Origin: Candidatus Shapirobacteria bacterium
GTDB taxonomy: Bacteria > Patescibacteriota > Microgenomatia > UM-FILTER-40-11
Length of the DNA stretch: 64,000 nucleotides
Assembly (NCBI GenBank): GCA_020059745.1
Contig: JAGVBK010000002.1
Location: 104,301 to 168,300, forward strand
Reading direction: 5' to 3'
In this document: piece after piece, positions 1 to 64,000 of the stretch
Numbering within the stretch: position 1 is the first letter of the stretch
Layout of the letters: every line of letters starts with the position of its first letter
Notes under the pieces: model-generated
Databases searched by the model: none
What the model was told of the DNA's origin: nothing
Seen by the model: only the letters and a program-made list of their open reading frames with translations
Program-made: the position numbers and the translations under genes

Positions 1-185
1 ATCGGATATCTTGATTCTGAGGAAATTAAAACTGAATTCATTGTAAGCTGTCAACTATAAAACTTTAGTAATAAAGTGTATCAACCATTTAATTCTTTCA
101 ATTTACAATTATCAATTTTCATTAAATGCTTCATTGAATCAATGTTACATTGAAAATTCATTGTGAATTGAAAATTATTCAATAG

Positions 186-629
186 TTATTGAAGCATTTC
201 TCTCACAATCCTGCCAACCTCGTTTCCTTCTGCCCTACCCTTTACTTTTGCCATTACCATCCCCATTACTTTTCCAAAGTTATTTTTTTCGTTTTCCGGT
301 AAGGTGGAAATTACTTCCTGAACCACATTTCTTAATTCATCTTCAGAAAGCTGTTGGGGCAAAAACTTACTCAAAACCTCAATTTCAGCCCTTTCTTTAC
401 TTGACAATTCCTCGCGTCCTGCTTTTTCGTAAATCTCTGCAGATTCTTTTCTTTGTTTGATTTGCCTCTGTACTACCGCGATAACATCTTCGTCAGTGGC
501 TTCTCTTTGTTTGGCGATTTCCTCGTTCTTAACTGCGGCAAGAAGCATCCTTAAAGCAGATAGCTCCTCTTTTTGTCCTGCTTTTAAGGATTGTTTTATG
601 TTTTCCTCAATTTGGGTTTTTAAAGACAT
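186..629 (-). CDS. GatB/YqeY domain protein
   Basis: 147-aa ORF; the whole length resembles the YqeY/GatB C-terminal-like helical family (KAGxKxxLxxLRxLxAAxKNxEIA..., C-term NFGKVMGxVMxxxKGRA). Confidence 0.75.
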   Translation of the reverse strand: MSLKTQIEENIKQSLKAGQKEELSALRMLLAAVKNEEIAKQREATDEDVIAVVQRQIKQRKESAEIYEKAGREELSSKERAEIEVLSKFLPQQLSEDELRNVVQEVISTLPENEKNNFGKVMGMVMAKVKGRAEGNEVGRIVREMLQ

Positions 630-824
630 TTACTTATTACCTTTCTTAAGCTTTTTCATCTTTTCGTATTTAGCTCTTGAAGGCTTTACGTAAAACTCTC
701 TTTTTTTAAGTTCGCCGATAATGTCATCAGCAAGGACTTTTTTCCTAAATTGGGCAATAAGTTGGTCATCAGTTTGACCTGGTTGTTTTTTGACAATGGT
801 TGCCATGAGTGATTCAAATAACAC
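630..824 (-). CDS. rpsU: 30S ribosomal protein S21
   Basis: 64 aa, very basic. REFYVKPSRAKYEKxKK motif is typical of S21. Immediately upstream of the yqeY-like gene, as in many bacteria. Confidence 0.7.
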   Translation of the reverse strand: MLFESLMATIVKKQPGQTDDQLIAQFRKKVLADDIIGELKKREFYVKPSRAKYEKMKKLKKGNK

Positions 825-830
825 CTCCCC

Positions 831-1835
831 TCAATCTTTTTTATTATTTTTATTTAATATATTTTCTGGCTGTTTCCAGAACCTTTTTTCAGCTTCTTCA
901 ATGGGCATTTCAAGAGAAAAACCGGCTGCTTGTTTGTGGCCGCCGCCTCCAAGTTCAACAGCTATTTGGGAAACATCAAAATCTTTCCTTGAGCGCAAAC
1001 TGCCACGCACCAAACAACCTCCCTCTTCATTAAGTATTATACCAAATTCTGTCCCCCCAACAACAGGGGCAAACAAACTGGCCGCCCCCTCAATTTCAGT
1101 CGGGTCAACTCCCAACTCTTCTCTTTCTTTGGCGCTTATTTTTGACCAAATAAACTTACCGCTTTCGTCTATCTGCATATTGTTCAATATTTTTCCCCAA
1201 TACTTCAAAGTTTTAAAACTGTATGAGCGCAAACTAAACAAAACCGACTCATCAAGGGAAGCGCCTTTTTCAATAAGCTCGGCAGCGGCTAAAAAAGTGC
1301 GGGATGAAGTCATCGGATACTGGAAACCGCCGGTATCGGTCATTATGCCCCTGAAGAGAAGGTCGGCCAGTTTTTCGTTAATCTTTATCCCCCAGTCTTT
1401 ATAAAGCCAAAAAAGAAGCTCTGCCGTTGAGCTAAAAGGATAAACCAGGTTAATGTCTCCATACTTATTATTTGTGATATGGTGGTCAATGTTTATTACT
1501 TTAAATTTATTCGGGAACTCTTTTGGATACGGGCTTCTGGTAATCATTCTTTCCTGGGCACTGTCAAGGGCAATAAAAAGGTCAAAGTCGGAAAAATTTA
1601 TCTTTGAAAAATCAGTAATTTCAATTTTGCTTTCTCCGGCAAAGTCAAGAAGCTTGGGTGGAATTTGGCTAAAAGAAATTATTTTTGTTTCCTTGCCCAT
1701 TGACCTTAAAACTTGATCCATGCTTAAAGTTGAAGTCAAGCTGTCAATATCAGGCGAAACATGCAAGGAAAGAAGGATTTTTTTAGCTTTTTTAATTTCA
1801 GAAAGAACTTTCCTTGACTCTTTTTTTAAAAACAC
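831..1835 (-). CDS. DHH/DHHA1 family phosphoesterase (NrnA-like oligoribonuclease/pAp phosphatase)
   Basis: 334 aa. DHH motif (INIDHH), DxD-containing N-terminus, C-terminal GGGH motif of DHHA1. Confidence 0.75.
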   Translation of the reverse strand: MFLKKESRKVLSEIKKAKKILLSLHVSPDIDSLTSTLSMDQVLRSMGKETKIISFSQIPPKLLDFAGESKIEITDFSKINFSDFDLFIALDSAQERMITRSPYPKEFPNKFKVINIDHHITNNKYGDINLVYPFSSTAELLFWLYKDWGIKINEKLADLLFRGIMTDTGGFQYPMTSSRTFLAAAELIEKGASLDESVLFSLRSYSFKTLKYWGKILNNMQIDESGKFIWSKISAKEREELGVDPTEIEGAASLFAPVVGGTEFGIILNEEGGCLVRGSLRSRKDFDVSQIAVELGGGGHKQAAGFSLEMPIEEAEKRFWKQPENILNKNNKKD

Positions 1836-1856
1836 TTCTCTATTTTACTAAAATCT

Positions 1857-2942
1857 TTAGTTTCTTACCAGTCTGGCAACATCATTTATGGTGATAAGAA
1901 GCATCAAGGCTAGTAAAAGCGCCATGCCAATACTATTAGCCCAGACTTCAATTTTTGGATTAACTTTTTTCCTGAAAATTGCTTCATAACCTAAAAAGAC
2001 AAGTCTGCCGCCGTCTAAGGCCGGAAAAGGCAAAATGTTAATAATGGCAAGATTTACAGAAAGAATGCCCAAAAACTGAAGTAAAGCAAGGAAACCCGCT
2101 TCTTTTACCTGGCCGGTAATCTGGTAAATTCCAACAGGTCCTGCTAAATCTTTACTAGGCGCTTCACCCTTAACCAGCCTAAGAAGAACATTATCTTTTA
2201 GAGAAGTCAGTATCATTTTTCCCCAATTTATTGATTCTTTAAACCCTTCCCTCACACCTAAATAGGGCATTTGCCAGGCTGGATATTTTTTTAATTCCGT
2301 GTCTGAAATCGCTACACCTAAAGGCCCTTCGCCTTCTGGCGGCTCTTTTCTAGGCACTACCCGATAAACCTGGCTTTCATTTTCTCTGGCGACAGTAAGC
2401 TCGACCTCTTCCCCTGCTTTGGCAGTGGTATATTCAACAAAGCTGTCAATTTCGTTAAACTCCCTGCCGTCAACGGAAATGATTTTATCCTCTGGCATAA
2501 GCCCAATTTCGCTGGCCGGAGAACCAGATGATACTGCCAAGATTTTAATCTCTCCTGTTTTAGTCGGAATACCGTAAATAAAATAAAGGATAGAAAAAAC
2601 AACTATCGCCAATAAAACATTCATTGTTACTCCGCCGACAAGAACAGAAAATCTTTTAAAAAGCGACTTTTCAAAAAAGGCTCTACCTTTAGCTTTTTCA
2701 ATTTTCTCGGCTGTTTCTGCCTGCTCGCCATTCTCTCCAAAGAGTCTGACAAAACCGCCAATAGGAAGCGCGTTTATTGAGTAAATTGTTTCACCTACTT
2801 TTTTACCCCAAATTCTTGGAGGCAAGCCAAAACCAAATTCTTCAACTAAAATACCTGCTTTTTTGGCAGCAATAAAATGGCCGAGCTCGTGAATGAAGAC
2901 CAAAACCGACAGAATCAGAATAAAAATTATTAAAGTCATCAA
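1857..2942 (-). CDS. rseP: RIP zinc metalloprotease RseP (site-2 protease, M50) with PDZ domain
   Basis: HELGHF zinc-binding motif at the N-terminal TM, central PDZ-like segment, C-terminal LDGG motif, multi-TM. Confidence 0.85.
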   Translation of the reverse strand: MMTLIIFILILSVLVFIHELGHFIAAKKAGILVEEFGFGLPPRIWGKKVGETIYSINALPIGGFVRLFGENGEQAETAEKIEKAKGRAFFEKSLFKRFSVLVGGVTMNVLLAIVVFSILYFIYGIPTKTGEIKILAVSSGSPASEIGLMPEDKIISVDGREFNEIDSFVEYTTAKAGEEVELTVARENESQVYRVVPRKEPPEGEGPLGVAISDTELKKYPAWQMPYLGVREGFKESINWGKMILTSLKDNVLLRLVKGEAPSKDLAGPVGIYQITGQVKEAGFLALLQFLGILSVNLAIINILPFPALDGGRLVFLGYEAIFRKKVNPKIEVWANSIGMALLLALMLLITINDVARLVRN

Positions 2943-2946
2943 GAAG

Positions 2947-5900
2947 TTAGTATACCCTAATTTTTTCCTGATTCAAAGCAACAATCGCGCTTATGGTTGC
3001 GAGCAGCAAGGTAAAACCAAAATATTGAAGATACTGGGGGATGAAAATCAGAACTACTCTGCTCTCGTTTTCCGAGCCAGGCAACACCCAACCGTTTTCC
3101 CAATTATTGACAAGAACATGATCATTAATCTCCCGGCCAACTAAAGGCAGTAGAAAAGCGGGTCTTTTAATTAAGCTTTCTCCTTCGAAGTAAGCTTTCC
3201 AGCCTTCATGATAAGACTGGGATAAGACAAGAAGGCTTTCCTGCCGTGGGGGGACATCGATTTTATAAAGGCTGGGGTTGGGGTGAGAACTTTCCGCCTT
3301 CATGTATTTAATTGGAGCCAAAGAAACATCTTTTTGGAAACGAATTCCAGAAAGAAAGTAGTATGGAATTGGGTTGATAGTAATCATCCCCAAATCATTG
3401 ACAGATTCATGCCTGCCAATAGAGATATTGTCAAAATGGAGCCGGTAGCCAATGCCTGATTTCTGCATCGGTGGTTGGATAATGAACTTCTCTCCTCCTT
3501 CTTTTTGAAGATAAAATTCCTGGTCTGCCCTTCTTGCACTTTGATTTTCCAGCCAAAAAAGCAGGCTTTTGCCTTTGACATTTTCATTCTCAACTTTAAT
3601 AAGATAGCCGAATTTATGAAGCAAATTCTCAAAACTAAAAGTGGCTGAGCAGTTGGTGGAATTAACGGCGCTAAGCCTTAGAAAGTTATTCCCCTGTTTA
3701 TTTGCAATTTCATTTTTGACTGTACCGAAACTGAATTGATTGCAGTTTTTAGCTTCTAAGCCTCCGGCAGTCGGATTAACTTCACCGCTGAAATAGCCCC
3801 CAACCTTAGGAACAATCACCTCGATATTCCTTCCCTGAACATTTACCTTTGGAATAAGATACTTAACATCGCTAAAGTCCCCGGGGTTTACCCAAATGAG
3901 TTCTCTGCCGTCAAAATCTGGAAGCCTTAGTTCATATGACAAAACCTCTTGAGGCACTTCCTTTGAAAAAATAAAGCTGTCTTTTGTTTCCTTAATATTA
4001 AAATCAAAACCTTCTGTCCCCCTGCCGGTAAAAATGGAACGGAACGGATAGTAGTAGTCCGCTTCTTTTTGCTCTGAATATATCCCCAAATCCAAAAAAG
4101 CCCGGTCATAACTTCCCCACCTGTAAGAAGAAGCCACTTTGGCAGTATCGGTAGAAATAAAGACATAATTTTCTATTGGATAGTCCAGATTAACTTTATA
4201 AAGCAGGATATTGCCAAAAGTTTTTTCAAGGCTGAATTTTGGCGAAGAAAACATCTCTTCAAGCTCGTCAAAACCCAGAGCTTTATAGTTGCCGGTATTG
4301 TAAATGTTTTTATCGACAAGCGCGTATTCTATTTGGTACTTATCAAATATCTTTTCAAATATTTCATTTTTCCTTGAAAAAAGAGCATACGACATTTCCC
4401 AGTAATAGTTCTCGTTTTGGCTGCTCCACATGTCAAAATTACGGTCTAGAATCGGCTGGTTAATACCATACCAAATAAAACCCGAGCCGGTATAATTCCA
4501 ACGGTAAAGACTCCAACCCCAAAAACTTGATTGGGGAAAATCGGCAATTCTCCCGTCTTTACCGCTTTTTTTAAGATAAGAAAAAAGCTCAAAATAGTTT
4601 TCGGGAATGCGGGCTTTTACCCTTGGGTAAAATAATTTACCCTGAAAAACCGGATACAAATAAAACACGGGCAAAAAAGCCAAAAGGACAATGATTAAGA
4701 GGCTCTTTTTTGAGTTTGCCTTTGAACTTAACCAAAAACAAAATGCACCAAAATACAAAGAAAGGCAAAAAGCAAGCAAAGCGGAAAACTTAGTAAAAGG
4801 AAATCTGAACATCTGAGAAAATAGCGGAAGCTTAAAGAAAGCTTTTGACAAAAGCGAAATAACCGGTGTTTCGTTGGCTAAAACTAAAAAAGACAAGAAG
4901 AAAACCGGCAAAAAAGAGATTAATTTTTTAAATTTTAAAAATGAAATTAAAGCGCCTGCCGTTCCTAAGAAAAAAAGCAAAAACCCAAAGAAAGAAATCA
5001 CCGGATTTTCGAGGTGTCCTGTCCAAGGCGCCATTAGATAATTCACTGTTCCGTTCTCACTTGTTTCCGTGGTATCAAACCAAAAACCTTTAAGAAGAAC
5101 GACATTTTTTAGATCCCCGTATTTTTTGTTTTTAAGTAAGTTGTCTTCGGTTGTCATCTGGCTAATTTTTGACTGGACCGTGATATTAACATCCGAAAAG
5201 ACAAAATAAAGATTTGGCAAAAGCCAAAAAGCGTTAGTGATAAAAATAAAAGCAAAAGAAAGCAAAACCCTCTTAAGACTGCCTTTGTTTTGCAAAAGAT
5301 AAACAAAAGAAGCCAAACCCCAAGCCATTAAATAGACCGCAAAAAAGGTGCCTACATATCCCTGTGGCACAGCCAGCAAATTCACCAAAAGAAGAAAAAT
5401 AAGGCTCTTTTTATCCCTTTTCTCCAGGAAATTAAGATTAACTAAAAACAACCAGGGCAAAGAAGCAAAGTGGTGAGAAAAAGCTTCAAAAGGAACATAA
5501 AAAAGCTGAATTGTGGCCAGGTTAAAAAGATAAAAGACAGAGCCGGCCAGAGCGGAAAGTTTTTTCTTACCTTTTCCTGCCAAGAGAAAAGAAAGTAAAA
5601 AGTAAATCCCCAAAGACCCCAGGTAAAGCATTAGAAAGTGGTAAAAATATCTGAGAAACGAACTTGGGAGAAACAAAGAAAAAATCCATAAAATTAGCTG
5701 CCTTGGCAAGTCTGCGGCATGGCCCATGCCACCCATTAAACCCAAGCCCTGATACTCCTGCCAGGAAGCAAAAAATGATCTTTTAAGATTAAGGCCAAAA
5801 TCAAACTCAGGATGAAGGTTATCCCAACCTGAAAGCCATGTTCCGGCATGAGAATTTGCAATGCTTATAGCCAAAAAGACGGCAGTTAAAATCAGCACCG

Positions 5901-5949
5901 GCCAAATGTCAATTACTTTAAGGAAAAATTGTTTAAAAAAGTTTTTCAT
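2947..5949 (-). CDS. large polytopic membrane protein, putative GT-C-type glycosyltransferase (YfhO/arabinosyltransferase-like)
   Basis: 1000 aa. About 15 predicted TM helices in the N-terminal 550 aa, then a long soluble C-terminal domain. Sits with GT4 and GT2 DPM-synthase-like genes. Family assignment is by architecture only. Confidence 0.6.
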   Translation of the reverse strand: MKNFFKQFFLKVIDIWPVLILTAVFLAISIANSHAGTWLSGWDNLHPEFDFGLNLKRSFFASWQEYQGLGLMGGMGHAADLPRQLILWIFSLFLPSSFLRYFYHFLMLYLGSLGIYFLLSFLLAGKGKKKLSALAGSVFYLFNLATIQLFYVPFEAFSHHFASLPWLFLVNLNFLEKRDKKSLIFLLLVNLLAVPQGYVGTFFAVYLMAWGLASFVYLLQNKGSLKRVLLSFAFIFITNAFWLLPNLYFVFSDVNITVQSKISQMTTEDNLLKNKKYGDLKNVVLLKGFWFDTTETSENGTVNYLMAPWTGHLENPVISFFGFLLFFLGTAGALISFLKFKKLISFLPVFFLSFLVLANETPVISLLSKAFFKLPLFSQMFRFPFTKFSALLAFCLSLYFGAFCFWLSSKANSKKSLLIIVLLAFLPVFYLYPVFQGKLFYPRVKARIPENYFELFSYLKKSGKDGRIADFPQSSFWGWSLYRWNYTGSGFIWYGINQPILDRNFDMWSSQNENYYWEMSYALFSRKNEIFEKIFDKYQIEYALVDKNIYNTGNYKALGFDELEEMFSSPKFSLEKTFGNILLYKVNLDYPIENYVFISTDTAKVASSYRWGSYDRAFLDLGIYSEQKEADYYYPFRSIFTGRGTEGFDFNIKETKDSFIFSKEVPQEVLSYELRLPDFDGRELIWVNPGDFSDVKYLIPKVNVQGRNIEVIVPKVGGYFSGEVNPTAGGLEAKNCNQFSFGTVKNEIANKQGNNFLRLSAVNSTNCSATFSFENLLHKFGYLIKVENENVKGKSLLFWLENQSARRADQEFYLQKEGGEKFIIQPPMQKSGIGYRLHFDNISIGRHESVNDLGMITINPIPYYFLSGIRFQKDVSLAPIKYMKAESSHPNPSLYKIDVPPRQESLLVLSQSYHEGWKAYFEGESLIKRPAFLLPLVGREINDHVLVNNWENGWVLPGSENESRVVLIFIPQYLQYFGFTLLLATISAIVALNQEKIRVY

Positions 5950-5959
5950 TTTGTTTAAC

Positions 5960-7240
5960 TTATCCGTTTAACAAATAAGCGTATTTTTCTCCGATTGCCG
6001 ACCAGCTTCTTTTTTCAGACATGATCTTGGAAAACTTTTTCATTTTCCCCTGCAAAACCTTGCTTTCCGACACTTCTTTTAATTTTTTAAACAAATCTTT
6101 TGAATCAAGACTAAAAATAATCTCTTCCATTTTAAGATTACTTTTTTCTAATGCCTCTTTTATGTCCAAAGAAAGGCAGTAAGCGCTTAAAGGCTCAGAA
6201 AACAAAACCGGCTTTTTATAGGAAAAGGCAATGGACAGTGGTCCGCTGCTGCTGACAAATATCCGGTAAGGAAGTATTACTACATCACTTAAGCTAAAAA
6301 AGTCGTTTATATTTTCTTCATTAATAAAGCCGGTTATTTCGATGTTTTTACCTGCTTTTTTAGCGCATTTGTAAATAGCGGCAATGAATTTTTTATAAAC
6401 CCTATCCTCTTCATGAGTTTTTGCCGGACCGCCGGCCATTATGAGTTTGATGTTTGTTTTTTTGTTCTTTGAAAAATAATGGCTTAAGGTTTTAACCAAC
6501 CAGTCCGAACCCTTATACCAAGTCAAAAAACCAAAACAAAGAACCACAAAATCACTCTCTTTAATTCTCATTTCTTTAAGTTTCACTCTTGAAAGAGCTT
6601 CTTTTCTTTTGGAAGTTCTTCCGTTTGGCTCAACTCCTAATGAAATAGTAACCACCTTTGAGCGGTCAGAGGTAAACTGAAGAGCATGGTTCCTTAGTAT
6701 TTCTTCAAAAGCCACTGTTTTATGACTTAGGTTAACTCCAAGAAAGTAAAGTGTTTTTAAAGCCAAGGTGTATGCTTTCGCCCGAAAACTGTCTTTTTTA
6801 ATTCCCAATTGTTCCACTGCTAAATTGGCATCAGTTAAAATGCCGTGAGAAACAAAATAAACTTTTTTTTGCATGAGCCTTAAAAATAAAAGCAGTGCCG
6901 GAACGCCGGCAAGAAGATAGCGTTTATTGCCGAATATCGCCCATTCAAAAGCAAAAAACACTTTTAAACAGTTTCTCTCCTTTAGTATCTCCCGCACAAT
7001 CTGCAAAAAAAGCTTTGGCTTGTTTCTATCCCAAACTCTTTTTACCTTGATTTTGTCTTCAAAGTATTCTTCTTTACCACCGTCAAGCTTGTCCGCCAAA
7101 ACCACAAACTTTAGTTTTTTCTCTTTTTCCATGCTGGAGAGCAGGGTTTTTTTGGAATAAGGAGCAACTGCCGAATAAGGGTGGTTGTGTAAACTTCCTT
7201 TAGGAGGATAAGTGGTAATAACTAGAATTTTTTCTTTCAT
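5960..7240 (-). CDS. GT1/GT4 family glycosyltransferase
   Basis: 426 aa. C-terminal GT-B signature (...KGxDxLVK...IKLIMAGGP...). Part of a glycosylation gene cluster. Confidence 0.7.
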   Translation of the reverse strand: MKEKILVITTYPPKGSLHNHPYSAVAPYSKKTLLSSMEKEKKLKFVVLADKLDGGKEEYFEDKIKVKRVWDRNKPKLFLQIVREILKERNCLKVFFAFEWAIFGNKRYLLAGVPALLLFLRLMQKKVYFVSHGILTDANLAVEQLGIKKDSFRAKAYTLALKTLYFLGVNLSHKTVAFEEILRNHALQFTSDRSKVVTISLGVEPNGRTSKRKEALSRVKLKEMRIKESDFVVLCFGFLTWYKGSDWLVKTLSHYFSKNKKTNIKLIMAGGPAKTHEEDRVYKKFIAAIYKCAKKAGKNIEITGFINEENINDFFSLSDVVILPYRIFVSSSGPLSIAFSYKKPVLFSEPLSAYCLSLDIKEALEKSNLKMEEIIFSLDSKDLFKKLKEVSESKVLQGKMKKFSKIMSEKRSWSAIGEKYAYLLNG

Positions 7241-7255
7241 AGGGCAGAAAAGAAA

Positions 7256-8062
7256 TTAATATTCGAAAACTTTTTTAAAAGAAGAAACCACTACCTTTCT
7301 GAATTGTGGCCTTATCTGATAAATATTCTTTAGATCATTAACTTTAATGGCAAACATTTCTTTGAAAGCTCTCAAAATATCCCTTACCAGGTTAACTTTA
7401 CTTGACTTACTTATATGTTTCCAAGTAACAGGCAGCTCGACAATTCTGTAATTAAGCTTGTTGCTGACATAAATTACTTCCGGATCCAGCCCCCATCTTT
7501 CTTGAGTCAATCTGGGAAAAACATCGCGACAGACTTGGTAAGAAAAAACCTTAAAGCCGCCGGTAAAATCAGCAATTTTAATTCCTAAAACAGTTTGGAG
7601 AATTTTACTGTGAACCGTGCCGATTATTTCCCTAACCATACTTCTTTTAACCAAGGAAATAGTTTGGGGAAGCTTTTTGCTGCCTACTAAAACTTCATAA
7701 CCTTTATGCATAAAGAGAGAAAATTCTTTAAGGTTTTCAAGAGGAATTGACATGTCGCCGTCTAAAAACATGCCAAAATCAGTATTTACCTCTTTTACTC
7801 CCTGCATGACCGCATATCCCCGGCCTTTGTTTAAGGGATAGGAAATAAGGAAAATTTCCGTTTGGTCAATAATATTTCCGGAGTACTGTCTTTGGAAATT
7901 TTTCAGTAAAGAAAGAGTTTTGTCTTTACTGCCGTCATCAACAAAAATAAGTTTTTCAATCTTAATGCTTTTTGGGCTTTTGTAATTGACAAGATAACCC
8001 AAAGTTTTTTTAAGCCTTTTTTCTTCATTATAGAGAGGGACAATGACAGTTAATGTTTTCAT
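7256..8062 (-). CDS. GT2 family glycosyltransferase (dolichyl/polyprenyl-phosphate sugar synthase-like)
   Basis: VIVPLYNEE...VDDGSKD...DGD motifs are typical of GT2 DPM/DPG synthases. Confidence 0.8.
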   Translation of the reverse strand: MKTLTVIVPLYNEEKRLKKTLGYLVNYKSPKSIKIEKLIFVDDGSKDKTLSLLKNFQRQYSGNIIDQTEIFLISYPLNKGRGYAVMQGVKEVNTDFGMFLDGDMSIPLENLKEFSLFMHKGYEVLVGSKKLPQTISLVKRSMVREIIGTVHSKILQTVLGIKIADFTGGFKVFSYQVCRDVFPRLTQERWGLDPEVIYVSNKLNYRIVELPVTWKHISKSSKVNLVRDILRAFKEMFAIKVNDLKNIYQIRPQFRKVVVSSFKKVFEY

Positions 8063-8063
8063 C

Positions 8064-8348
8064 TTAAAACCCCTTTTCTTTCATGCACCTTTGGTATGAG
8101 TCCCAATCAGGGACACGGGCGCTGCTGCCGCCCTCAGGGTTCTCATAAGTATTGACGCCCACTGTCATACACCCCTGAACAGCATTGTTTTTTATCATTC
8201 TTTCCGATTGCCTGTATCCCAAAACCACCGCTCCAATAAGGGCGGCGCCGATTAAGATAGTTCCGATATCTTTTCTCATTTTTTCACCGATAAAAGCATA
8301 AAATAAATTTTTATACTTTAGTCGATGCGTAACCCGAAGAGTGTTCAT
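8064..8348 (-). CDS. small membrane/secreted hypothetical protein
   Basis: 94-aa ORF. One TM helix (ILIGAALIGAVVLG). Real start is possibly the internal MRKD. GC content is intermediate, at the edge of the GC-rich island. Confidence 0.4.
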   Translation of the reverse strand: MNTLRVTHRLKYKNLFYAFIGEKMRKDIGTILIGAALIGAVVLGYRQSERMIKNNAVQGCMTVGVNTYENPEGGSSARVPDWDSYQRCMKEKGF

Positions 8349-8403
8349 TTACCTTATGAAGGTAAACTACTAACCCTCCGGGTTACGCGATCGGCATGCA
8401 ATG

Positions 8404-9549
8404 CTACTTGACAAGTCCCAGATACTGCTCCCGCCAGAATGTGGCTGCAATAGCCATTCCTTCCCACCCTACGGGAATTCTGGCTTTGGGATAGCTTGGG
8501 ATCAATATCAAGTTTGGGTCGGTCGGCACCTCCAGACGCTCTCCGTCGAACGGAAATTCGAACGGATTCCTGATGAAAAACGCGTCTTGGGGAGGTGCCT
8601 GCCAGTTGCCGTTGCCCAGATCGACGAGCCTGACACTCGGTGCAAGGCCGAATGTTGAGCGGATCCACGCTTCGTTCACCTGTGAAGGCGAAAAAGCGGG
8701 GGTCGCACTGGGAACGACGGGCGTTGGGGCAGCTAGCGGAACTGGTGTCTGAGTTGGCACAACTTGGGCTACCAAAGTAGCTGTCGGCTGTACCAAACTT
8801 GAGACCTGACCGATTTGACCAACTGAGGTCACAGGGATCACGCCAGTGATCCTGTGATACTCGTCAATACTGAAAGGCCTGAACGTGATCCCCTGTACAG
8901 GACCACACCAACCAGCAGGAATTCCTGACCCAACTGCTTCTGGGGGAAAACCCTCTTCTAGGGTCCTCCCGTGCAACTCCCGCTGTCTGCGGTCCGCCAT
9001 CCAGCCATCTTGCCGGAAAGGAGTGAAGTTACAAACCTCAATGGAAACAATATTCCCAAAGAGGTCTTTCTCCTCCGGCACCTTCCAGCTCCATGGCTCA
9101 CCCCTAGCCCTGCTAACCTCGCTGGGCTCAATGGACGGCTGAGCCTGTCTCCTTGTTGCAAGGATAACAAACTCATCCACTGACCTTGGCCAATCCTCCA
9201 TGACCTCAAGGCCTAGAACCCTGATGTCGTCCAGAGTCTGACCGCCAGTCAGAGTAAGCCCGAAAGCCTGAACCCTAGGTGACGGTGCCATTGCAACCGT
9301 CGGTTCGGATTGAACAGCCTCCTGACCGGGAGTCGGAGTCACAAGGACCTCAACAACCCGAGTCACTTCGACCGGAACCTCCTTCTCGACAACGACGGTC
9401 TCCTTGACCACCTGAGGGACGACCCTGGTGACCTCGACCGGGACCGTCTCCTTGACGATCTCGGGCGTTGGTGTCAGAGCACTTTCCCTGAGCGCACAAC
9501 CCGTGATCATCACGATAGCCACCATTACAACCAGGAATATCATCTTCAT
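8404..9549 (-). CDS. lipoprotein, hypothetical (GC-rich island)
   Basis: 381 aa. Signal peptide with lipobox-like ITGC. Tandem VKETVPVEVTRVV/KEVPVEVTRVVEV repeats and Pro/Thr-rich linkers. Region is about 57% GC. Confidence 0.6.
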   Translation of the reverse strand: MKMIFLVVMVAIVMITGCALRESALTPTPEIVKETVPVEVTRVVPQVVKETVVVEKEVPVEVTRVVEVLVTPTPGQEAVQSEPTVAMAPSPRVQAFGLTLTGGQTLDDIRVLGLEVMEDWPRSVDEFVILATRRQAQPSIEPSEVSRARGEPWSWKVPEEKDLFGNIVSIEVCNFTPFRQDGWMADRRQRELHGRTLEEGFPPEAVGSGIPAGWCGPVQGITFRPFSIDEYHRITGVIPVTSVGQIGQVSSLVQPTATLVAQVVPTQTPVPLAAPTPVVPSATPAFSPSQVNEAWIRSTFGLAPSVRLVDLGNGNWQAPPQDAFFIRNPFEFPFDGERLEVPTDPNLILIPSYPKARIPVGWEGMAIAATFWREQYLGLVK

Positions 9550-9559
9550 CTCAACCCTC

Positions 9560-10156
9560 CTAATCCCTCTGATGTCTCCGAAGAAACCCTGGAATGTCCA
9601 ACTCCGAACCGGGCGGATCCAGAGGATTTTCAGGCGTCTGCCTTTCCTCTTTCATCTCCGCCGCCCTGAAATTCAACCGTTCCAATTCCTCGATAAGCTC
9701 CTCCCTTTTCTCGTTCAGCTTCTTGATCTCATTTCTCGCCTGCTCGAGTTGAACTCTTTTTTCGCCAACGACACTAGTCAACTCTGCCACAGTCTTCTGT
9801 AGTTCGAGAACTTCTCCGTACAACTCATTTTTTCGACGCTGGCCTTCCTCAATCTTCTCGTCTGTTGTTGAGGCAACTTCCTCTTTCCTCCCTCTCACGT
9901 TCAAGATTATGGAAAGAACGAAAAGCAAAACCCCAACGACCAGGAGAATCCAGACCCAAGGCTCAAAAATCGCGAAAAAGTCGACGAGGACAAGCCCAAC
10001 AACAATATTTACCAGGCTCACCCCCAAAAACACAGTACCAACAATAAGTAAGACCAACACCAGGCGCTTCATGTCTTCTTCTCCTTTGCATGCCGATGTC
10101 AAAGAACTACTTTTGGCTCCTTCCAAGAACCGCAATTGGTCCTCTTTCTGGGCCAA
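9560..10156 (-). CDS. membrane protein with coiled-coil, hypothetical (GC-rich island)
   Basis: 198-aa ORF. The likely start is the internal MKRLV at about 10072. Two TM helices followed by a charged coiled-coil (EELIEELERL). Confidence 0.5.
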   Translation of the reverse strand: MAQKEDQLRFLEGAKSSSLTSACKGEEDMKRLVLVLLIVGTVFLGVSLVNIVVGLVLVDFFAIFEPWVWILLVVGVLLFVLSIILNVRGRKEEVASTTDEKIEEGQRRKNELYGEVLELQKTVAELTSVVGEKRVQLEQARNEIKKLNEKREELIEELERLNFRAAEMKEERQTPENPLDPPGSELDIPGFLRRHQRD

Positions 10157-10285
10157 AAGACCGATTTTTCAAAATCGGAATAATACCCACTATTAATGAA
10201 CATCTTTCCGACTTCAAAAGACAACCAGCCGGAGAGAGAAAGATACGCTTGCGCGTAAACAAACTCTCTCCGGCGAGATGCCATC

Positions 10286-11086
10286 CTACTCGAACCAAAC
10301 CACTGCGGTCCAGACCTTAACGTGCCCCGGCCCCTTGAATTTGTCTAGGTTTTCCCCAAGAATTGGGTTCCACCCGGTGACCAAGGCATTCTCGGGCACA
10401 GCGAGCATGACAGGGTTTCCACCACTGTTATAGTCAAAGCTGCACCCATCCTTCCGAAGGGCCCAGACACCACCAGTGACAACATTGGCTTGAAGCCAAT
10501 CGATGCTTGGGCAACCCTCGGGTTGGTCCGGAATCGGGAGCCTCGGCAAAGGCGGATTGAACACCACTGGGAGAAACAAAATACTTTCTCCAGGTGTCGG
10601 AACCACCGTTGGCTCGGCGGTTGCCATTGCAGTTGGTTCCGGCGTGGCGGTCGGCGTTGCCGTTACAGTTGGTACTGTAACCGTTGGCTCGGCCGTTGCC
10701 GTGGCGCTCTGTGGCTCAATCCACAGAACCCCGTCCCAAAATTCTCCCGAACCAGGTCCTTCCACCAGAAGGTCTTTTTGGCCCTCCGGCTCCGGCCGCG
10801 GATCCCAACCAGTCATCTTGGATCCACCCGCGGGGACAACGAGCAAGATCGGCTCCTCAAACGGGCCTCTTCCGCTCTCGAAAACAAAATCACAACCTTC
10901 GTCGGGCCCGACTTTCCACATCGAGAGTTCACCCCCGATGTTTTCCGCGACCCACTCGAGATCCGGGCACTCTTGCGGGGGTTCCGGAATGGCAACCTCC
11001 GCTGAGAGCTGGAACGGCAAAACTGCCGCCAGCGCGACCACAACCGCGAGTACAAGACTGCGCTTCATTTCCCCTCCTGGGATCAT
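10286..11086 (-). CDS. secreted protein with internally duplicated Cys-containing domain, hypothetical (GC-rich island)
   Basis: 266 aa. Signal peptide (likely start MKRSLVLAVVV). Two homologous domains (PQECPDLEWV...GCDF...TGWDP and PEGCPSIDWL...GCSF...TGWNP) separated by a T/P/A-rich linker. Confidence 0.6.
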   Translation of the reverse strand: MIPGGEMKRSLVLAVVVALAAVLPFQLSAEVAIPEPPQECPDLEWVAENIGGELSMWKVGPDEGCDFVFESGRGPFEEPILLVVPAGGSKMTGWDPRPEPEGQKDLLVEGPGSGEFWDGVLWIEPQSATATAEPTVTVPTVTATPTATPEPTAMATAEPTVVPTPGESILFLPVVFNPPLPRLPIPDQPEGCPSIDWLQANVVTGGVWALRKDGCSFDYNSGGNPVMLAVPENALVTGWNPILGENLDKFKGPGHVKVWTAVVWFE

Positions 11087-11216
11087 AAGGATGGCAAATA
11101 CTCAATGTGCTTCTGGTCTCACCAGCCAGATTGGCGCTTACGCCTTTCTAGTTATTGAAACCAGAAAAGGAAATTGAACTCCTAGTTTCCTTTCCCGGCT
11201 TCAACCGGAAACTTCT

Positions 11217-11894
11217 TTATTTTTTAAGACGAAGCAGCATGTATCCGGCAAGACCGGCAATTGAGGTTAAAGGGGCAACGAAAAGCAAACTAGAACCTGT
11301 GGCAGGAGTTTCACCTAAAACTTTTTTAACTTTGGTAACACAAACTTTAGAAGTGTCTTCTCTTTCTTCACCGCCGAATTTAGCCCTGACAGTGTTTTTG
11401 ACATCACAGTCAAAATCTTTATCACTCGGAGTGGAAACAACAACTGTTTCAATCTGTTTCTCTTCTGATTCGCCAGGTCCTAAATCTAAAATATCAAAAG
11501 TAAGGCTTCCTGACTCAAGCTTTAACTCAGCCGGAAGAAAGTCTGTAACAGTCACTTTTTCAAAAGTGCTGTTGCTGTTGTTAATGATTTTTATTCTGAA
11601 AATAACTTTTTCGCCAATGCTGAATTTATAGCCTTCAGGAGTAATGTCGGCTAAATTGTCTTCGAACCTTTTGTCAATCGGGCTCCAAACCTTTTTATCT
11701 AAAACAAGCTCTTCAACTTCGGTACAGACTTCGCCGCCGCCGTATAAAGATTCGCAACGGATTGCTCCAAAAGCATTTTTAGGAGAAATAATAAAAGCCG
11801 CAATAAATAAAATTGCGGTTAACAAAGCATGTTTCCTGTCCATTTTCATTTTTATTAAGGCTAAATAATAAAGACATGGCGTATTATAGGGCAT
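11217..11894 (-). CDS. cell-surface DUF11-like protein with C-terminal sortase sorting signal (paralog A)
   Basis: Likely start is MKMDRKH at about 11849. Signal peptide, Cys-rich N-terminus, DUF11-like beta domain (VTVTDFLPAEL). C-terminus is LGETPATG, then a hydrophobic stretch, then RLKK. Confidence 0.65.
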   Translation of the reverse strand: MPYNTPCLYYLALIKMKMDRKHALLTAILFIAAFIISPKNAFGAIRCESLYGGGEVCTEVEELVLDKKVWSPIDKRFEDNLADITPEGYKFSIGEKVIFRIKIINNSNSTFEKVTVTDFLPAELKLESGSLTFDILDLGPGESEEKQIETVVVSTPSDKDFDCDVKNTVRAKFGGEEREDTSKVCVTKVKKVLGETPATGSSLLFVAPLTSIAGLAGYMLLRLKK

Positions 11895-11974
11895 GTTTAT
11901 TGCTTTGTCAACTGCCGATTTCTTGATTTTAGTAAACTTTTAAGAGATAATATCGCCGTTTACTAGAGGATATT

Positions 11975-12730
11975 ATGGAAATAATTCTTTTTGATTCATC
12001 CTGGGAAAAGGAAAAAATAATACCGGTTGATATTCCGGTTCCTAAACCTGTGGAACCAAAAATTTCTTCTTCTTTCCCTTTCGCAAAATTTGCCAGAGGC
12101 CTTGCTTTGGGCTTAATCGGCATTTCTCTTTTTGTTTTTGGCGCAGCAGTTTTGCCAATAATCAAGCTGGAATTAAGCTACCGCCTTAATCCTAAAAATG
12201 AAGCTGAAGCAAGAGAATACTTTCCCAAAACTCCAAGTTATGAGGTTGCCTTAGAAAACAAAAAGCAGCTTGCCTCACAAGAAGCAGCCAAATACGGGGT
12301 TGATACAGATTTTTCTCTGGTCATCCCTAAAATTTCTGCTACCTCAAAAATCATTGCCAATGTGGACCCGGCAGACGAAAATAAATACAAAGCTGCTCTT
12401 AAAAATGGAGTTGCCCACGCCAGCGGCACCAAATTCCCTGGCAGCAAAGGCACTATTTATCTTTTTGCCCATTCCACCAACACTTTAGTTAATGTTTCCC
12501 GCTACAATGCTGTCTTTTATCTAGTTAAAGAGCTGGAACCCGGAGACCAGGTTATCATCTTTTTTGCCGGTCTAAAATATTCGTACCGGGTAACCGAAAA
12601 GGTCATCACTACTCCAGAAGATTTATCTTTGATAAAAGACAACCAATCAACTGAAAAGCTAATTCTTCAAACCTGTTGGCCGCCGGGAACAACCTTAAAA
12701 CGGCTCATGGTTGTAGCAGAAAGAATTTAA
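11975..12730 (+). CDS. sortase (paralog A)
   Basis: 251 aa. N-terminal membrane anchor, catalytic His in LFAHS, catalytic Cys in LILQTCWP (TLxTC-like), conserved Arg downstream. Divergently paired with its substrate gene. Confidence 0.8.
   Translation: MEIILFDSSWEKEKIIPVDIPVPKPVEPKISSSFPFAKFARGLALGLIGISLFVFGAAVLPIIKLELSYRLNPKNEAEAREYFPKTPSYEVALENKKQLASQEAAKYGVDTDFSLVIPKISATSKIIANVDPADENKYKAALKNGVAHASGTKFPGSKGTIYLFAHSTNTLVNVSRYNAVFYLVKELEPGDQVIIFFAGLKYSYRVTEKVITTPEDLSLIKDNQSTEKLILQTCWPPGTTLKRLMVVAERI
12281..12395. repeat. near-identical 115-bp tract shared by the two sortase paralogs (second copy at 13871-13985)
   Basis: gaagcagccaaatacggggttgatacagatttttctctggtcatccc... is about 98% identical between copies, while the flanking gene sequence has diverged. 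Further short identical tracts lie near the catalytic Cys codons (12650-12690 and 14250-14290). Confidence 0.8.
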
Positions 12731-12845
12731 CTTTCCATTTAAAAGTTCCCGAAATTAGTTTTCAAAGAGCTTAAATTGAAAATAATGGTTGGGGTTTAGA
12801 GCAGTTTTAGAAGCATGTAACAACATGGTAATAACTTTGTTAAAG

Positions 12846-13490
12846 CTATCTTCTTTTACCAAAGAAGACCAAGGCCAGACCCAAGAGTCCGTTTACTAAA
12901 GAAAGACCCAAAGTTGCTGGCATGGCACCGCTTCCGGTTTTCGGTAAAACCGTTGGTTTCCTCTCAACAACTTCTCGTCTGCTTACGCAAATTCTTGAGG
13001 TATCTTTATCCTCAATTCCGTCAGCTTTAACCGCTACTTCGTTAAAATCACAGATAACATCCTTATCTTTTGGAAATCTGCCTTCACTTACTACCCTTAC
13101 CCTGATATCCCTTTCCTCCACTTCATTGCGGTCAAAATCTGTAATATCAAAATCCAAATCTCCAGAAACAAACTCTAAAAATGAAGGAAGAGTATCTCTT
13201 ACCTCAACCCTGTCAAAGTCTCTTTCTCCTGTATTTTCCACCCTAATCCTGAAAACAACTTCATCCCCGGAAAAAAACTCATGGTCAGTAAAATCAAGGT
13301 TGTCAACAAAACGGCCGTCTCTTGGGTCCTGCACTTTTTTGTCAACATCAATTTCAATCGGCGGGCAAACATCATACTGAGGCTCACAAATATCAGAAGC
13401 AGCCGCATCTTTCCTCAAAACAAAAAAAAATGAAGCGGATAAAAAGATTAAGCCAAGTTTTCTTAATGTCATTTTGCTTACAATTTCCAT
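12846..13490 (-). CDS. cell-surface DUF11-like protein with LPKTG sorting signal (paralog B)
   Basis: C-terminal VLPKTGSGA, then a hydrophobic helix, then GKRR. N-terminal signal peptide (likely start MTLRKLG). DUF11-like domain (VEVRDTLPSFLEF). Confidence 0.75.
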   Translation of the reverse strand: MEIVSKMTLRKLGLIFLSASFFFVLRKDAAASDICEPQYDVCPPIEIDVDKKVQDPRDGRFVDNLDFTDHEFFSGDEVVFRIRVENTGERDFDRVEVRDTLPSFLEFVSGDLDFDITDFDRNEVEERDIRVRVVSEGRFPKDKDVICDFNEVAVKADGIEDKDTSRICVSRREVVERKPTVLPKTGSGAMPATLGLSLVNGLLGLALVFFGKRR

Positions 13491-13603
13491 TTCTATTTAT
13501 TATTCACAGGGTGCCAAATCGTGTCAAGCAGAAAGAAACATTTTTAGTTCAAATTTATTTTTTTAGCTTGAATTTCCTAGCTTTTTTTTAATATAAACAG
13601 AGT

Positions 13604-14320
13604 ATGGAAATAATTCTTTATGAGGCTAAAGATAAAAAAAGCCTTGTTTTAAAAGAGTTTACAAAACTTTCTTTCATAAACTCCAAAGCCGCAGCCGAAT
13701 ACCTGGGCTACAGCTTTCTTGCCGCCTCCTTAATGTTTCTATTGGTCGGCTTTGCCCCGATTATTAAAGAAGAAGCAAAATATCAACTAAAAAGACTTTT
13801 TACTTTCTCTGCTCCGGAGGCAAGCGTTGAAAGTGTTTTTTTTGAAAACTCAAAAAAAATTGTTGAAGAGGAAGCAGCCAAATACGGGGTTGATACAGAT
13901 TTTTCTCTGGTCATCCCCAAAATTTCTGCAACCTCAAAAATCATTGCCAATGTGGACCCGGCAGACGAAAATAAATACAAAGAACTTCTAAAAACCGGAG
14001 TGGCACACGCGACAGGCACAAAGTTTCCCGGAAACAATGGCACTATTTATCTTTTTGCCCATTCCACCAACAACCCGGAAAACATTGTCCGCTACAATGC
14101 GGTTTTTTACCTTTTAAAAGAACTTGAGCCTGAAGATGAAGTCATTGTTTTTTTTGCCGGCCAAAAATTTGTCTATAAAGTTACCAAAAACTTTATTGCC
14201 GAAGCCGGTGACCTAAAATGGCTCTCGGGAGATGAGAATGAAGAAAAGCTAATTCTTCAAACCTGTTGGCCGCCGGGGACAACTTTCAAACGGCTCATTG
14301 TTGAAGCTAAACCTTTATAA
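13604..14320 (+). CDS. sortase (paralog B)
   Basis: 238 aa. LFAHS and LILQTCWPPGT motifs. Shares near-identical DNA tracts of about 115 bp with paralog A. Confidence 0.8.
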   Translation: MEIILYEAKDKKSLVLKEFTKLSFINSKAAAEYLGYSFLAASLMFLLVGFAPIIKEEAKYQLKRLFTFSAPEASVESVFFENSKKIVEEEAAKYGVDTDFSLVIPKISATSKIIANVDPADENKYKELLKTGVAHATGTKFPGNNGTIYLFAHSTNNPENIVRYNAVFYLLKELEPEDEVIVFFAGQKFVYKVTKNFIAEAGDLKWLSGDENEEKLILQTCWPPGTTFKRLIVEAKPL

Positions 14321-14359
14321 AGGTCTTTCTTAAAGAAAGCTTCATTTTATGTTAAAATA

Positions 14360-16528
14360 TTGATGGACAGAAACCAAATGACTGGAGAAGAATTACCTTT
14401 CTCATTGATTGAGATCCGTTTACCTAAATCAAGCGAAAAAACCCCGGAAGCGGCGGCTCAGCTTTTTGCGGCCTTTTCCTCCCTTCCTAAAAAGTCTTTT
14501 TTGTCTTTTAAACCTCCAGTAAGCATTTGTTTTGAAATTGTTTGTGTTGACCAGGTCGTCCATTTTCTCATTTCCTGCCCTAAGGAAATGAAAGGTTATG
14601 TTGAAAGCCAGCTTTCTGCCCAATATCCGGAAAGCATCCTTCTGGAAATTCCCAAAGATTATCTTGCCGGCTACACCCAAAACTCAAACCCAAACCTGGG
14701 CCAGCTTACTTTATCAAACAGCTTTTATCTGCCTTTGCGAACCTATAAGGAAGTTAAAGACTCTGATCTTATTTCTTCTGTTTTGGGCGCTATGTCCAAA
14801 GCCGGGCCGGAAGATTTTATGGCTATCCAATTTATTATCGCCCAAGCCGGTAACTGGCAAGGCTATGCCCAGGGAATCATTGACAGAGGAATCCCCTCAG
14901 GAGAGGAAGGAAAAACTCTTCCCCACCCCCAGGCAAAACACATTGCTGAAAAAATAAGCAGCGGTGGCTTTTGGACCGCCATAAGAATCATTGCCAGTTC
15001 AGAAGAACTTCTAAGAAATATTTCCAATTCCTTTTCTTCCTACCAAAGCGATGTCAATGGCTTAAAACTTAAAAAAATAAGCCCGAGAAACAAAAAAAAG
15101 CTGCTTGAATCTTGTCTCAAAAGGTCTTTCGAAATGGCTCCTGCTAACCAGGTTCTTAACCTTGACGAGCTCGCTTCTCTTTGGCACCCTCCATCAAAGC
15201 ATTTGTCGGGCATTAAAAACATCATGTGGACACAAACCATTATGAGTGAGCCTCCCCTAAACCTGCCTACAGCAATCGACCTTAATGAAGCTGACAAAAA
15301 AGAAATCAATTTCATAGCCCGGACTGAGCATAAAAACAAGGTGGCAACCTTTGGCATTAAGAAAAAAGACCGTAGAAGGCATGTTTACATTATCGGGAAA
15401 AGCGGTACCGGAAAATCAACTTTAATTGCCAATATGGCCATAAACGACTTAAGGAACCGGGAAGGTCTGGCAGTTATTGATCCTCACGGCGATTTAACTG
15501 AAATTCTTTTGGATTATATTCCCTCTTTTAGGATAAACGAAACTTGCTATCTTGACCCGAGCGACACCGCCAACCCTTTTCATCTTAATCCCCTTGAGGT
15601 TAAAAACCCGGCCCATAGAGAACTTGTGGCCTCGAATATTGTCGCCATTTTTTATAAGCTCTACCACTATTCCTGGGGGCCAAGGCTTGAATACATTTTA
15701 AGAAATACAATCCTGACTTTACTGCAAACCCCGCAGCCAACACTTCTTCAGATTACGGAAATGCTTTCCAATAAAAACTTCAGGAAAAGAGTGGTTGATA
15801 ACCTCAATGACCCGGTCTTAAAAAGCTTCTGGGTTAATGAGTTTGAAAAAATGTCTGAAAAAATGATGAATGAAGCGGTTTCTCCGATTTTAAATAAAGT
15901 CGGCCAGTTTACTTCCTCTCCCACCATCAGACAAATTGTCGGCTCTTATCACTCAACAGTTGACCTTGAGGGTATCATGAATTCCGGCAAAGTTTTGCTT
16001 GTTAACCTTTCCCAAGGAAAAATTGGAGAAGACAATGCTGCGCTTTTAGGTGCCATGATTATTACCCAGCTTCAACTGGCGGCCATGAACAGGATTAATG
16101 TTGCTGAAGAACAAAGGAGAGATTTTTATCTTTATGTTGACGAGTTTCAAAACTTTGCCACCAGTGCCTTTGTTAAAATACTTTCTGAGGCAAGAAAATA
16201 CCGCTTAGACCTTTGTCTGGCAAATCAGTATGTCGGCCAGCTTGAAGAAGACCTGCAAAAAGCAATTTTCGGGAATGCGGGAACTTTAATTTCTTTTGTT
16301 GTCGGTGCCGGAGATGCAGGCTACATGGCCCAGGAATTCGGCCAGATTTATAAAGAAGAAGATTTAGTTAATCTGGGCATGTATCAGGTGGCAATGAAGC
16401 TTTGCATCGACAACTTAACATCTTCTCCGTTTTTGGCTACCACCATGCCTCTTCCAAGATGCAAAAACCAAAACAGGTCAAAAGTGCTTAAGGTCTCCAA
16501 GGAAAGACACACGGTCAAGCAAAAATAA
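14360..16528 (+). CDS. VirD4/TrwB/TraD-like P-loop ATPase (coupling-protein-like), no TM segments
   Basis: 722 aa. Walker A IIGKSGTGKST followed by VIDPHGD, as in TrwB/TraG. Walker B LYVDEFQNF. Arg/Gln sensor region EARKYRLDLCLANQ. N-terminal roughly 340-aa domain of unknown function. Confidence 0.65.
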   Translation: MMDRNQMTGEELPFSLIEIRLPKSSEKTPEAAAQLFAAFSSLPKKSFLSFKPPVSICFEIVCVDQVVHFLISCPKEMKGYVESQLSAQYPESILLEIPKDYLAGYTQNSNPNLGQLTLSNSFYLPLRTYKEVKDSDLISSVLGAMSKAGPEDFMAIQFIIAQAGNWQGYAQGIIDRGIPSGEEGKTLPHPQAKHIAEKISSGGFWTAIRIIASSEELLRNISNSFSSYQSDVNGLKLKKISPRNKKKLLESCLKRSFEMAPANQVLNLDELASLWHPPSKHLSGIKNIMWTQTIMSEPPLNLPTAIDLNEADKKEINFIARTEHKNKVATFGIKKKDRRRHVYIIGKSGTGKSTLIANMAINDLRNREGLAVIDPHGDLTEILLDYIPSFRINETCYLDPSDTANPFHLNPLEVKNPAHRELVASNIVAIFYKLYHYSWGPRLEYILRNTILTLLQTPQPTLLQITEMLSNKNFRKRVVDNLNDPVLKSFWVNEFEKMSEKMMNEAVSPILNKVGQFTSSPTIRQIVGSYHSTVDLEGIMNSGKVLLVNLSQGKIGEDNAALLGAMIITQLQLAAMNRINVAEEQRRDFYLYVDEFQNFATSAFVKILSEARKYRLDLCLANQYVGQLEEDLQKAIFGNAGTLISFVVGAGDAGYMAQEFGQIYKEEDLVNLGMYQVAMKLCIDNLTSSPFLATTMPLPRCKNQNRSKVLKVSKERHTVKQK

Positions 16529-16531
16529 AAA

Positions 16532-16888
16532 CTAGGTTCTTCTTCTGGAAAAATTCAGAAACCGGCAACCATATCTTTTCCTGTGTTCCAAACCCTCCTT
16601 AACCTTACCGCTCATATGGGTGCAGGGCGCGCCCTTACCGGAAGTAATTACTTCAAACAACCTAGCTTTATCTTCTCCTGACAAAAACTCACTTTGCCTT
16701 AGCCTTTCAATTTCCGAAAGCGCTTCAGAAGATAAAGATATGTGGCTGCCAAATTGCTTTTCAATCCTTAAAAGTATTCCACCAAGCATGCCATTACCTC
16801 CCTCCTCAAAATAGCTTTTAACAAATTTTCCAAGCGGTCTAGCGGCAAGATCGCCAGATATTCTCTCAGGTCTCATAGTAATTTTCAT
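16532..16888 (-). CDS. hypothetical protein
   Basis: 118-aa ORF (likely start MRPER). No recognisable motif. Lies directly downstream of a minus-strand intrinsic terminator and candidate leader. Confidence 0.4.
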   Translation of the reverse strand: MKITMRPERISGDLAARPLGKFVKSYFEEGGNGMLGGILLRIEKQFGSHISLSSEALSEIERLRQSEFLSGEDKARLFEVITSGKGAPCTHMSGKVKEGLEHRKRYGCRFLNFSRRRT

Positions 16889-16920
16889 TATAGCAGTTTA
16901 GCTGAGATTTTTTCCAACAA

Positions 16921-17245
16921 AAAATCCGCCTATTCGGCGGACTTCTTGAAAACAATCGAGAGCCAGAGAGAGAATTTGGATTTGCGGGAAACGCTGGCTT
17001 AGCCAACGAATCTCATCCTCTTTCCTCTCTGGCTCTCACCTCCCCAAAGGGAGAAGATAAAGACATCGGACAAAACCTTCTTCTCATTCTCTCCTCTCCA
17101 GCAGCCATTGATGGAAAAGAAAGGTTTCCTGTGCCCCAGCTCACAGTTAGAGATTGGGTTTCTCCTAGTCTTTTTTTTAAAGGACTCCGCACAAAAAAAC
17201 ACTTTCTGCTTTCTTAGGAAGTGTTTGTGAGGAAGATAATAATAA
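16921..17245 (-). ncRNA. candidate structured ncRNA or long leader (unit 1) with sigma70 promoter and intrinsic terminator
   Basis: On the minus strand: TTGACA (17267-17262), 17-bp spacer, TGTTATTAT extended -10 (17244-17239). About 310 nt with no credible ORF and dense in hairpins. Ends in CCGCCGAATAGGCGG plus a U-tract (16946-16921). Identity unknown. Confidence 0.45.
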
Positions 17246-17277
17246 CAAATGCTATTTTTCTTGTCAAGCCCAACAAA

Positions 17278-17700
17278 AAACCCGCCTATTCGGCGAGTTC
17301 TTTGAGAAAACAAGGGAAAACGGATGGGGTCGGGGGAAGGCAACAATACATCAAGTGGTTTTAAAAACCCACAAAATGTATCTTTACCTTCCCGGGTTCC
17401 CCTTACCCTCCCGTTTGACGGGACCGACAGTTGCTTCTCTTTGGTTTGGTAAAAATACACCTTGCCTGGAGAAGCTGGCCCGCTTTAAGCGGAGCCAAAG
17501 GAAGTAGTCCGAGGATATCTGCGAATAAAAGGCAAAATCCCTCCTTTCCTTCAATCACTGCAGTGGCGGATACAACGCCGGGTCGGGGTAACCAAGCTTT
17601 TGTCTTTTGGGTCAGCTTGGTTTTTTAATCCGTTTTCCCTTTTAAAAGAACAAAACATTCTTACCTTTGCTTATAAAGATAAGAAAAATGACACTAAATA
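17278..17700 (-). ncRNA. candidate structured ncRNA (unit 2), homologous to unit 1
   Basis: Same terminator motif (CCGCCGAATAGGCGGG + U-tract at 17300-17278). Homologous upstream box (ATAGCATTT) and TTGACA at 17730-17725. GC-rich hairpins and 5'/3' complementary ends (GGGAAAACGG / CCGTTTTCCC). No ORF. Confidence 0.35.
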
Positions 17701-17744
17701 AATGCTATATAATTTTTTATTTTCTGTCAATATACACCTTGTGC

Positions 17745-18068
17745 CTAAACCTTTGTCCAGCCGGTTTTTTCAAGCTGGCTTATAAGCTGGGGACAATCGC
17801 CTTCTGTAGTAAGCTGCATCACGAAAGCTCCGGTGTCGGTAACCACCTCGCAGATTTCACCTACTTTTCTGCCCTCTTTATAAAGACAAAGACCGCCTTT
17901 TCTTTCCGTAATCTGCTCAGTGCCATGCCCATTTTGCCGAGAAAATCTGACTTCATGATACTCGTTTCCCTTATCGTTCCAAAAGTTTCCATTGCAGTTT
18001 TCGCTAAAGATACAGTGGTTTATAATCCAAACTGAAGGTTGAAAGTGTCCATTTTCAGGACTTAGCAT
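17745..18068 (-). CDS. hypothetical protein
   Basis: 107-aa ORF with more protein-like composition than the overlapping plus-strand ORF. No recognisable motif. Confidence 0.3.
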   Translation of the reverse strand: MLSPENGHFQPSVWIINHCIFSENCNGNFWNDKGNEYHEVRFSRQNGHGTEQITERKGGLCLYKEGRKVGEICEVVTDTGAFVMQLTTEGDCPQLISQLEKTGWTKV

Positions 18069-18201
18069 AATTAATTTTGATATTTTTCAACAAAAATTTC
18101 AATTATCAAATTAAGCCATAAAAATTGACATTATAGGATATTTATGATAAATTTCTGCCCATCCGTTCATTACGGTATGCACATTCACAACAGGAGGTAC
18201 A

Positions 18202-18729
18202 ATGTACATCCGGGAGTTGCCCGCAGTTGGAGAGCTAGCAAAAGTGCAGGCTCAAATCGTCCGGTATGTTCTGCTCACGATTTTTTTCGGATCTCTCCTT
18301 TTTCTCTCTGCCGCTCTTTTCGGCTCCGACATTGTTTGGAGCTGGGATGGCTTTGATCCCTTCTTGGGAGAAAGAGCCATCGAGGGCCTGGCAATCTCAT
18401 TTCTTACCTCTGGGCTGGAAATGCTCAGGGGCATATTGGTTGCAGGAGAAGTAGTAAAAAGGAAATCGCCCGAGTACTACCTTTTGTGCATCCTTGAAGC
18501 AGTTGCCTATGTAGTTGATATCATTACCAACTACTTGGGCATATCTGTACGGCGAGGAGAGTCGGCCTGGGGCTGGACGAGCGACAATGCTGTCGCCACT
18601 ATAGTCAAGGCAGGACTGGCCATCGTCGTCAGCTTCATGGAAATGTTTGTGTTCTGGTTTGCTGAGGCAACGGCTGTTTGCTCGAAATCTCTACAGGCTG
18701 CTGTAGAAACAAAAAAGCAACTGTCCTAG
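18202..18729 (+). CDS. hypothetical membrane protein (GC-rich islet)
   Basis: 175 aa with 3-4 TM helices. About 52% GC. Upstream promoter-like TTGACA-N17-ATAAAT at 18126-18154. Stem-loop at 18741-18780. Confidence 0.5.
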   Translation: MYIRELPAVGELAKVQAQIVRYVLLTIFFGSLLFLSAALFGSDIVWSWDGFDPFLGERAIEGLAISFLTSGLEMLRGILVAGEVVKRKSPEYYLLCILEAVAYVVDIITNYLGISVRRGESAWGWTSDNAVATIVKAGLAIVVSFMEMFVFWFAEATAVCSKSLQAAVETKKQLS

Positions 18730-18787
18730 CCTCATACCTAAGAGAGGGGGTCTCTTGTTTTTTTTGAGGGACCCTCTCTCGCCTTGC

Positions 18788-19387
18788 TTAAATAGAAGTA
18801 ATCTCTTCTTCTTTTCTCTTGCTTAATTCCTCTACTCTTCCTGTATATTCATCGGTTATTTTTTGCAAATCGTCCTCTGCTTTAAATTTCTCGTCTTCCG
18901 AAATTTCCTTTTCTTCAAAAGCCGTTTTTATTTCTCTTATCTTGTCCTGTCTTATGTTTCTAATCGCAATTCTTGCATTTTCTGTTTTCTGACTTAAAAG
19001 TTTGACGTATTCCTGTCTTCGTTCCGAAGTTAAAGGCGGCACTGAAATTCTTATGATGTTGTTATCAATTACCGGAGTCAATCCGACATTGGCAGCCAGA
19101 ATTCCCTGCCTTATCTCTCCAATCACTGAAGCATCCCAAGGCTGGATAAGAAGTGTTTGCGGGTCTGAAGCAGTAATCATACCCAAAGCCTGAACAGTCA
19201 TTTTTTGGGTTCCGCCGTAAGCGTTTACGGAGATATTTTCAACCAAAGCCGGCACGGCCCTGCCTGTTCTTATGGCAGAAATTTCCGTTTTAAAGTGGTC
19301 AACGGTTTTCTGCATATCAGCTTTAGTGTCTGAAAAATCAACCGCCATAGATAGTTGAAGCGTATCACAAAAGAAGGTTTGCTTCAA
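18788..19387 (-). CDS. frr: ribosome recycling factor
   Basis: Full-length similarity to Frr (DVRxxxxGRAxPxLL..., C-terminal coiled coil). The real start is likely the internal MAVDF at about 19348. Confidence 0.85.
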   Translation of the reverse strand: MKQTFFCDTLQLSMAVDFSDTKADMQKTVDHFKTEISAIRTGRAVPALVENISVNAYGGTQKMTVQALGMITASDPQTLLIQPWDASVIGEIRQGILAANVGLTPVIDNNIIRISVPPLTSERRQEYVKLLSQKTENARIAIRNIRQDKIREIKTAFEEKEISEDEKFKAEDDLQKITDEYTGRVEELSKRKEEEITSI

Positions 19388-19395
19388 GGAATTTA

Positions 19396-19854
19396 TTAGG
19401 CACCAACTTCAAACCTGGCAATTTTGCCGATTTGGATATTTTCCCTGATTTTGCCAATTGCCTCGTTAACAAGGTCTTTAACTTTTTTTGAAGGATCTCT
19501 AATATAATCCTGTTCCAAAAGCTCTTCCTTGTCCTTGGGGCTCATAGCTGCCACCTGCATAGCAAGCTCATGGGCTAAGCTTTTAAATTCATCGTTTCTG
19601 GCCACAAAATCAGTTTCCGAAAGAAGTTCAACCACGCCCACCACTTTTCCCCCGGCATGAGAGTAAACTTCAATAATTCCGGCTTTTGTTTCCCTTTCTT
19701 TTTTTTCTTCGGCAATCTCCAAGCCCTTTTGTTTTATTGCCTCGTAGGCCTTTTCTTCATCGCCTTCAAATTCTTCCAAAGCACGACGGCATTCCATTAT
19801 CCCTGCTCCGCATTTTTCTCTTAATTTTTTAATCTGTTCTGCGGTTACTTTCAT
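19396..19854 (-). CDS. tsf: elongation factor Ts (short form)
   Basis: N-terminal UBA-like IKKLREKCGAGIMECRRAL. 152 aa short form. frr-tsf-rpsB synteny. Confidence 0.85.
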   Translation of the reverse strand: MKVTAEQIKKLREKCGAGIMECRRALEEFEGDEEKAYEAIKQKGLEIAEEKKERETKAGIIEVYSHAGGKVVGVVELLSETDFVARNDEFKSLAHELAMQVAAMSPKDKEELLEQDYIRDPSKKVKDLVNEAIGKIRENIQIGKIARFEVGA

Positions 19855-19862
19855 ATTTCTCC

Positions 19863-20687
19863 TTATGCTGCTTTGACAACTTCTTTAACGCTTTCTTTTT
19901 TTACTTTACTGACTTTTTTTCCCTCTTTTTCTTCTTTTTCCGGAGCTTTTTCTACTTTCTTAGTCTCTTTTTTCGGCTCTGCTTCTTTTTCGCTTTTTGT
20001 GACCTGATTTTTAATTCCCTCTTCAATGGCCTTTCTTATTGTGTCCACAATTAGCTGAAGAGATTTTGATGCGTCATCATTGGCAGGAATCACATAATCA
20101 ACATTACCCGGATCAACATTAGTATCGACAATAGCAACAGTAGTAACTCCCCTGCCTTTGGCTTCTTTTAAAGCACCGTCATCTTTTCTGGCGTCGGTAA
20201 CAAAGATTGCCTCGGGAATGCCTTTAAGACCGGAAATGCCGCCAAAACTTCTCTCCAGCTTAACAATCTCTTTGTCAATTAAAATTCTCTCCTTTTTTGT
20301 TCTGTTTTTGAATCTTTCCTCGGTTTTGCCGGCTTTTAAATCAGCCAAACGGTCAATCCTTTTTTTAATCTGGTCCCAGTTTGTAATAAGTCCGCCAACC
20401 CATCTTTCCGTGATGTATGGCATCCCTACTTTTTCCGCTGCTTCTTTAACAATATCCTGAGCTTGTCTTTTGGTGCCAACAAAAATAATTTTGCCCCCTT
20501 TCGAAGCGATTTCCCTTAACTTTTCTGCCGCCTCTTCAAGGCCTTTTTTGGTTTTTACCAAATCAAAGATATGAATACCGTCCCTGGCTGTATAAATGTA
20601 TTCCTTCATTTTTGGATGCCAACGAGTGGTCTGATGACCAAAATGACATCCGGCTTCTAAGAGTTCTTTTAGTGAAACTTCTTCCAT
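19863..20687 (-). CDS. rpsB: 30S ribosomal protein S2
   Basis: GCHFGHQTTRWHPKM signature. Lys/Glu-rich C-terminal extension. Confidence 0.9.
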   Translation of the reverse strand: MEEVSLKELLEAGCHFGHQTTRWHPKMKEYIYTARDGIHIFDLVKTKKGLEEAAEKLREIASKGGKIIFVGTKRQAQDIVKEAAEKVGMPYITERWVGGLITNWDQIKKRIDRLADLKAGKTEERFKNRTKKERILIDKEIVKLERSFGGISGLKGIPEAIFVTDARKDDGALKEAKGRGVTTVAIVDTNVDPGNVDYVIPANDDASKSLQLIVDTIRKAIEEGIKNQVTKSEKEAEPKKETKKVEKAPEKEEKEGKKVSKVKKESVKEVVKAA

Positions 20688-20813
20688 ACTTCCTTTCTTT
20701 ATTAGGACTTAGCTCCTTTATTCCTCCACTTGGTTGAAGCGTTCAAGGAGCCAAACCAAGTGTGTGTTTTTATTAATTTATAAAATTCATTTTACCAAGT
20801 TCCCGAAAGGTTT

Positions 20814-21245
20814 TCAACTTTTGTTCATTTGTAGAACTTTCAACCCGGTTTCCGGGTCATAAGCTTTACTCAAATTGGTTTCAAGCTTGGTAAAAAGTAT
20901 TTCTCCCACTCCGGAAACCCTGGCATTGACTAAATGGCCTCCAACCATTTCTCCGTTAGGGCGGCTAAAAGAAGCATGGGCGTGAACTATTAATTTTCCC
21001 TCTTCGTCGGGAAAAACATTGCCGACAATGGAAACACCTTCTAATGGCTCTTCTAACATAAAACTGGTGTATTTTTGGGTGTCAACTGAGTAATGAGCCA
21101 ATTCTGCCCGGTCAACCGCCCCAATTCCGTAAAAAAAACCGTTTTTAATACCTTCCTTTTGGCAAAACTCAAAAATCTGACCTATAATTTCCTCCCTTCT
21201 GGTAAGATATATGACATACTTTTTTCCGTCACTATGATATTTCAT
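20814..21245 (-). CDS. PPC (DUF296) domain DNA-binding protein
   Basis: 143 aa. GEILSLSG-like PPC core (VGGHLVNARVSGVGEILFTKL). Confidence 0.6.
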   Translation of the reverse strand: MKYHSDGKKYVIYLTRREEIIGQIFEFCQKEGIKNGFFYGIGAVDRAELAHYSVDTQKYTSFMLEEPLEGVSIVGNVFPDEEGKLIVHAHASFSRPNGEMVGGHLVNARVSGVGEILFTKLETNLSKAYDPETGLKVLQMNKS

Positions 21246-21299
21246 ATATATTCAAACTACCAGATTTTAAAACCAATCTCAAGGAATTAACTTACAAAA

Positions 21300-21770
21300 A
21301 TGACACCAGAAAATACGCCCCATAAGGAAAACGATCCTCTTCGGGGGAAAAGGGTTTTAATTGTTGACGATGATATCTGTAATGTTTTTTGCTTCGAAGA
21401 AACTCTAAAGCATCTAAGCAACCGCAACAACTTAAACCTGACCATTTTTACTGCCCATTCAGGAAAAGAAGCATTAAAATTACTAGAATCAGGAGAAACA
21501 ATTGACCTTCTTGTCACCGACTGCAACATGGGCGAAAAATCCGGCCCTCGGCTTATTGGCGACATTAAGGCATTGTCTTTAAAAAAAGGCTTTGAATATC
21601 TTGCCTCAATGGCAATCATTATGGCAAGTGCCAGATTTTATGCAGACAGCGCTGAAAAACAGGCGCAAGAATACGGAGCTGATACAGGTTTTGCCAAACC
21701 GGTAAATCCCAAAATAGTGTTTGAAAAAGCAAGAGAAATTTTCAGAAGCCGTCTACAGAAGGCAACTTAA
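21300..21770 (+). CDS. response regulator receiver domain protein
   Basis: RVLIVDDD...LVTDCNM phospho-acceptor Asp context. Stand-alone REC domain. Confidence 0.7.
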   Translation: MTPENTPHKENDPLRGKRVLIVDDDICNVFCFEETLKHLSNRNNLNLTIFTAHSGKEALKLLESGETIDLLVTDCNMGEKSGPRLIGDIKALSLKKGFEYLASMAIIMASARFYADSAEKQAQEYGADTGFAKPVNPKIVFEKAREIFRSRLQKAT

Positions 21771-22506
21771 TAGTGACCCTTGTTCCCGAAGCTTCCTCGC
21801 CTAAATCTTTTCTGTTCCCTATCTCGATACTTCCTCCATGAGCTAAAACTACAGTTTTGGCAACAAAAAGACCGGTAGAAAGAACCTGAAGCCCGCCGTT
21901 TACTGTTTTGGTTGAGAACTTTAATCCAAACATGTCTTCTTTTGGCAATTTAACTCCCTCACCGTTATCAGTAATTTCCACAACAGTTTTTCCCTCTTCT
22001 TCTCTAACGCCCACTTCAACTTGAGAAGCACCTGCTTCTAAGCTGTTGGTAAAAAGACAGGCCAGAGCGTAAGAAAACTTTCTTTTGTCAGCCAAAAGCC
22101 TTTTTTCCCCCGAAAACTCAATCTTAAGCGAATCTTCCCCTTCCGGCATAAATTTCCCGGCAGCCTTGATAAGCTCATCTGTTTTCCCTCTCGAAAAGCT
22201 GTAATTATCAATCTGGCAAGCGTCATTAAGCTCTTTTAACTTTTTCATTATCCTGGTTATATCCTTGGCACTTTCAAGAGACAGCCTAAAATCTTTTTTT
22301 ACCTGATTTTCAGGAAGTTCTATCATGCCAAATTCCAGATAACCCTGAACTGTAACCATCTTGTTATTAATAAGATGAAGCAGTCCTGCTGAAAGCTGTT
22401 CTGCTGTCTCTACCGGACCGGTTGGAGAAAACCAGGCTTCGCCCTCGGGAGTAAGCTTGGGCATTTCTTTAACTAAGGTTTCTTTTCCAAATTGTTCTTC
22501 CATCAA
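21742..22506 (-). CDS. sensor histidine kinase (cytoplasmic)
   Basis: H-box-like LHLINNKM, HATPase_c motifs (NSLEAG, ITDNGEGV, GGxGLGL-like). No TM. Confidence 0.65.
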   Translation of the reverse strand: MMEEQFGKETLVKEMPKLTPEGEAWFSPTGPVETAEQLSAGLLHLINNKMVTVQGYLEFGMIELPENQVKKDFRLSLESAKDITRIMKKLKELNDACQIDNYSFSRGKTDELIKAAGKFMPEGEDSLKIEFSGEKRLLADKRKFSYALACLFTNSLEAGASQVEVGVREEEGKTVVEITDNGEGVKLPKEDMFGLKFSTKTVNGGLQVLSTGLFVAKTVVLAHGGSIEIGNRKDLGEEASGTRVTIKLPSVDGF

Positions 22507-22522
22507 AAAAATTAAAACCTAA

Positions 22523-23389
22523 TTACAAGCATTTTTCAAGTAGATTTGCAAAAAGAGAGGCCACGGTCACTGGTCCGATGCCTCCGGGAACCGGGGTAAT
22601 AAAGCTTGCTTTTTCTTTTACTGACTCAAAATCAAGATCTCCTTTGGGCTCGCCTTTTTCAACTATCATTACCCCAAGATCAAAAGCTTTTACCCCGTTT
22701 TTTAAATAGTCACCCATTATTATCCCCGGGCTGCCGGTACAGGAAATAACCGTGTCAGCCTTTCTCAAGTCTTGTAGTTTTTCTTCTGTGCCTAGATCAA
22801 TTTCCAAAACTTCAGCCCCATTGTTTTTTAAAACCAAAGCCATCCTCTTACCCACCCAGCCCTTAGCACCAACAACAGCAAAAACCCCCTCGGTTGGCTT
22901 TATTTTATAGGTATCCATTACCTCAAGAACCGCCCTGGTTACCGCAGGCATAAACAGCGCTTTGTTTTCTTTGAGTAAGTCAAATGAGGCTGTAGTTAAA
23001 CCGTCAATGTCTTTTTTAAGAGCAATTGCGTCAAGAATCTCCTGGGTACCTTCTTTTAAACCTTCAGGTAAAGGAAGCTGAACTGTTATTCCGTCAATAA
23101 AAGCGTCTTCTGAAAACTTGGTTATTTTCTTTTTTATTTCCTCTTTTGTTTTGTTTTCTACTATCCTTTTAATTAAGACTTCTACGGAAAGCTCTTGGGC
23201 AAGCTTTTGTTTTTGTTTTACATAAAGCTCTGAAGAAGGGTTTTTGCCAACAAGAACAAAGGCAACTTTTGGCTTGCGCCGGTGCTCCGTTTGCCAGCGT
23301 TCGGATAAATCTTTAAGCTTTATTTTTTGCTCTTTAGTAAATTTTCTGCCGTCAAAAACTATCATTCTGGAATCGGAAATCTCTCGCAT
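22523..23389 (-). CDS. folD: bifunctional methylenetetrahydrofolate dehydrogenase/cyclohydrolase
   Basis: VLVGxNPxSxxYVxxK, VVGAxGxVGKxMA and TPVPGGIGPVTVA motifs. Confidence 0.85.
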   Translation of the reverse strand: MREISDSRMIVFDGRKFTKEQKIKLKDLSERWQTEHRRKPKVAFVLVGKNPSSELYVKQKQKLAQELSVEVLIKRIVENKTKEEIKKKITKFSEDAFIDGITVQLPLPEGLKEGTQEILDAIALKKDIDGLTTASFDLLKENKALFMPAVTRAVLEVMDTYKIKPTEGVFAVVGAKGWVGKRMALVLKNNGAEVLEIDLGTEEKLQDLRKADTVISCTGSPGIIMGDYLKNGVKAFDLGVMIVEKGEPKGDLDFESVKEKASFITPVPGGIGPVTVASLFANLLEKCL

Positions 23390-24585
23390 AAAGTTTCAAC
23401 TTCTTTTAAAACATTCTTTTTCCCCTTTAAAACCAAGTTAATTAAGCCGGCAATTTCTTTCATTTCTTCTTCTTTCATCCCCCTTACTGTTACTGCCGGA
23501 GTTCCCAGCCTTATCCCTGAAGGCCGAAAAGGAGGATTAGGGTCATTGGGAATAGTGTTGGCGTTTAAGATAATACCCGACTCTTCCAGCAAAACCGCTG
23601 CTTTTTTACCGTCAATCCCGATATTTCTTAAATCCAAAACCATTAAGTGGTTGTCTGTTCCTCCGGTTACCAAATCAAAATCCAAGCTTTTAAGCTCTTC
23701 TGCTAAAACAGCTGCGTTTTTAACCACCTGCCTTGCATAATCTCTAAAAGAGTTACTCCCTGCTTTTTTAAGAGCAATGGCAATCCCGGCAATACTGTGA
23801 AGGTGCGGCCCGCCCTGCAATCCCGGGAAAACCGCTTTGTTTATCTTTTCTCCTAAATCTTTATCCTTTTTTAAGCCTTTGTCAGTCACAAGAATTATGG
23901 CTCCCCTCGGACCCCTTAAGGTCTTGTGTGTGGTTGAGGTAATAATATGGGCATATGGAGCCGGTGAAGGATGAACCCCCCCCACTACCAATCCGGCAAT
24001 GTGGGAAATATCGGCCATTAAATATGCTCCAACTTCGTCAGCGATTTGGGCGAATTTCTCCCAATTTAAAGTCCTCGGAAAAGCGGTTGTTCCCACCACA
24101 ATAATCTTTGGCTTCTCTTTAAGGGCAAGTTCTCTTATTTTCTCAAAGTCAAAATATTTTTCTTTTTCCGGATCAAGGCCGTACCTTATGCTTTCAAAAT
24201 ACTTACCGGAAAAAGTAATTTTCGGGTGGCCGTGAGTCAGGTGCCCGCCGCTTGAAAGCTCAAGCCCCATAATGCCGTCGCCCGGGTTAAGCAAAGCAAA
24301 GTAAACCGCCGCATTGGCAGGAGAGCCAGAGTATGGCTGAACATTGGCAAAAGGAACCCCAAAAAGCTTTTTTGCCTCCTCTACGGCTAGGGTTTCCACC
24401 TGATCGGCAAACTCATTTCCCTGGTAATAGCGCTTGCCGGGGTAGCCCTCTGCGTATTTGTGTACTAAAAAGGAACCCAAAGCGCTTCTTACCTCGGAGT
24501 AAGTGTAGTTCTCCGAGGGAATAAGCATGAGGGTTCGGGCTTGCCGCTCCTCCTCCTTTTTAATAAGCTCAAAAACTTCTTCCAC
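23362..24585 (-). CDS. glyA: serine hydroxymethyltransferase
   Basis: LIPSENYTS..., TTTHKTLRGPRG (PLP-Lys), VTGGTDNHL motifs. Confidence 0.9.
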   Translation of the reverse strand: MEEVFELIKKEEERQARTLMLIPSENYTYSEVRSALGSFLVHKYAEGYPGKRYYQGNEFADQVETLAVEEAKKLFGVPFANVQPYSGSPANAAVYFALLNPGDGIMGLELSSGGHLTHGHPKITFSGKYFESIRYGLDPEKEKYFDFEKIRELALKEKPKIIVVGTTAFPRTLNWEKFAQIADEVGAYLMADISHIAGLVVGGVHPSPAPYAHIITSTTHKTLRGPRGAIILVTDKGLKKDKDLGEKINKAVFPGLQGGPHLHSIAGIAIALKKAGSNSFRDYARQVVKNAAVLAEELKSLDFDLVTGGTDNHLMVLDLRNIGIDGKKAAVLLEESGIILNANTIPNDPNPPFRPSGIRLGTPAVTVRGMKEEEMKEIAGLINLVLKGKKNVLKEVETLCERFPIPE

Positions 24586-24595
24586 AGCCTCTATT

Positions 24596-25336
24596 TTACT
24601 CTCTCTCCCTACGAATTGAAACCCGAGGGTTAAGTTCTGCCTGCATTTCCCATATCAATTCCCTTTTTCCTTCAATTAACGGTCCAGTCTTCTCCCATAT
24701 TAATTCAGCTTGAGTTTCAATCGGCAGGGAGCCGTCAATCATAAAAATTCTGTCTTTAAACATGCAAGCAAAAAACAAATATCCATCTCTCACTCTTTTG
24801 TAATATTCAAGGCCATGCGAATCATAAACATTGTCTCTTTGCTCCCTTAACGCCACTCTTTGCGCTGACAACTCCGGAGAAATATCAGGGACAATAATTA
24901 AATCAGGACAAACCCCATCCAAACCTTTTTCATTCTCCTTCCAAACATTTTGCCATCCCAAATCCAAACCAAACCCCTGATAACAAAGACTGGAAAGAAC
25001 ACTGCGGTCAGAGACGACAATGGCTCCTCTTTCCAAAGCAGGCTTAATAAGGGTAGCAATTGTCTGCTCTCTTGAGGCGGCAAAAAGTTTGACCTCAACT
25101 CCGGGAAGCAGCTTTTCTCCGGTTTTTGACTGGGTAACAATCACCTCCCTTATCTGGCCGCTCTTTTCCGTTCCTCCAGGTTCTTTAGTAACTACCAGCT
25201 CTCTTCCCCGATATTCCCTTTTTATTCTTTCCCCCAAAAGCCGTGTTTGGGTTGATTTGCCGCAACCGCGGATTCCTTCCAGGGCAATATATACTCCGGG
25301 CAGACTGTTTCCAAGATAATGATTATTTCCGTTCAT
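24596..25336 (-). CDS. tmk: thymidylate kinase
   Basis: P-loop EGIRGCGKSTQ, TKEPGGT, DRSVLSSLCYQG (DRY-like) motifs. Confidence 0.8.
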   Translation of the reverse strand: MNGNNHYLGNSLPGVYIALEGIRGCGKSTQTRLLGERIKREYRGRELVVTKEPGGTEKSGQIREVIVTQSKTGEKLLPGVEVKLFAASREQTIATLIKPALERGAIVVSDRSVLSSLCYQGFGLDLGWQNVWKENEKGLDGVCPDLIIVPDISPELSAQRVALREQRDNVYDSHGLEYYKRVRDGYLFFACMFKDRIFMIDGSLPIETQAELIWEKTGPLIEGKRELIWEMQAELNPRVSIRRERE

Positions 25337-25339
25337 TTT

Positions 25340-26251
25340 TTATTTCATTCCAAATATTAAATGGTCATGTGGGTAAATCTCGTCATTCGCGTGAGCCACT
25401 ATCCCATCCTTAACCGGATTACCGCAACTTCTTTTCCCCTCCAAACATTTATCTCTGGAGCACTCCGGCCCTGCAGACTCAAAAATGGAAGGAGCTTCTT
25501 TGTAAGCCAAAAGAACCATTTGAGTTGCTACCATATCAAACTCCCATTGGGCTAGAGCGCAAGTTCTCTTGGAAGCAAATTCCAAAAGGGCTCTTGGATT
25601 CATCGAAACGGTAACGTTTGTAGCCGCGGCATTCGGCAAAAACATGCGCGCATCCTCTTCGGCATGGCCTTCTTTTATTGCTTTTATGTAAAACCTTAAG
25701 TCTCCCTTTATTTTGTCGACATAGTCTCTAAAATCAGACTCTGAATACCTGAAAGACGGAGGAACAACAAAGTTAAAAAACGGTCTTTTCAGCTTTTCGG
25801 CTACCGGGTTAGTATATCTTTGGCTTTGTTGAGAATAGGAGGCGTGACGATGGCGCACTAGCTGATGACTACAGGCACGGGAAATTCCTTCAATACTAAA
25901 TGTAAAAATTCCATGCTCCGCCACTGAATAATGTCTTGACGGTATTATCCTCTCTCCTAAAAATTCCCTGCTTTGATCGGTCGTAAGATTAGGGTAAACT
26001 TCAGAGGCCGGGAAACGGCTATAACAGCTTTTTCCGGCAGCTGCCATAACATTTTCCATGTTTGGCGAACTGGCAATCAACACAACACGGCCAGTTGTGG
26101 GAACTAACTGGATTTCCCTGTTGTCAATTTCTAAAACAAGAGCTTCCTCTTCAATATTAAATCTAACCACATCCATCTGGGGATTTCTGGCTTTCACCTC
26201 CAAATTTCCGTCGGAATTAAAGGAATAAGTTCTGGGCAATTCTTTGCGCAT
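25340..26251 (-). CDS. thyX: flavin-dependent thymidylate synthase
   Basis: ThyX signature RHRHASYSQQSQRY (RHRxxxxxS). Confidence 0.8.
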   Translation of the reverse strand: MRKELPRTYSFNSDGNLEVKARNPQMDVVRFNIEEEALVLEIDNREIQLVPTTGRVVLIASSPNMENVMAAAGKSCYSRFPASEVYPNLTTDQSREFLGERIIPSRHYSVAEHGIFTFSIEGISRACSHQLVRHRHASYSQQSQRYTNPVAEKLKRPFFNFVVPPSFRYSESDFRDYVDKIKGDLRFYIKAIKEGHAEEDARMFLPNAAATNVTVSMNPRALLEFASKRTCALAQWEFDMVATQMVLLAYKEAPSIFESAGPECSRDKCLEGKRSCGNPVKDGIVAHANDEIYPHDHLIFGMK

Positions 26252-26293
26252 ATTAAACTCCCTGGGCAGGGATATAAAATTAATAACTGAAGT

Positions 26294-26716
26294 TTACCTT
26301 CCAGTGCTGCCAAAACCGCCTGTCCCTCTTTCGGTTTCGGAAAGATTATCTGCCTCTTCTATCTCGGCTTGTTCGATTTTTTGCAATAAAGCCTGGCATA
26401 CTTTGTCGCCTTTTTTAAAGCTTTTTACCTCTTCCCCGTGGTTTATAAGCGCCACAATCCACTCTCCTCGATAGCCATTGTCAATTACCCCCGCCAAAAG
26501 ATCTATTCCACTTTTAACCGCCAGTCCGCTCTTGGGAGCAAACCTAATAAAATAGCCGGGGGGCAACTCAGAGGCAATACCGGTCAAAAATCCATGTCTT
26601 TCTCCTGGTTTTAAGTCATAATCCTCCAGAGTATAAACATCCATAGCCGCATCTCCAGGCAATGCATAAGCAGGAAGTATTGCTTCTTTGTTTATTTTTT
26701 TAAATCTTATTAACAT
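26294..26716 (-). CDS. dut: dUTP diphosphatase
   Basis: dUTPase motifs AMDVYT, RFAPKSGLA, GVIDNGYRGE, ETERGTGGFGSTG. Confidence 0.85.
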   Translation of the reverse strand: MLIRFKKINKEAILPAYALPGDAAMDVYTLEDYDLKPGERHGFLTGIASELPPGYFIRFAPKSGLAVKSGIDLLAGVIDNGYRGEWIVALINHGEEVKSFKKGDKVCQALLQKIEQAEIEEADNLSETERGTGGFGSTGR

Positions 26717-26730
26717 ATTTCTCCCTTCTT

Positions 26731-28572
26731 TTAAATCCTCTGATTGGAGAATTGGCTTTGAACTTCTCCTTTTCCTTCTTCTTTTTTTTCTTTGGATATT
26801 TCAAAGGTTTTTCTTTCCGCAAATTCCCGTGCTTTTCCTTGATTCCAGCGTTTAACCGGTCTTAGGTAACCCACTATTCTTGAATAAACCTCGGTTTCTT
26901 TGCCGCATTTTGGACATATTTCAACCGCTCCTTTTAATCTGCCACAGCTTGAACAAACCGAAAAGGTCGGGGTAATAGTAAAGTAAGGAATCCTTGTTGT
27001 TTCCGCAATCTTTTTAACCAAAGCTTTAGCCGAGCGCCAATCATCCATTTCTTCACCTAAAAAGGTATGGAAAATAGTGCCGCCTGTATAAATGGACTGA
27101 AGCTCATCCTGAAGGCCTAAAGCTTCCCAGAGGTCATTGGTATAATCAACCGGAAGCTGGGTTGAGTTTGTCAGATAAGGATTTTGCTTTGTGCCGGCAG
27201 TTTTTATTCCCGGACAATATTTTTGGTCTAGAATGGCAAAACGATACGAAGTTGATTCAGCCGGAGTAGCCTCAAGGTTATACAGGTGTTTTGTTTCTTT
27301 TTGGAACTTAACCAGCTCATCTTTAATAAAGTTTAAGGTTTCGACCATCAACTTCTGCCCTTCTTTCGTGGTTAAAGACTTGCCAATAAGATTAAGGCAG
27401 GCTTCATTTCCGCCGCAAACGCCAATCGTAGAAAAATGATTTCTTACTGTTCCCAGATAATGCTTAGAGTACGGCATTAACCCTTCTTTCATGCTTTTTT
27501 CAACAATTCTCCTTTTTACTTCCAAGGCTTCCTTGGCAATTTCGAGATATTTTCTAATAAGTTTTTTAAATTCTTTTTGCTCACCCTTGGCCTCATAGGC
27601 TAGCCTATTTAGGTTAATTGTTACCACTCCTACCGAGCCGGTTGAATCTCCTTTAGCCCAAAGATTACCAGGCTGCTTAATAAGCTGGTTTAGGTCCATA
27701 TTAAGCCGGCAGCACATAGCCCTGATTGAACCCGGATCTAAGTTGCTGCCCAAATAGTTTTGGAAATAAGGCAACCCGTATTTGGCAGTTACTTTAAATA
27801 AAAGTTCCTGGTTTTCGCCGTTGGTTTCGAAAAATTCCTTGGTAATGTTGTAGGTGGGAATCGGAAAAGTAAACGGCCGGCCGTTTTTATCACCTTTAAG
27901 CATTACTTGCAAAAAAGCTTTGTTTATCATGTCAGCTTCTTTTTGAAACTGCTTGTATTTCTCTTTTCTTGGCTTGCCGCCGACAACTACATTTTGCTCA
28001 GCCAGGTCTTTTGAGATAATCCAGTCAAAAGTCAGGTTTGAAAAAGGCATCTCAAAACCCCATCTTGAAGGCAGGTTAAGAGAATAAACCAGCTTTTGAA
28101 TTTCCTGATAAACTTGACCATAACTTAGATTATCGTAATGTATAAAAGGGGCAAGCAGTGTATCAAAAGAAGAAAAAGCCTGAGCTCCAGCCCATTCCTG
28201 GTACATGATTTTAATAAAATAAACCACATGCTGGACTGCGGTGGCAAAGTGATGAGCAGGCTTGGTTTCTACCTGGCCTGCTACTCCGCCAAACCCGTCC
28301 ATCAGTAACTTCTGAAGCGACCAGCCGGCACAATAACCAACCAGCGAGTGAGCCAGATCGTGAATATGGATTTCTCCCCTGTCGTGGGCTTTTCTGGCTT
28401 TTGCAGAGTAAAGATTAAACAAAGCATACTTGCCTAAAACTGAAGCTGAAGTATGGGAAATTAAACCTGAAAGTGAATAGTTGGAATTGGAAGTTGCCTT
28501 TGCTTTCCAACCGTCCTGTTTAATATATTCGTCCACTAAAGAGGTAAAATCAAGCATCCCTTTCCTGGCCAT
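26731..28572 (-). CDS. nrdD: anaerobic ribonucleoside-triphosphate reductase (class III)
   Basis: 613 aa. C-terminal Zn ribbon CxxC...CPKCG and glycyl-radical motif RIVGY. No adjacent nrdG in the window. Confidence 0.85.
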   Translation of the reverse strand: MARKGMLDFTSLVDEYIKQDGWKAKATSNSNYSLSGLISHTSASVLGKYALFNLYSAKARKAHDRGEIHIHDLAHSLVGYCAGWSLQKLLMDGFGGVAGQVETKPAHHFATAVQHVVYFIKIMYQEWAGAQAFSSFDTLLAPFIHYDNLSYGQVYQEIQKLVYSLNLPSRWGFEMPFSNLTFDWIISKDLAEQNVVVGGKPRKEKYKQFQKEADMINKAFLQVMLKGDKNGRPFTFPIPTYNITKEFFETNGENQELLFKVTAKYGLPYFQNYLGSNLDPGSIRAMCCRLNMDLNQLIKQPGNLWAKGDSTGSVGVVTINLNRLAYEAKGEQKEFKKLIRKYLEIAKEALEVKRRIVEKSMKEGLMPYSKHYLGTVRNHFSTIGVCGGNEACLNLIGKSLTTKEGQKLMVETLNFIKDELVKFQKETKHLYNLEATPAESTSYRFAILDQKYCPGIKTAGTKQNPYLTNSTQLPVDYTNDLWEALGLQDELQSIYTGGTIFHTFLGEEMDDWRSAKALVKKIAETTRIPYFTITPTFSVCSSCGRLKGAVEICPKCGKETEVYSRIVGYLRPVKRWNQGKAREFAERKTFEISKEKKEEGKGEVQSQFSNQRI

Positions 28573-28683
28573 GGTGAAAATAATTTATGATAAAAATCGC
28601 CTTTTGTAAAGATAGCAATTTAGGCCTTTAAATGGGGAAACTTTTTTTCAAAGAAAAAAATTGAGGCTGTTTTTTCAAAGAAA

Positions 28684-30663
28684 TTACTGTTTTGGCGGCT
28701 TTCTCCAAGAAGCAAAGTCGCACTTAGGATAATTTGAACAACCGTAAAAACCTTTGCCCTTTTTAGTCTTTTTGTAAATTACTTCTCCCCCGCACTTCGG
28801 ACATTTAATGCCTTCCACTTTTTGAATGTAAGGAGCGCGCCAGTCGCAGTCCGGAAAACGGCTGCAGGATAAAAACTTTCCAAACCGGCCAACCCTGATT
28901 ACAACCGCGCCTTCTTTGCATTTAGGACAGGCTTCCCCGGTTGCTTCAGTCTGAATAGCCACTCTTTGAGCCACTTTTTTAACGCCCTCAAGTTTTTCTT
29001 CAAACGGCAGGTAAAATTCAGTTAAAACCGGCACTCTTTTTTTCTTTCCTCCGGCAATTTCGTCAAGGTCGTCCTCCATTTTGGCAGTAAACTGATAATC
29101 CAAAACATTGGGAAAGTACTCTGTCAAAAAATCATTTACCGCAATCCCTAAAGGAGTGGGAGAAAACTGGCGTTCCTTTTTTTCAACATAATTCCTGTCT
29201 TGAATAGTGGAAATAATCGGCGCATAAGTTGAAGGCCGGCCAATCCCAAGCTCTTCCAGGGTTTTAATAAGCGAGGCCTCATTATAGCGAGGCGGCGGCT
29301 GGGTAAACTTTTGCTCAGGTATAACCTCAAGAAGTTTAAGCTCATCTTTTTCGTTAAGCTTAGGCAGAGGCTCAATTTTGCCCTCCTCGTCTGTTTCTTC
29401 AGTAAGACCATAAACTTTTCTCCAGCCGTCAAATTTTTCCAATGCCCCTTTTGTTTCCAGGCTGTAAAGATTCTGGCCTCCTTCAGCCTGAACTGTCAGG
29501 GTAGTAATTTCTGTAATAGACTGCTCCATCTGGCAAGCAGCAAACCTTTTCCAGATTAAATCATAAAGTTTGGCTTGGTCTCCGTGTAGGCCTGCACCTT
29601 TTTCTCCAACATCAGTCGGCCTGATTGCCTCATGGGCCTCCTGGGCAGACTTACTTTTAGTGGCAAAAAACCTGGCTTTTTCCGGCAGATACTGGTCACC
29701 AAAATTAACCTTAATATAGTCTCTTAACCTTAGAACCGCTTCTGATGCTAAATTTGTGGAGTCGGTCCGATGGTAAGTAATTAAGCCCTGTTCATAAAGA
29801 TCCTGAGCAACATTCATGGTTTTTTTAGAACTCCAACCCAACCGGCTTGAAGCTGTCTGCTGAAGGGTCGAGGTGGTAAAAGGCGGCGGCGGGTTTCTAC
29901 GCGAGTCTTTTTTCTCCACCCCCGCCACTTCATAACCGGCAGATTCAAGCTCTTTGACAACATCCTGTGCTTCCGCGCCATTTTTAATCTCTATTTTTTC
30001 ACCGTTTTTTTTAACTAATTTTGACAAAAACTTTGGAGAATCAGGAAGGTCGCTGCCAGCCATTCTTTGCAGCAAGGTTTCAATTTCCCAGTATTCAACC
30101 GGAACAAACTTTTCAATCTCTCTTTCTCTTTCTACAATCAGTCTTACCGCCACAGATTGCACCCGGCCGGCAGAAAGACCTCTTCTCACTTTTTGCCATA
30201 GTAAAGGTGAGAGTTTATAGCCAACCAAACGGTCTAGAATCCTTCTGGCTGCCTGCGCTTCAACCAAATCAACATTTATACTTCCTGAATGTTTTAGAGC
30301 CTCATCAAGGGCTGAACGGGTAATTTCATGGAAGGTAATCCTGGCAATTTCTGCTTTTTTGGGAAGCATTTCCTTAACATGCCAGGCAATAGCTTCTCCC
30401 TCCCGGTCAGGGTCTGTAGCCAGATAAATCTTATCAGCAGTTTTGGCGATTTTTTTAAGCTTATCAATGGTTTCTTTCTTTTTAGAAGAAAGAACATATT
30501 CAGGCTCAAACTTTTCTTTTACATTTACTCCAAGCTTTTTTTCCGGCAAATCCCTAATATGACCCATAGTTGCCTCAACCCTGAATTTTTTGTCATCAAG
30601 AAACCTTCCTAAAGTCCTTGCTTTGGTTGGCGATTCAACAATAATTAAATCCATAATAAACAA
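28684..30663 (-). CDS. topA: DNA topoisomerase I
   Basis: TOPRIM N-terminus (IVESPTKA), active-site Tyr region (LYExGLITYHRTDS), C-terminal C4 zinc ribbons. Confidence 0.9.
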   Translation of the reverse strand: MFIMDLIIVESPTKARTLGRFLDDKKFRVEATMGHIRDLPEKKLGVNVKEKFEPEYVLSSKKKETIDKLKKIAKTADKIYLATDPDREGEAIAWHVKEMLPKKAEIARITFHEITRSALDEALKHSGSINVDLVEAQAARRILDRLVGYKLSPLLWQKVRRGLSAGRVQSVAVRLIVEREREIEKFVPVEYWEIETLLQRMAGSDLPDSPKFLSKLVKKNGEKIEIKNGAEAQDVVKELESAGYEVAGVEKKDSRRNPPPPFTTSTLQQTASSRLGWSSKKTMNVAQDLYEQGLITYHRTDSTNLASEAVLRLRDYIKVNFGDQYLPEKARFFATKSKSAQEAHEAIRPTDVGEKGAGLHGDQAKLYDLIWKRFAACQMEQSITEITTLTVQAEGGQNLYSLETKGALEKFDGWRKVYGLTEETDEEGKIEPLPKLNEKDELKLLEVIPEQKFTQPPPRYNEASLIKTLEELGIGRPSTYAPIISTIQDRNYVEKKERQFSPTPLGIAVNDFLTEYFPNVLDYQFTAKMEDDLDEIAGGKKKRVPVLTEFYLPFEEKLEGVKKVAQRVAIQTEATGEACPKCKEGAVVIRVGRFGKFLSCSRFPDCDWRAPYIQKVEGIKCPKCGGEVIYKKTKKGKGFYGCSNYPKCDFASWRKPPKQ

Positions 30664-30901
30664 ATACTACACTGGAAAATTTCAAATTCCAAGCTCCAAT
30701 TTCCAAATGGTTCGACCTTGCTCACCATCTTACAAACCCCAACTAAATTTTAAAATCCAAATTTTAAATTTTAATTCAAATTAAAATGATTAAATAATTA
30801 AGCATTAAAACATTTAAACATTCATTTAAAACTTTAAATTTAAAACTTAAAATTGCATTTTACTGCTTTGTTTCTTGTTTTTTGGAACTTGGCTGTTTGA
30901 T

Positions 30902-31789
30902 TTAATCTAGTTCTTCAAGTATATCCTCAACCCGTGTAACCAATTTGGCTCCCTTTTTAATTAAGCTCGCTGTTCCTTCAGACAAAGGAGAATTTACCGG
31001 TCCCGGCACGGCAAAAACTTCTCTTCCCTGTTCTGCTGCCAAAGAAGCGGTAATTAAAGACCCTGAATCAAGGGCTGCTTCTGTAACCAAAACTCCCCGG
31101 CAAAGCCCGCTAATTATTCTGTTTCTGGCGGGAAAGTTTGCCGGTGAAAGCTTTGTCCCAAAAGGAAACTCCGACAAAATTGCCCCTTTGTTTTTAACAA
31201 TTCTTTCTGCAAGCAATTTGTGCTCAGGCGGATAAACCCGGTCAAGCCCGCTGCCGATAACTGCAACGGTAATTCCACTGTTCTCGAGAGCTACCTCGTG
31301 GGCCACTCGGTCAACCCCGCGCGCCAATCCCGAAACAATCACCCAATTTTTTAAAACAAGTTCTTTAACAAGAGCCCGGGTTACCCTGTCGCCATAAGGG
31401 GTCATTTTCCTGCTGCCGACAACAGCTATCGTTTTCTTTCTAAAAATTTCCTTCAGGCTGGTTCTCTCTGACAATTTTACATATAAAACTGACGGTGCTG
31501 AATCAATTTCTTTTAACAAATCTGGGTAATTTTCTTCTCCGCTGAAAACTGCTTTTACCCCTTCATCGGAAAACCGAACAAAATCCGAACCAAAGTTATA
31601 TTTTTTCCTGAAGATTAAAAATTTATCGACTGTTTTTTGCGGCAAACCTATTTCTCTTAACTGTCTTTCTCCGGCATTAAAGGCTTTCTCTGCAGAACCA
31701 AAATAGTCTAAAAGAAGCTTAAAACGGACCGGGCCAATGCCCTCAAAAAGCGAAAAAGCAAGCCAGTATTTTTTTTCCCCTTCTTCCAT
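30902..31789 (-). CDS. dprA: DNA processing protein DprA (Smf)
   Basis: Rossmann-like VVGSRKxTPYG...VSGLARGVD...AVIGSGLDxVYP motifs. Confidence 0.85.
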   Translation of the reverse strand: MEEGEKKYWLAFSLFEGIGPVRFKLLLDYFGSAEKAFNAGERQLREIGLPQKTVDKFLIFRKKYNFGSDFVRFSDEGVKAVFSGEENYPDLLKEIDSAPSVLYVKLSERTSLKEIFRKKTIAVVGSRKMTPYGDRVTRALVKELVLKNWVIVSGLARGVDRVAHEVALENSGITVAVIGSGLDRVYPPEHKLLAERIVKNKGAILSEFPFGTKLSPANFPARNRIISGLCRGVLVTEAALDSGSLITASLAAEQGREVFAVPGPVNSPLSEGTASLIKKGAKLVTRVEDILEELD

Positions 31790-31836
31790 GATTCTATTAT
31801 CAGCTAATCTATCATTAAAAACAAAAGTGCAAAGTA

Positions 31837-33453
31837 TTATTTGTTTTCAAAATACTTCTTGAGAATTTCTTTTGCGATTGGACCAGCGACCGAAGAACCC
31901 TCTCCTCCTTTTTCAACCAAAACCGTCAGCACTATTTCAGGATTCTCGAGAGGGGCAAAAACTGTAAACCAGGCATGGGTTGTTTTTCCGTCTCCTGTTT
32001 CCGCTGTGCCTGTTTTACAAGCCACTTGGGGTTGAAAACCAAAAAAAGGCCAAGCAGTACCACCTTCCTGGCAAGCTAAAAACATTCCTTTTTTAACAAC
32101 CTGAAGATACTGCCTTTTAATGCCAATTTCCCGGCAATCAGCTTGATAAGGAGTGTTTTCCGCCTCGATTTTAAGCATTCTTGGAGTACAAATTTTGCCG
32201 CCACTGGCCACAACCGCGGTCATAAGGTTAACCCCCAAAGGGGTTAAATCTATATCTCCCTGACCGATTGACATGTGATAGGTATTACCCAAAAACCAAG
32301 ATTCGCCCTTTGCCTTCATCTTCCATTCAGGCGTGGCAATGAAACCTGCAAGCTCCCCCGGCATGTCAATGCCAAAAGCTTTATCAAGATTAAACTTTTC
32401 TGCCCAATAATTAAGTTTCTCAATACCTATCATTTCACCGAGCTTATAAAAGTAAGTGTCTGTTGATCTGGCCAGCGCTTTCTCAACATTTATGTCCCCT
32501 TCTTTACCGCCATAACTCGTGTAATACCAATTGGAATAACTGAAAGAGCCAATATAAATTACACCCGGATCGTTTATAAGGGTTTGGGGGGTAATTTTTC
32601 CTTCTTCAAGCCCGGCAATTGAGGTAACAATCTTAAAAGTTGAGCCTGGCTGGTAAAGCCCGCCGATTACCCGGTTTAAAAGAGGCCGGTTTTTTTCATC
32701 GCCAATGATTTGACCAAGTTCTTGCCTTTCATCGTTTAAAAAAAGATTGGGATCATAGGACGGCGAGGAAAAAAAGACAAGTATTTCGCCGTTTTGGGGG
32801 TTAGAAGCAATTACTGCTCCTTTTTTGCCAGCCATTTCTTTGGCCGCAACCTCCTGAAGATTTTTATCCAAAGCAGTAGTGAGGACTTTTCCCGGCAAAG
32901 GCAAAACCCTACCCATTCGCCTGATAATTCTTCCCTGGGTATCAACTTCAACAAGCTCGCTACCGTCTTTCCCTTTTAGAAGCTCCTCATATTGTGCTTC
33001 AAGCCCCACCCTGCCAATAAGGCTACCTAAACCATAACCTTTTAACTCAAGTTTTTTTTCAGTAAATTCTTCTTCCGTCACCTCGCTTAAATAACCAACA
33101 GCATGAGCAAAGAGCTCTTTATGGGGGTAATTTCTTTTTAAGCTTATTTTTAAGTTTTTATCTTCTGCCCTCGACTGAAGACTCAGCGCCTCCTCCCGGG
33201 AAACGGTTTCTTTTTTGTCAACCTCTTTTTCAAGAAGATAAACCGGCTGGTTTTCGGCAATTACTTCATTGTTTCTGTCTAAGATAAGGCCTCTGGGTGC
33301 CTCAATCCTTTTCCTTTGAATTCGGTTGTTATCAGCCAAAAACCTGTTGTCTTTTCCGTTTATAACTTGAAGCTGATAAAGCCTTGACAAAAGAACGGCA
33401 AAAAAGGCAAAGACTAAAAAAACCATTAGTCTCAGGCTAAATGTTTTGTTCAT
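31837..33453 (-). CDS. mrdA: penicillin-binding protein 2 (class B transpeptidase)
   Basis: N-terminal TM, STFK (SxxK), SSN-like and KTGTAE motifs. Downstream of mreBCD. Confidence 0.8.
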   Translation of the reverse strand: MNKTFSLRLMVFLVFAFFAVLLSRLYQLQVINGKDNRFLADNNRIQRKRIEAPRGLILDRNNEVIAENQPVYLLEKEVDKKETVSREEALSLQSRAEDKNLKISLKRNYPHKELFAHAVGYLSEVTEEEFTEKKLELKGYGLGSLIGRVGLEAQYEELLKGKDGSELVEVDTQGRIIRRMGRVLPLPGKVLTTALDKNLQEVAAKEMAGKKGAVIASNPQNGEILVFFSSPSYDPNLFLNDERQELGQIIGDEKNRPLLNRVIGGLYQPGSTFKIVTSIAGLEEGKITPQTLINDPGVIYIGSFSYSNWYYTSYGGKEGDINVEKALARSTDTYFYKLGEMIGIEKLNYWAEKFNLDKAFGIDMPGELAGFIATPEWKMKAKGESWFLGNTYHMSIGQGDIDLTPLGVNLMTAVVASGGKICTPRMLKIEAENTPYQADCREIGIKRQYLQVVKKGMFLACQEGGTAWPFFGFQPQVACKTGTAETGDGKTTHAWFTVFAPLENPEIVLTVLVEKGGEGSSVAGPIAKEILKKYFENK

Positions 33454-33460
33454 ATTTTTT

Positions 33461-33667
33461 TTAAATCTTTAAACGGTGGTTATCCTGTCTTAGCCGCCAG
33501 AAAAAGAAATACAAAATAAGGTAAAAAAGAAGAATAAGTATTCCGCTTTGGCCAACCGGCCTTAAACTCCAAAAATCAAAAAAAATGCTTATAAGTAAAA
33601 CCCCCGCTAAAAGCGGAGTTTTTTCTGAACGAAAAATTAAAAAAGTGATAAGAAAAAGAAAAAGCAT
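33461..33667 (-). CDS. small membrane protein, possible truncated MreD
   Basis: 68 aa with two TM helices. Called only from position (between mreC and PBP2). Confidence 0.3.
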   Translation of the reverse strand: MLFLFLITFLIFRSEKTPLLAGVLLISIFFDFWSLRPVGQSGILILLFYLILYFFFWRLRQDNHRLKI

Positions 33668-34425
33668 TAAAGTCTGCCTCTTACTAAAAATATGGTGTTT
33701 AGCTCTTCAGGGTTATAAAACCTTTTGACTGAGACATTTTTAAAAACTTCACCCTGATTTTGAAAAATTTCTTCTACTTCGCCCACAAACAATTCCCCTC
33801 CTTCAACACTGGTAAAAATTAGATTCCCTTTTTCGGCTTTTTCTGACGAAAGAATCTGCTCAACCTTCATTTTCCCCTCTCCCTTGCCCACCAAAAGGCC
33901 TTTACCAAAAATTTCTTTGTCTTTCGAGGTAATATTAACTACCGCCTTTTCTTCAAAAAAAGAAGCAAGCCTGACTATGGCAATTTTTTCGCTGACTTTC
34001 TCCACTTTACCTAAATAAGTTTCTCCGAACACAGCTATCATGCCTTCACTGACGCCGTCCCTAATACCGCTGCTTATAGTTAGCTCTTCTCCTTCTGAGC
34101 CAATCACTTTGACTGTCATAAACTGCCAATTCTTTGGTAAAGGAGAAGAAAGAAGCCTCTTTTGGGAAAGATTTTCCTCTTCCAAAACAGCAATTCTTGC
34201 CTTAAGCTCTTTAACCTCTTTCTCGTTAATAAGGCCACAACCGTCTAAGTCTTTTTTAAATCTCCTTTGCCAGGTATAAATTTTTTCTTTTAAGGGAACA
34301 ACTAAGGTTGACTCAGCCAAAAATCTTAAACCCTTAAAAGCGCCTAAAAAGTTTAAAAAGTACAACAAAAGAAAAAGAGCAAGAAGACAGTAGAAAAAAG
34401 AAGATAATCTTTTTTTGTTAAACAT
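33667..34425 (-). CDS. mreC: rod shape-determining protein MreC
   Basis: N-terminal TM, coiled-coil (ELKARIAVLEEEN), C-terminal beta-domain. Position after mreB. Confidence 0.7.
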   Translation of the reverse strand: MFNKKRLSSFFYCLLALFLLLYFLNFLGAFKGLRFLAESTLVVPLKEKIYTWQRRFKKDLDGCGLINEKEVKELKARIAVLEEENLSQKRLLSSPLPKNWQFMTVKVIGSEGEELTISSGIRDGVSEGMIAVFGETYLGKVEKVSEKIAIVRLASFFEEKAVVNITSKDKEIFGKGLLVGKGEGKMKVEQILSSEKAEKGNLIFTSVEGGELFVGEVEEIFQNQGEVFKNVSVKRFYNPEELNTIFLVRGRL

Positions 34426-34462
34426 TGACCCAATAATAACAGTTTATGAAGCTAAAAAAAAG

Positions 34463-35515
34463 TTATCTTACCCCGCCCCTGACCATAACCTTATTAAGAA
34501 GCTCGTTGTCCTCAAGCACCTTTGAACAACCCCTGACTACCGCAGAGGTAGGGTCCTCGACTACCATGCAAGGAATTTTTGCAATTTCTGTAACCAGGCT
34601 TTCCAAACCAGGCAGCTGGGAAACGCCTCCGGAAAGATAAACTCCTTTTTGGGTAATGTCTCCTAAAAGCTCAGGCGGAGTTTCTTCAACGATGTCAGTA
34701 ATGCCGGAAAGAATCTGATTTAAAATCGGGGCCAAAGCCTCCCTTATCTCAGCCGCACTCACCCTTAATGATTTTGGCAAGCCGTTAGAAAGGTCTCTGC
34801 CTCTGACCACCATCATTTTTTCATTTTTGCCGCTGTCGCTGGCTGAACCAATTTGCACCTTTAAAGCCTCTGCTGTCGGCAGGCCGATTAAAACCGAATA
34901 TTTAAGCCTGAGATAATTTATTATTGCCTCGTCCATTTCTGTTCCTGCAATTTTAAGGGATTTATTTATCACAATACCGCCAAGGGAAATAACTGCCAGT
35001 TCTGTGGTTCCGCCGCCAATGTCAACCAAAAGAATTCCGGCTGCTTCAAAAATTGGCAAATTACTGCCAACTGCAATTGCTAAAGGATGTTCAATTAAAA
35101 AAGCTTCCCTGGCACCGGCAGCCAAAGCAGCATCACGAACCGCTTTTTTCTCAACATCAGTCACACTGGTAGGAATGCCAACCGCCACTCTTGGCCTGGG
35201 AACTTTTATCCTAAAACCATGGCTTTCATGAAGCTTCTTAAAATAGTAAGAGAGCATCCCAACTGTGGCATCAAAATCGGAAATTACACTATTTTGAAGC
35301 GGTAAAACCGTTTCCAGCTGACCGGGGGTCCGGCCAATCATTTTTTTTGCCTCTGAGCCAACCGCCACAATTTCTTTGGTTTTTTTATTTCTGGCAACCA
35401 CAGTTGGTTCCCTAACGGCAATACCCTTTCCTAATACCTGAATTAAGATATTTGAAGAACCTAGATCTATTCCCAAATCATAACTAACCAGCTGAAAAAG
35501 TTTATTAAACATCAA
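34463..35515 (-). CDS. mreB: rod shape-determining protein MreB
   Basis: Actin-fold motifs IGIDLGSSN, EPTVVA, VDIGGGTTE, SGGVSQLPG. Confidence 0.9.
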   Translation of the reverse strand: MMFNKLFQLVSYDLGIDLGSSNILIQVLGKGIAVREPTVVARNKKTKEIVAVGSEAKKMIGRTPGQLETVLPLQNSVISDFDATVGMLSYYFKKLHESHGFRIKVPRPRVAVGIPTSVTDVEKKAVRDAALAAGAREAFLIEHPLAIAVGSNLPIFEAAGILLVDIGGGTTELAVISLGGIVINKSLKIAGTEMDEAIINYLRLKYSVLIGLPTAEALKVQIGSASDSGKNEKMMVVRGRDLSNGLPKSLRVSAAEIREALAPILNQILSGITDIVEETPPELLGDITQKGVYLSGGVSQLPGLESLVTEIAKIPCMVVEDPTSAVVRGCSKVLEDNELLNKVMVRGGVR

Positions 35516-35600
35516 AATTAATTTTAACAGGAAGAAAGATGAAAGTTAAGAATACCGGGGAAGCCGAAAATAAAAAGCCTATCGGCTTCCCCTAGAGAAA

Positions 35601-35828
35601 CTACCAACCAACCGGCAAAACCTCAAGAACTCCATCTCGACACCCCAGCAAGTCAAAATCTCCGACCCGTCCGTTTCCGAAATGAAACCGGTAAATCGAC
35701 TCCAAACTTTCCTTGAGGGTCCCGCCTTTGGGTTCTACCAAAAAGTCAGGTTCATGCCCAACAAAGCGGACACGAACTTTGCCCAAAAACGGCTCGTTCA
35801 GCGTCAAGGGAAGTAACATGGTAACCAT
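35601..35828 (-). CDS. hypothetical protein (GC-rich cassette)
   Basis: 75 aa with its own AAGGAG RBS 6 nt upstream. About 52% GC. Followed by an 11-bp-stem hairpin at 35546-35582. Confidence 0.4.
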   Translation of the reverse strand: MVTMLLPLTLNEPFLGKVRVRFVGHEPDFLVEPKGGTLKESLESIYRFHFGNGRVGDFDLLGCRDGVLEVLPVGW

Positions 35829-35837
35829 GAATTCTCC

Positions 35838-36167
35838 TTAATTGCTGGCCAGTTCTGCAACCACCTCGGCAATGTCGCCATTCAGTGTAAGTTCCACATT
35901 TTTGAAACTATCAACAGTAGCCCGAAACGATCCTCGATCGCTATACTGAATAAGCACAATAGTGATTAACTCCAAGATTGTCTGGCCAACTCCCCTGATT
36001 ATCTTCCCGTTAATTCCTTCTTCACCTACAATCGTGACAGAAAGCCTTCCGCGGCATCGGCACAAAAGTAACCTCCTGTCTTCCTTCCTTCTTCGGCGTT
36101 CTCTTAGAAAAGCAAGAAGCCCCATTTCACTCCTTTCTTCCGGTTGGTTTTCAATGTGCATTTCCAA
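35838..36167 (-). CDS. hypothetical protein (GC-rich cassette)
   Basis: 109 aa with an Arg-rich N-terminal region. Appears translationally coupled to the downstream 75-aa ORF. Confidence 0.4.
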   Translation of the reverse strand: MEMHIENQPEERSEMGLLAFLRERRRRKEDRRLLLCRCRGRLSVTIVGEEGINGKIIRGVGQTILELITIVLIQYSDRGSFRATVDSFKNVELTLNGDIAEVVAELASN

Positions 36168-36270
36168 GCGCTTGAGCTTGGCTTGCCAATTTGAGGCAAT
36201 TATAGCACTTTAGGTCCATTTGCCAGTGTTCTTTTTTATTAAAGAAAGATTCTGATATACTTTTAAAATA

Positions 36271-38373
36271 ATGAAACTTGATAACTTCTTTAAAAAAGCG
36301 ATTTTTTTTCTTTTTTCGGCGCTGTTTTTTACGGTTCCTCTTTTTTTTACTCCCTATAATTCTGAACTTTTTGAATTTAACAAAATTCTTCTTGTTTACA
36401 GCTTTACCGTCCTGATTCTTGGCTTTTGGCTTGCCAGGATGTTCCTTTTAAAAAAGATTGTTTTCAGAAAAACTCCGCTTGATATTCCTCTTTTTATGTT
36501 TTTTATTTCTCAGGTTGTAAGCACCATCTTTTCAATTGACCCCCATACCAGTATTTTTGGCTATTACTCCCGTTTTAACGGCGGACTGCTTTCAACCACC
36601 TCCTTTTTATGTCTTTATTGGGCCTTAGTTTCAAACTCAAAAAAGATAGATATTTTTAGGTATATTAAAGTCTCTTTTGTCTCGGCTTTGTTGGTTTCTT
36701 TTTACGGCATTTTGGAGCATTTTGGTCATTCATTTAGTTGCCTTTTTTTTGAAGGCAAGTTCGATGTCTCCTGCTGGATTCAGGATGTTAAAACCAGGGT
36801 TTTTGCCACCGTCGGCCAGCCAAACTGGCTGGCTTCTTATCTTGCTGTTTTCATTCCCGTTACTTCTGCTTTTTTTCTAAGAGCAAACTCGATAAAGACC
36901 AAAATCTACTACACACTACTTACTACTAGCTACTTTCTGTGCCTTCTGTTTACCGGTTCGCGCTCTGGCTTTTTAGGTTTTGTAGTCTCTTTAGTTTTTT
37001 TCTGGGCTTCTTTTGTTTTCTCAAGGCTAAAATACCCAAGTAAGCTAAACTCGATTATCAAGCCCTCCGTTTTCTTTGCCCTATTTTTACTTTTCATCTT
37101 ATCCTTGTTCGGCTCCCCTTTTGCTCAGATAAATCGCTATCTTCAGATTAAAAACTGGTTTCCCAAAAATGAGGCTCCGGTTCAAGCCGAAGCAGCAAAC
37201 TTAGTTGTCGAACCCCAGCTTGAGTCAGGCGGCACAGAATCAGGCATAATAAGAAAAATTGTCTGGAATGGCGCTTTGGATATTTTTAAAGCCAATCCTC
37301 TTTTAGGAACCGGTCCGGAAACCTTTGCCTATTCCTACTATAATTTCCGGCCTATGGAACACAATTTAGTTTCTGAATGGGATTTTCTCTATAACAAGGC
37401 ACATAATGAGTACCTTAACTTCCTTGCCACCACCGGCCTTGTCGGTACCGGCACTTATCTTCTTTTTATCGGGTTTTTCTTAGTATGGGGAACAAAAAAA
37501 GCCCTGAAAAGTACTGCAGATAATTTTTTGCTTTCGGTCTCTATCCTTGCTGGTTTTACCTCAATCCTGGTTGCCAATTTCTTTGGCTTCTCCGTAGTTT
37601 TGGTATCCCTTTATTTTTACCTTCTTCCCGGGTTTTTCTTTATCCTTTCAGCCGAAGAACAAGAAAATCTTAAAGTGTCAAAAATTTCCACATTTCAAAC
37701 CTTATCTTTCCTAGCCTTAGCCCTATCCTCGGTTTATCTTCTCTCTGCCGTTATTAATCTCTGGCGCGCTGATTATTATTATTCCCTAGGTCAAAAGCTT
37801 AACAAAGGCAGCGACTATGTAAACGGTTATCAAATGCTTGCCAAAGCCGTGGAAATTTCCCCTAACGAGCCTGTTTTCTTAAATGAGCTTTCCACTGTCA
37901 CTGCAAGTACTGCTCTTCTTTCATACCTTCAGAAAGATGAAAGCGCCGCTCCCCTGGCTGAGGCAGCGTTATATTATTCCGACCTTGCTCTTGAAAAAAG
38001 CCCCAAAAACTTAAATATTTATAAAAGCAGAGTCAGGGTTCTTTACACTCTTTCTCAGATTAATGAAATATATCTTGATAAAGCTATTGAAACGATTAAT
38101 AAAGCCATTAGCCTGGCTCCAACTGATCCAAAACTTGTTTACAATCTCGGCCTTCTTTACGGTCGCAAGGGCATGGTTCAGGAAGCGCTTGATACCATCA
38201 AAAAGTCAATTGAAATGAAACCAAATTATGAAGAAGCTAGAAACGCTTTGGCAATTTTTTATGAAGATTTGGGCATGAATAAAGAAGCCCTAGAGCAGCT
38301 TGAGATTATCTATAAAAACAAAAAAGACGACCCGTCACTGCTCCAAAGAATTGAAAAACTAAAAAATCTTTAA
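36271..38373 (+). CDS. O-antigen ligase (Wzy_C)-like polytopic membrane protein with C-terminal TPR repeats
   Basis: 700 aa, about 12 TM helices with a large loop. C-terminal TPR-like repeats (AISLAPTDPKLVYNLGLLY...). Architecture is common in CPR. Confidence 0.7.
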   Translation: MKLDNFFKKAIFFLFSALFFTVPLFFTPYNSELFEFNKILLVYSFTVLILGFWLARMFLLKKIVFRKTPLDIPLFMFFISQVVSTIFSIDPHTSIFGYYSRFNGGLLSTTSFLCLYWALVSNSKKIDIFRYIKVSFVSALLVSFYGILEHFGHSFSCLFFEGKFDVSCWIQDVKTRVFATVGQPNWLASYLAVFIPVTSAFFLRANSIKTKIYYTLLTTSYFLCLLFTGSRSGFLGFVVSLVFFWASFVFSRLKYPSKLNSIIKPSVFFALFLLFILSLFGSPFAQINRYLQIKNWFPKNEAPVQAEAANLVVEPQLESGGTESGIIRKIVWNGALDIFKANPLLGTGPETFAYSYYNFRPMEHNLVSEWDFLYNKAHNEYLNFLATTGLVGTGTYLLFIGFFLVWGTKKALKSTADNFLLSVSILAGFTSILVANFFGFSVVLVSLYFYLLPGFFFILSAEEQENLKVSKISTFQTLSFLALALSSVYLLSAVINLWRADYYYSLGQKLNKGSDYVNGYQMLAKAVEISPNEPVFLNELSTVTASTALLSYLQKDESAAPLAEAALYYSDLALEKSPKNLNIYKSRVRVLYTLSQINEIYLDKAIETINKAISLAPTDPKLVYNLGLLYGRKGMVQEALDTIKKSIEMKPNYEEARNALAIFYEDLGMNKEALEQLEIIYKNKKDDPSLLQRIEKLKNL

Positions 38374-38419
38374 GAGACTTTTCCTTTTCCATCGTCCTGG
38401 GTTGGGGTATAATTAAACT

Positions 38420-38950
38420 ATGGCAAAAATCATCACTGTTCCTGATCCGGTTTTAAGGGAAAAATCAAAAGAAGTCTCTGTCGATAAAAAAACTCTTGAC
38501 TTGGTAAAAACCCTTAAGCAAACCATTAAAGAAAGCAAAGACATTAAAGGCGTTGGCCTGGCAGCTGTCCAGGTCGGTATTCCTAAAAGAGTCTTTATTG
38601 CTTATTCTGATGCAAGCAAAAAATTTTTAACCTTTATTAACCCGGAAATTACCTGGGTTTCCAAAAGACTGACTAACCAAAAAGAGCAAAAATTTGAAGG
38701 CTGCCTTTCCATACCTAATAAATGGGTTTTAATTAAAAGGCCAAAAGAAGTTAAGGTTAAATACCAAACCGAATCTGGCCAGACGCAAATAAGAAAGTTT
38801 TCCGGCCAAATGGCTACCGTTGTCCAGCACGAATATGACCACTTAAACGGTGTTTTGATTGTCGACCGGGCTTTGGAACAAAAAGAAAAAATTTATGAGC
38901 TGGAAAAAGACGAAAAAGGTGAAGAATATTTAAAAGAAGTGGCACTTTAA
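38420..38950 (+). CDS. def: peptide deformylase
   Basis: GVGLAAVQVG, EGCLSIP, HEYDHLNG motifs. Confidence 0.85.
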   Translation: MAKIITVPDPVLREKSKEVSVDKKTLDLVKTLKQTIKESKDIKGVGLAAVQVGIPKRVFIAYSDASKKFLTFINPEITWVSKRLTNQKEQKFEGCLSIPNKWVLIKRPKEVKVKYQTESGQTQIRKFSGQMATVVQHEYDHLNGVLIVDRALEQKEKIYELEKDEKGEEYLKEVAL

Positions 38951-38961
38951 AGAATAAAAAT

Positions 38962-39804
38962 ATGTTTGTTTTTTTTGGCTCTTCGATTCATTCTGCTTAT
39001 TTTTTAGAATTGGGCGTAAAAAACGGCCTTAAAATTGACCTTGTGGTCTCAAACCCTCCCAAACTGCTTGGAAGAAAAAAAATCCTTACTGAAAACCCTA
39101 CTGTTTCTGCTGCCAAAAAACTTGGTATTCCCTATCTTTTAGACCTTAGGGGGTTAGAAAAATTCCAAAACCTGAAGCTGGGCTTGATTCTTGATTATAA
39201 TAAAATTATTCCCGGCGCTTTTATAGACCTTTTTGAAAAAGGCATTATAAATGTTCATTTTTCAAAGCTTCCTGAGTATCGCGGGCCTTCTCCGGTCCAG
39301 CAAACCATTCTTGACGCGAAAACCAAAGCCCATATTTCCTACTTCCTGATTTCAGAAAAGCTTGACCAGGGAAACATTCTTTTCCAATCAGAAGAAGATA
39401 TCAGTCAAAATGAAAATACAGGCTCGCTTTACCTCAAATTAACAGAAAAAGCCTCGAAAGAGATTAAAAAGATGGTTTCTAATTATCTTTCCGGCAAACT
39501 TGTCCCTCAACCCCAAAAAGGGAAAGCCTCTTATACCAAAAAATTTACTGCTGAAGACTGCAAAATCGACTGGCAAAAACCTGATGAATATTCAGAAAGG
39601 CTAGTAAGGGCTTGCTCCCCTGAGCCCGGTACCTGGACTCAAGTACGCATCGGTCCCCAAGTAAAAAGGCTTAAAATCCTTTCTGCCCAGCTTGAGCAAG
39701 GAAAATTTGTGCCTTTAGTTGTCCAACTTGAAGGAAAAAATCCGGTAATGTGGAAGCAATTCTGGCAAGGTTATCCCAATGCGGAGATTATAAAAGAAGC
39801 TTAA
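38962..39804 (+). CDS. fmt: methionyl-tRNA formyltransferase
   Basis: HxSxLPxYRG motif (HFSKLPEYRGPSP). def-fmt synteny. C-terminal domain present. Confidence 0.8.
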   Translation: MFVFFGSSIHSAYFLELGVKNGLKIDLVVSNPPKLLGRKKILTENPTVSAAKKLGIPYLLDLRGLEKFQNLKLGLILDYNKIIPGAFIDLFEKGIINVHFSKLPEYRGPSPVQQTILDAKTKAHISYFLISEKLDQGNILFQSEEDISQNENTGSLYLKLTEKASKEIKKMVSNYLSGKLVPQPQKGKASYTKKFTAEDCKIDWQKPDEYSERLVRACSPEPGTWTQVRIGPQVKRLKILSAQLEQGKFVPLVVQLEGKNPVMWKQFWQGYPNAEIIKEA

Positions 39805-40040
39805 GCAGTTACCGCTTTTTTTTCTTCTAAATCAGCCTGTTCTTTTTTAATTCTTTTAAGGCACTTCATACAAAGAAGCATCTGCACACCATTAATGGTA
39901 GCCGGGTGCAGGTTTGGTTTAAACACTTTGACTGTTTTTTGTGCTCTTTTTGCCCACTGTTTACCTGCCACCCCTCTTTTGTGGCGTGATTGCCTTCCTA
40001 TTTGTCTGGCTTTGGCGCAAATGAAACACTGTTGAGACAT
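39801..40040 (-). CDS. rpmB: 50S ribosomal protein L28
   Basis: 79 aa, basic. CxxC...KVFKPNLH...CxxC pattern of L28. Confidence 0.65.
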   Translation of the reverse strand: MSQQCFICAKARQIGRQSRHKRGVAGKQWAKRAQKTVKVFKPNLHPATINGVQMLLCMKCLKRIKKEQADLEEKKAVTA

Positions 40041-40121
40041 ATTTGTTTGCTTGACCTAAATTTAAGCTAAAGGTTATAATAACACAATCTTGGCTTGGAG
40101 ACAATAACTTTTTAAGGATTT

Positions 40122-40766
40122 ATGAGTGTAATTTTAACCTTACTTGGATTTATTTTTTTTATCTACTCTGTTATCGTCCACGAAATTTCCCATGGCTTTA
40201 TAGCGGAAAAACTGGGAGACCCGACAGCTAGGCTTTCCGGCCGGCTGACCTTAAACCCGCTCCCCCATATTGACCCGGTTACCAGCCTTCTTTTACCCTT
40301 ACTGCTTTTAACAACCGGCTCGCCAATAATAATCGGCGCTGCCAAACCTGTCCCCATTGATCCTTTTAATCTAAGAAATCCAAGAAAAGAAATGGGGCTT
40401 ATTGGCCTGGCGGGCCCAGCTTCAAACCTGCTTTTAGCCATTGCCTTTGGTTTGGTGGCCAGATTAATTTCTCCGGCAACCCCTTCACCCGAAATTTTCG
40501 CTTTCTTGGCCAGGCTTTCACTCATTAATATTGTTTTAGCAGTCTTTAACCTGATCCCCATTCCCCCTTTAGACGGAGGCAGGATCCTGGCGGCAATTTT
40601 ACCCAAAAACGCAGCTCAATCCCTTATGGGCCTGGAACGCATTGGCATCTTTATTGTTATTTTCCTGCTTTTATTCCCCAACCCAATCTTTTCCCTTCAG
40701 AACATAATCTTTAGTATTACCTCTACAATTTTCGGGATTATTTTTCCTTCTTTACCTGTAATTTAA
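40122..40766 (+). CDS. M50 family site-2 protease (SpoIVFB-like)
   Basis: HEISHG zinc motif in TM1. LDGGR motif. Polytopic. Confidence 0.8.
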   Translation: MSVILTLLGFIFFIYSVIVHEISHGFIAEKLGDPTARLSGRLTLNPLPHIDPVTSLLLPLLLLTTGSPIIIGAAKPVPIDPFNLRNPRKEMGLIGLAGPASNLLLAIAFGLVARLISPATPSPEIFAFLARLSLINIVLAVFNLIPIPPLDGGRILAAILPKNAAQSLMGLERIGIFIVIFLLLFPNPIFSLQNIIFSITSTIFGIIFPSLPVI

Positions 40767-41139
40767 TGCTGCTCCCCATGGCCGGAAATTAAGGTTTTTC
40801 CCTCTATGTCGCAGCATTTAATTGCTTGATTTTTGTGCCTGGGTAGGCTAGACTTTAAATAGTCCTGCCAGCAAGGCAAAGGTTTTGAAAACGCTTTTCT
40901 CTACAATTTCAATGCGTAAGGGAAAGCGAAGTTCTAAAAGAGCGTGCTTTTTTAGACAGCTTACCCACCTGGTTTTCCAGGGAAATGCGCTCAAAACCAC
41001 CTATATTGGCGGGACTTTCCACATCCAAAACCACTCTTTTCCACCCACAAAACCATTTACCCTTGAGGCTTTTTAAGGTAAAATATACATGTAAATATTT
41101 TTTGCCGAAGTAACTCAGCGGCCCGCCCGCCACGCAAGC

Positions 41140-41225
41140 CAGCTTGCTGGTGTTGCGGGCAGGTAGAGCAAATGTTTTGCCTACCCGCAGTGCTACAGCG
41201 TTGCAGGCGGGCCTGCCCACAGAAG
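41140..41225 (+). other. GC-rich multi-hairpin element immediately upstream of tRNA-Thr(TGT)
   Basis: Hairpin TGCGGGCAGG-[tagagcaaatgttttg]-CCTACCCGCA, plus outer GGCCCGCC/GGCGGGCC pairing. The loop mimics the AGAGC...GTTTTG (D-stem to anticodon) sequence of the downstream tRNA. A homologous element sits upstream of tRNA-Pro. Confidence 0.4.
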
Positions 41226-41229
41226 CCTA

Positions 41230-41303
41230 GCCCTTCTAGCTCAACGGCAGAGCGACGGTTTTGTAAACCGTTGATCAGGGTTCAATTCCCTGGAAGGGCT
41301 CCA
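41230..41303 (+). tRNA. tRNA-Thr (anticodon TGT)
   Basis: Cloverleaf: acceptor GCCCTTC/GAAGGGC, anticodon loop TTTGTAA, T-loop TTCAATT, encoded CCA. Confidence 0.85.
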
Positions 41304-41403
41304 GTTTAGGTAGGCGGGTAAACATAGGTCGTCAGTTCAATCCTGACCGTCGGCTCTTGATAGTCGGTTAGTTTATTAGTATGTTAGAATTTAGTATTAA
41401 TTT

Positions 41404-41488
41404 GCCGAGATGGCGGAGCGGTCAAACGCAATGGTCTGTAAAACCATCGCTCGAAAGGGCTACGTAGGTTCGAATCCTGCTCTCGGCA
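41404..41488 (+). tRNA. tRNA-Tyr (anticodon GTA), long variable arm
   Basis: Acceptor GCCGAGA/TCTCGGC, anticodon loop CTGTAAA, type-II variable arm, T-loop TTCGAAT. Confidence 0.85.
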
Positions 41489-41495
41489 CTTAACC

Positions 41496-42122
41496 TTAGA
41501 ACTTAAGAATTGAAAACTTCAGGTTCTCCCCTTCAAGCTCAAAAAGAAACCAGACCGAGTAGTCTTTGTTGTTTCTAATATACAAATTTTGCTTTTGGGA
41601 ATTAAGGCCTCCTGAAGGTACAAACTTGATTGAAGTGCCGTATTTTGAGTCAATGCCGGGAATGGCGGCAAAATCATGGTCAACCTCAGCTCTCACTTCC
41701 AAACCTGCTTCCTGGGCGGTCCAATTCATAAGAGAAGCCAGGTGACAAACTCCGTTTCCGCCTAAACCTGCCACTACTTTATAGCCATCATTAACCATAA
41801 ATCCGCTTTCTTGGGTAATTATCTTTTGCCCTTCGTATTCCGGAAGAATGTTTTTATGAAAGCTGAAAACCTCGCCAGGGTTTAGGATAATTACTCCGCT
41901 ACCTACCTTGTTTAAATAGTCTGTGGCAATAAGAATATTTTCTTTAAACCCATTACTGATGGCAGGCTCTGGATAACGGTAAGAAAGGTCAATAGATTTG
42001 GAAGCAATAGTTTCCCATTTAAAGAGATCTTTTTTCTCTTTTTGGGCCGAAACTGTGGCGTTTGCCTCACCTCTAAGTATTAAAGAGGCGACAAGTAGGG
42101 CAGAAATTATTTGATTGAGCAT
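41496..42122 (-). CDS. VanW-like secreted protein
   Basis: Signal peptide. VAGLGGNGVCHLASL resembles the VanW GGGxCQ motif. Confidence 0.55.
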   Translation of the reverse strand: MLNQIISALLVASLILRGEANATVSAQKEKKDLFKWETIASKSIDLSYRYPEPAISNGFKENILIATDYLNKVGSGVIILNPGEVFSFHKNILPEYEGQKIITQESGFMVNDGYKVVAGLGGNGVCHLASLMNWTAQEAGLEVRAEVDHDFAAIPGIDSKYGTSIKFVPSGGLNSQKQNLYIRNNKDYSVWFLFELEGENLKFSILKF

Positions 42123-42500
42123 TATTTATACAACAAAAAAAGTGTTCTCAAAGAGAACACTTTTTCGCCTTACCTCAACTAAGTAAGCTGATTTTACCAA
42201 GCGCTTATAGGACAAGTCAAGGGCTTGTTTGAGGCTAATTTTGTCTAGTTTTAAAACAATTTTCTTTTCGTCTCCTCGCGAATATGAATGCTGGCTTTTG
42301 ATGCCTTTTATTTTAGTCTTCTATGTAAACAAAAATTTACTTTTATTTTGTTACTATGAGATACTTTACAAATATTTTCTTTAATTTGTTTGAGTAAAAT
42401 ATTTGCTCTATACCATACTAAAGAATAAATTTTCACCTCTCTTCTTTTTTGTATTTACTTGTTCCCAAAAATGCTGAAGTTTGCTAAAATTACTAGACTC

Positions 42501-42573
42501 GCCTAAGTAGCTCAGTCGGTAGAGCATTCCCTTGGTAAGGGAAAGGTCTCGGGTTCGATTCCCGACTTAGGCT
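42501..42573 (+). tRNA. tRNA-Thr (anticodon GGT)
   Basis: Acceptor GCCTAAG/CTTAGGC, D-arm GCTCAGTCGGTAGAGC, anticodon loop TTGGTAA, T-loop TTCGATT. Confidence 0.85.
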
Positions 42574-42654
42574 CAAGGCTAAAAACCGCTAGAAAGCTTT
42601 TAAAAGGCTTTTTAGTTTTAAATTTGATATAATTCCATCTAGAAAGGAAGAAAA

Positions 42655-42825
42655 ATGGCTAAAGGACAAAGAATGATGCTTGGTTTTGCTTGCTCTGTTT
42701 GCAAGAAACTGAACTACTTAACAGAAAAAAACAGGACTAACACTCCTGATAAATTGGTATTGAAAAAATTCTGCAACACCTGCAAAAAAGTAACTGACCA
42801 TAAAGAAAGCACCAAATTTAAGTAA
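42655..42825 (+). CDS. rpmG: 50S ribosomal protein L33
   Basis: 56-aa ORF, too short for the supplied ORF track. MAKGxR...CSVCKK...KFCNTCKK zinc ribbon. RBS AGGAAG upstream. Confidence 0.75.
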   Translation: MAKGQRMMLGFACSVCKKLNYLTEKNRTNTPDKLVLKKFCNTCKKVTDHKESTKFK

Positions 42826-42839
42826 ACCGAAAAACTAAA

Positions 42840-43301
42840 TTATTTCTTCTCCGGAGGTTCTGGATATTTTAAAAATTTTGTTTTCTCCCTGTTAACCTTT
42901 AATGTTCTGGCGTGTCTTCGCCCATCAACAGGGCACCTAAGCTCAGAAAGCACTATTGCCATTGCCGGAAGTTTTTCCCCTCTCTTTATAATTTCCCTGG
43001 GCAGTTCAACCCCCTTTTCTGTTTCAAAGCCAATGATAAAATTATTGTAATAAAGAGGGCCTTGACAGCGTCTGCATCTTTTAGGTTCTCCCGAAGTCTC
43101 TCTTGCCGGGATGTCGCGGCCAAGGACAAACACATCGCTGTGCCACTCTTCAATTTCATTTTTACGGGCTTTTGGGGAATTTTCAGGGTGTCTTGGGTGA
43201 GGCTTAGGGAGGATCGGTGAAGAATATTGGACCTCAAAACCAGGCATAGTCATCTGCCCAAAAGAAGAATGTCCTTCAAGTATTAATTCCTTTACAGACA
43301 T
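42840..43301 (-). CDS. hypothetical protein with CxxC...C zinc-ribbon-like segment
   Basis: 153-aa ORF. RCRRCQGP...CPVDG motif. No family recognised. Confidence 0.45.
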   Translation of the reverse strand: MSVKELILEGHSSFGQMTMPGFEVQYSSPILPKPHPRHPENSPKARKNEIEEWHSDVFVLGRDIPARETSGEPKRCRRCQGPLYYNNFIIGFETEKGVELPREIIKRGEKLPAMAIVLSELRCPVDGRRHARTLKVNREKTKFLKYPEPPEKK

Positions 43302-43416
43302 ATCCTATATTATACACGAAAGTATCAAGTTTTACCTTAAAACGGCAATCTTTGAATATCTTTTGTGATATATAGCAATCTTACTGTAACAGTTTGCTTT
43401 TGCTAAAGTCAAGAAT

Positions 43417-44238
43417 TTAAAAAATAAAGTGGCCGGCATCAAAAAATACAAATCGGTTAGCCAGATAAAGATGTGAGTTGAGCATGCTTTCCACCACTTC
43501 CCTGTCTCTTTCGCTGCTGCCAATGTAATAAGTAATGTCCGGACCTACTTTTTCTATCATTCCGGCCAAGTCCTCACCTGCCGAACCTATAGGTTTATTG
43601 GGAACCACCAAGAGCTTGTCTTTCCCCAGCCTTTCCAGCCTTCTTACTGTATCATCGTCTATAAAAGGAAAATAGCTAATTGGCCCCCGAAAAGGCTCAG
43701 CCAGTTTTCTTAGTGGTCCTACTTTTTGCAAGGTCTCGTCAGAAAGATAAAAACGGCTGCTCCAAAAAATTGTGAGATCAGAAGCTTTTATTATCCTGGC
43801 AAAAGCCAAGGCTGTTTTTTGGCTTATCTTGCCTCTTTCTTTTGCCTCTCCAAAAGCTTTTTTAATAGCAATTTCACCGTTAAAAACACCGTTTACCACC
43901 TCGTGTAGGGTGTGGGCCGGACTGACAAAAACACCGTCAAAATCAGTAATTGTCAGCACCTTACATTCTCCGCCCTGTCCCAGTACTCCTGACAGCATTC
44001 TTTCCGAAGAGGTGAACTCGTTTAGGTTAACTCTTCTTCCCAACCTTAATCCAAGAAGGCTTCTGTCAAGAACGCTATTAAGATTGGGAACACCATTGCC
44101 GTCATAAATAATCCTGCTCTCCGCCCCTATCCTTCTAATTACCCTTCTGCATTCTTCTGCCCGGCCAAAACAAGGGACAGTTGGGTTAATAAATGTTTCA
44201 ACAGACATTGTTAGTCTTGAAGTTTTTGCTTCAACCAA
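43417..44238 (-). CDS. HAD-superfamily hydrolase (IIB-like)
   Basis: HAD motif I TITDFDGVF. Real start is probably the internal MSVETF. Adjacent to the sugar nucleotidyltransferase. Confidence 0.5.
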   Translation of the reverse strand: MVEAKTSRLTMSVETFINPTVPCFGRAEECRRVIRRIGAESRIIYDGNGVPNLNSVLDRSLLGLRLGRRVNLNEFTSSERMLSGVLGQGGECKVLTITDFDGVFVSPAHTLHEVVNGVFNGEIAIKKAFGEAKERGKISQKTALAFARIIKASDLTIFWSSRFYLSDETLQKVGPLRKLAEPFRGPISYFPFIDDDTVRRLERLGKDKLLVVPNKPIGSAGEDLAGMIEKVGPDITYYIGSSERDREVVESMLNSHLYLANRFVFFDAGHFIF

Positions 44239-45110
44239 ATTTTAAAGTCTTCTCCAAACTTAGGGTTTTCTATGCCCAGTTCGACTAAGGTCTTAAGATA
44301 ACCATACCTATCTCCTGTATCAAAAAAGCGGTAGTTTTGATATTCAACCGCATAAACTTTTCTGCCGCCGGCAAGCTGGCCTTTTATACCGTCAATATAA
44401 TAAAGCTCTCTTTGTTCTTCAATTTCTTTGTCTGCTTTTTTAAGATATTCAAAAATGTCCGGAGTAAAAATCTGGCCAGACATGGTTGCCAGGTCAGAAG
44501 GAGCCTGGCCTACACCTGGTTTTTCAATCACATCGCTGACTTCTATAACTCTTTCTTTTACTTCTTCTCCAACTGCAAATCCAAACCTGGCTCCATCTTC
44601 GGGGTTTCCGGTTCTGATACAGCCTAAAACCGTTCCTCCGTATTCATTGTAGACCTCCAAAAGCTGAGTAACCCTGCCAGGGCTGGCTTTATAAAACTCA
44701 TCGGCAAACAAAAGCAAAAAAGGCTCGTCGCCAACAAGTTCCTGGGCAGAAAGAATGGCCACACCGGTTCCCCTTCTTTTTCCTTCTTTTTGCAAACAAA
44801 AAGAAAACTTAGCCATTTGCTCAATTTCCTTAAGCTCATTTAAATAGTCTTCCTTACCTCCTTCTGCAAGCACCTTGTTTAATTCCTCAAAGGGCTCAAA
44901 ATGCCTTCTAATTTCCTGGGTAAAAGGAGAAAGCACAAAAATCACTTCTTTTATGCCTGCTTCAACCGCTTCCTCGGTCACATACTGAATAATCGGCCTG
45001 TCAATAACCGGAAACATGATTTTTGGAACCGCTTTGGAAGCAGGAAGAAAACGGGTACCAAACCCTGCCGCCAAGATAACAGCTTTGTTAACTTTTTTAA
45101 TTTCTGACAT
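44211..45110 (-). CDS. galU: UTP-glucose-1-phosphate uridylyltransferase-like sugar nucleotidyltransferase
   Basis: AVILAAGFGTRFLPASKAVPK and VGDEPFLLLFADE motifs. Start trimmed to the internal MSEIKK to avoid overlap with the upstream gene. Confidence 0.75.
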   Translation of the reverse strand: MSEIKKVNKAVILAAGFGTRFLPASKAVPKIMFPVIDRPIIQYVTEEAVEAGIKEVIFVLSPFTQEIRRHFEPFEELNKVLAEGGKEDYLNELKEIEQMAKFSFCLQKEGKRRGTGVAILSAQELVGDEPFLLLFADEFYKASPGRVTQLLEVYNEYGGTVLGCIRTGNPEDGARFGFAVGEEVKERVIEVSDVIEKPGVGQAPSDLATMSGQIFTPDIFEYLKKADKEIEEQRELYYIDGIKGQLAGGRKVYAVEYQNYRFFDTGDRYGYLKTLVELGIENPKFGEDFKIWLKQKLQD

Positions 45111-45117
45111 TTTTCCT

Positions 45118-45753
45118 TTACTTGGGTTGACTATCGGGTTTAACTCTTTGAGCATAGTTTTCACTGTCTTCTTTAAGGCAAACAAAGACATATTGAGCCT
45201 TGTCAACCTCAAGATAATCGCCGGGTTTATCCGGCCTGGCAAGAGGATTGCTGTCCATATCAGTAAGTAAAACTGCCCCCCAATCCCACTGGCCTTTCTC
45301 TGTTCTGTAGCTAACTACAAACCGAACCTTAAACTCATCTTTAAAAGAAAGCGCCTTCCCGGTATCTGTTTCTTCATTAACTCTGGGAAATCTTCTGACT
45401 TTTAGCCCGATTGGGCTGCCAACTTTGTAAATTGCTGTCTTTTCAGAATATTCATCAACCGGAGTGACACTAAGCTCTCCAATTTTCTGGCCGGAAAACT
45501 TATTTGCAATTTCTTCTTTAAGCAAGGCTGTTTTTTGGCTTACCAATTTCTTTTCAGCTTCTTTTTCCAAAAGAGGGTTTTCGGGAGTCGGGAATTTAGG
45601 GGCTTCAGGGACACCTTGAGAAGCAGCTTCAAGAAATGCTTTATCTCTCTTGCCAAGCCATCTGTTTACAAATAATGCGGCTGCCCCCACGGCTCCGGCT
45701 TTTATAAGCGTTCTCCTGCCGGGGTCTTTTGGCCCTTCTCCTGTCTCGGACAT
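45118..45753 (-). CDS. Tat-signal secreted hypothetical protein
   Basis: Twin-arginine motif RRTLIKAGAVGAAAL near the N-terminus. Confidence 0.5.
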   Translation of the reverse strand: MSETGEGPKDPGRRTLIKAGAVGAAALFVNRWLGKRDKAFLEAASQGVPEAPKFPTPENPLLEKEAEKKLVSQKTALLKEEIANKFSGQKIGELSVTPVDEYSEKTAIYKVGSPIGLKVRRFPRVNEETDTGKALSFKDEFKVRFVVSYRTEKGQWDWGAVLLTDMDSNPLARPDKPGDYLEVDKAQYVFVCLKEDSENYAQRVKPDSQPK

Positions 45754-45835
45754 AAACTGATTATATTATATGGCATATTTTACATACAAGAGTCTAAATT
45801 GACTCTCTTTTTAGATTCCGTTAACATGACAAGGT

Positions 45836-46648
45836 ATGATTGATACTCATGCCCACCTTCAGTTTCCCGAGCTTTTGAGAAAAATCGAGGAGATTATCTC
45901 TCAAAGCAAAAAAGCCGGAGTTTCCGGGGTGGTTATTGCCAGCAGCAATGTCTCAGATTCCAAAAAAGCTGTCGAGCTTGCAGAAAAATATTCGGGTTTT
46001 TTATTTGCTTCAATAGGTATTCACCCGCAGAAAACAGATCCCTACAATAAATCATCAATTACCGAGCAAATTGCCAGCTTAAAGGCACTTTTAACTAAGT
46101 CTCAAGATAGCATTTTTGCCATTGGTGAAACCGGACTTGACTTTGCCCCTGCCCCGCCGGTTGAAGAAGACCGTTTGCTTAAAGATCAGGAAAAGCTTTT
46201 TATAGAACAAGTAAAACTGGCCCAAGAATTTAAGCTTCCTCTTATCCTTCATGCCAGGCAAGCCAACGACCAGCTAATTGAAATGCTTAAGCAAATTAGT
46301 GATCCTAATCTTAAAGGAGTTTTCCATTGCTATTCCGGCGGCAAAAAAAAAATTTCAAAAATTCTTGAGATTCCGGGCGAGTGGTATTTTGGCTTTGACG
46401 GCAACCTTACTTATGATCAGGGGCTTCAGACTACCATACGCTTTATTCCTGAACAAAGAATTTTAGTGGAAACAGATTCCCCCTACCTTAGCCCTGAACC
46501 TTACCGGGGTAAAGTTAATACCCCGGCTACAATTCCGATTATCGTTAAAAAAATAAACGAAATTCTCGGTAAAGATACTTCTGAGAATATTTTTGAGAAT
46601 TCAATAAAGCTTTTTAATCTTAAAAAGTTATCTAGCCATAACCCTTAG
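45836..46648 (+). CDS. tatD: TatD family hydrolase/DNase
   Basis: MIDTHAHL, GETGLD and LHARQA motifs. Confidence 0.85.
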   Translation: MIDTHAHLQFPELLRKIEEIISQSKKAGVSGVVIASSNVSDSKKAVELAEKYSGFLFASIGIHPQKTDPYNKSSITEQIASLKALLTKSQDSIFAIGETGLDFAPAPPVEEDRLLKDQEKLFIEQVKLAQEFKLPLILHARQANDQLIEMLKQISDPNLKGVFHCYSGGKKKISKILEIPGEWYFGFDGNLTYDQGLQTTIRFIPEQRILVETDSPYLSPEPYRGKVNTPATIPIIVKKINEILGKDTSENIFENSIKLFNLKKLSSHNP

Positions 46649-46695
46649 CTCTTTTTGCTAAATACTGATTGAAACCTTTATAGTATTTTGTTAAA

Positions 46696-46896
46696 ATGTC
46701 CTTTATGCCGCAAACAAACCCGGCTAAATTTTTGAGTGAGGTTAAAAGCGAACTAACCAAAGTCACCTGGCCTTCCAGGCCTGAAGTTGTCCGCTTAACC
46801 ATGGTGGTAGTAATAATCTCCCTTATTGTCGGACTTTTTGTTGGAGGGCTTGATTTAATTTTTACCAAAATCATACAGCTAATTTTAGGAAGGTAA
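46696..46896 (+). CDS. secE: preprotein translocase subunit SecE
   Basis: 66 aa. KVTWPSRxE followed by a single TM. Precedes nusG. Confidence 0.8.
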   Translation: MSFMPQTNPAKFLSEVKSELTKVTWPSRPEVVRLTMVVVIISLIVGLFVGGLDLIFTKIIQLILGR

Positions 46897-46898
46897 GT

Positions 46899-47537
46899 AT
46901 GGCCAAGAAAAAACAAGAAGAAATTAAAGAAGAAAAAGTTAGTGAAAAAGAAACCCTAAAAAAAGAGAAAAAAGGGTTTCCTAACCACTTGGTAATTACC
47001 AAATCTGATGACCCAAGAGCTAAGTGGTTTGTTGTCCATACCTACTCTGGCCATGAAGCCAGAGTAATGGCTTCTTTGCAGCAAAGAGTGGAAACCATGA
47101 AGCTTGCAGACAGGATTTTAGAAGTCTTAATCCCTACACAAGAACAAATTCAAATAAGGTCAGGCAAAAAGCACCAGGTTACGGAAAAGATTTTTCCCGG
47201 CTATATCTTGGTTAGAATGATTCTGGATGACAACTCCTGGCTGGCAGTAAGAACTACCCAAGGAGTAACCGGCTTTGTCGGTGTTGGCAACAAACCAACC
47301 CCAATCTCAGACGAAGAAGTTAATACCATCCAAAAGTTCATGAGCATGGAAGCTCCTAAATACAGGGCCAAGTTTTCTGCTGGTGAAGCGGTTAAAATTA
47401 TTGACGGCCCTTTTAATGAGTTTTTAGGCTCAATTGAATCAATTGACGAGGAAAGAGGCAAACTTAAAGTGCTTGTTTCCATTTTCGGAAGAGAAACTCC
47501 GGTAGAACTGGACTTTCTTCAAGTTAAAAAGCTATAA
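46899..47537 (+). CDS. nusG: transcription termination/antitermination factor NusG
   Basis: KWFVVHTYSGHE NGN domain and C-terminal KOW (GEAVKIIDGPF). Lys-rich N-terminal extension. Confidence 0.9.
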   Translation: MAKKKQEEIKEEKVSEKETLKKEKKGFPNHLVITKSDDPRAKWFVVHTYSGHEARVMASLQQRVETMKLADRILEVLIPTQEQIQIRSGKKHQVTEKIFPGYILVRMILDDNSWLAVRTTQGVTGFVGVGNKPTPISDEEVNTIQKFMSMEAPKYRAKFSAGEAVKIIDGPFNEFLGSIESIDEERGKLKVLVSIFGRETPVELDFLQVKKL

Positions 47538-47579
47538 TTCAACTTTGTTTAGAGTTTAAAATTTTAAATTTTTAAATAT

Positions 47580-48005
47580 ATGGCAGCAAAAAAAGTTAAA
47601 ACAGTTATCAAGCTAAATTTACCGGCCGGAGAAGCCAATCCTGCTCCTCCTGTTGGTCCGGCCTTAGGACAGCACGGCCTTCCAATCATGGACTTTATTA
47701 AGGCTTACAACGAAAGAACTGCCCAGCTTAAAGGCAATGTTATTCCGGCAGTTATTACCGTTTATGAGGACAGAACTTTTTCCTTTGTTACCAAGCTTCC
47801 TCCGGTAGCAGCCATGATTAAAAAGACCTTGAGCTTGTCGAAGGGTTCGGGAAAAGCAGGCCGGGAAACAGCTGCCACTTTAAGCAAGTCTCAAGTTGAA
47901 CAAATTGCTAAAGAAAAAATGGAAGACTTAAACACTAAAGATTTGGAGGCTGCAAAAAGAACGGTTGAGGGAACAGCAAGAAGCATGGGAATCAAAATAA
48001 AGTAA
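47580..48005 (+). CDS. rplK: 50S ribosomal protein L11
   Basis: PPVGPALGQHG signature. Confidence 0.9.
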   Translation: MAAKKVKTVIKLNLPAGEANPAPPVGPALGQHGLPIMDFIKAYNERTAQLKGNVIPAVITVYEDRTFSFVTKLPPVAAMIKKTLSLSKGSGKAGRETAATLSKSQVEQIAKEKMEDLNTKDLEAAKRTVEGTARSMGIKIK

Positions 48006-48047
48006 ATATAACAATTACAACGGTTATAAAATTTATAAATATTATAC

Positions 48048-48788
48048 ATGGCCAAAGATAAAGATAAAAAAGACGAAAAAGAAAAGAAAGTAAAATCTTC
48101 CGGTAAGGGCGAGCGGTTTGTGGATATGTCAGCCGATGCTGTAGTTGTCGACGAAAATGTTCTTGAAGAACAACTTAACGAGGAAAAAGAAGAGAAAGAA
48201 CCTAAAGTCAGAGGTAAAAAATACCAGGAAGCAAGAAAAAAAGTTGATACCACCAAAGCCTATTCGCCTAAAGAGGCCTTTGAGCTTCTTAAAGAAGTTT
48301 CAGTTTCTAAGAAAAACGGCACTGTTGAAGCCCATTTCAATGTCACTGAAAAAGGCTTAAGCGGAGACACCAACCTTCCCCATTCAACCGGAAAAGCAAG
48401 GAAAGTGGCCATATTTAGCGACGAACTGGCAGAACAAATCAAGGCCGGAAAAATTGACTTTGATGTTCTTTTGGCCACTGCTGCTGACATGCCGAAAATT
48501 CTGCCTCTAGCAAAAGCTTTAGGACCCAAAGGTCTGATGCCAAACCCAAAAAGCGGCACTCTTGTTCCTGATCCCAAAAAAGCTTTAGAAAACTTTTCGG
48601 GAAATAGCCTTCACTATAAAACTGAAAAAGATTTCCCTCTTATCCATACTGTCATTGGCAAAGTTGACCAGCCGGTTGAAGAATTAACAGAAAACCTTAA
48701 AGCCCTGGTAAAAGCAGTAAACCCCAAAAACATCAAAAAAGTCACGGTCAAATCCACCATGAGCCCGGGAATAAGAGTAAACTTCTGA
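48048..48788 (+). CDS. rplA: 50S ribosomal protein L1
   Basis: L1 fold motifs (AHFNV...KGLMPNPKSGT). Lys/Glu-rich N-terminal extension. Confidence 0.9.
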   Translation: MAKDKDKKDEKEKKVKSSGKGERFVDMSADAVVVDENVLEEQLNEEKEEKEPKVRGKKYQEARKKVDTTKAYSPKEAFELLKEVSVSKKNGTVEAHFNVTEKGLSGDTNLPHSTGKARKVAIFSDELAEQIKAGKIDFDVLLATAADMPKILPLAKALGPKGLMPNPKSGTLVPDPKKALENFSGNSLHYKTEKDFPLIHTVIGKVDQPVEELTENLKALVKAVNPKNIKKVTVKSTMSPGIRVNF

Positions 48789-48792
48789 AAAA

Positions 48793-50100
48793 TTAGCTTG
48801 TCTTGTTTCTTAATTGCCTGAATTTGTCTTGAACTTCAATTGGTAAATCCTCTGTGGCTTTCCCCTTCTCACTGACCATGATTCCGTAGATAGTGTCAAG
48901 CACTTCCTCTGGCCTTAACTCACGACCCCCGGTTTCAAAAGATGAACGCCTTAAAATTGCGTATTCAAGTTCCAAAAGATTTTGAGCATTTTCTAAAGTA
49001 GGATTTCCTCCCCTTTTTACTGCTCTTGCCCTTAATTCAACTACTTTATCCCTCAGTCTTTCTCCATTGGTAATATAGTTTTTATCTAGCTCTCCGCTTA
49101 GATAACCTTTTATTCTATTAACCAAATCCTCTGTTTTATAAGTAAAATTATGGCTGCCCATAATTGTCCTTCCTTTAAGTGCTTCTAAAAGTTCAGAAAA
49201 AAGCTGTGAAGAAGCAATGCTTGGTTTTTCCCGAGATTTTTCTTCAGGCTTTAAAGCCGGCTCAGCCCGATATCCTGTCACTTCGGTGGCAACAACAGTA
49301 ATGTCATCTTTTTTTGCCCTGAAATGGCGGCTTTGCGCTCTTTCCAGAGCTTTTTCCACCAACCTTTTTGCCACTTGTTTTGAATTCCCAAAAAGAGCTT
49401 CTTTAATTTCCTCATCAGTCAAGTTATCGGAAACTCCGTCAGTTACCCCGATAATCCTGTCTCCGGGTTTAAGAGCCAAGACAAAAATATCAGGAAGTTC
49501 TTCTTCGTCGCTGCCAAGATAGCGAACCAGCTTATTTCTGTGCTTGTAAAAAAGACCCACCTCCGGTCTAAGATTTTTAAGTTCCGACTCATTTTTTGCC
49601 TGGTCAACCGCCTTAGCTTCGCTTGGAGTTATTTTCCCGGCATCAACCATTTCATTTAAAGGATTGTGGTCTTTGGTTATTTGTTCAAGCCTTCCGTCCC
49701 GGTAAAGGTAAACCCGGCTGTCTCCAATATTCCCAATTACTACTTTTTTTCCTCCTTCCACAAAAAGAGCAGCAACCGCAGTTGTTCCAGACTCAGGAAC
49801 TCCATTTCTAACACCTCTTCCTGCTTCAATAAAAGCTTCCTCTAAAGTCCTTCTTGCCTCAAACTCATTGCTGTTAGAAGAAAAACCTTTTAGTTTTCTG
49901 GAAAAGACCAAATTCGCCCTTGAGGCAGCCTCTTTCCCTCCTGACATGCCTCCCATACCATCAAAAACAGCAAAATTGCTTCCTTCGGTCCAAAAAGAGT
50001 CTTCGCCCTTTTCCGCCCTGTTTTCAACAGCCAAAGTAGCAGAAAGCCTTTGGCTGGTTTCCGGAGGTCGGGCAAATTCCTGAAAAGATTGGTCGCTCAT
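48793..50100 (-). CDS. PP2C-family Ser/Thr phosphatase with a roughly 180-aa C-terminal domain of unknown function
   Basis: FAVFDGMGGMSGGKEAAS, VTDGVSD and DDITVV PP2C motifs. Inserted antisense between rplA and rplJ. Confidence 0.7.
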   Translation of the reverse strand: MSDQSFQEFARPPETSQRLSATLAVENRAEKGEDSFWTEGSNFAVFDGMGGMSGGKEAASRANLVFSRKLKGFSSNSNEFEARRTLEEAFIEAGRGVRNGVPESGTTAVAALFVEGGKKVVIGNIGDSRVYLYRDGRLEQITKDHNPLNEMVDAGKITPSEAKAVDQAKNESELKNLRPEVGLFYKHRNKLVRYLGSDEEELPDIFVLALKPGDRIIGVTDGVSDNLTDEEIKEALFGNSKQVAKRLVEKALERAQSRHFRAKKDDITVVATEVTGYRAEPALKPEEKSREKPSIASSQLFSELLEALKGRTIMGSHNFTYKTEDLVNRIKGYLSGELDKNYITNGERLRDKVVELRARAVKRGGNPTLENAQNLLELEYAILRRSSFETGGRELRPEEVLDTIYGIMVSEKGKATEDLPIEVQDKFRQLRNKTS

Positions 50101-50194
50101 CTTAGACCATGATATTTTGTTTTTTCTTTCAATGCAACCAATACCATTGCCAAGAAATAAATATAAATGCTATAATATTAATAGCTTATAGTAT

Positions 50195-50530
50195 TCATTG
50201 TCTGATAGCCGTTGCCGTCGTCTTCTTCCCCCAGGAAAAGGAGGCATCGTGGCAAAGCCGGCAAGAAAGGGCAATGGATCAAAGCCTCGGGGTGAAAAGG
50301 GTCAAGCCAGGCACAGAAGCGCCAGGCCAGTCATTCCTGATCCTTCTCCACTCGTGGCAGGCGGAGACTACAGTGACGAGAATTTGTTGGCAAGAGCCGA
50401 AAGGGGCCTGCTACATTCTCTGCACATCACCTGAAGTCCCCCCTCCCCACCGGTCCGGTGTTGAAGCGCTGCTTGCAGCCCTTCTTTTTTTCACCGGACC
50501 TTTTTCTGGCTTTCTTCTACTCCCTTGCTT
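50195..50530. ncRNA. GC-rich ORF-free structured block upstream of rplJ (candidate L10 leader or other ncRNA)
   Basis: About 335 bp at roughly 56% GC, in an otherwise AT-rich gap. No convincing ORF on either strand (the plus-strand ORFs start with TTG and look like GC-driven artefacts). Contains AAAGCCGGC...AGGGCAA and GGGGUGAAAAGGGU motifs and many hairpins. A terminator-like hairpin at 50604-50656 precedes the rplJ RBS. Confidence 0.35.
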
Positions 50531-50674
50531 TTAAAACACTTTCATGCTATTATTTTTTAAGCCTTAAGACAGTAAGTGTCTGGTGAAACCGGACTTAATT
50601 TCTTACCGAGGGGACAAATTAATCTTTTGTTTTTGCCTCGGTAAAGCCGGGGTTTTTATTTTTTAAGGAGTAAA

Positions 50675-51193
50675 ATGAAAAAACAAGATAAATTTTTTGA
50701 AGTTGACAACTTAAATGCAAAAATTAAGGACGCCAAATCAGTGGCCCTGGTTGACTACCGCGGCATTACCGTCTCTCAGGCTACTGCTTTAAGAGAAAAA
50801 GTAAAAGAGGCCGGCGGTGAGCTTCAGGTTGTAAAAAATAACCTTTTCTTTAGGGCCTTAAGACAAAACGACTACGAAGTTGAAAAAGAAAAACTTGAAG
50901 GCCCTTCCCTTGCCCTTTTTGCCAACGCTGATGAGATTACTCCCCTTAAAGCTTTAGTTTCATTTGCCAAAACATCAGGACTTCTACCTTTTAAAATTGG
51001 TTTTATGGAAGGAAGAGTTCTTTCTGAGGCTGAACTTAACCGCTTTGCCAATCTTCCCAGCAAACAGGAACTGCAAGCCAAACTCGTCGGCATGTTGGCA
51101 AGTCAGCCCGGCCGTTTGGTTTATGCTTTAAACTACAACTTACAAAGACTGGCTTTAGTATTAAATGCTGTAAAAGAGAAAAAACAGCAATAA
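50675..51193 (+). CDS. rplJ: 50S ribosomal protein L10
   Basis: L10 family similarity over the whole length. rplJ-rplL synteny. Confidence 0.9.
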
Positions 51194-51230
51194 TTGTTTA
51201 AAATTTAAAATTTTTGTAAGGAGGTGTAAA

Positions 51231-51641
51231 ATGGCAGACGAAGCTCAAGTATCCAAAAATGTTGAAGGCTTAATTTCAGAAATCGAAAAACTGTCTGTTT
51301 TAGAACTGGCAGATCTAGTCAAGGCTTTAGAGGATAAATTCGGTGTTAGTGCCGCTCCTGTAGCCATGGCTGCTCCTGCGGGCGCTGCTCCCGCTGCTGG
51401 CGGCGAAGCTGCTCCAGCCGAGGAACAAACCACTTTCAATGTGGTTATTGCCAACGCAGGCGCCAACAAAATTTCGGTTATTAAGGCTGTAAGAGAAATC
51501 AACCAAAACCTGGGTTTAAAAGAAGCTAAGGATTTAGTTGAAGCAGCCCCGAAAGAAGTCTTAACCGGGGTTAACAAGAGTACCGCTGAAGAAGCCAAGA
51601 AAAAACTCGAGGCAGCAGGCGCTACTGTTGAATTAAAATAA
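51231..51641 (+). CDS. rplL: 50S ribosomal protein L7/L12
   Basis: Ala/Pro-rich hinge. C-terminal domain KAVREI...[10 protein letters not shown]...VELK. Confidence 0.9.
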
Positions 51642-51656
51642 GGCTAAGCACACCTT

Positions 51657-51686
51657 AAAAATCCCCTCTTTCTGAGGGGATTTTTA
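51657..51686 (+). terminator. intrinsic terminator after rplL
   Basis: AAAAATCCCCTC-TTTC-TGAGGGGATTTTT hairpin followed by a T-tract. Confidence 0.8.
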
Positions 51687-51799
51687 GTGGAAAAACTACA
51701 AAAATTGTAATTGCTTGACAAGCGGTTGTAGAATACATCTATAGAAAAAAGCTAAAAAGAGGCTAAAGCGCTTCTTAACAGCTTATTTTTTGTTCTTTG

Positions 51800-52617
51800 A
51801 AAAGGGAGACAGAGTTGAAGACCGAAAGGCGAAGGCACAAAACCTTCGGCTTTCGGTCTTCAGCATTCAAGATAGCCAAAAATGGCAGAAAGGAGAACTT
51901 GGCTACGGATTAGTCGATCCGCCTTACTCACCCCCAGGAGAAAAAAGTGAGAGTAGTTACGGTCGGTTCGGCAAAGGTAGTTCCAACTATCGGGGAAGAG
52001 ATGTTCCCAATGGTCGGCTTCGGACTGGGAGTCCAAACGTCAATGGGAGGCTGTTTCGGACTTAGGTCTGACCACGATGAGTCGGTTCTTGTCTGGAACA
52101 GCCAAAAGAAGCTTCCCGAGCTGCTTGAAGAAGCAGGTATTCCCTTCGTGCAGACGGGGAAAGAGTTCACAACTACTGTTCCCGGCTGCAGGGAGACTGT
52201 AATCAAATCTGGAGAAAGATTGTCTTGGAGCTTCCCGATGCCCACCCTGACAAGCGGACACCCAAAGTTCGCATTCCTTCCCCAACCCCGGTTCGCACGC
52301 ATTGGAGAAGGAAGAAGACAATACTACCTGATCAAGCTTCTCGGCGCACTGGTCGGCACCCAAGAGGCCATTGTATGCCTCGAGTTCGGACAGTTCAGCT
52401 CAAGTTACAAGAACTTGTGCTACAAGTTCGAGCTCAAGGGGGTGGTGGCAATCGGACCAAAAGAACATCTTTTCTGGCAGTTTGAACTACCCCCAGAAGA
52501 AAGCTTTGATTCTCTTCTCAAGAGAATCAAGCTTTACTAGATCCTGGCTCGCGTGCCAATTTTCCCCCAGCCTTGCGGCACGCGAGCCTTCCGTTTGGCA
52601 CTCTCTGTCTCCCTTTT
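51800..52617. mobile_element. 818-bp GC-rich element bounded by perfect 15-bp terminal inverted repeats (candidate non-autonomous mobile element)
   Basis: Left end AAAAGGGAGACAGAG (51800-51814) and right end CTCTGTCTCCCTTTT (52603-52617) are exact reverse complements. Subterminal 13-bp and 12-bp stem hairpins sit at 51816-51860 and 52546-52588. About 52% GC, against roughly 37% in the flanks. Confidence 0.5.
51947..52540 (+). CDS. hypothetical protein encoded inside the TIR element
   Basis: 197 aa with a GTG start and AGGAGA RBS 6 nt upstream. No TM and no recognisable transposase or nuclease motif. Confidence 0.45.
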   Translation: MRVVTVGSAKVVPTIGEEMFPMVGFGLGVQTSMGGCFGLRSDHDESVLVWNSQKKLPELLEEAGIPFVQTGKEFTTTVPGCRETVIKSGERLSWSFPMPTLTSGHPKFAFLPQPRFARIGEGRRQYYLIKLLGALVGTQEAIVCLEFGQFSSSYKNLCYKFELKGVVAIGPKEHLFWQFELPPEESFDSLLKRIKLY

Positions 52618-52799
52618 GTAATTCTTCTATTTTCTTTCTCTTTTTTTTACTATAAAAACATCAATATATTTCAAAATGTCTAAAAGTATTTCACCCCTTT
52701 TATATCCTATTGACAACTTTTTAACTACTGTGATACTCTTTTGATTAGAAAAACATATTCTAAAGTTTAGTATTTTGAATTTCTCCCGAAAGGAGCTAT

Positions 52800-53015
52800 A
52801 TGCCTGATAAAAAGAATCTTAACCTGGATAATCTTCCCGACTTGCTTACTGTCCGCGAGGTAGCTGAAATTCTAAGAGTTTCTCCCCTAACCATTAAAAG
52901 ATGGGGCAAAAGAGGCAAGCTGCCGGCAATCAGAATCAATTCCAGAGGCGACAGAAGGTATAAAAAAGAAGCGGTCCTTTGGATGCTAGGTATTCAACCG
53001 AAAGACCAAATCTAA
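52800..53015 (+). CDS. helix-turn-helix DNA-binding protein (excisionase/MerR-like HTH_17)
   Basis: 71 aa. LLTVREVAEILRVSPLTIKRWGKRGKLPAIRI is a classic Xis/MerR-type HTH. Confidence 0.6.
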   Translation: MPDKKNLNLDNLPDLLTVREVAEILRVSPLTIKRWGKRGKLPAIRINSRGDRRYKKEAVLWMLGIQPKDQI

Positions 53016-53089
53016 TTTTTAAAAAATTTGTTTCTTTTTAAAATCGAATAAACAGAGTTTGAAAGTTGTTTTTGCACAGTTTATAAAAA

Positions 53090-53872
53090 TTAAGAATTTA
53101 TTTTAAATTTTTCTCGAAATATTAACCAAGGAAACACAACTGTTGCCGTCCACACCCTTTTTAAGTGCCCCGGCTTTGTTAAACCTCGCCAAAGCCACTC
53201 TAAACCAATCTTCCGCATCAAAAAAGGCGCCCTCTTACTAAAACCCGTTAAAAAGTCAAGAGAGCCACCTATGCCGATAAACACTTTGGCGTTTATTTTT
53301 TCTTTATTGCCAATAATCCACTCTTCTTGCTTAACCATGCCGTGGCAAGCGAAAACAATTTTAAGCCCGCCTGCCGGATGGGCAGGTTTTAAATCTTGCC
53401 TGTCGGCAGACAGGTTTTCTATTTTAAATTCTAAGTTATCGAGGTTAACAAATTTGACCCGAGGGTACTTTTCAGATAACTTTTTAAAAAGAAACTCAGC
53501 TTCCCCTCTATCTCCTCTTCTGGCTCCGGCAATACCCACAGACCAGCCTTTACTATTAGCTGTTTCAAGTAAGCAGGAAACAAGATCAGCACCGCTTACT
53601 CTTTCTTTAACTTCCTTCCTAAATACTCTTGAAAAAAGAACCAAACCAAAACCGTCAGGAATGTTGATATCAGCCACTTTAAGGATTTCTTTGAATTTTA
53701 GGTTTTTTTGAGCTTCAACTAGAAATTCAGGATTAGGAGTAAAAATAATCAGGGGGGGCTTAGCCTCAAAACCTGGCTTTTCTTCAATTAACCCCTCAAT
53801 TTGGTCTAGCAAACTTGGCAGCTGAGTGCTATTTATGGGTACACCTAGAATATTAGCTATATTTCGGCTCAT
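53090..53872 (-). CDS. WecB/TagA/CpsF family glycosyltransferase (GT26)
   Basis: ANILGVPIN N-terminus and family-typical length and motifs (FVNLDNLEFKIENL..., GIGGSLDFLTG). Confidence 0.75.
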   Translation of the reverse strand: MSRNIANILGVPINSTQLPSLLDQIEGLIEEKPGFEAKPPLIIFTPNPEFLVEAQKNLKFKEILKVADINIPDGFGLVLFSRVFRKEVKERVSGADLVSCLLETANSKGWSVGIAGARRGDRGEAEFLFKKLSEKYPRVKFVNLDNLEFKIENLSADRQDLKPAHPAGGLKIVFACHGMVKQEEWIIGNKEKINAKVFIGIGGSLDFLTGFSKRAPFLMRKIGLEWLWRGLTKPGHLKRVWTATVVFPWLIFREKFKINS

Positions 53873-54228
53873 TTTTTACATCCCCTTTGGCTTTTATGGC
53901 TGTTTTTTTTGATTTTTTCCTGCCCTGTTTTTTGCCCGCTTCAAATTTTTTTTATTTTTTTGCTAATTTTTTTGTATTTTTGTTAAAAAAAACAGGTTTT
54001 TGGCAAAAAAGACATAGGGTTTTTTTATTTTTTTCTCTTTTAATCTTACAGGATATTTTTAAAAAATAGTGTTTGTTTACTTTTTTCAGTTTTTGGGCAA
54101 ATGTTTTACTCTGGCTTTTAAACTTAATTTTTTGTTTTTCAAAGGATTTTTGCTAAAAAAATCAACTTAAAAGCTATAAGATTTATTGCTCTATTTCTAC
54201 AAGCTTATTTTTTAACACAAATTTGCTC

Positions 54229-55233
54229 CTATTTTCTAGTGACTGATCGCTTGTAAAGTTCAATGTTTTCCAAAGCAATTCCCGTTCCTTTAACAACGCA
54301 AAAAAGCGGGTCTTCGGCCACATGGCAGGAAACTCCCAACTCCTTAGTTAGCATCTTGTCAAAACCTCTAAGCAAACTTGTTCCTCCGGTCATCACAATT
54401 CCCTTGTCAATAATATCTGAGCTTAACTCAGGTGCGGTTTCTTCTAAAACCTCCTTAAGCATGTTCACAATCATGTTTAAAACCGGCTTTATTGCCTCGG
54501 TAACTTCATTTGAAGAAATAGTGATAATCTTAGGAAGACCAAGCAGAGAATCCCGGCCCTTGACTTCAAGGCTTTCTTCTTTTACCAAAGGCAAAGCAGA
54601 GCCGATTTTAATTTTAATCTCCTCAGAGGTTTGCTCGCCAATAACAATATTGTGCTTTCTCCTTAAATAAGAAGCAATTGCTTCATCAATCCTATTACCA
54701 GCCACTCTCACGCTTTTATGGACCACAACTCCGCCCAAAGAAATTACCGCTGCCTCAGAAGCACCGCCGCCCATATCTAAAACCATGTTACCCGAAGCCT
54801 GGGCAATCGGAATTTTGGCACCTATGGCCGCAGCTAAAGGCTCGTCAATAAGATAAGCGTTTCTGGCACCGGCAGAAAGAGTGGCATCCAAAACTGCCCT
54901 TCTTTCCACCTGGGTTACTCCAGCCGGAGTGCAAATCATTACCTCGGGCTTAAAAAGCCAAATCTTGCCGCAAACTTTCTGGACAAAATAGCGAAGCATT
55001 GCCTCGGTTACTTCGTAGTCAGCGATCACGCCTTCCCGAAGCGGTCTTAAAGCGGCAATATTACCGGGAGTTCTTCCCAGCATTGTCTTTGCCTCACCGC
55101 CAACTGCTAAAACCCGGTTATCTTCAACTGAAACCGCCACCACGGTTGGCTCATTAAGAACAATGCCCTTCCCAACCTCCCAAACCACAGTGTTTGCTGT
55201 CCCTAAATCAATGGCAATCTGCTTAGAAATCAC
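54229..55233 (-). CDS. MreB/Mbl-like actin homolog (second paralog)
   Basis: IAIDLGTANT, EPTVVA, LDMGGGASE, MTGGTSLLRG motifs. Confidence 0.85.
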   Translation of the reverse strand: MISKQIAIDLGTANTVVWEVGKGIVLNEPTVVAVSVEDNRVLAVGGEAKTMLGRTPGNIAALRPLREGVIADYEVTEAMLRYFVQKVCGKIWLFKPEVMICTPAGVTQVERRAVLDATLSAGARNAYLIDEPLAAAIGAKIPIAQASGNMVLDMGGGASEAAVISLGGVVVHKSVRVAGNRIDEAIASYLRRKHNIVIGEQTSEEIKIKIGSALPLVKEESLEVKGRDSLLGLPKIITISSNEVTEAIKPVLNMIVNMLKEVLEETAPELSSDIIDKGIVMTGGTSLLRGFDKMLTKELGVSCHVAEDPLFCVVKGTGIALENIELYKRSVTRK

Positions 55234-55347
55234 TTGATATCTTCTGATATTAAATGCATATAGATAGAGACAGTTTTTAGACTATCTCTAAACTTTATTA
55301 TACAGACCTTCAAGGCTTTAGCAAGAATATTTGTAAGCTTTGCTTGG

Positions 55348-56688
55348 TTGTCTAAAATAAAGAAAAAAGATATAATTGCTAAAATGTTAAACCTTTCCAA
55401 ATACCGGGTACCCTTCTTTTTTTTAATCGTTGCTTTTGTAATCATTGGCACCTATGTTGCCATTAAATTCACTCAAGGTTATAGATTTGACTTTTCCAGT
55501 AAGTCGGTAATGCCCACCGGCATGCTGGTAGTTAACTCTTCTCCCCATGGCGCTCAAGTTTTTATTGACGGCAAGCTTAAAGGAGCCACAAACAGCACTC
55601 TTTCCCTTCCTCCGGGCGAATATCTGGTTGAAATTAAAAAACCTGGTACTTTCCCCTGGCAAAAAAAATTACTGATTGAAAAAGAGTTGGTTACCCAGGC
55701 TAACGCCTTGCTTTTCCCCCAGGTTCCTGATCTTAAACCCCTAACCTTTACCGGTGTGGAAAACCCAAAAATTTCACCTGACGGAGGAAAGATTGTTTAC
55801 AGCATTTCCTCACCTAGTCCCCAAGCCGGGCTTTGGGTTCTAGACTTGGGTGGTTTTCTTTTTAGCTCTAATCGAGAACCAAGGCAGATTGCAAAAGATA
55901 GGGCCGGTTATAACTTCTCTGAACTTAACTACTACTGGACTCCCGACTCAAGACAAATTCTTGTTGAAACCCAAAAAGAAAAATATCTGCTTGATCCCAG
56001 CCAGCTAAACCCGTCTGCAAGCTTTGTTGATGTTTCCAAAAGCCTTGAACAAATGGCTTTAACTTGGACTAAAGAAGAAAAAATCAGAAATGAAGCCAGG
56101 TTTAAGAAAGTTCCAGAAAAGTTAAAAGAAATTCTGGCTAGTTCTGCCACAGATATAAGCTTTAGCCCCGACGGCACTAAAATCCTTTACACAGCTACCG
56201 CTTCGGCTGAAATTCCGGAAAAGTTGATTCCGCCGGTTCCCGCTTCCTCAAACCAGCCTGAATCAAGAAAAATCGAGGCAGGTAGGCTTTATGTTTACGA
56301 CATAAAAGAGGATAGAAACTTTACAATTCCCTTTAATCTGCCTGAACCTACCCCCACCCCAACACAAGCCAAAAGCGTAAAAACAAAAGATAAAACCATA
56401 ACTCCCACTCCAACCCCCACCCCGGTTAAGATTGAAACGGAAAACTGGCTAACTAAACCCAATTGGTTTCCTTCAAGCAACCACTTAATCTGGCTTGAGG
56501 CGGGAGAGAACGGAGACAAGGTCATTATCTGCGAGTATGACGGCACCAACTCCACTGCTGTTTACTCTGGCCCAATGGTAAGTCCATTTGCCTTTGTTTC
56601 TCCAGGCGGAGAAAGGCTGGTTATTCTTACTCAGATTAGTTTTGACCCTGAATCAAAACCAAACCTCTACTCTGTTTCCTTGAAGTAA
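55348..56688 (+). CDS. membrane-anchored PEGA-domain protein with TolB-like beta-propeller
   Basis: N-terminal TM. PEGA motif (LPPGEYLVEIKKPG). Repeated ...SPDG.KI.Y... WD40/PD40-like units. Thr/Pro linker. Confidence 0.65.
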   Translation: MSKIKKKDIIAKMLNLSKYRVPFFFLIVAFVIIGTYVAIKFTQGYRFDFSSKSVMPTGMLVVNSSPHGAQVFIDGKLKGATNSTLSLPPGEYLVEIKKPGTFPWQKKLLIEKELVTQANALLFPQVPDLKPLTFTGVENPKISPDGGKIVYSISSPSPQAGLWVLDLGGFLFSSNREPRQIAKDRAGYNFSELNYYWTPDSRQILVETQKEKYLLDPSQLNPSASFVDVSKSLEQMALTWTKEEKIRNEARFKKVPEKLKEILASSATDISFSPDGTKILYTATASAEIPEKLIPPVPASSNQPESRKIEAGRLYVYDIKEDRNFTIPFNLPEPTPTPTQAKSVKTKDKTITPTPTPTPVKIETENWLTKPNWFPSSNHLIWLEAGENGDKVIICEYDGTNSTAVYSGPMVSPFAFVSPGGERLVILTQISFDPESKPNLYSVSLK

Positions 56689-56755
56689 CTTCTCTGAACT
56701 AAACAAATTGTCCCGCCCTTAGCGGGACAATCGTTCTCACATATCCTAATTTTTT

Positions 56756-57535
56756 TTATTCACTTTCCCCTACCGGAGCAATTGACCAGTCTTTAATCAG
56801 CCTGGTTTCTTCTACCTGGTTTAAGGAAGAATCCCAAGTTCCGCTTACCCTGACACGGTGGCCCTCTTTAAGCTCGGAAAAGGGAATCTCCTTGTGAGCC
56901 CTATTAACAATTTTAGTGCTCTCTTTAACAAGTACGGCTTGATCCTCTCTTTTTGCCGTCTCAATAACCAGCTTGCCCTCGCTTAGGCTTTTTATCTTGC
57001 CCCAAAAAGTGGCAAACCTCTTTTGTAAGGAAAGATCTCTCAAAATCCTTAATTCAAGTACCGCGTTGTCGCTGTCCTGCCAGGTTCCCCGGGCAGAAAC
57101 AAGATGGCCGACTTTAAGATCAGAAACCAAAGCCTTTCCTCCATATTTTTTAAGAATGACTGTTTTCTCAGTTACCAAAAGCTTAACTTCTTTACTTTCA
57201 TGGGTAACAGTAATTTCGTTTCCGGAAATTACTTTTATTTCTGCTTGGTTAAGTCCGGCCGGAAGAAGCTTTGGGTAAAGTTTTCTTATTCTTTCAAGAA
57301 TTCTTGAACGGATGTTTTGACCTGCCTGGCCTGAAGGCGTTGCCAATCTTTTTTCTTCCGTTATCTCGTTTCTTGCTTCTTCTTTTATCCCTTTAATGCT
57401 TTCCCTTACCTCCTCCTTAATTTCTTTTCTTATTGCATTTTGCATTTGGGGAGCATTGCCCTGGCCAAAAACCTGGGTATTAAAAAGAAAAAGAAAGATG
57501 ACAAAAAAAACAGCAGTTTTCTTCAATGGTCTCAC
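56756..57535 (-). CDS. secreted hypothetical protein with duplicated domain (DUF5666-like)
   Basis: Signal peptide. Two similar modules (VGHLVSARGTWQDSDNAVLEL / EGHRVRVSGTWDSSLNQVEET). Confidence 0.45.
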   Translation of the reverse strand: MRPLKKTAVFFVIFLFLFNTQVFGQGNAPQMQNAIRKEIKEEVRESIKGIKEEARNEITEEKRLATPSGQAGQNIRSRILERIRKLYPKLLPAGLNQAEIKVISGNEITVTHESKEVKLLVTEKTVILKKYGGKALVSDLKVGHLVSARGTWQDSDNAVLELRILRDLSLQKRFATFWGKIKSLSEGKLVIETAKREDQAVLVKESTKIVNRAHKEIPFSELKEGHRVRVSGTWDSSLNQVEETRLIKDWSIAPVGESE

Positions 57536-57599
57536 CCCCTTTCTTTTTATTAATACCCCAAAAGAAGCAAAAAAGTTTCAAACTGCTAAAGGTTTGGGA

Positions 57600-58049
57600 T
57601 TATTCAATTTCGTAGTAAACCACTAGCTCTTCTTCCGCATCTCCAATTTCATTTCCGGCTACTACCAAAATATAGTTTTCCCCTTCCTCAAGTTCAAGGG
57701 AAACATTGAAACTCCCGTCTTTGTCGGCAACAGTCTCTTTATCATTCACAAACACTTCAGCTTGAGCCAATGTTTTACCCCTAACTTCAACTATGGCTTG
57801 GCCTAGCGTGGTCTTGTTTTTAGGGCTCTCTATTTCAAGAAAGAATCGCTCTTTTTTTAATAAAGAATCTTCTTCCTTGTTTACCGCTGTTTGGCTTTCC
57901 TCGGTTAATTCCTTCAGGCTCTCCGGCTTTTGGGTGAAAACAAGGTACCCCCCCAAAAAAAGAAGAATAATAAACCCGGCAAGTAAATAAATTGTGGCTG
58001 CTCCTTTATTTTTCATTTTCTTTAAAGAGAATATATAAAGAAAAAGCAA
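57600..58049 (-). CDS. membrane-anchored hypothetical protein
   Basis: 149 aa. N-terminal TM, then a beta-rich ectodomain. Confidence 0.4.
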   Translation of the reverse strand: MLFLYIFSLKKMKNKGAATIYLLAGFIILLFLGGYLVFTQKPESLKELTEESQTAVNKEEDSLLKKERFFLEIESPKNKTTLGQAIVEVRGKTLAQAEVFVNDKETVADKDGSFNVSLELEEGENYILVVAGNEIGDAEEELVVYYEIE

Positions 58050-58389
58050 AAGTTGTCACTAAGAAGAAAAGCAGGAAAAGCTCTTTTAATGGGTTTGCCT
58101 CAAGCATGGCTTGAAAAACTGCCCTAGGTTCTGTGGCTAGCCAGCTTTTATCCCAAAAAAGAAGCTGCCAGAACCCAAGGCTGTTAAGTGTTTTTGATAC
58201 CTGGAAAGCTTGCCTGACTGTAAAGAAAGCCAAAAGCACGGAAAGAAAAAGAAGCAAAAAAGAAAGCCTTCTTTCCCAAAGCTTTATTGCCTCCATTTTA
58301 ATTATTTCCCAAATGATTTTTTCAACCGGCCTTTTAGGCTCTACCTTAGGCAAGTTTTCAATTAGTTTTTTTAATTTGTCTTCTTTCAT
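58006..58389 (-). CDS. putative anti-sigma factor (membrane)
   Basis: 127 aa with two TM helices. Sits immediately downstream of the ECF sigma factor and is probably co-transcribed. Confidence 0.4.
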   Translation of the reverse strand: MKEDKLKKLIENLPKVEPKRPVEKIIWEIIKMEAIKLWERRLSFLLLFLSVLLAFFTVRQAFQVSKTLNSLGFWQLLFWDKSWLATEPRAVFQAMLEANPLKELFLLFFLVTTFAFSLYILFKENEK

Positions 58390-58390
58390 T

Positions 58391-58945
58391 TTAAATTAAA
58401 TCGCTAAGTTCTGATTCAAGCTTTTCCTTGCCCCTTTTGATGTGGGTTCTTATGGTATTAACCGGCATACCCAGGCTTTCGGCAATCTCATTATATTTCA
58501 AGTCTTCAAAATAGTATAAAAAAAGTGCTAAACGGTACTTTTCAGGCAGTTTTTGCAAGGCTTTCTGCACTCTTTCCGCTATCTCATTCCCGCAAACTTC
58601 ATCTAAAAGGTTAGTTTTCTCATCTACCACTTCCTTTTCCTGCCATTCTCCGTTTTCGTTTTTAATTTTAGGAAAAAGAAAGGTTGTTTTTGCTTTCCTA
58701 AAGCTTAAACAGGTGTTTGTGGCTACCTTGTAAGCCCATGGTTTAAACCGTGAGCCCTTGTCAAAAGTTTTAAGATATTTATAAATTCTTAAAAATATTT
58801 CGCTGGTCAGGTCTTCAGCTAAAAAGTGGTCGCCAAGAAAACGGTAAGAAAGATTAAAAAAAGGTTTGTGATAACGCCTAAAAAGCTCTCCTAAAGCTTC
58901 TTTATCGGAATTCAAAACCCTTTCTACTAATTCTTCGTCTGTCAT
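58391..58945 (-). CDS. ECF-type RNA polymerase sigma-70 factor
   Basis: Region 2 (FLRIYKYLKTFDKGSRFKPWAYKVATN) and region 4 HTH (LKYNEIAESLGMPVNTIRTHIKRG). Confidence 0.85.
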   Translation of the reverse strand: MTDEELVERVLNSDKEALGELFRRYHKPFFNLSYRFLGDHFLAEDLTSEIFLRIYKYLKTFDKGSRFKPWAYKVATNTCLSFRKAKTTFLFPKIKNENGEWQEKEVVDEKTNLLDEVCGNEIAERVQKALQKLPEKYRLALFLYYFEDLKYNEIAESLGMPVNTIRTHIKRGKEKLESELSDLI

Positions 58946-58976
58946 TAATAAAAATTAATTAAAAGGGCAGAATTTG

Positions 58977-59049
58977 TGCCGCTGGAGGGAATCGAACCCC
59001 CAACCTTTCCCTTAGGACGGGACTGCTCTATCCGTTGAGCTACAACGGC
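58977..59049 (-). tRNA. tRNA-Arg (anticodon CCT)
   Basis: Reverse complement gives acceptor GCCGTTG/CAGCGGC, D-arm GCTCAACGGATAGAGC, anticodon loop GTCCTAA, T-loop TTCGATT. Confidence 0.75.
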
Positions 59050-59115
59050 ATTTTGTCATAAATTTACGACATATGTATTTTACCTTAAATAGCCTCGGGA
59101 AACAAACCGAAAAAG

Positions 59116-59562
59116 CTAATAGCTAACCCTATCTCCTATTTCAATGCCATTTGCTTCGCACCAGCCTGAATTAACCTCAATTACTTTGTCTGCCGGTTCG
59201 CGGCTGGTATAGGTTTTCCTTGGGCTCTCAAACTCATGAGGTCCTGGCCTAGAAACGCTTTTGGCAATATCGACAATGGTTTCTCCTCTTACCCAAATAA
59301 TATCAATATCAAAATGCATCTTCCTCATCCAAAAGCCATAAAATCCAGGTTCTGGAAACAAAAAAAGCATACCGCAATCTGGGCACAAACTTTTTCTCTC
59401 CGACAAACCCTGCTGCCTTAGGCTGGACGTATCAGCAATTTCAACTTCAATTTTTTTTCCATTAATGCTTATATAGTTTTTGCCTTCAGTTTTATGATTA
59501 AAAAAAATCAGGCCAATGATCAGAAAGACAAGACCAAAAATTATAATGCGAAGCTTAGCCAT
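59116..59562 (-). CDS. DUF192 family protein
   Basis: Signal anchor. Core DUF192 motif (CPDCGMLFLFPEPGFYGFWMRKMHFDIDIIW). Confidence 0.65.
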   Translation of the reverse strand: MAKLRIIIFGLVFLIIGLIFFNHKTEGKNYISINGKKIEVEIADTSSLRQQGLSERKSLCPDCGMLFLFPEPGFYGFWMRKMHFDIDIIWVRGETIVDIAKSVSRPGPHEFESPRKTYTSREPADKVIEVNSGWCEANGIEIGDRVSY

Positions 59563-59599
59563 GCTTTAATTTTAGCATCTCGGGTGTTAAGATTTAGGT

Positions 59600-61366
59600 A
59601 TGAAGAAAATTTTTTTTGCCTTCTTGTCTTTACTACTTTTTTTCTCAAAACCCGCTTTTGCCCAAAAATACGGCTCACACCCTTACATTATAAACAACTT
59701 TGAAGCAGAAATTGACCTTAACAAAGACACTTCTTTAACTGTAACGGAAAAGATAAATACCCAGTTTAATATCCCCTCGCACGGCATTTTCAGAGTAATT
59801 CCTGTTACCTATACTGCCGGAGCCAAAACAATTAATGCAGACTTTGAAATACTTTCCCTTACTGACGAAAGCGATAATCCTGTTCCTTATGAAACAAGCC
59901 GGCTCAAGCAAAGCGTGAATATCAAAATCGGTAATCCTGACAGAGAGATAACCGGCGAAAAAACTTACCTTCTAAAATACAGAATTAAAGGCATTGTTTT
60001 AAGGTATGAGAACCACGATGAGATTTACTGGAACGTTACCGGCTGGGAATGGGACACCTGGATTGTCAAAGCCTCGGCTACCATAAATTCTCCCTATGCT
60101 GAGATTGCAAACCATCACTGTTTTGTCGGCAGTTTCGGCGAAAAAGAAACCGACTGCAGTGTTCAGAGTAGTAAAAATAAAATTGTTTTCTCCGCTAACA
60201 CCCCACTTGAGCCGGGAGAAAACCTAACTGTTGTTACCGGTCTTAACAAAAATAACCAACTTGCCTTCCCTGGCTTTTTTGAAAGGACTTTAAAAATAAT
60301 TATTGATAACTCCGGCTATTTACTGGCTTTACTGCCTTTGGCAGTTATCCTTATTGCCTGGTATAAAAAAGGCAGAGATTTAAAGTATCAATCTGATAAT
60401 GTCTATATAAAACAAGATCCGAAAACAGCTAAGGCAAAGCCTCTTTTTGCCAGAGAACACCTACCCACGGTTTACTCACCAATTGAAGGACTTACCCCTG
60501 CTGAAATCGGCACCATTCTTGACGAAAAAATGGATATGAACGATTTAATTGCTGAAATTGTGGAACTGGCCAGACTTGGGTTTTTAGAAATAAAAAAGAC
60601 AGAAGAAAAAGGGTTTTTGGTCAATAAAACCAATTATTTGTTTACTAAAAAAGGCAAATCTCCTTCAAACCTAAAGGAACACCAGAAATTGCTTCTTGAG
60701 AAGCTTTTTAATAATAAAGAAGAGGTAACCCTGGAAAGCTTAAAAAACCGTTTTTACAAACATATTCCCGCTTTTAAAGACAAAGTTTATGTTTCACTTA
60801 CTAAAGAAGAAGTTTTCGATAAAGACCCCCAAAAGGTAATTAAAAAGTGGTATTTAGTCATATTTCTTATTGGCCTTGCGGTAAGTGTGGCAATATTTTC
60901 ATTATTCCCGACACAAGGTAACCCCTTTGTGTTTGTTGTCTTGGTCTTTTCGCTGGTTGCCTCTTTTTTGGTGGTCAGACACATGCCCAGAAAAACAGGC
61001 TGGGGATACTCCCTTTATAGGCAAATAAAAGGACTAAAATATTATCTTGACAAGGGAAAGTGGCGGGAAGAAATTGCTGAAAAAAATTTGTTCTTTCAGG
61101 AAATTTTGCCTCTAAGCATTAGCCTGGGTCTGGTTCACAAGCTTTCGCGCGAAATGGCTGATTTGGGTGTTGAGCCGCCAAGTTACCTAAACGGCTTTAC
61201 CGCTGCCAGCTTTTCTTCAGACTTTAGCAGCTTTTCAAGCAGTGTTTCCGGCAACTTAGGCTCCTCTCCCAGTGGCAGATCTGGTTTTTCGGGAAGTTCT
61301 GGGTTTTCCGGAGGCGGAGGCTTCTCAGGCGGAGGTTTTGGTGGTGGTGGCGGCGGAAGATGGTAA
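59600..61366 (+). CDS. DUF2207 domain membrane protein with Gly-rich C-terminus
   Basis: Signal peptide, N-terminal DUF2207 beta-domain, three central TM helices, C-terminal SGSSGFSGGGGFSGGGFGGGGGG tail. Confidence 0.7.
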   Translation: MKKIFFAFLSLLLFFSKPAFAQKYGSHPYIINNFEAEIDLNKDTSLTVTEKINTQFNIPSHGIFRVIPVTYTAGAKTINADFEILSLTDESDNPVPYETSRLKQSVNIKIGNPDREITGEKTYLLKYRIKGIVLRYENHDEIYWNVTGWEWDTWIVKASATINSPYAEIANHHCFVGSFGEKETDCSVQSSKNKIVFSANTPLEPGENLTVVTGLNKNNQLAFPGFFERTLKIIIDNSGYLLALLPLAVILIAWYKKGRDLKYQSDNVYIKQDPKTAKAKPLFAREHLPTVYSPIEGLTPAEIGTILDEKMDMNDLIAEIVELARLGFLEIKKTEEKGFLVNKTNYLFTKKGKSPSNLKEHQKLLLEKLFNNKEEVTLESLKNRFYKHIPAFKDKVYVSLTKEEVFDKDPQKVIKKWYLVIFLIGLAVSVAIFSLFPTQGNPFVFVVLVFSLVASFLVVRHMPRKTGWGYSLYRQIKGLKYYLDKGKWREEIAEKNLFFQEILPLSISLGLVHKLSREMADLGVEPPSYLNGFTAASFSSDFSSFSSSVSGNLGSSPSGRSGFSGSSGFSGGGGFSGGGFGGGGGGRW

Positions 61367-61428
61367 ATAAACGAACGAGGGGTAGCAAAACCACAAGGCA
61401 AGAAACTGCTTTGCCACCCCTCCGGCCA

Positions 61429-61581
61429 CTACCAACCTGATACCATGGAGAGAAATGCTCCTCCCCATTCTCTCAGTAGCGGCAGAATGCCGGTAAAAAA
61501 GGTCCAAAAAAAGATTACCTCGAAAACCGCGACCCCCATCCATGCCAAGGCGCACAGCGGATCGAATCCCAGCTTTCTCAT
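61429..61581 (-). CDS. candidate small hydrophobic peptide (50 aa) in GC-rich islet
   Basis: MRKLGFDPLCALAWMGVAVFEVIFFWTFFTGILPLLREWGGAFLSMVSGW. GGGG RBS 5 nt upstream. Extended -10 TGGTATAAT at 61678-61670 on the minus strand. Hairpin with U-tract at about 61395-61425 acting as a minus-strand terminator. Too short for the supplied ORF track. Confidence 0.3.
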   Translation of the reverse strand: MRKLGFDPLCALAWMGVAVFEVIFFWTFFTGILPLLREWGGAFLSMVSGW

Positions 61582-61701
61582 TTTGCCCCTTTTGCCAGCT
61601 AGGCACTTGAGCCTGAACGACGCTTAAGTCTGACCAGACTCTTAAACCTCTTAAAAGTGCTATATAGTAATTATACCAAAAGGTATCAAATTATTGCGGT
61701 T

Positions 61702-61971
61702 TCAGGAAGTTTTCTGAGGATCGGAAGTCTTTTGAAAAGAAACATCGACCCCTGTTCCGTTGATAGGAAGATGAAGCTTAACTATATCCCCTACCTGGGA
61801 AATCCCGATTTTGCCACCATTTTTATGGACTATGATTTTTAACGCACCCATAAAAGCATCCGCTGCCTCGGGACCAAGAATTTTTTTAAAAGCTTCTATA
61901 GATTTTGCTACTCGGTCATCTTCTCTTTCCGACATATTGCTAAAATATATCCAAAAGAGCTTTAAAATCAA
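61702..61971 (-). CDS. hypothetical small protein
   Basis: 89-aa ORF. The likely start is the internal MSERED. No motif recognised. Confidence 0.3.
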   Translation of the reverse strand: MILKLFWIYFSNMSEREDDRVAKSIEAFKKILGPEAADAFMGALKIIVHKNGGKIGISQVGDIVKLHLPINGTGVDVSFQKTSDPQKTS

Positions 61972-62029
61972 CCCCCAAAATGCTAAAATTCTATTGATAG
62001 CGAGCGTAGTTCACCCGCCTGCAAAAGCT

Positions 62030-62092
62030 GACGCTTTAGCGTCTGCGGGCAGGTCGGTAGAATGCACGGTTCAGCCTGCCCGCCAACAACAA
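62030..62092 (+). other. GC-rich hairpin element immediately upstream of tRNA-Pro(CGG), homologous to the 41140-41225 element
   Basis: GACGC-ttta-GCGTC hairpin, then TGCGGGCAGG-[tcggtagaatgcacggttcag]-CCTGCCCGCC. The loop copies the TCGGTAGAACGCTCGGTTC D-arm sequence of the adjacent tRNA-Pro. Confidence 0.4.
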
Positions 62093-62095
62093 CGC

Positions 62096-62170
62096 CGGAA
62101 TGTAGTTCATCGGTAGAACGCTCGGTTCGGGACCGAGAGGTAGAGGGTTCAATTCCCTCCATTCCGACCA
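62096..62170 (+). tRNA. tRNA-Pro (anticodon CGG)
   Basis: Acceptor CGGAATG/CATTCCG, D-arm GTTCATCGGTAGAAC, anticodon loop TTCGGGA, T-loop TTCAATT, encoded CCA. Confidence 0.8.
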
Positions 62171-62194
62171 GCTTCTAAATGCTAAAATAAATAA

Positions 62195-63097
62195 ATGCCT
62201 AAAACTGTTGTAACAACTGGTAAGCGATTTTGCGATATTGACGGTCTTGCTTGTGTTGTTGCCTACAGTGAAATTCCCCAAGTTCGCCCTATTCCGGTAA
62301 TTGTTTCCACCTTAAACCACAGTATCAGTAAAGAAATAAGGCAATGGCCGCTTAACTTTTTAAAACATTATGAAGACGAGCCTGACACCAGCTATGTAAT
62401 TGTCGATGTTTCTGAGCCCGACCAATTCCCCCCCTTTGTCAAAGACGAAAGGATTATTGAAATAATTGACCATCATGTTGGTTTTGAAAATCATTGGCAA
62501 GAAAAAATCGGGGAAAAAGCAAAAATTGAAGAAATCGGTGCTTGCGCCACACAAATTTGGGAAGAATTTAAGCTTCGAAAGCCGGGAGCCAAAATGAGCA
62601 GTCTAAGCGCCAATCTTTTATATACTGCCATTTTGTCAAATACCTTAAATTTTCAGTCTTTCTGGACCACTGAGAGGGACAAGAAGGCCTTCGAAGAGCT
62701 TAAGGCATATGTTAACCTACCTCCAAACTGGATTTCCATTTATTACCTTGATCAGGAAAGAGAAATTTACCAAAAACCTGAGGTTGTTCTTAAAAACGAC
62801 ACTAAAATTCAGACCATAAAGGGAATGAAGTGTACTTTCGGCCAGATTGAGCTTTACAACAGCAGGGACTTTTTAAAACAATTCAGCGGGTTGGTGGAAT
62901 CTGTTTTAAAAGAATACGGCAGCGAAGCTTGGATTTTGTCCTCCCCCTGCATTAGCGAAGGAAGAAACTATCTCTTCACTAAAAATAAAACTTTAAAAGA
63001 CTTAATAAGCAGGGTTTTACAAGTCTCTTTCGAGGGTAATGTGGGAGTAACCAGGAAGATTTGGACCAGGAAAGAAATTCTTCAAAAAATTCAGTAA
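62195..63097 (+). CDS. DHH family phosphoesterase (family II inorganic pyrophosphatase-like)
   Basis: N-terminal DxD context (CDIDGLACVVAY) and IIDHH motif. About 300 aa, typical of PpaC-like enzymes. Confidence 0.5.
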   Translation: MPKTVVTTGKRFCDIDGLACVVAYSEIPQVRPIPVIVSTLNHSISKEIRQWPLNFLKHYEDEPDTSYVIVDVSEPDQFPPFVKDERIIEIIDHHVGFENHWQEKIGEKAKIEEIGACATQIWEEFKLRKPGAKMSSLSANLLYTAILSNTLNFQSFWTTERDKKAFEELKAYVNLPPNWISIYYLDQEREIYQKPEVVLKNDTKIQTIKGMKCTFGQIELYNSRDFLKQFSGLVESVLKEYGSEAWILSSPCISEGRNYLFTKNKTLKDLISRVLQVSFEGNVGVTRKIWTRKEILQKIQ

Positions 63098-63141
63098 AAA
63101 GTGCTTGATAAATTTTTTTCTTCTTGGTAAGGTTATAGAGA

Positions 63142-63477
63142 ATGAAGCTGTTGCTTGATCTTTTAGTAAAAACTGCGGCAATCTTTATTTCTGCCTACAT
63201 TCTTGAGGGTGTAGTGGTCAGGGATTTTTTAACTGCTTTTATAGTTGCCATAGTTTTGGGCTTGATAAATCTTGTTATCAAACCAATCCTCATTCTGCTA
63301 ACACTACCAATAAATGTCCTTACATTGGGACTTTTTACACTTGTTATTAATGCTTTCCTTATCCTCCTTGTCGGTAGAATTGTCCCCGGTTTTACTGTGG
63401 CCAGTTTTGGCTGGGCTCTTGCCTTTGGTATTATTTTAGCTCTGGTAAACTGGTTCCTCAGCCGTATAATTAAGTAG
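63142..63477 (+). CDS. DUF360/phage-holin-4-family small membrane protein
   Basis: 111 aa with four TM helices. Matches the PF04020 family pattern along its length (LEGVxVxxFxTAxIxAxVLGLINxxIKPILxLLTLPIxxLTLGLFxLVINA). Confidence 0.65.
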   Translation: MKLLLDLLVKTAAIFISAYILEGVVVRDFLTAFIVAIVLGLINLVIKPILILLTLPINVLTLGLFTLVINAFLILLVGRIVPGFTVASFGWALAFGIILALVNWFLSRIIK

Positions 63478-63630
63478 CTTTCTCCTCTTCTATTTCCATT
63501 TAGAGAAAGTTGTGTTATAATTTCTGCTCAGATACCCTGACTTTGTCTAAGTTTCACCGTCTCTGGTTAACCTAGAGCACTAGGAAAACTCACAGAGCTC
63601 TAGGGGCCCGAGAGGAGGTGAAATTTTTAA

Positions 63631-63909
63631 ATGGCATATCAGGATCAAGTTCTTAAATGTAAAGAATGCGGTAACGAGTTTACTTGGACCGCTTCTGAGC
63701 AGGAATTCTACGCCCAAAAAGGCTTTCAGAATGCTCCCCAAAGATGTCCTTCCTGCCGTCAGGCAAGAAAACAGCAATTAAGGGGTAACCGGCAAATGCA
63801 CACTGCTGTCTGCGCTCAATGTGGTAAAGAGTGTGAAGTTCCTTTTGAACCAAGAGGTGACAAACCGGTTTACTGCAACGAGTGTTACCAACAGCATAAA
63901 AACGGTTAA
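63631..63909 (+). CDS. zinc-ribbon domain protein (two CxxC...CxxC units)
   Basis: 92 aa. CKECG...CPSCRQ and CAQCG...CNECY. Strong RBS GAGGAGGTGA upstream. Confidence 0.6.
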   Translation: MAYQDQVLKCKECGNEFTWTASEQEFYAQKGFQNAPQRCPSCRQARKQQLRGNRQMHTAVCAQCGKECEVPFEPRGDKPVYCNECYQQHKNG

Positions 63910-64000
63910 CACTTTATTGAAACAATAAACCCCGCCGACTCGGCGGGGTTTTTGGTTGGCAAAAAAGGATTGAGGAGCGTTTTTCGCGGATAAGTTTTTT

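Follow-up and report, generated by a model that had tools for sequence, protein, structure and literature searches.

The GC-rich island that lies in the 64,000-nucleotide stretch of DNA analysed here (the window) is probably, with odds of about two in three, a hypervariable cell-surface locus of the replacement type that belongs to a lineage of Microgenomates (Patescibacteria). Old and strongly divergent coding alleles would be swapped between otherwise near-identical genomes by homologous recombination, anchored in the flanking genes, in the signal-peptide end of one island gene and in three conserved structured spacers; such swapping would need no integrase.

Position and content of the island

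Outside the island, 2.75-kb segments of the window had a mean GC content of 0.407 (standard deviation, 0.017; maximum, 0.453), none going above 45% to the nearest percent. An earlier reading of this DNA made from its letters only (the sequence-only reading) had put the contrast at 57% against 37%. The contrast stands, while the figures were somewhat too extreme (54% against 40.5%), and its borders at 8.37 and 11.09 kb agree well with those obtained by segmentation. The three minus-strand genes that it described, encoding a secreted two-domain protein (C), a two-TM coiled-coil protein (B), and a lipoprotein (A), were all recovered, as was their location between a glycosyltransferase cluster and a sortase/CLIPPER module. 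It was also right about the missing mobility functions: no integrase or recombinase family of Pfam occurred among the genes tabulated for the 20-kb neighbourhood or in another 20 ORFs of the window, and the nearest tRNA gene is at 41230. No flanking direct repeat longer than 20 nt was found around the island, where only chance-level AT-rich matches turned up. The relatives compared below (L handles) are short metagenomic contigs; some of them are Logan contigs and possibly strain mosaics themselves. The features are as follows.

8375-11145, no strand: GC-rich island by maximum-likelihood segmentation, GC 0.543 against 0.405 in the rest of the window
11217-11894, minus strand: left flank, CLIPPER/DUF11 sortase substrate, host GC, 83-89% identical in relatives
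11087-11216, minus strand: IG1, spacer between the CLIPPER gene and C, GC 0.45, 86-92% identical in relatives, long hairpin at 11155-11204
10286-11068, minus strand: gene C, 260 aa from MKRS (the ORF extends to 11086), GC 0.58, GC3 0.61
10073-10285, minus strand: IG2, structured spacer between C and B, 82-86% identical in relatives
10086-10097, minus strand: left arm of a 12-nt inverted repeat, ATCGGCATGCAA on the sense strand, just 5' of the ribosome-binding site of B
9560-10072, minus strand: gene B, 170 aa from the ATG after AAGGAG (the ORF extends to 10156), GC3 0.57
8404-9549, minus strand: gene A, 381 aa, lipoprotein with lipobox ITGC, GC3 0.59
8390-8401, minus strand: right arm of the 12-nt inverted repeat, TTGCATGCCGAT, 2 nt past the stop codon of A
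8280-8403, minus strand: IG3, spacer after A, 90% identical in L006, hairpin at 8327-8388
8064-8279, minus strand: small membrane protein with two Cys, 71 aa from Met24 of a 94-aa ORF, between the island and GT2
7256-8062, minus strand: right flank, family-2 glycosyltransferase (GT2), host GC, 84% identical in L006

A, B, and C are real genes, with dN/dS of 0.13 to 0.32 at saturated dS. The product of C carries a signal peptide and two homologous two-Cys beta-sandwich domains (33% identity to each other, E 6e-12) with a Thr/Pro linker between them (about 10553-10705), as the sequence-only reading had it, and its four known alleles are 50 to 65% identical among themselves. The B protein consists of a two-TM hairpin followed by a coiled coil, its alleles ranging from 111 to 170 aa; by the positive-inside rule it is probably membrane anchored with a cytoplasmic coiled coil and not secreted. 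The gap between B and A is only 10 nt and holds no hairpin, a spacing from which B is predicted to be translationally coupled to A. In A, the lipobox Cys is invariant across all alleles, and the tandem VxVEVTRVV repeats noticed earlier proved to be two copies of VPVEVTRVV in a Val/Glu/Thr-rich tether (within DNA 9353-9456, where 9353-9390 is repeated at 9419-9456); a Pro/Thr linker and two confidently modelled globular domains (residues 104-237 and 288-378) complete the protein. The signal peptide, the lipobox, the TM helices, and the sortase/glycosyltransferase context predict an envelope location for the proteins, the first two of these features being the ones that suggest surface exposure.

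The island proteins matched no known family or fold, and no relatives of them were found in IMG/VR. The B protein gave subthreshold matches to phage families (Phage_holin_3_6, 25.1 bits against a cutoff of 28.4; LysB, E 0.003; phrog_312, E 0.006), which are due to its coiled coil and TM helices. A phage lysis cassette made up of holin, Rz-like spanin, and lipoprotein was rejected in view of the subthreshold level of these matches and the core-chromosome context. A target of a diversity-generating retroelement was likewise discarded: the window holds no second copy of the island, and the neighbourhood tables list no reverse transcriptase.

Allele exchange between conserved flanks

The gene order CLIPPER, C, B, A, small protein, GT2, GT1 is shared by the window and the related contigs L003, L004, L005, L013, L006, L019, and L020, taken together. 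The CLIPPER gene is followed by C in L003, L004, L005, and L013, and the B-A pair is carried by L006, L019, and L013, with the small protein, GT2, and GT1 coming next in L006. In L003, L004, L005, L013, L006, and L019, the GC content steps up from 0.33-0.40 to 0.55-0.60. L007, L009, L011, and L021 have analogous units, those of L007 and L009 being GC-rich units of a TM protein plus a lipoprotein placed directly after CLIPPER genes; in the distant locus L021 the small membrane protein is kept, with host-like GC3. Remote homologues on fetched contigs (P0009-P0011 and P0023) lie beside GT1, GT2, a giant membrane protein, or a sortase, at loci 0.1 to 0.2 above their own background in GC. Every related lineage has the locus at the same site between conserved flanks.

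Pairwise comparisons of close relatives located the points at which alleles change. L003 and L013 are 98 to 100% identical over about 1.1 kb of the sortase and CLIPPER genes, after which identity decreases to 0.80-0.98 as the island is approached and is about 0.5 within C (50% for the protein). Within the 3' half of the CLIPPER gene, before the island is reached, it drops from 1.00 to 0.80-0.93, and such a rise in substitution density towards the border, a trait shared with replacement islands, points to exchange by homologous recombination. L004 and L005 are 99.93% identical over 2776 nt and then carry two different B alleles right after ATCGGCATGCA, so that the breakpoint falls exactly at the left repeat arm, the 12-nt repeat in front of B; L005 continues into L006, and the B allele of L004 equals that of L019. 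Alleles diverge directly after this arm (10086-10097), and conservation returns at the right one (8390-8401). Between the window and L013, a tract of 97 to 100% identity covers IG1 and the first ~130 nt of C amid DNA that is 45 to 83% identical. The lateral movement documented in these alignments appears to be allele replacement by homologous recombination among close relatives. Since the genome encodes DprA, uptake of DNA by transformation is plausible, and the diversity of alleles may well be driven by phages or by the host cells to which these epibionts attach.

Spacers, base composition, and alternative origins

The coding parts of the island are its least conserved DNA and the three structured spacers the most conserved: nucleotide identity was 0.45 to 0.62 in island coding sequence, 0.70 to 0.87 in flanking coding sequence, and 0.82 to 0.92 in the intergenic spacers. 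High GC is confined to the coding parts, the spacers being host-like (0.38-0.47). IG2 folds into three hairpins, including one at 10228-10274 and a terminator-like one at 10161-10178; on the sense strand, G-U pairs are numerous. A long perfect inverted repeat had been claimed after every gene; strong hairpins follow only C (dG -37.8, z -4.1) and A (dG -43.2, z -7.4), the one after A being imperfect (16 nt, 88%), and B has none. The example given, a 10-bp stem at 10207-10251, turned out to be a perfect 11-bp stem at 10228-10238 and 10264-10274. Covariation support for the spacer structures is almost nil, with only four to five alleles to draw on. A search of the island against Rfam 15 gave no match that reached the gathering threshold, nor any with E up to 1, except for a chance-level one of 19.6 bits, and the relatives gave none either.

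The excess GC has two sources. The proteins are enriched in Pro, Val, Thr, Glu, Gly, and Trp and depleted in Lys, Asn, Tyr, and Ile, and T-ending synonymous codons are replaced by G-ending ones. GC3 is 0.57 to 0.61 in the island, compared with 0.385 ± 0.046 for 60 other ORFs. At four-fold sites, the share of G goes up from 0.15 to 0.30 and that of T down from 0.40 to 0.28, with A and C unchanged; the T-to-G shift recurred in every one of the eight lineages that could be compared with their host background. Because both sources recur in every lineage examined, the excess is kept in place as a property of these genes and is not the fading signature of a donor genome. The G enrichment could result from selection for stable, structured mRNA or from GC-biased repair at a recombination hot spot. 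Folding of the island mRNAs beyond what composition explains is modest (mean z of -1.5 to -1.7 versus -0.4 to -0.6 in the flanks), and shows no clear strand specificity.

The B-A unit is bracketed by the 12-nt inverted repeat (p about 0.001 against shuffles), and the TM-protein-plus-lipoprotein units of L007 (13 nt, p <0.0005) and L009 (a 12-nt core within 22 nt, p about 0.001) have their own, judged in the same way. The repeats of these three deep lineages differ in sequence. A previously undescribed Patescibacteria cassette architecture, in which GC- and G3-rich units with conserved spacers and lineage-specific 12- to 13-nt brackets serve as whole-gene invertible (phase-variable) surface modules or as mRNAs built for extreme stability, is a tentative option with a modest chance of being correct. 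The mRNA form would combine hairpins at the flanks and U-to-G recoding with a 5'/3' panhandle. The bracket and the conserved hairpins might act on the mRNA in termination, processing, or stabilisation.

It is rather unlikely that the excess is the remnant of an ancient acquisition, in which an ancestor of this Microgenomates group would have taken up the genes from a GC-rich source, to be followed by slow and incomplete amelioration and later by allele shuffling. Under a simple F81-type model, a compositional deviation is only halved by as much four-fold divergence as the flanks show (p about 0.45-0.6), so a donor GC3 of about 0.85 could leave 0.6 today, and remoter homologues do show the smaller GC3 excess that decay predicts (0.43 versus 0.35 in L011; 0.41 versus 0.25 in L018). 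However, the T-to-G signature and the excess persist in lineages whose sortases are only about 48% identical, the C enrichment typical of a donor is absent, and no source lineage is detectable.

We consider it doubtful that B-A is a phase-variable invertible segment, a 1.7-kb unit flipped by a recombinase encoded elsewhere that would switch the lipoprotein pair on and off. Like invertons, the unit is bracketed by 12- to 13-nt inverted repeats beside its expression signals: this holds in three deep lineages, the arms sit just outside the ribosome-binding site and the stop codon, and several contigs of relatives stop near them. Yet all junction-spanning contigs, as assembled, show one orientation, no recombinase gene was found at the locus or among the scanned ORFs of the window, and the repeats could pair in the mRNA as a 5'/3' panhandle instead. 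The unit also differs from invertons in that the bracketed segment is a whole two-gene unit of 1.3 to 1.7 kb and not a promoter. Inversion of B-A is compatible with allele replacement, and both could operate together.

A recent one-off transfer of the 3-kb block from a high-GC donor outside Patescibacteria (e.g., Chloroflexota or Actinomycetota), not yet ameliorated, is very improbable and already largely refuted. The abrupt 14-point jump with all three codon positions raised, the accessory surface functions, and the resemblance of the lipoprotein tether motif to P0004, an unrelated substrate-binding lipoprotein that has no assigned origin, would fit such an event. Against this, at least four related lineages hold orthologues at the same site with the same GC, with flank dS of 0.5 to 2.3, a value at saturation in most of the flanking genes; the spacers within the island match the host in GC and exceed the flanks in conservation; and among synonymous sites G is raised and C is not. 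No homologue outside Patescibacteria-type neighbourhoods was found among 5.8 billion and 1.84 billion proteins, and the detectable homologues whose contigs were fetched lie in equivalent Patescibacteria neighbourhoods with glycosyltransferases, sortase, and CLIPPER genes. The sequence-only reading had offered foreign DNA as one explanation and had held that homologues of matching GC in sister genomes, together with uniform read support across both junctions, would speak for an ancient native segment; sister genomes do carry such homologues at the same site. Lateral exchange survives from that explanation, and a high-GC donor is not supported.

Cassettes of an integron lacking its integrase (CALIN), with the hairpins after the genes serving as attC sites, are extremely unlikely. 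The attC R''/R' consensus is RYYYAAC/GTTRRRY, and imperfect palindromes do follow genes here, the one after A holding GCGTAAC...GTTACGC, one mismatch from that consensus; but the genes keep one order in all lineages, the hairpins are conserved and the genes variable, the genes have their own ribosome-binding sites and long, structured spacers, the hairpin after C has no attC-like core, and an IntI gene is absent. An assembly chimera of a Microgenomates contig with DNA of a GC-rich organism, the other explanation put forward earlier, has in its favour the compositional jump alone and is almost certainly wrong, as independent assemblies of different samples (JGI 3300007351 and 3300007354) agree with the window at 100% identity through about 20 kb that include both junctions, L020 from another project spans the right junction at 95.5% identity, relatives cross the left (L003, L004, L005, L013) and the right one (L006, L019), and the internal spacers are conserved and host-like.

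Comparison with known loci and implications

The preferred reading, a replacement-type surface locus, has its closest counterpart in the replacement flexible genomic islands of aquatic prokaryotes, which encode exposed structures, are exchanged by homologous recombination, and show a higher density of substitutions at their edges (Lopez-Perez, Martin-Cuadrado and Rodriguez-Valera 2014; PMC4033161). The O-chain or glycotype islands are examples, as is the cell-wall island of Haloquadratum (PMC4535781). The locus described here resembles them in occupying one chromosomal site in all strains, in its atypical composition, in having no mobility genes, in encoding predicted exposed envelope components, and in the occurrence of near-identical clonal frames with very different versions. 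It differs in being much smaller (2.8 kb, three genes), in that its versions consist of divergent alleles from one set of three protein families and not of different gene sets, in lying above the genome GC where replacement islands usually lie below it, and in being split by conserved structured spacers into units that appear to be separately exchangeable. A non-exhaustive literature search found no earlier case of a replacement island in Patescibacteria.

Old, highly divergent alleles moved between backgrounds via conserved flanks are also a feature of surface-antigen and capsule loci. The pneumococcal cps locus, for instance, lies between dexB and aliA and is an allelic capsule locus exchanged via its conserved flanks. 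Here, in contrast, the alleles are those of proteins and not of biosynthetic clusters, and the anchors would be short noncoding RNA-like elements plus a signal-peptide segment. With integrase-mediated genomic islands the locus shares the compositional anomaly and the accessory surface genes, but it has no integrase, tRNA target, or flanking direct repeats and is present in all relatives.

Compositional islands are routinely taken for recent horizontal transfers or for errors of binning or assembly, and tools for cleaning metagenome-assembled genomes may remove them. In the ultra-small episymbiotic bacterium described here, the GC-rich island is a feature that is stable across the lineage and yet the most variable coding DNA of its region. 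If the mRNA-stability reading were true, it would be a compositional island produced by RNA-level selection and not by foreign origin. The synonymous G enrichment persists through deep divergence, and the spacers are more conserved than neighbouring housekeeping-type genes; both features prompt one to ask how local base composition is maintained when genomes are reduced. To our knowledge, Microgenomates have no cultured members. The lipoprotein, its membrane partner, and the secreted two-domain protein probably act in this group's interactions with hosts or phages, either mediating or evading them, and they are therefore concrete candidates for studies of host recognition.

The GC-rich island and its three genes

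Two-breakpoint likelihood segmentation of the window (overall GC, 41.1%) bore out the abrupt GC-rich island read from the sequence alone, placing it at 8375-11145 with a GC of 0.543 versus 0.405 in the remainder, and no other 2.75-kb window exceeded 0.453 (mean, 0.407; sd, 0.017). The island is indeed GC-rich, but at 54% against 40.5% rather than the 57% against 37% first given. Its three minus-strand genes, encoding a lipoprotein (A), a two-TM coiled-coil protein (B), and a two-domain Cys protein (C), were recovered with the features ascribed to them.

Features of the island, with nucleotide identity of the window to its relatives
8404-9549, minus strand: gene A, lipoprotein; lipobox with a Cys invariant across all alleles; VPVEVTRVV twice; identity 0.54-0.56
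9560-10072, minus strand: gene B, from an ATG behind AAGGAG; two TM helices, then a coiled coil; identity 0.45
10286-11068, minus strand: gene C, from MKRS; signal peptide; two homologous 2-Cys domains; Thr/Pro linker; identity 0.58-0.62
11087-11216: IG1, spacer between CLIPPER and C; identity 0.86-0.92
10073-10285: IG2, spacer between C and B; identity 0.82-0.86
8280-8403: IG3, spacer after A; identity 0.90
10097-10086: left bracket arm ATCGGCATGCAA, just 5' of the B ribosome-binding site
8401-8390: right bracket arm TTGCATGCCGAT, 2 nt past the stop codon of A
Flanking coding sequence: identity 0.70-0.87

A Candidatus Microgenomates MAG has entries for island proteins, C4578_02315 and C4578_02330, both annotated as hypothetical. 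Neither A nor C matched a family in Pfam, NCBIfam, PHROGs, or PADLOC, in which B gave only weak coiled-coil or TM matches, and a fold match sought for A and C was not obtained. The two domains of C are 33% identical (E, 6e-12), each being modelled as a helix plus a seven-strand beta-sandwich, while A was modelled as two confident globular domains carried by a disordered tether (Val/Glu/Thr) and a linker (Pro/Thr). Profile-profile comparison showed A and C to be two unrelated families, and a relationship between them was rejected. The window allele of B ends (9560-9610, minus strand) in ...ELDIPGFLRRHQRD, resembling the conserved C-terminal peptide of FtsZ; this tail (...LDIPGFLRR) occurs in none of the three other B alleles and was treated as probably a chance likeness.

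Sister lineages and replacement of alleles

Very few homologues of A and C were found among 5.8 billion clustered proteins, and their contigs are syntenic with the window. Three same-site relatives (L003, L004, and L005) carry sortase, CLIPPER, sortase, CLIPPER, and C; L013 carries CLIPPER, C, B, and A; L006 carries B, A, the small protein, GT2, and GT1; and L019 holds the complete B-A unit. In all of them, GC steps from about 0.35-0.40 to 0.55-0.60 at the exact start of the island genes. The flanking orthologues are 64-89% identical to the window at the protein level (dS, 0.5-2.3, mostly saturated; dN/dS, 0.05-0.23; GC3, 0.26-0.39), and the island orthologues 31-59% (dS saturated; dN/dS, 0.13-0.32; GC3, 0.58-0.64). 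By these values, the island holds genuine genes that are under purifying selection and change more quickly than their neighbours.

A HMMER search of 1.84 billion representatives with the C profile gave no more than three additional genuine relatives (P0009-P0011), of which one has the two-domain-plus-linker architecture of C; glycosyltransferases, a giant membrane protein, or a sortase adjoin them, and each gene lies 0.1-0.2 above its own background in GC. The A profile recovered four remote homologues (P0020-P0023), the last of them in a genome of ~33% GC and in the order TM protein, A-like lipoprotein, small protein, GT2, GT1. In two deeper lineages (L007/L010 and L009; sortase ~48% identical), GC-rich units of a small TM protein plus a lipoprotein stand directly downstream of CLIPPER genes, with no detectable homology to A except for the tether motif. 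Judged by their gene neighbours, the A and C families appear to belong to Patescibacteria surface neighbourhoods. Scanning a metagenome contig collection with the C profile gave no matches, while the CLIPPER profile found three loci only, and a scan of a genome contig collection found one locus, labelled Clostridia but of Patescibacteria-type gene content. The record of L007 (DATKVU010000108.1) names a Clostridia bacterium MAG, but the genes of this contig are of Microgenomates type (sortase/CLIPPER pairs, giant membrane proteins, GT2); along the 16.7 kb that it has in common with the JGI contig L010, the two GC profiles cannot be told apart, and L007 is probably mis-binned or mislabelled. In the window itself the sortase/CLIPPER module (11975-14320) is a tandem duplication, its two sortase genes being 77.8% identical over a 441-nt stretch, and is followed by a TrwB/VirD4-like ATPase gene (14363-16528), an arrangement kept in relatives.

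The suggested assembly chimera is refuted for practical purposes: two JGI metagenomes that were assembled separately contain contigs with a 100% match to the window, 19.5 and 20.8 kb in length and running across both junctions, and L020, from a different project, matches it at 95.5% from B through the small downstream gene. Nor is a recent transfer from a high-GC donor supported, as sister lineages carry orthologues with the matching GC jump and GC3, the outcome stated at first reading as speaking against such an import. No integrase or flanking tRNA was found, as first read, the nearest tRNA lying 30 kb off; a phage origin was rejected, relatives of A or C being absent from IMG/VR, and those of the island genes from non-Patescibacteria contexts and viral contigs. 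A diversity-generating retroelement (DGR) or template repeat was also rejected, there being no second island copy within the window, and the collection scans revealed no empty-site relative.

At the nucleotide level, the window resembles its relatives in a mosaic fashion, and recombinational replacement is seen in three comparisons. First, L003 and L013 are 98-100% identical from the sortase through the 5' half of CLIPPER, 0.80-0.93 in the 3' half of CLIPPER, and 0.92-0.98 in IG1, after which their C alleles are ~50% identical. Second, L004 and L005 share 99.93% identity over 2776 nt and, directly after ATCGGCATGCA, carry B alleles that differ from each other; the overlap of L005 with L006 is perfect, and L019 has the allele of L004. 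Third, the window and L013 share a 97-100% tract comprising IG1 plus the initial ~130 nt of C, with 83% (CLIPPER) and ~45% (rest of C) on either side. Four C alleles (mutually 50-65% identical) and four B-A alleles (B, 111-170 aa; A, 40-69% identical) are known. The window allele and others turn up in runs whose SRR accessions are numbered closely together and which probably belong to one sequencing project.

Base composition of the coding parts

The GC of the island is higher at all codon positions, with a GC3 of 0.57-0.61 versus 0.385 ± 0.046 in 60 other ORFs. Third codon positions account for about half of the excess and protein composition for the remainder: relative to host genes, Pro (10.0% versus 4.2%), Val (12.7% versus 6.5%), and Trp (2.6% versus 1.2%) are raised, and Lys (3.2% versus 9.0%) and Tyr (0.6% versus 3.7%) lowered. 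At four-fold sites, G is 0.15 in the host and 0.30 in the island, and T is 0.40 and 0.28, respectively, with A and C each unchanged; this T-to-G shift recurs in all eight related or distant lineages with a host comparison, at any background GC. Since the spacers IG1-IG3 are host-like (GC, 0.38-0.47), the GC richness is limited to the coding parts. The signature of a donor genome is expected to raise C as well, and the lack of such a rise, taken with the host-like GC of the spacers, argues for a composition that is kept up in place.

The G enrichment may reflect selection for a G-rich, stably folded mRNA: the minimum free energy per 120 nt is about -43 kcal/mol in the coding parts versus -23 kcal/mol, but against shuffles the coding parts do only modestly better (z, -1.5 to -1.7 versus -0.5 in the flanks) and not clearly in a strand-specific way. 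GC-biased repair at a recombination hot spot could also have such an effect, as could an old import that decays slowly; amelioration arithmetic (a simple F81 estimate) is compatible with an old single acquisition within the close clade alone.

L009 encodes two paralogous proteins with a common C-terminal domain (10666-11646 and 13662-14561), one of them strongly GC-rich (0.52-0.60; its unit of TM protein plus lipoprotein has a four-fold G of 0.32) and the other intermediate (0.46-0.48; G, 0.24), a pair within one genome that could serve to study the evolution of composition. A second small GC-rich gene of the window (18202-18729, plus strand; GC, 0.50; GC3, 0.55) is C-rich and not G-rich at four-fold sites, and its 175-aa multi-TM product matched nothing in Pfam or PHROGs. 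At 51780-52600 (plus strand), directly after rplL and its terminator and behind a TTGACA...TAGAAT-like promoter, ~820 nt of ~52% GC fold with a dG of -326.8 (z, -9.1 versus shuffles), match no Rfam family, and enclose an ORF (51947-52540) in which the G3 signature of the island is missing; the stretch is a candidate for a large structured non-coding RNA. Next comes a small ORF for an excisionase/MerR-like helix-turn-helix protein (~52799-53011).

Structured spacers, the B-A bracket, and the nature of the locus

The spacers after CLIPPER (dG, -26.3; z, -3.3), C (-37.8; -4.1), and A (-43.2; -7.4) all fold far better than shuffled controls, with z between -3 and -10 in a sliding scan. Of the inverted repeats said to follow each gene, strong hairpins were confirmed after C and A, with none after B, and the example placed at 10207-10251 proved to be a perfect 11-bp inverted repeat at 10228-10238/10264-10274. 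IG2 has a consensus fold of three hairpins, with just one covarying pair among four sequences; its many G-U pairs on the sense strand point to an RNA element on that strand. Rfam, at gathering and permissive thresholds, gave no family in the island or in seven related loci. The very stable hairpin after A (8310-8410, minus strand) encloses the first ATG of an annotated 94-aa ORF; comparison with the distant locus L021 suggests that this small conserved membrane protein really starts at Met24 (8279), which would make the hairpin intergenic. In L021, the position of the 124-nt IG3, between the A-like lipoprotein and small-protein genes, is taken by a 600-nt non-coding stretch (1384-1989) with many short hairpins, several with GNRA-like loops, and no Rfam match.

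The B-A pair is flanked by a perfect 12-nt inverted repeat, both arms of which are kept in all alleles; conservation stops at one arm and restarts at the other. The analogous units of L007 and L009 have different bracketing repeats, of 13 nt (perfect) and 22 nt (82%, with a 12-nt perfect core), respectively. All three brackets are significant versus shuffles (p <= 0.001), and a strong local hairpin follows the right arm in each. A 9-nt repeat around C (TGCCATCCT/AGGATGGCA, overlapping the stop codon) was not significant and was dropped. The motif AGTTCTTTGA(C/A) stands directly 5' of the left arm in the window (10073-10110), L004 (5880-5950), and L007 (10790-10812), and is thus common to the window clade and the distant L007 despite their different brackets; L009 has CCTTGAA in its place. 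The arms may pair within the mRNA as a 5'/3' panhandle, or they may be recombinase sites for inversion, in which case ...GTTCTTTGACATCGGCATGCAA would join the reverse complement of the A 3' end (ATGCTACTTGACAAGTCC...); all contigs, however, show a single orientation, and the neighbourhood yielded no recombinase. B (or a small TM protein analogous to it) may be the membrane partner of the lipoprotein, as suggested by the close spacing of the two genes (10-nt gap or overlap), by the way in which B and A vary together as a unit, and by the conserved TM-protein/lipoprotein pairs of distant lineages.

In its constant site, its exchange by homologous recombination, and the denser substitutions at its borders, the island agrees with replacement flexible genomic islands as published (PMC4033161); those islands encode exposed structures, as this one is predicted to do. 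DprA is encoded in the window (30902-31789), which is compatible with uptake of alleles by transformation. The best explanation of the island is a small replacement-type hypervariable surface locus, unusual in its conserved structured spacers, long-range bracketing repeats, and persistently G-rich coding composition. Sortases are near-ubiquitous in Microgenomates (PMC6744442). From the site between the sortase/CLIPPER module and the glycosyltransferases, and from the turnover of alleles, the most likely role of A, B, and C would be that of exposed envelope proteins diversified by phage or host-cell pressure.

Follow-up and report, generated by a model that had tools for sequence, protein, structure and literature searches.

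Our analysis of the sortase locus indicates that two separate things probably lie side by side here: a tandem of paralogous sortase-substrate cassettes, and an independent ATPase that belongs to the core gene set of the CPR. The window, i.e., the whole 64-kb stretch of DNA that was analysed, contains the five open reading frames of the preliminary description with coordinates and strands as given there. They are arranged as two divergent pairs, each composed of a sorting-signal protein (subA, subB) and a sortase (srtA, srtB), followed by a TrwB/VirD4-like ATPase without a transmembrane (TM) segment (Table 1). Profile comparisons with Pfam and NCBIfam placed all five proteins in the expected families (DUF11 twice, Sortase twice, and TrwB_AAD_bind). 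Each cassette is an ordinary sortase with its own small surface protein.

Table 1. Features of the two sortase cassettes and of the ATPase gene, in window positions.
Feature	Position	Strand	Description
subA	11217..11894	-	signal peptide, one CLIPPER/DUF11 domain, TPATG (11295-11309; aa 196), hydrophobic helix, RLKK tail
sigma-70-like promoter of subA	11883..11911	-	TTGACA-17-TATAAT, 12/12; consensus match only
srtA	11975..12730	+	sortase; TM aa 45-63; LFAHS (aa 163; His166), LQTCWP (aa 231; Cys234), Arg243; loop TTPEDLSLIKD
conversion tract, srtA copy	12281..12392	+	encodes EAAKYGVDTDFSLVIPKISATSKIIANVDPADENKYK
subB	12846..13490	-	signal peptide, one CLIPPER/DUF11 domain, LPKTG (12933-12947; aa 182), hydrophobic helix, KRR tail
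sigma-70-like promoter of subB	13499..13527	-	TTGACA-17-AATAAT, 11/12 consensus
srtB	13604..14320	+	sortase paralog; TM aa 36-54; LFAHS (aa 150), LQTCWP (aa 218); family-typical DLKWL loop
conversion tract, srtB copy	13871..13982	+	112 nt, 2 mismatches vs 12281-12392
ATPase N-terminal domain	14360..15277	+	aa 1-306, Pfam DUF8128; soluble alpha/beta, predicted VirB4/TrwK NTD fold
EPPLNLP motif	15248-15268	+	conserved; end of ATPase N-domain
ATPase motor domain	15278..16528	+	TrwB/VirD4-like P-loop NBD; helical insertion aa ~417-527
ATPase Walker A GKSGTGKS	15395-15418	+	aa 346
ATPase Walker B YVDEFQ	16133-16150	+	aa 592

Both sortases match Sortase PF04203 in Pfam (srtA E 2.1e-21, srtB E 7.9e-21), contain the two catalytic motifs noted earlier and are predicted to have one TM helix at the N-terminus. 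His166, Cys234 and Arg243 are invariant in the family alignment, and the two proteins are 53% identical. By sequence, the nearest solved relatives of both are class C pilin sortases (8t28, 2xwg, 6bwe/5k9a; E 4e-6 to 4.5e-4). Orthologs of srtB were identified at two other loci (L087_s2, L172_s2), and since orthologs of the A and B copies are both present in at least three lineages, the duplication of the cassettes is old. When compared with Gram-positive class C/D/E/F-type cassettes and with the CPR family fam000526 (Meheust et al. 2019), which is reported to be near-ubiquitous in Microgenomates (PMC6744442), the window sortases share the PF04203 fold and family with its His/Cys/Arg triad, the N-terminal membrane anchor, and a substrate with a tripartite C-terminal sorting signal encoded beside the enzyme. 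They differ in that neither reached any of the curated class A-F models in NCBIfam (25-63 bits vs cutoffs of 140-166), in having the Cys motif LQTCWPPG in place of TLxTC, and in the combination, in one copy, of a TPATG signal (position 1 is Thr) and an altered loop before the Cys.

The substrates subA and subB share 38% protein identity and match DUF11/CLIPPER PF01345 (E 3.5e-7 and 2e-7, respectively; 31-32 bits, cutoff 24.6); in NCBIfam, subA also matches TIGR01451 (E 3.9e-9) and subB matches TIGR01167 LPXTG_anchor (17.2 bits, cutoff 15.9). The LPKTG signal of subB was found as described. A sorting signal is likewise present in subA, but the motif that aligns with LPKTG is TPATG, which varies at the first position of the pattern [L/T/S/I/V/A]Px[T/A]G, and not LGETPATG as first read. 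In hydropathy analysis, both motifs are followed by a hydrophobic segment and then a basic tail. The true start of subA is probably Met16 (window position 11849), because the promoter at 11911-11883 overlaps the longer open reading frame and orthologs start at Met16.

CLIPPER is an isopeptide domain verified by structure (PMC12617251). Both substrates carry a Lys/Asp/Asn triad, located in subA at DKKV (aa 66), TDFLP (aa 117) and NTVRAK (aa 167), plus four Cys in the mature protein; these residues are kept across 12 substrates, and the sole sequence without the Lys is also without the Asp. Based on this conservation in the alignment, we predict one intramolecular isopeptide bond and two disulfides per substrate. 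PF01345 and the positions of Lys (first strand), Asp and Asn are shared with the CLIPPER domains of fibrillar adhesins (PDB 9IFR; PMC12617251), as are the extra Cys pairs, which occur in about 30% of CLIPPER domains (PMC12617251). In contrast to the long tandem-repeat CLIPPER stalks of fibrillar adhesins, the substrates consist of one domain (mature ~150 aa) without an adhesive head, and their isopeptide bond is predicted, whereas that of CLIPPER is structure-verified. The substrates would be small Sec-exported proteins, each with one CLIPPER (CnaA-like) domain, behind strong putative promoters. Their C-terminus would be held in the membrane by the xPxTG signal together with the hydrophobic helix and the basic tail; there the membrane-anchored neighbouring sortase, by the established sortase mechanism involving His, Cys and Arg, would cut after Thr and transfer the substrate to peptidoglycan.

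In three lineages TPATG is accompanied by a sortase with a PEDLSLIKD-type loop ahead of the catalytic Cys, while other family members combine an LPxTG signal with a DLxWL loop. This co-occurrence makes it plausible, judging from sequence, that the specificities of srtA and srtB have diverged, and it suggests that the TPATG copy and the altered-loop sortase may constitute a private substrate-enzyme pair.

The stretch of about 98% identical DNA that had been reported in the sortase paralogs corresponds to 112 nt with two mismatches. Within this tract the paralogs are 98.2% identical, as against 73-74%, and at most 81%, identity to orthologs, and the flanks cluster by orthology, unlike the tract itself. 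None of 10,000 permutations of variable sites reached the observed tract (P<1e-4). Because the paralogs are nearly identical where orthologs are far less so, at this level of significance, and because tract and flanks group in conflicting ways, the proposed gene conversion is real. A recent conversion event would have made the beta1-beta2 coding region uniform between the two sortases. It is very improbable that the identity instead stems from a chimeric assembly or from extreme purifying selection at the nucleotide level (e.g., on a regulatory or RNA element inside the gene). The tract does code for the segment that is best conserved in the family (consensus YGVxTDFSLVIPKISAxSKIIANVDPADE), and a terminator-like hairpin, albeit weak, was predicted for the minus strand within both copies (12373-12355 and 13963-13945). 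However, orthologs encode nearly the same peptide at only 73-81% DNA identity, so that protein constraint does not force identical codons, and a permutation restricted to synonymous sites was also significant (P<1e-4; no more than 2 synonymous differences in 37 codons). As for a chimera, independent assemblies from two JGI samples (L001 and L002) yielded the identical sequence, which speaks against one.

At 37 of 80 independent metagenome sortase loci, the immediate neighbour of the sortase gene encodes a sorting-signal protein, and in other examples from the family the partner is a PKD or PA14 protein; a lone sortase with a single substrate next to it is therefore the family norm, and most relatives carry a single cassette. 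Two sortases at one locus were found in 0 of the 80 sampled loci, and tandem duplication with gene conversion is accordingly rare within the family. Two sortases with two different signals have nevertheless been retained together in three lineages, and this joint conservation would fit a minimal sortase pilus paralleling the SpaA/SpaB-type pili of Gram-positive bacteria. Here srtA, with its variant loop, would polymerise the TPATG protein subA head-to-tail via a lysine, and srtB, as the housekeeping-like enzyme, would anchor the fibre to the wall via the LPKTG protein subB as basal subunit. Consistent with this are the class C pilin sortases as closest solved structures by sequence, the small, single-domain, isopeptide-type Ig-like substrates, which resemble pilins, and the near-perfect promoters of both substrate genes, as expected for an abundant structural protein. 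The substrates also match the RrgB isopeptide domain TIGR04226 weakly (E 5e-4, under the cutoff) and the SpaA pilin 3hr6 without significance (E 0.26). We consider such a pilus unlikely. Among the 12 substrates only one Lys is near-universal, and this residue is assigned by prediction to the isopeptide bond within the domain; a pilin-motif lysine is thus not apparent. With the class C model the sortases score only 46-49 bits vs a cutoff of 160, and the segment aligned to the would-be lid region resembles an ordinary beta1-beta2 connection, as reasoned from sequence. Since a single cassette is usual and no sampled locus has two sortases, a two-sortase machine cannot be the general function of the family. 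Furthermore, the pili documented in CPR so far are of other types, namely type IV and Pam (donor-strand exchange) pili (10.64898/2026.03.03.709456).

The third component, the ATPase, is 722 aa long, with a DPHGD motif at aa 374 between its Walker motifs; its translation may start at 14363 or 14378 instead of the TTG at 14360. Topology prediction found no TM segment, in agreement with the preliminary description, and profile, motif and Foldseek evidence agree on the Walker motifs and the likeness to type IV coupling proteins (T4CPs). In Pfam the protein matches TrwB_AAD_bind (E 1.5e-10, 41 bits, cutoff 20.5), TraG-D_C and DUF87, and its motor matches VirD4-like CD1115 and SXT_TraD in NCBIfam and TrwB 1e9r in a PDB profile search (E 2.5e-5). 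The Walker A and B residues are invariant in 80 homologs. With AF2 models (pLDDT 90.8 and 93.5), Foldseek matched TrwB to the C-terminal half (TM 0.61-0.67, normalised to target) and VirB4 over the full length. The N-terminal region, formerly left unassigned, can be assigned a VirB4-NTD-like fold on the strength of the structure prediction. In many other CPR lineages the gene is split in two at PPxNLP, with the N-domain as a separate polypeptide. The ATPase is most likely an NTP-driven hexamer that would power DNA or protein translocation, with the N-domain docking on a membrane or protein partner, although we propose both roles with low confidence.

The ATPase family is CPR-wide: its homologs form more than 3,465 clusters, and its species-level loci in several CPR classes number at least 597. 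It stays beside frr-tsf-rpsB with or without sortases present, and its other neighbours are likewise housekeeping genes, for topA, secDF, dprA, PBP2 and a sigma-r4/HARE-HTH protein. Our synteny analysis of 80 species-level ATPase loci revealed a sortase within 10 kb in only one; in the reverse count, the ATPase was near 4 of 80 sortase loci. The close clade, defined by an ATPase at least ~70% identical (the window, L003, L085-L089, L093, L097, L101 and L172), always has a sortase just upstream, and the adjacency is limited to this shallow Shapirobacteria-like clade, where genes on the opposite strand often intervene. In a 62%-identity relative, rseP takes the place of the sortase directly upstream. 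Because sortase and ATPase are co-directional in the window (gap 39-57 nt) and in L088 (140 nt), they may be co-transcribed there.

The preliminary description had suggested that the sortase-substrate pairs and the ATPase may be one unit, a remnant or a novel form of a Gram-positive-style conjugation or adhesin-display module; on such a reading the ATPase would energise the display of the sorted adhesins or couple to it. LPxTG adhesins do serve mating-pair formation in Gram-positive conjugation systems (PMC12857230), srtB and the ATPase gene are close and co-directional, their adjacency is kept throughout the close clade, and 5 of 80 distant loci have a sorted CLIPPER protein next to the ATPase. 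Synteny nonetheless largely refutes this reading, to which we give hardly any probability. A search of the 64-kb window for T4SS, relaxase and integrase genes, including VirB4, VirB6 and VirB8, found none, and the locus is embedded among housekeeping genes of the chromosome. The ATPase occurs across CPR classes even where sortases are patchy, a sortase is rarely encoded closer than 10 kb to it, rseP stands there instead in the 62%-identity relative, and in L003, L085 and L086 genes on the opposite strand separate it from the sortase. In addition, sortase substrates travel by Sec, and a cytoplasmic ATPase is not required in the established sortase pathway. The ATPase is conserved universally and most relatives have one sortase cassette, a state close to the universal, single-copy arrangement that the preliminary description itself had named as speaking against its reading. 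We conclude that the ATPase is a core gene across CPR, outside the sortase system, and that the adjacency is inherited gene order; an island of variable cell-envelope genes, inserted between rseP and the conserved block ATPase-frr-tsf-rpsB, would explain it.

The ATPase belongs to the orphan T4CP homologues already known from Patescibacteria, where just 148 of 5,713 VirD4-type homologues lie near virB4 and exaptation is possible (PMC12102498); it is VirB4/VirD4-like and not a HerA or FtsK protein. Its motor resembles T4CPs (TrwB of R388, VirD4) in sequence, fold (TM ~0.65), Walker A/B and helical insertion, and T4CPs without a TM domain are a recognised subfamily, e.g., TraJ of pIP501 (PMC7434980). 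Unlike T4CPs, it lacks not only a TM domain but also a small membrane partner encoded next to it and any neighbouring relaxase or T4SS genes, contains the 306-aa VirB4-NTD-like domain, and is a vertically conserved chromosomal core gene. Compared with VirB4/TrwK (PDB 7o42, 8rtd), it reaches only 19 bits with TIGR00929 (cutoff 643), has no CagE_TrbE_VirB match and no neighbouring VirB3, VirB6 or VirB8 genes, and is often encoded in its family as two polypeptides; by HMM scores the motor is nearer VirD4 than VirB4. The same N-domain plus ATPase architecture is found in phrog_5156 (E 3.7e-66), Bacillus phage G gp156 and SPO1 gp27.4, uncharacterised proteins in phages of Firmicutes hosts, with 21-24% identity over aa 54-708 in tblastn and a BFVD Foldseek match of the N-domain (E 3e-17).

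At five of 80 loci from more distant Microgenomates, a CLIPPER sorting-signal protein is encoded near the ATPase, twice (L016, L023) immediately upstream and co-directional; by a rough estimate, this frequency is somewhat above chance.

The preliminary description had proposed two substrate/sortase pairs, each transcribed divergently, followed by a coupling-type ATPase. All five open reading frames lie where it placed them, the motifs it quoted are present, and Pfam and NCBIfam searches support the sortase, DUF11 and TrwB/VirD4-like assignments (see table). The two sortases, srtA and srtB, matched Sortase PF04203 with 76.4 and 74.5 bits (Pfam cutoff 26.6; E 2e-21 and 8e-21) and TIGR01076 with 46.7 and 41.6 bits (NCBIfam cutoff 39.35). 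Residues H166, C234 and R243 are invariant across a 16-sequence sortase alignment, and the LFAHS and LQTCWP motifs are present. Hydropathy analysis revealed one N-terminal hydrophobic anchor helix per protein (aa 45-63 in srtA, aa 36-54 in srtB); based on this single helix, the catalytic domains are predicted to be extracytoplasmic. For both sortases, the NCBIfam class D models (51-63 bits, cutoffs 140-165), the class E model (25-33 bits, cutoff 160) and the class F model (about 17 bits, cutoff 166) all stayed below cutoff. The sortases are 53% identical to each other and the substrates 38%. Sortases have been reported as near-ubiquitous in Microgenomates (PMC6744442), and both cassettes are ordinary members of this known CPR sortase family, in which a sorting-signal gene directly adjoins the sortase in 37 of 80 independent metagenome loci.

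Features of the window discussed in the text (a blank cell means that no strand is given)
Feature	Coordinates	Strand	Description
Multi-TM protein	2947-5949	-	1000 aa; about 10 N-terminal TM helices and a C-terminal TM helix
GC-rich block	8000-11100		GC 0.47-0.52 (0.36-0.44 elsewhere); secreted Pro/Thr/Val-rich proteins
Block protein 1	8404-9549		lipoprotein-like signal
Block protein 2	9560-10156		TM segment and coiled coil
Block protein 3	10286-11086		two internal copies of a Cys-containing module of about 90 aa ending VWFE
subA	11217-11894	-	substrate, first cassette
Suggested subA start	11849		Met16
srtA	11975-12730	+	sortase, first cassette
Tract, srtA copy	12281-12392		near-identical DNA
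subB	12846-13490	-	substrate, second cassette
srtB	13604-14320	+	sortase, second cassette
Tract, srtB copy	13871-13982		near-identical DNA
ATPase	14360-16528	+	722 aa
Region of the PPxNLP split	15248-15277		end of the ATPase N-domain
Insert	16532-18729		about 2.2 kb relative to loci where frr directly follows the ATPase
Gene-poor stretch	16850-18250		scanned for RNAs
Repeat, copy 1	16914-16952		39 nt
Repeat, copy 2	17270-17308		39 nt
topA and dprA	28684-31789		about 12-15 kb from the ATPase
MreB paralog	34463-35515
MreB paralog	54229-55233

In both substrates a signal peptide precedes a single CLIPPER domain, and the C-terminus carries a sorting signal. The CLIPPER/DUF11 model PF01345 matched subA with 31.0 bits (E 3.5e-7) and subB with 31.7 bits (E 2e-7) against a cutoff of 24.6, and the TIGR01451 repeat matched both with 36 bits (cutoff 24). 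By hydropathy, each protein begins with a signal-type helix and ends with a hydrophobic helix and a basic tail. In subB the sorting signal comprises LPKTG, a helix at aa 192-210 and a KRR tail, and is recognized by TIGR01167 (17.2 bits, cutoff 15.9). The C-terminus of subA is likewise tripartite, with a helix at aa 203-221 and an RLKK tail, and has no TIGR01167 match; its signal had been read as LGETPATG, which is indeed atypical, but the motif proper is the pentapeptide TPATG, aligned with LPKTG. Sigma-70-type hexamers lie 5' of both substrate genes (12/12 and 11/12 consensus matches), and the promoter position together with the starts of orthologs suggests that subA begins at Met16. CLIPPER domains have a CnaA-like fold, with an Asp-catalysed Lys-Asn isopeptide bond verified crystallographically (PDB 9IFR; PMC12617251). 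Of 12 CLIPPER homologs, 11 keep the matching Lys (DKKV), Asp (TDxLP) and Asn residues, the exception lacking Lys and Asp, and four Cys are conserved in an alignment of 12 CLIPPER-type substrates. When the substrates were compared by sequence with solved structures, the sole match was a non-significant one to the SpaA pilin.

Alignment of the 12 CLIPPER-type substrates from related loci gave the signal consensus [L/T/S/I/V/A]-P-x-[T/A]-G. TPATG is kept in three close subA orthologs (84-100% identity) and recurs in one 40%-identical homolog, while relatives at 42-47% identity have LPKTG. Among the 37 signals that adjoin sortases in the 80 metagenome loci, position 1 is Leu in 35 and TPATG occurs in none. 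The sortases beside TPATG substrates carry the segment T(T/V)PEDL(S/N)(L/H)IKD just before the catalytic Cys, replacing the family consensus D(L/T)xWL(S/T) with its conserved Trp. Since the loop before the catalytic Cys of sortases contributes to signal recognition, it is reasonable to infer that srtA and srtB have differentiated specificities. A TPATG substrate with a loop-variant sortase, beside an LPKTG substrate with a consensus sortase, offers a compact natural pair for the evolution of sortase specificity.

The same pair bears a clear footprint of gene conversion between old paralogs. Over a tract of 112 nt the two sortase genes differ at only 2 positions, while the remaining gene sequence is 42-68% identical. 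Double pairs also occur in two other genomes, at loci L087 and L172/L173, which allowed orthologs to be compared. Outside the tract the copies pair as orthologs (srtA-type with srtA-type at 62-80% identity, srtB-type with srtB-type at 70-79%, across types at 42-68%); inside the 37-codon tract, the two window copies are 98.2% identical and either one is 73-81% identical to any ortholog. A run of this length was reached in 0 of 10,000 permutations of the variable sites, nor did permutation of synonymous sites alone ever yield one. Assemblies from two separate JGI samples are identical at this locus. Because the flanks group by orthology, the tract groups the paralogs and permutations never match it, we conclude that the sortase duplication is old, preceding the split of the window, L087 and L172 lineages, and that a recent conversion homogenized the region coding for beta1-beta2. 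The approximately 98% identical tract had thus been correctly ascribed to gene conversion. Its description as ongoing holds solely for the window lineage: the L172 paralogs reach 82% identity there, above any other pairing of either L172 copy and a weak signal, and the L087 paralogs show no conversion signal in the tract, so that recurrent conversion in relatives is possible but weakly indicated.

A role of the substrates and sortases in a pilus is less likely but possible. Among sortases of solved structure, those of class C come closest in sequence. However, no lysine other than the one predicted to form the isopeptide bond is conserved among the substrates, which leaves no candidate for a pilin motif; the class C sortase model NF033745 scored far below its cutoff (49.4 and 45.7 bits against 160); and single cassettes are the rule across the 80 metagenome loci of the family. 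The most economical mechanism would be the canonical sortase route, in which the substrate would be exported via Sec and held back by its C-terminal helix, whereupon the sortase Cys would attack the Thr-Gly bond and pass the substrate on to a peptidoglycan precursor. A cell wall is expected, since genes for PBP2, MreB and MreC lie in the window.

The ATPase matched PF10412 (TrwB_AAD_bind; 41 bits, cutoff 20.5), PF12696 (TraG-D_C; 26.4 bits, cutoff 22) and DUF87. T4CP subfamily models remained below cutoff (CD1115, 43 bits against 250; SXT_TraD, 35.7 against 366; TOL_TraD, 17.7 against 647), as did the VirB4 models TIGR00929 (19.1 against 643) and AAA_10 (21.8 against 27.5), and CagE_TrbE_VirB gave no match. 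By Pfam, NCBIfam and PDB profile searches, the motor is nearer to T4CPs than to VirB4. Its Walker A and B motifs are invariant across 80 homologs. The lack of a membrane anchor noted earlier was borne out by hydropathy, which detected no TM helix, and in the predicted structure the N-terminus is a folded soluble domain.

The N-terminal domain had been left unassigned, with structure prediction suggested as a check. Precomputed PF26449 (DUF8128) matches cover the window's protein cluster and all 120 homologs among those listed, with E <=1e-5 in the relative L088 and a faint match for the window copy. AlphaFold2, with an 80-sequence alignment, modelled the full ATPase at pLDDT 90.8 and residues 1-306 alone at 93.5 (pTM 0.90). 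In a Foldseek search of the PDB the top match was TrwK/VirB4, with an alignment that extends along the full protein (E 1.8e-15), while TrwB (TM 0.61-0.67), Cag-beta, DotL and HerA aligned to the C-terminal half only. The models thus predict a VirB4-type NTD fold preceding the motor, and place a helical insertion at aa ~417-527, where TrwB carries its all-alpha domain. The protein therefore shares with T4CPs of the VirD4/TrwB type the nucleotide-binding domain, Walker motifs and helical insertion, but it lacks the TMD, as in the recognised TMD-less subfamily (PMC7434980), and has no relaxase or T4SS genes nearby. With VirB4 it shares the predicted NTD fold, but neither VirB4 sequence membership nor VirB3, VirB6 and VirB8 partners, which are absent from the 64-kb window and from the conserved ATPase neighbours.

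In about 20 of 80 species loci the ATPase is encoded by two genes (L036, L040, L043, L044, L046, L054, L059-L062, L065, L067, L072, L074, L077, L079, L080 and L082-L084), divided precisely where the conserved PPxNLP ends. The stops are genuine, and the second gene is in frame with the first in 15 of the 20, as though a single stop codon had been gained or lost in a gene fission or fusion. Stop-codon recoding or readthrough was rejected because the stops are TAA or TAG, are sometimes doubled, are followed by a new Met and lie exactly at the domain boundary. Searching 1.84 billion representatives with the N-domain returned 950 clusters; in some the domain stands alone (~300-450 aa), in others it is fused (700-1100 aa). 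Distantly related proteins with this domain layout are encoded by large Bacillus phages (phrog_5156, E 3.7e-66; phage G gp155/gp156, JN638751; SPO1 gp27.4, FJ230960), all annotated as hypothetical.

Homologs of the ATPase fall into more than 3,465 clusters, with 56-78% identity across Shapiro- and Gottesmanbacteria (Microgenomates). When one genome per species was scanned, at least 597 loci were recovered, distributed over Microgenomates, Saccharibacteria, Dojkabacteria, Peregrinibacteria and several Parcubacteria groups, and 80 of them were fetched for neighbour analysis. Many public MAG records with this ATPase (L005, L010, L013, L014, L018 and others) are titled uncultured Gammaproteobacteria, Pseudomonadales or Bdellovibrionales, and a protein cluster bears the name Bathyarchaeia; the contigs probably belong to Patescibacteria and carry the wrong taxonomic label.

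The neighbourhoods speak against the functional sortase-ATPase module that had been proposed. Within 10 kb of the ATPase, phmmer and profile HMM searches found a sortase in 1 of the 80 species loci, and a CLIPPER-type substrate lies within that distance in five. The recurrent neighbours are the housekeeping genes frr-tsf-rpsB, topA, secDF, PBP2, dprA and ftsW/rodA; one relative at 62% identity has no sortase there, its ATPase gene being flanked immediately by rseP and frr. In the window, 11.4 kb separate the ATPase from rseP upstream of it; this variable cell-envelope island carries the sortase cassettes together with genes for the 1000-aa multi-TM protein, two glycosyltransferases and secreted proteins rich in Pro and Thr. 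Synteny, suggested earlier as a check, is conserved only in part: in the close clade, where ATPase identity is at least ~70%, a sortase always lies just upstream, but only 1 of the 80 wider loci has one within 10 kb. Even in this clade the layout differs between loci: L088 has one pair immediately upstream of the ATPase, L003 has one pair and then three ORFs on the opposite strand, L085 has one CLIPPER gene with two sortases and an opposite-strand ORF, and L087 and L172 have a double pair. The ATPase is therefore most likely outside the sortase system, with clade-specific co-transcription as a residual possibility.

The suggested conjugation remnant is not supported, given the lack of T4SS, relaxase and integrase genes in the window (Pfam, every ORF of at least 150 aa), and no relaxase or T4SS mating-pair genes were found among the conserved neighbours in the 80 loci. 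A defence system was rejected: PADLOC gave only generic ATPase matches (mad8, E 1.7e-14, and a weak HerA) and none for the sortases or substrates. Among the species-level loci, 12 have topA and 9 have dprA no more than 10 kb from the ATPase, which may reflect conserved synteny with DNA-processing genes. In 26 of the 80 loci, of Saccharibacteria and Parcubacteria type (a subset of L036-L084), the gene directly upstream of the ATPase (e.g., L083:8516-9604; median gap ~80 nt) encodes a protein of ~360 aa that combines Sigma70_r4 and HARE-HTH domains. This protein, possibly a DNA-binding partner of the ATPase, is missing from the window.

By analogy, the ATPase would act as an NTP-driven oligomeric translocase whose N-domain docks on a partner; the VirB4 NTD docks on VirB3 and VirB8. 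A published survey counted 5,713 VirD4-type T4CP homologues in 2,918 Patescibacteria genomes, 148 of them near virB4, and reported that a T4CP homologue is non-essential in S. epibionticum, its authors raising possible exaptation (PMC12102498). Both the sortase and the orphan T4CP findings are thus mostly known biology, published for CPR/Patescibacteria. The window's ATPase belongs to these known but uncharacterised orphan homologues, and the VirB4-like N-domain and fused/split structure are the new detail; our literature search found no description of a VirB4-NTD-like domain on TMD-less T4CPs and no paper mentioning DUF8128. The T4SS literature has so far counted this highly conserved CPR ATPase merely among "T4CP homologues", and the two features narrow the hypotheses about it. 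It is conceivable, although we consider it rather unlikely, that the protein represents a third, CPR-wide architecture of the VirB4/VirD4 lineage outside the canonical T4SS, joining a soluble VirB4-type DUF8128 domain (free-standing in many classes) to a VirD4-like motor, possibly as an intermediate between VirB4 and coupling proteins, and transcriptionally linked in the Shapirobacteria-like clade to sortase-displayed CLIPPER proteins. Such an architecture could serve, for example, in DNA handling or uptake, or as an envelope translocon.

Elsewhere in the window, Rfam at the gathering threshold identified tRNAs and an L10 leader only. The insert downstream of the ATPase contains a 118-aa ORF, a gene for a 175-aa protein with about three predicted TM-like segments, and ~1.3 kb with no convincing ORFs; its two repeat copies are 82% identical and form a terminator-like hairpin, with no credible Rfam match, and a permissive RNA scan of the gene-poor stretch gave nothing credible. 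Homologs of the GC-rich block proteins are present in L087 and L173. The 1000-aa multi-TM protein, which has no Pfam or PHROG match, is conserved beside glycosyltransferases in four close-clade loci (L003, L085, L086, L088) and adjoins the ATPase in L020 and L033. Finally, this small CPR genome encodes two MreB paralogs in the window, one beside mreC and PBP2 and the other beside a WecG/TagA-type glycosyltransferase.

Follow-up and report, generated by a model that had tools for sequence, protein, structure and literature searches.

OLE, GOLLD, ROOL, HEARO and the raiA-motif RNA are large orphan bacterial non-coding RNAs (ncRNAs) with complex folds, which came out of comparative genomics and whose function was unknown at discovery. 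Time and again, RNAs this large and complex have proved to be ribozymes or scaffolds of RNPs. Genomes of the CPR/Patescibacteria are tiny and contain very little DNA that is non-coding, and to our knowledge hardly anything in their ncRNA repertoire has been explored apart from rRNA, tRNA and the standard housekeeping RNAs. The window analyzed here is a 64,000-nt stretch of contig JAGVBK010000002.1 from a Candidatus Shapirobacteria bacterium, and all coordinates refer to it. About 740 nt of this roughly 1-Mb genome are devoted to two RNAs, units 1 and 2, which are predicted to be strongly promoted and intricately folded. The units resemble the orphan RNAs in length (300-420 nt), in their many helices and multi-way junctions, in the conservation of loops and junctions as well as stems, and in standing alone with no obvious mRNA target. 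They differ in that they match none of those Rfam models, in that the orphan RNAs span whole phyla whereas the units occur in four close CPR lineages, and in that their structures, with two diverged sequences per RNA, are far less supported.

The units occupy one chromosomal slot between two lineage-specific ORFans in a small group of related CPR bacteria of Gottesmanbacteria-like type. The first, orf107 (17745-18068, minus strand), precedes the RNA cassette in each of the four lineages. The C-terminal half of its protein resembles DUF11/CLIPPER repeats; a profile search and an exhaustive HMM search returned no further members, only DUF11-repeat similarity. The second, orf118 (16532-16876, minus strand), follows the cassette in the three lineages with contigs long enough to include it (the contig of relative L036 ends before it). 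It probably encodes 114 aa from the second ATG, and relative L033 has ATG-TAA at the position of the first. The protein is basic (pI about 10) and helical with an Arg-rich tail. Used as a search anchor, it proved to be an ORFan whose only cluster is 98% identical, and exact-protein look-ups returned identical copies of the locus only. The locus is present in JGI 3300007351 and 3300007354 and in NCBI GCA_003599075.1. AF2 models of both proteins (pLDDT about 70) matched no RNA-binding fold. The gene has a putative promoter of its own (16887-16916, minus strand), which matches 10 of 12 consensus positions with the TG present; its extended -10 element TGCTATAAT (16895-16887) overlaps the first ATG and is conserved in L033 and L035.

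Judging from the sequence, the units do not code for protein and are, almost certainly, two RNA genes that differ from each other, are self-contained and fold extensively. The preferred reading, which is moderately probable, is that they are independently transcribed, stable structured ncRNA genes, distinct from each other and most likely with a protein-binding or RNP-type role in trans. They are a solid candidate rather than a discovery, with four close lineages and nothing pointing to a specific biochemical role.

RNase P RNA carries universally conserved P4 nucleotides (GAGGAAAGUCC ... ACAGAA ... GGCUUA). Unit 2 is superficially like it, in that the ends of its ~330-nt core join in a long closing helix, inside which a hairpin follows at once, and the earlier note had likened its complementary ends to the closing helix of RNase P RNA or another large structured RNA. 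The likeness does not go further, since unit 2 has no covariance model match, lacks the P4, CR-I and CR-V consensus and is missing from the slot of a sister lineage; it is either unrelated to RNase P RNA or functions in another way. When the P4 consensus was sought by reading, the nearest string was GAAGGAAAGGAGGG, with no ACAGAA or GGCUUA partner. This string forms a local hairpin (helix 8 of unit 2), which two compensatory changes support. Rfam 15 gave no match at the gathering score in the whole window and none at E<=10 in 16400-18300, the only returns being noise that scored far under the gathering threshold, and the relatives L034 and L035 matched no known family at E<=5. ARAGORN found five tRNAs and no tmRNA in the window, and the covariance models of SRP RNA, 6S RNA and riboswitch aptamers matched neither the window nor the relatives. 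The predicted folds are multi-junction and not the 6S-type rod with a central bubble. Each unit is also missing from the slot in a sister lineage (on short contigs), 27 other Gottesmanbacteria loci show nothing similar, and confinement to four lineages would be unexpected for a housekeeping gene. It is therefore very improbable that either unit is a highly divergent RNase P RNA, tmRNA, SRP RNA or 6S RNA that the Rfam models miss in CPR bacteria. The units match no known RNA family and are confined to a narrow lineage.

Classical trans-acting sRNAs resemble the units as independent intergenic transcription units which end in a GC hairpin and a U-tract. The units differ in being longer by a factor of three to five, with nearly all nucleotides paired, and in having neither a conserved single-stranded seed nor conserved target complementarity. 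One possible target was rejected: unit 1 (17062-17050) and the orf118 mRNA (16678-16666) share 13 nt of perfect complementarity, which is not retained in L033.

In type III toxin-antitoxin loci the promoter, RNA, leaky terminator and protein gene form one unit. The locus resembles ToxIN, CptIN and TenpIN in its order of promoter, ncRNA, Rho-independent terminator and small protein gene, and this order is kept in three of the three lineages that reach orf118 while the RNA differs. The unit RNA might then neutralize or regulate the product of orf118, as a type III RNA antitoxin does, in an RNA-protein accessory module. The conservation of orf118 as a basic ORFan with an Arg-rich tail and the position of the lineage-specific block within a hypervariable interval are consistent with such a module. 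However, the units have no short tandem repeats (TRF on 16400-18300 found no tandem array and a repeat search no tandem family), and orf118 has its own conserved promoter. The protein has no ToxN-like sequence or fold, no match in PADLOC, Pfam, PHROGs or NCBIfam, and no toxin-like fold was found for it. Two unrelated RNAs would also need to serve one protein. An antitoxin-like role of the unit RNA is rather improbable.

Architecture of the two units

Unit 2 follows orf107, and all of its features are on the minus strand. Its predicted promoter (17702-17730) consists of TTGACA (17730-17725), a 17-nt spacer and TAGCAT (17707-17702), matches 10 of 12 consensus positions and is the second best in the promoter scan. 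The RNA (17275-17695; ~420 nt) has a predicted 5' end near A17695/G17694 and 15 helices in the consensus structure. A 5' hairpin (17685-17658) is followed by the closing helix P1, in which a 5' strand (17641-17628; AAGGGAAAACGGAU) pairs with a 3' strand (17325-17312; AUCCGUUUUCCCUU). In the inverted-repeat search the two arms are 14 bp long and 100% complementary, with 302 nt between them, so the terminal pairing noticed earlier is longer than first described. L035 keeps P1, in which one A-U pair has become G-U. Inside P1 come H4 (17621-17591), a hairpin whose 15-nt loop is conserved, then a core of nested multi-way junctions (17590-17404) and a long 3' hairpin (17393-17334). The core includes the variable hairpin H10 (17473-17435), which is replaced in L035 by a different, still hairpin-forming sequence. 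L035 also has an extra self-contained hairpin of ~55 nt inserted at the junction just inside P1. The unit ends in a predicted intrinsic terminator (17275-17297), CUCGCC-GAAUA-GGCGGG then U6, of which both the hairpin and the U-tract are conserved in L035. The GC content is 0.49-0.52 within unit 2 versus 0.33-0.45 in the flanks. The fold has a minimum free energy (MFE) of -166.5 kcal/mol and a z score of -9.53, and none of 100 shuffles folds equally well. Unit 2 of L035 folded alone gives the same architecture (z -9.69).

Unit 1 is also on the minus strand, and its promoter starts 7 nt past a GTTGG motif that trails the U-tract of the unit 2 terminator. The predicted promoter (17239-17267) has TTGACA (17267-17262), a 17-nt spacer and the extended -10 element TGT-TATTAT (17247-17239). 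With 11 of 12 consensus positions and the TG present, it is the best match of the promoter scan. It is conserved in L033, where the -10 element is TAATAT. The RNA (16919-17233; ~315 nt) has 12 helices. The predicted structure starts with a 5' hairpin (17234-17185) and an A-rich linker, followed by a three-way-junction domain A (17173-17059), a small hairpin (17050-17039) and domain B. The latter is a long hairpin (17037-16958) closed by a perfect 13-bp stem (17037-17025 with 16970-16958). The predicted intrinsic terminator (16918-16948) consists of CCGCC-GAAUA-GGCGG (16940-16926), an A and U6 (16924-16919), and pairing between an A-tract and the U-tract lengthens its stem. The fold has an MFE of -126.7 kcal/mol with a z score of -6.50; again 0 of 100 shuffles folds equally well, and unit 1 of L033 folded alone has the same architecture (z -5.95).

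Both units have a strong predicted sigma70-type promoter and a predicted intrinsic terminator, and neither contains a conserved ORF. The earlier note had described two ORF-free minus-strand units running from promoter to terminator, and everything it listed for them, including the near-consensus promoter and 13-bp stem of unit 1 and the GC-rich body of unit 2, was recovered at or within a few nt of its place. It had also called the units homologous, which holds for the promoter and terminator shells; the bodies share nothing. The units align only over ~30 nt of promoter and a 45-nt 3' terminator module (87% identity), and beyond this shell they do not appear to be homologous to each other.

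Conservation of sequence and structure

Compared with the relatives, the unit bodies are 82% (unit 1) and about 84% (unit 2, over aligned columns) identical, and the promoters 90-95%. For comparison, orf107 is 72-75% and orf118 57-78% identical. Fourfold-degenerate sites of tsf, frr and a T4CP-like gene are 36.5-50.9% identical, which means that neutral sites are saturated. RNAalifold gives unit 1 100 pairs with four double compensatory changes and none broken, and two of the double changes are in the 13-bp stem. Unit 2 has 110 pairs with eight double compensatory changes and none broken. These counts rest on two diverged sequences per unit, which are too few for covariation statistics of R-scape grade. 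A home-made permutation test was also used, in which the structure predicted from the window only was held and the placement of the observed substitutions was permuted. By this test unit 1 has 4 broken pairs versus 11.9 expected (P=1.5e-4) and unit 2 has 17 versus 27.2 (P about 1e-3), and the pair-preserving effect is weaker on the opposite strand. With two sequences per unit, the substitutions preserve pairing on the transcribed strand, and conservation is similar in paired and unpaired columns.

Body identities of 82-84% where neutral sites are saturated, together with pair-preserving substitutions, suggest that the units are real, selected, structured ncRNA genes, and the identity despite neutral saturation argues for a real function worth chasing. 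The highly structured RNA that had been predicted from the sequence is thus upheld, both by the z scores (-9.5 and -6.5) and by selection and pair preservation in the relatives.

The region would lack any RNA function if it were a pseudogene in decay, a MITE-like element bounded by terminal inverted repeats or a set of palindromes acting at the DNA level. The perfect 14-bp terminal inverted repeat around unit 2 and the 153-aa ORF that public pipelines call in the region are in line with this, but it is a far-fetched explanation for 82-84% identity at saturated divergence. The ORF is broken by indels in a relative and has no Pfam match, which speaks against a pseudogene. A mobile element is disfavored because the sequence is single-copy in 64 kb, with no further copy found by blastn or nhmmer (up to about 466 kb including the window) or by covariance models (~411 kb), and because no direct repeat flanks the inverted repeat. 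The G-U pairs and the strand asymmetry favor pairing at the RNA level over palindromes in DNA, and the repeat change in L035 yields a G-U pair and not a DNA match. The earlier note had named a degraded pseudogene with neither covariation nor an Rfam hit as what would count against it; Rfam is indeed empty, but structure-preserving change and strong purifying selection are found.

For the preferred reading of two structured RNA genes, a likely mode of action can be suggested. Conservation extends to loops and junctions about as much as to stems, the folds contain several junctions and no conserved target complementarity was found, so the units are most likely trans-acting RNAs that depend on structure. 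The best guess, reached by exclusion, is that they would act in trans through their three-dimensional structure and not as base-pairing sRNAs or cis leaders. By adjacency, the basic protein encoded by orf118 may be their most obvious partner.

The slot between orf107 and orf118

The diverged relatives of the units were reached via the flanking ORFan orf107. The window slot carries units 1 and 2 in tandem. The slot in L033 and L034 (contigs of 2.8-5.8 kb) carries unit 1 only and that in L035 unit 2 only; L036 has unit 2 at the slot start and its contig ends inside the slot. Since the contigs of the relatives are 1.7-10 kb long, an absent unit is absent from the slot and not necessarily from the genome. 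The ancestor may have carried both units, with single lineages losing one; loss of unit 1 would be possible via recombination between the two near-identical terminator modules. Slots with either unit by itself or with the pair, always between the same ORFans, amount to a natural experiment for function.

The RNA block is lineage-specific and located in a hypervariable interval. Among 27 Gottesmanbacteria loci anchored on the neighboring T4CP-like gene, blastn and nhmmer found no homologue of either unit; only one of these loci (L001) is syntenic, and its interval contains unrelated ORFs. Phage and plasmid collections (blastn, distant mode) gave no unit match, and pattern scans of IMG/VR, for the terminator and for three conserved blocks of the unit bodies, gave nothing beyond a chance match of 19-22 nt. 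Custom covariance models were built from the domains with the best support in each unit, and they returned self hits only in the window and 31 loci (411 kb). A more ambitious reading is that the units are two undescribed CPR-specific large RNA classes, which would be exchangeable cassettes swapped or lost via their shells and alternative partners of the orf118 protein in a novel type of RNA-protein accessory module, such as an RNA-antitoxin or defence-like system. This is a tentative and rather unlikely idea.

The distance between the RNA and orf118 bears on a role in cis. The terminator ends ~30-40 nt ahead of the ORF start, and the arrangement of a structured domain and then a terminator is reminiscent of a transcriptional riboswitch. 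The earlier note had accordingly suggested that unit 1 might be the riboswitch or attenuator leader of this ORF (16532-16888), and the same could be proposed for whichever unit adjoins orf118, with control exerted through the terminator. This suggestion does not fare well. The conserved extended -10 element of orf118 (TGCTATAAT) is located between the terminator and the gene and would give a near-leaderless mRNA. Unrelated RNAs hold the same place in different lineages, and in the window the unit 1 promoter separates unit 2 from orf118. No known riboswitch model matches, the terminator hairpin is generic and also occurs after protein genes, and reading of the sequence by eye revealed no obvious antiterminator competing with the CCGCC/GGCGG stem. 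A leader or riboswitch role is therefore unlikely.

On the other side of the slot, the orf107 mRNA could have a long structured 3' UTR, with the units being either this 3' UTR itself or sRNAs that derive from it, and not stand-alone genes. No terminator is found between the orf107 stop (17745) and unit 2, and one unit directly follows orf107 in every lineage. However, a perfect -35 and a good -10 element come right after the stop codon, which is 15 nt ahead of the unit 2 -35 element, and are 90-95% conserved while the bases between the stop and the -35 diverge. In L035 and L036 the unit 2 block from -35 to +1 is almost invariant and the sequence immediately upstream differs. In the window a terminator precedes unit 1, which must therefore be transcribed from its own promoter. 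A 3' UTR origin of the units thus has little probability, although part of the unit 2 RNA could also arise as the orf107 3' UTR.

Promoter and terminator shells

The promoter scan returned 17 sites versus 5.9 +/- 2.2 in shuffles, and the top two are exactly at the starts of the two units. The terminator core CGCCGAATAGGCG is the same in both units, with the unit 2 copy at 17295-17283, and allowing <=2 mismatches it has four matches versus 0.53 expected. Neither unit terminator is listed by a consensus terminator scan, because the A-rich 5' flank pairs with the U-tract and the stem absorbs the T-run. Protein genes also end in terminators of this type, both in the window and elsewhere (another CPR contig and unrelated bacteria); therefore, the terminator type common to the two units is generic. 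A metagenome scan with the shared terminator module returned only unrelated contexts and no new homologues of the units.

The sole sizeable ORF in the region (16999-17460; 153 aa) spans the unit 2 terminator and the unit 1 promoter. Its translation has no Pfam match, and single-nt indels disrupt it in a relative. Public pipelines annotate this ORF across the units as a hypothetical protein, and the annotation is spurious.

A ATAGCATTT box common to both promoters was considered as a regulatory element and rejected on reading, as its distance from the -35 element differs between the two. The string belongs to the -10 element in unit 2, whereas in unit 1 it falls within the spacer. Once an indel of 10-11 nt is allowed, the promoter regions of the two units align, and the likeness at ATAGCATTT seems to reflect shared ancestry of the promoter shell and not a regulatory box.

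Transcription signals and coding potential

The flagged region (16900-17740) is well supported, as far as sequence can tell, as two distinct, independently transcribed and selected genes for structured ncRNAs on the minus strand, an upstream unit 2 (about 17695-17275) and a downstream unit 1 (about 17233-16919). Every feature listed in the earlier note is present in the sequence. The promoter of unit 2 lies at 17730-17702 (-; TTGACA-17-TAGCAT) and that of unit 1 at 17267-17239 (-; TTGACA-17-TGnTATTAT). These are the top two of the 17 promoter-like sites in 4 kb, compared with 5.9 +/- 2.2 sites in shuffles. The hairpin core CGCCGAAUAGGCG and a U-tract close the 3' end of each unit, with exact copies of the core at 17295-17283 in unit 2 and 16939-16927 in unit 1 (both -). 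Both terminators escaped a consensus terminator scan, since their stems are lengthened by base pairing of the U-tract with an A-rich 5' flank. The GC content is raised in unit 2 (0.49-0.52), and no tandem repeats are present in the unit region.

The only long ORF within the units encodes 153 aa (16999-17460, -) and is annotated as a gene or hypothetical protein by NCBI (QZIO01000015.1) and the Logan pipelines. It has no Pfam match. Since it crosses the unit 2 terminator and the unit 1 promoter and is frameshifted by single-nt indels in a relative, the public gene call is almost certainly spurious.

The two units had been described as homologous. This holds for their promoter and terminator shells, but the bodies do not align; blastn matches only the 3'-terminal 45 nt (87% identity) and small stretches of the promoters. 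The terminator module (an A-rich flank, CGCCGAnnnGGCGG and U6GUUGG) recurs almost verbatim 3' of protein genes. A very similar module follows a 92-aa zinc-ribbon ORF (63631-63909) at 63931-63960 (+), and copies follow two small membrane-protein ORFs on the CPR-like contig L037 (599-648 and 1241-1280). Near-identical hairpins occur after a tRNA and rplS in GC-rich bacteria (comparison contigs L038, 1638-1665, and L039, 83-109). The module is of a generic or convergent design and does not mark the RNA units. The zinc-ribbon ORF also has a leader of ~110 nt (63510-63630, +) between an extended -10 (TGTGTTATAAT) and its Shine-Dalgarno/ATG. This is possibly a structured 5' UTR and has no Rfam match at the gathering score.

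Folding and selection

Both RNAs fold more stably than dinucleotide shuffles. Unit 2 reaches -166.5 kcal/mol (shuffles -115.6 +/- 5.3, z -9.5) and unit 1 reaches -126.7 kcal/mol (shuffles -93.2 +/- 5.2, z -6.5). The relatives folded singly give the same architecture, with z of -9.7 for unit 2 and -5.9 for unit 1. Unit 2 begins with a 5' hairpin and a U/A-rich linker, followed by the closing helix P1, a perfect 14-bp helix (17641-17628 / 17325-17312, -). Hairpin H4 carries an almost invariant 15-nt loop (GACCCAARAGACAAA), and in the nested multi-junction core a G-rich hub (GGGUAAGGGG) is paired with two C-rich CCCCGACC copies. A long, highly conserved 3' hairpin precedes the terminator. A hairpin loop GGAGG(G)AU and an invariant downstream AUCCUC, both free of covariation, form a possible pseudoknot. 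In unit 1 a 5' hairpin and an A-rich linker lead into the three-way-junction domain A, which is followed by a small hairpin, the long hairpin of domain B and the terminator; the 13-bp stem of unit 1 (17037-17025 / 16970-16958, -) is perfect.

The RNAalifold consensus has 100 pairs in unit 1 and 110 in unit 2, with no broken pairs in either. Double-sided changes affect 4/100 and 8/110 pairs, respectively, two of those in unit 1 being A-U to G-C changes in the 13-bp stem, and many other pairs have a one-sided change from G-C or A-U to G-U. Shifting the partners by 1-3 columns lowers pairing to 42-58%. Hairpin H10 of unit 2 has given way to an unrelated sequence, which again folds into a hairpin. 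Because intact pairs are over-represented in consensus structures, the positions of the observed substitutions were permuted on the window-only MFE structure. Unit 1 has 4 broken pairs where 11.9 +/- 2.1 are expected (P=1.5e-4), and unit 2 has 17 where 27.2 +/- 3.2 are expected (P about 1e-3). The outcome is similar with the relative's structure as reference. The opposite strand has a weaker pair-preservation signal and a weaker folding energy, in agreement with the direction in which the promoters and terminators point. Each RNA is represented by two sequences, so these base-pair-preserving substitutions support structured RNAs without being definitive.

The unit bodies are 82% (unit 1) and about 84% (unit 2, aligned columns) identical to the relatives, and the promoters 90-95%. 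Fourfold-degenerate sites of tsf, frr and the T4SS-coupling-protein-like (T4CP-like) gene, compared between the window and L033, the window and L035, and L033 and L035, are saturated at 36.5-50.9% identity, which places both units under strong purifying selection. Conservation differs little between paired and unpaired columns (12% vs 15% changed in unit 1, 17.5% vs 24% in unit 2). Whole-gene nucleotide identity is 80-86% for tsf, frr and the T4CP-like gene; orf107 is 72-75% and orf118 57-78% identical.

The slot in related genomes

The minus-strand order is rpsB, tsf, frr, a plus-strand 175-aa membrane ORF (orf175), orf107 (17745-18068, -), the flagged region and orf118 (16532-16888, -), followed by the convergent T4CP-like gene (14360-16528, +) and sortase genes. 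The host is an uncultured CPR bacterium. Its locus is also present in GCA_003599075.1 (annotated Candidatus Microgenomates) and two JGI metagenomes, and for the neighbouring genes the closest relatives at species level are Candidatus Gottesmanbacteria MAGs. The 27 Gottesmanbacteria loci collected with the T4CP-like gene as anchor contain nothing like the units and also miss orf107, orf118 and orf175. Only L001 among them has frr and tsf beside the T4CP-like gene, and unrelated 155-aa and 81-aa ORFs fill its interval (8166-9039). The frr/T4CP-like interval (window 16530-18790, L033 3645-5054, L036 7906-8514) is thus hypervariable among close relatives.

orf118 is an ORFan, and orf107 has three diverged homologues (60-67% identity) through which L033-L036 were reached. 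Between the orf107 and orf118 homologues L033/L034 have a unit 1 homologue only. The L035 slot holds a unit 2 homologue only, with an extra ~55-nt hairpin just inside the closing helix. The L036 contig stops within its unit 2 copy, the rest of the slot lying beyond the contig end, and the window has unit 2 then unit 1. An unrelated 154-aa ORF replaces orf175 in L033; L036 lacks orf175 and has a DUF6922 gene between tsf and frr. Profile and exhaustive HMM searches gave no further family members, scans of phage, plasmid, viral and metagenome sequences no further RNA homologues, and nhmmer and custom CM searches no extra copies in the window and related loci.

Both RNAs have diverged as far as the housekeeping genes. 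The most parsimonious history is an ancestor that carried both units, with one of them lost in particular lineages. In L035 the terminator joins a 5' flank resembling that of unit 2 to a 3' flank resembling that of unit 1, which would fit, though weakly, a deletion of unit 1 through recombination between the two terminator modules.

Possible roles and flanking genes

Housekeeping identities such as RNase P are excluded within the reach of Rfam and ARAGORN. Rfam 15 at gathering score finds only tRNAs and an L10 leader in the window, both outside the units. Matches at E<=10 in the unit region are noise far under family thresholds, as are those at E<=5 in the relatives' sequences, and ARAGORN finds no tmRNA. 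The units are new, unclassified orphan structured bacterial ncRNAs. The sole Rfam/ARAGORN features are five tRNAs (Thr-TGT, Tyr, Thr-GGT, Arg-CCT and Pro-CGG; 41230-42574, 58976-59049, 62096-62170) and the ribosomal protein L10 leader (50545-50667, +; 51.8 bits).

Unit 1 lies just upstream of orf118 and had also been considered its leader or riboswitch. This is unlikely, since a promoter lies in between, the position is taken by different RNAs and the terminator is of a generic type. The first orf118 ATG is inside a conserved extended -10 (TGCTATAAT; with both ATGs, 16876-16895, -), and L033 has ATG-TAA there, so the second ATG (16876, -; 114 aa) is the most likely start. It is without a Shine-Dalgarno sequence, and the mRNA would therefore be nearly leaderless.

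A base-pairing sRNA role is unsupported. A purine-rich motif, GAAGATAAAGA, is found several times, as such or as its complement, in unit 1, unit 2 and orf118 (17050-17062, 16666-16678, 16728-16740, 17232-17244, 17379-17391). In one case unit 1 RNA (17050-17062) is perfectly complementary to orf118 mRNA (16666-16678) over 13 nt, a lone match that is probably a compositional coincidence since it is not conserved in L033.

By exclusion, and given the junction-rich folds with conserved loops, the favoured reading is that both RNAs would act in trans through their structure, by protein binding or in an RNP, conceivably as catalysts. The main alternative is a type-III-TA-like RNA-protein module. orf118 encodes a basic (pI about 10), largely helical protein for which fold comparison gave nothing informative, and its partnership with the RNAs is speculative. 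The three ORFans have no defence, phage or NCBIfam match above reporting noise. The units are of interest for their place in a CPR genome, where hardly any DNA is to spare, and for the arrangement of two RNAs in one slot; a distribution limited to four lineages and the lack of a functional lead reduce that interest.

The other flanking protein, orf107, is beta-rich, and its C-terminal half (residues 47-104) matches 22 repeats of the 4419-aa DUF11/CLIPPER protein P0006. This match makes a link to the cell surface more likely than one to RNA, and orf107 may be a surface-repeat domain that either stands alone or is a remnant. A few kb from orf107 there are also sortases and weak CLIPPER-domain genes.
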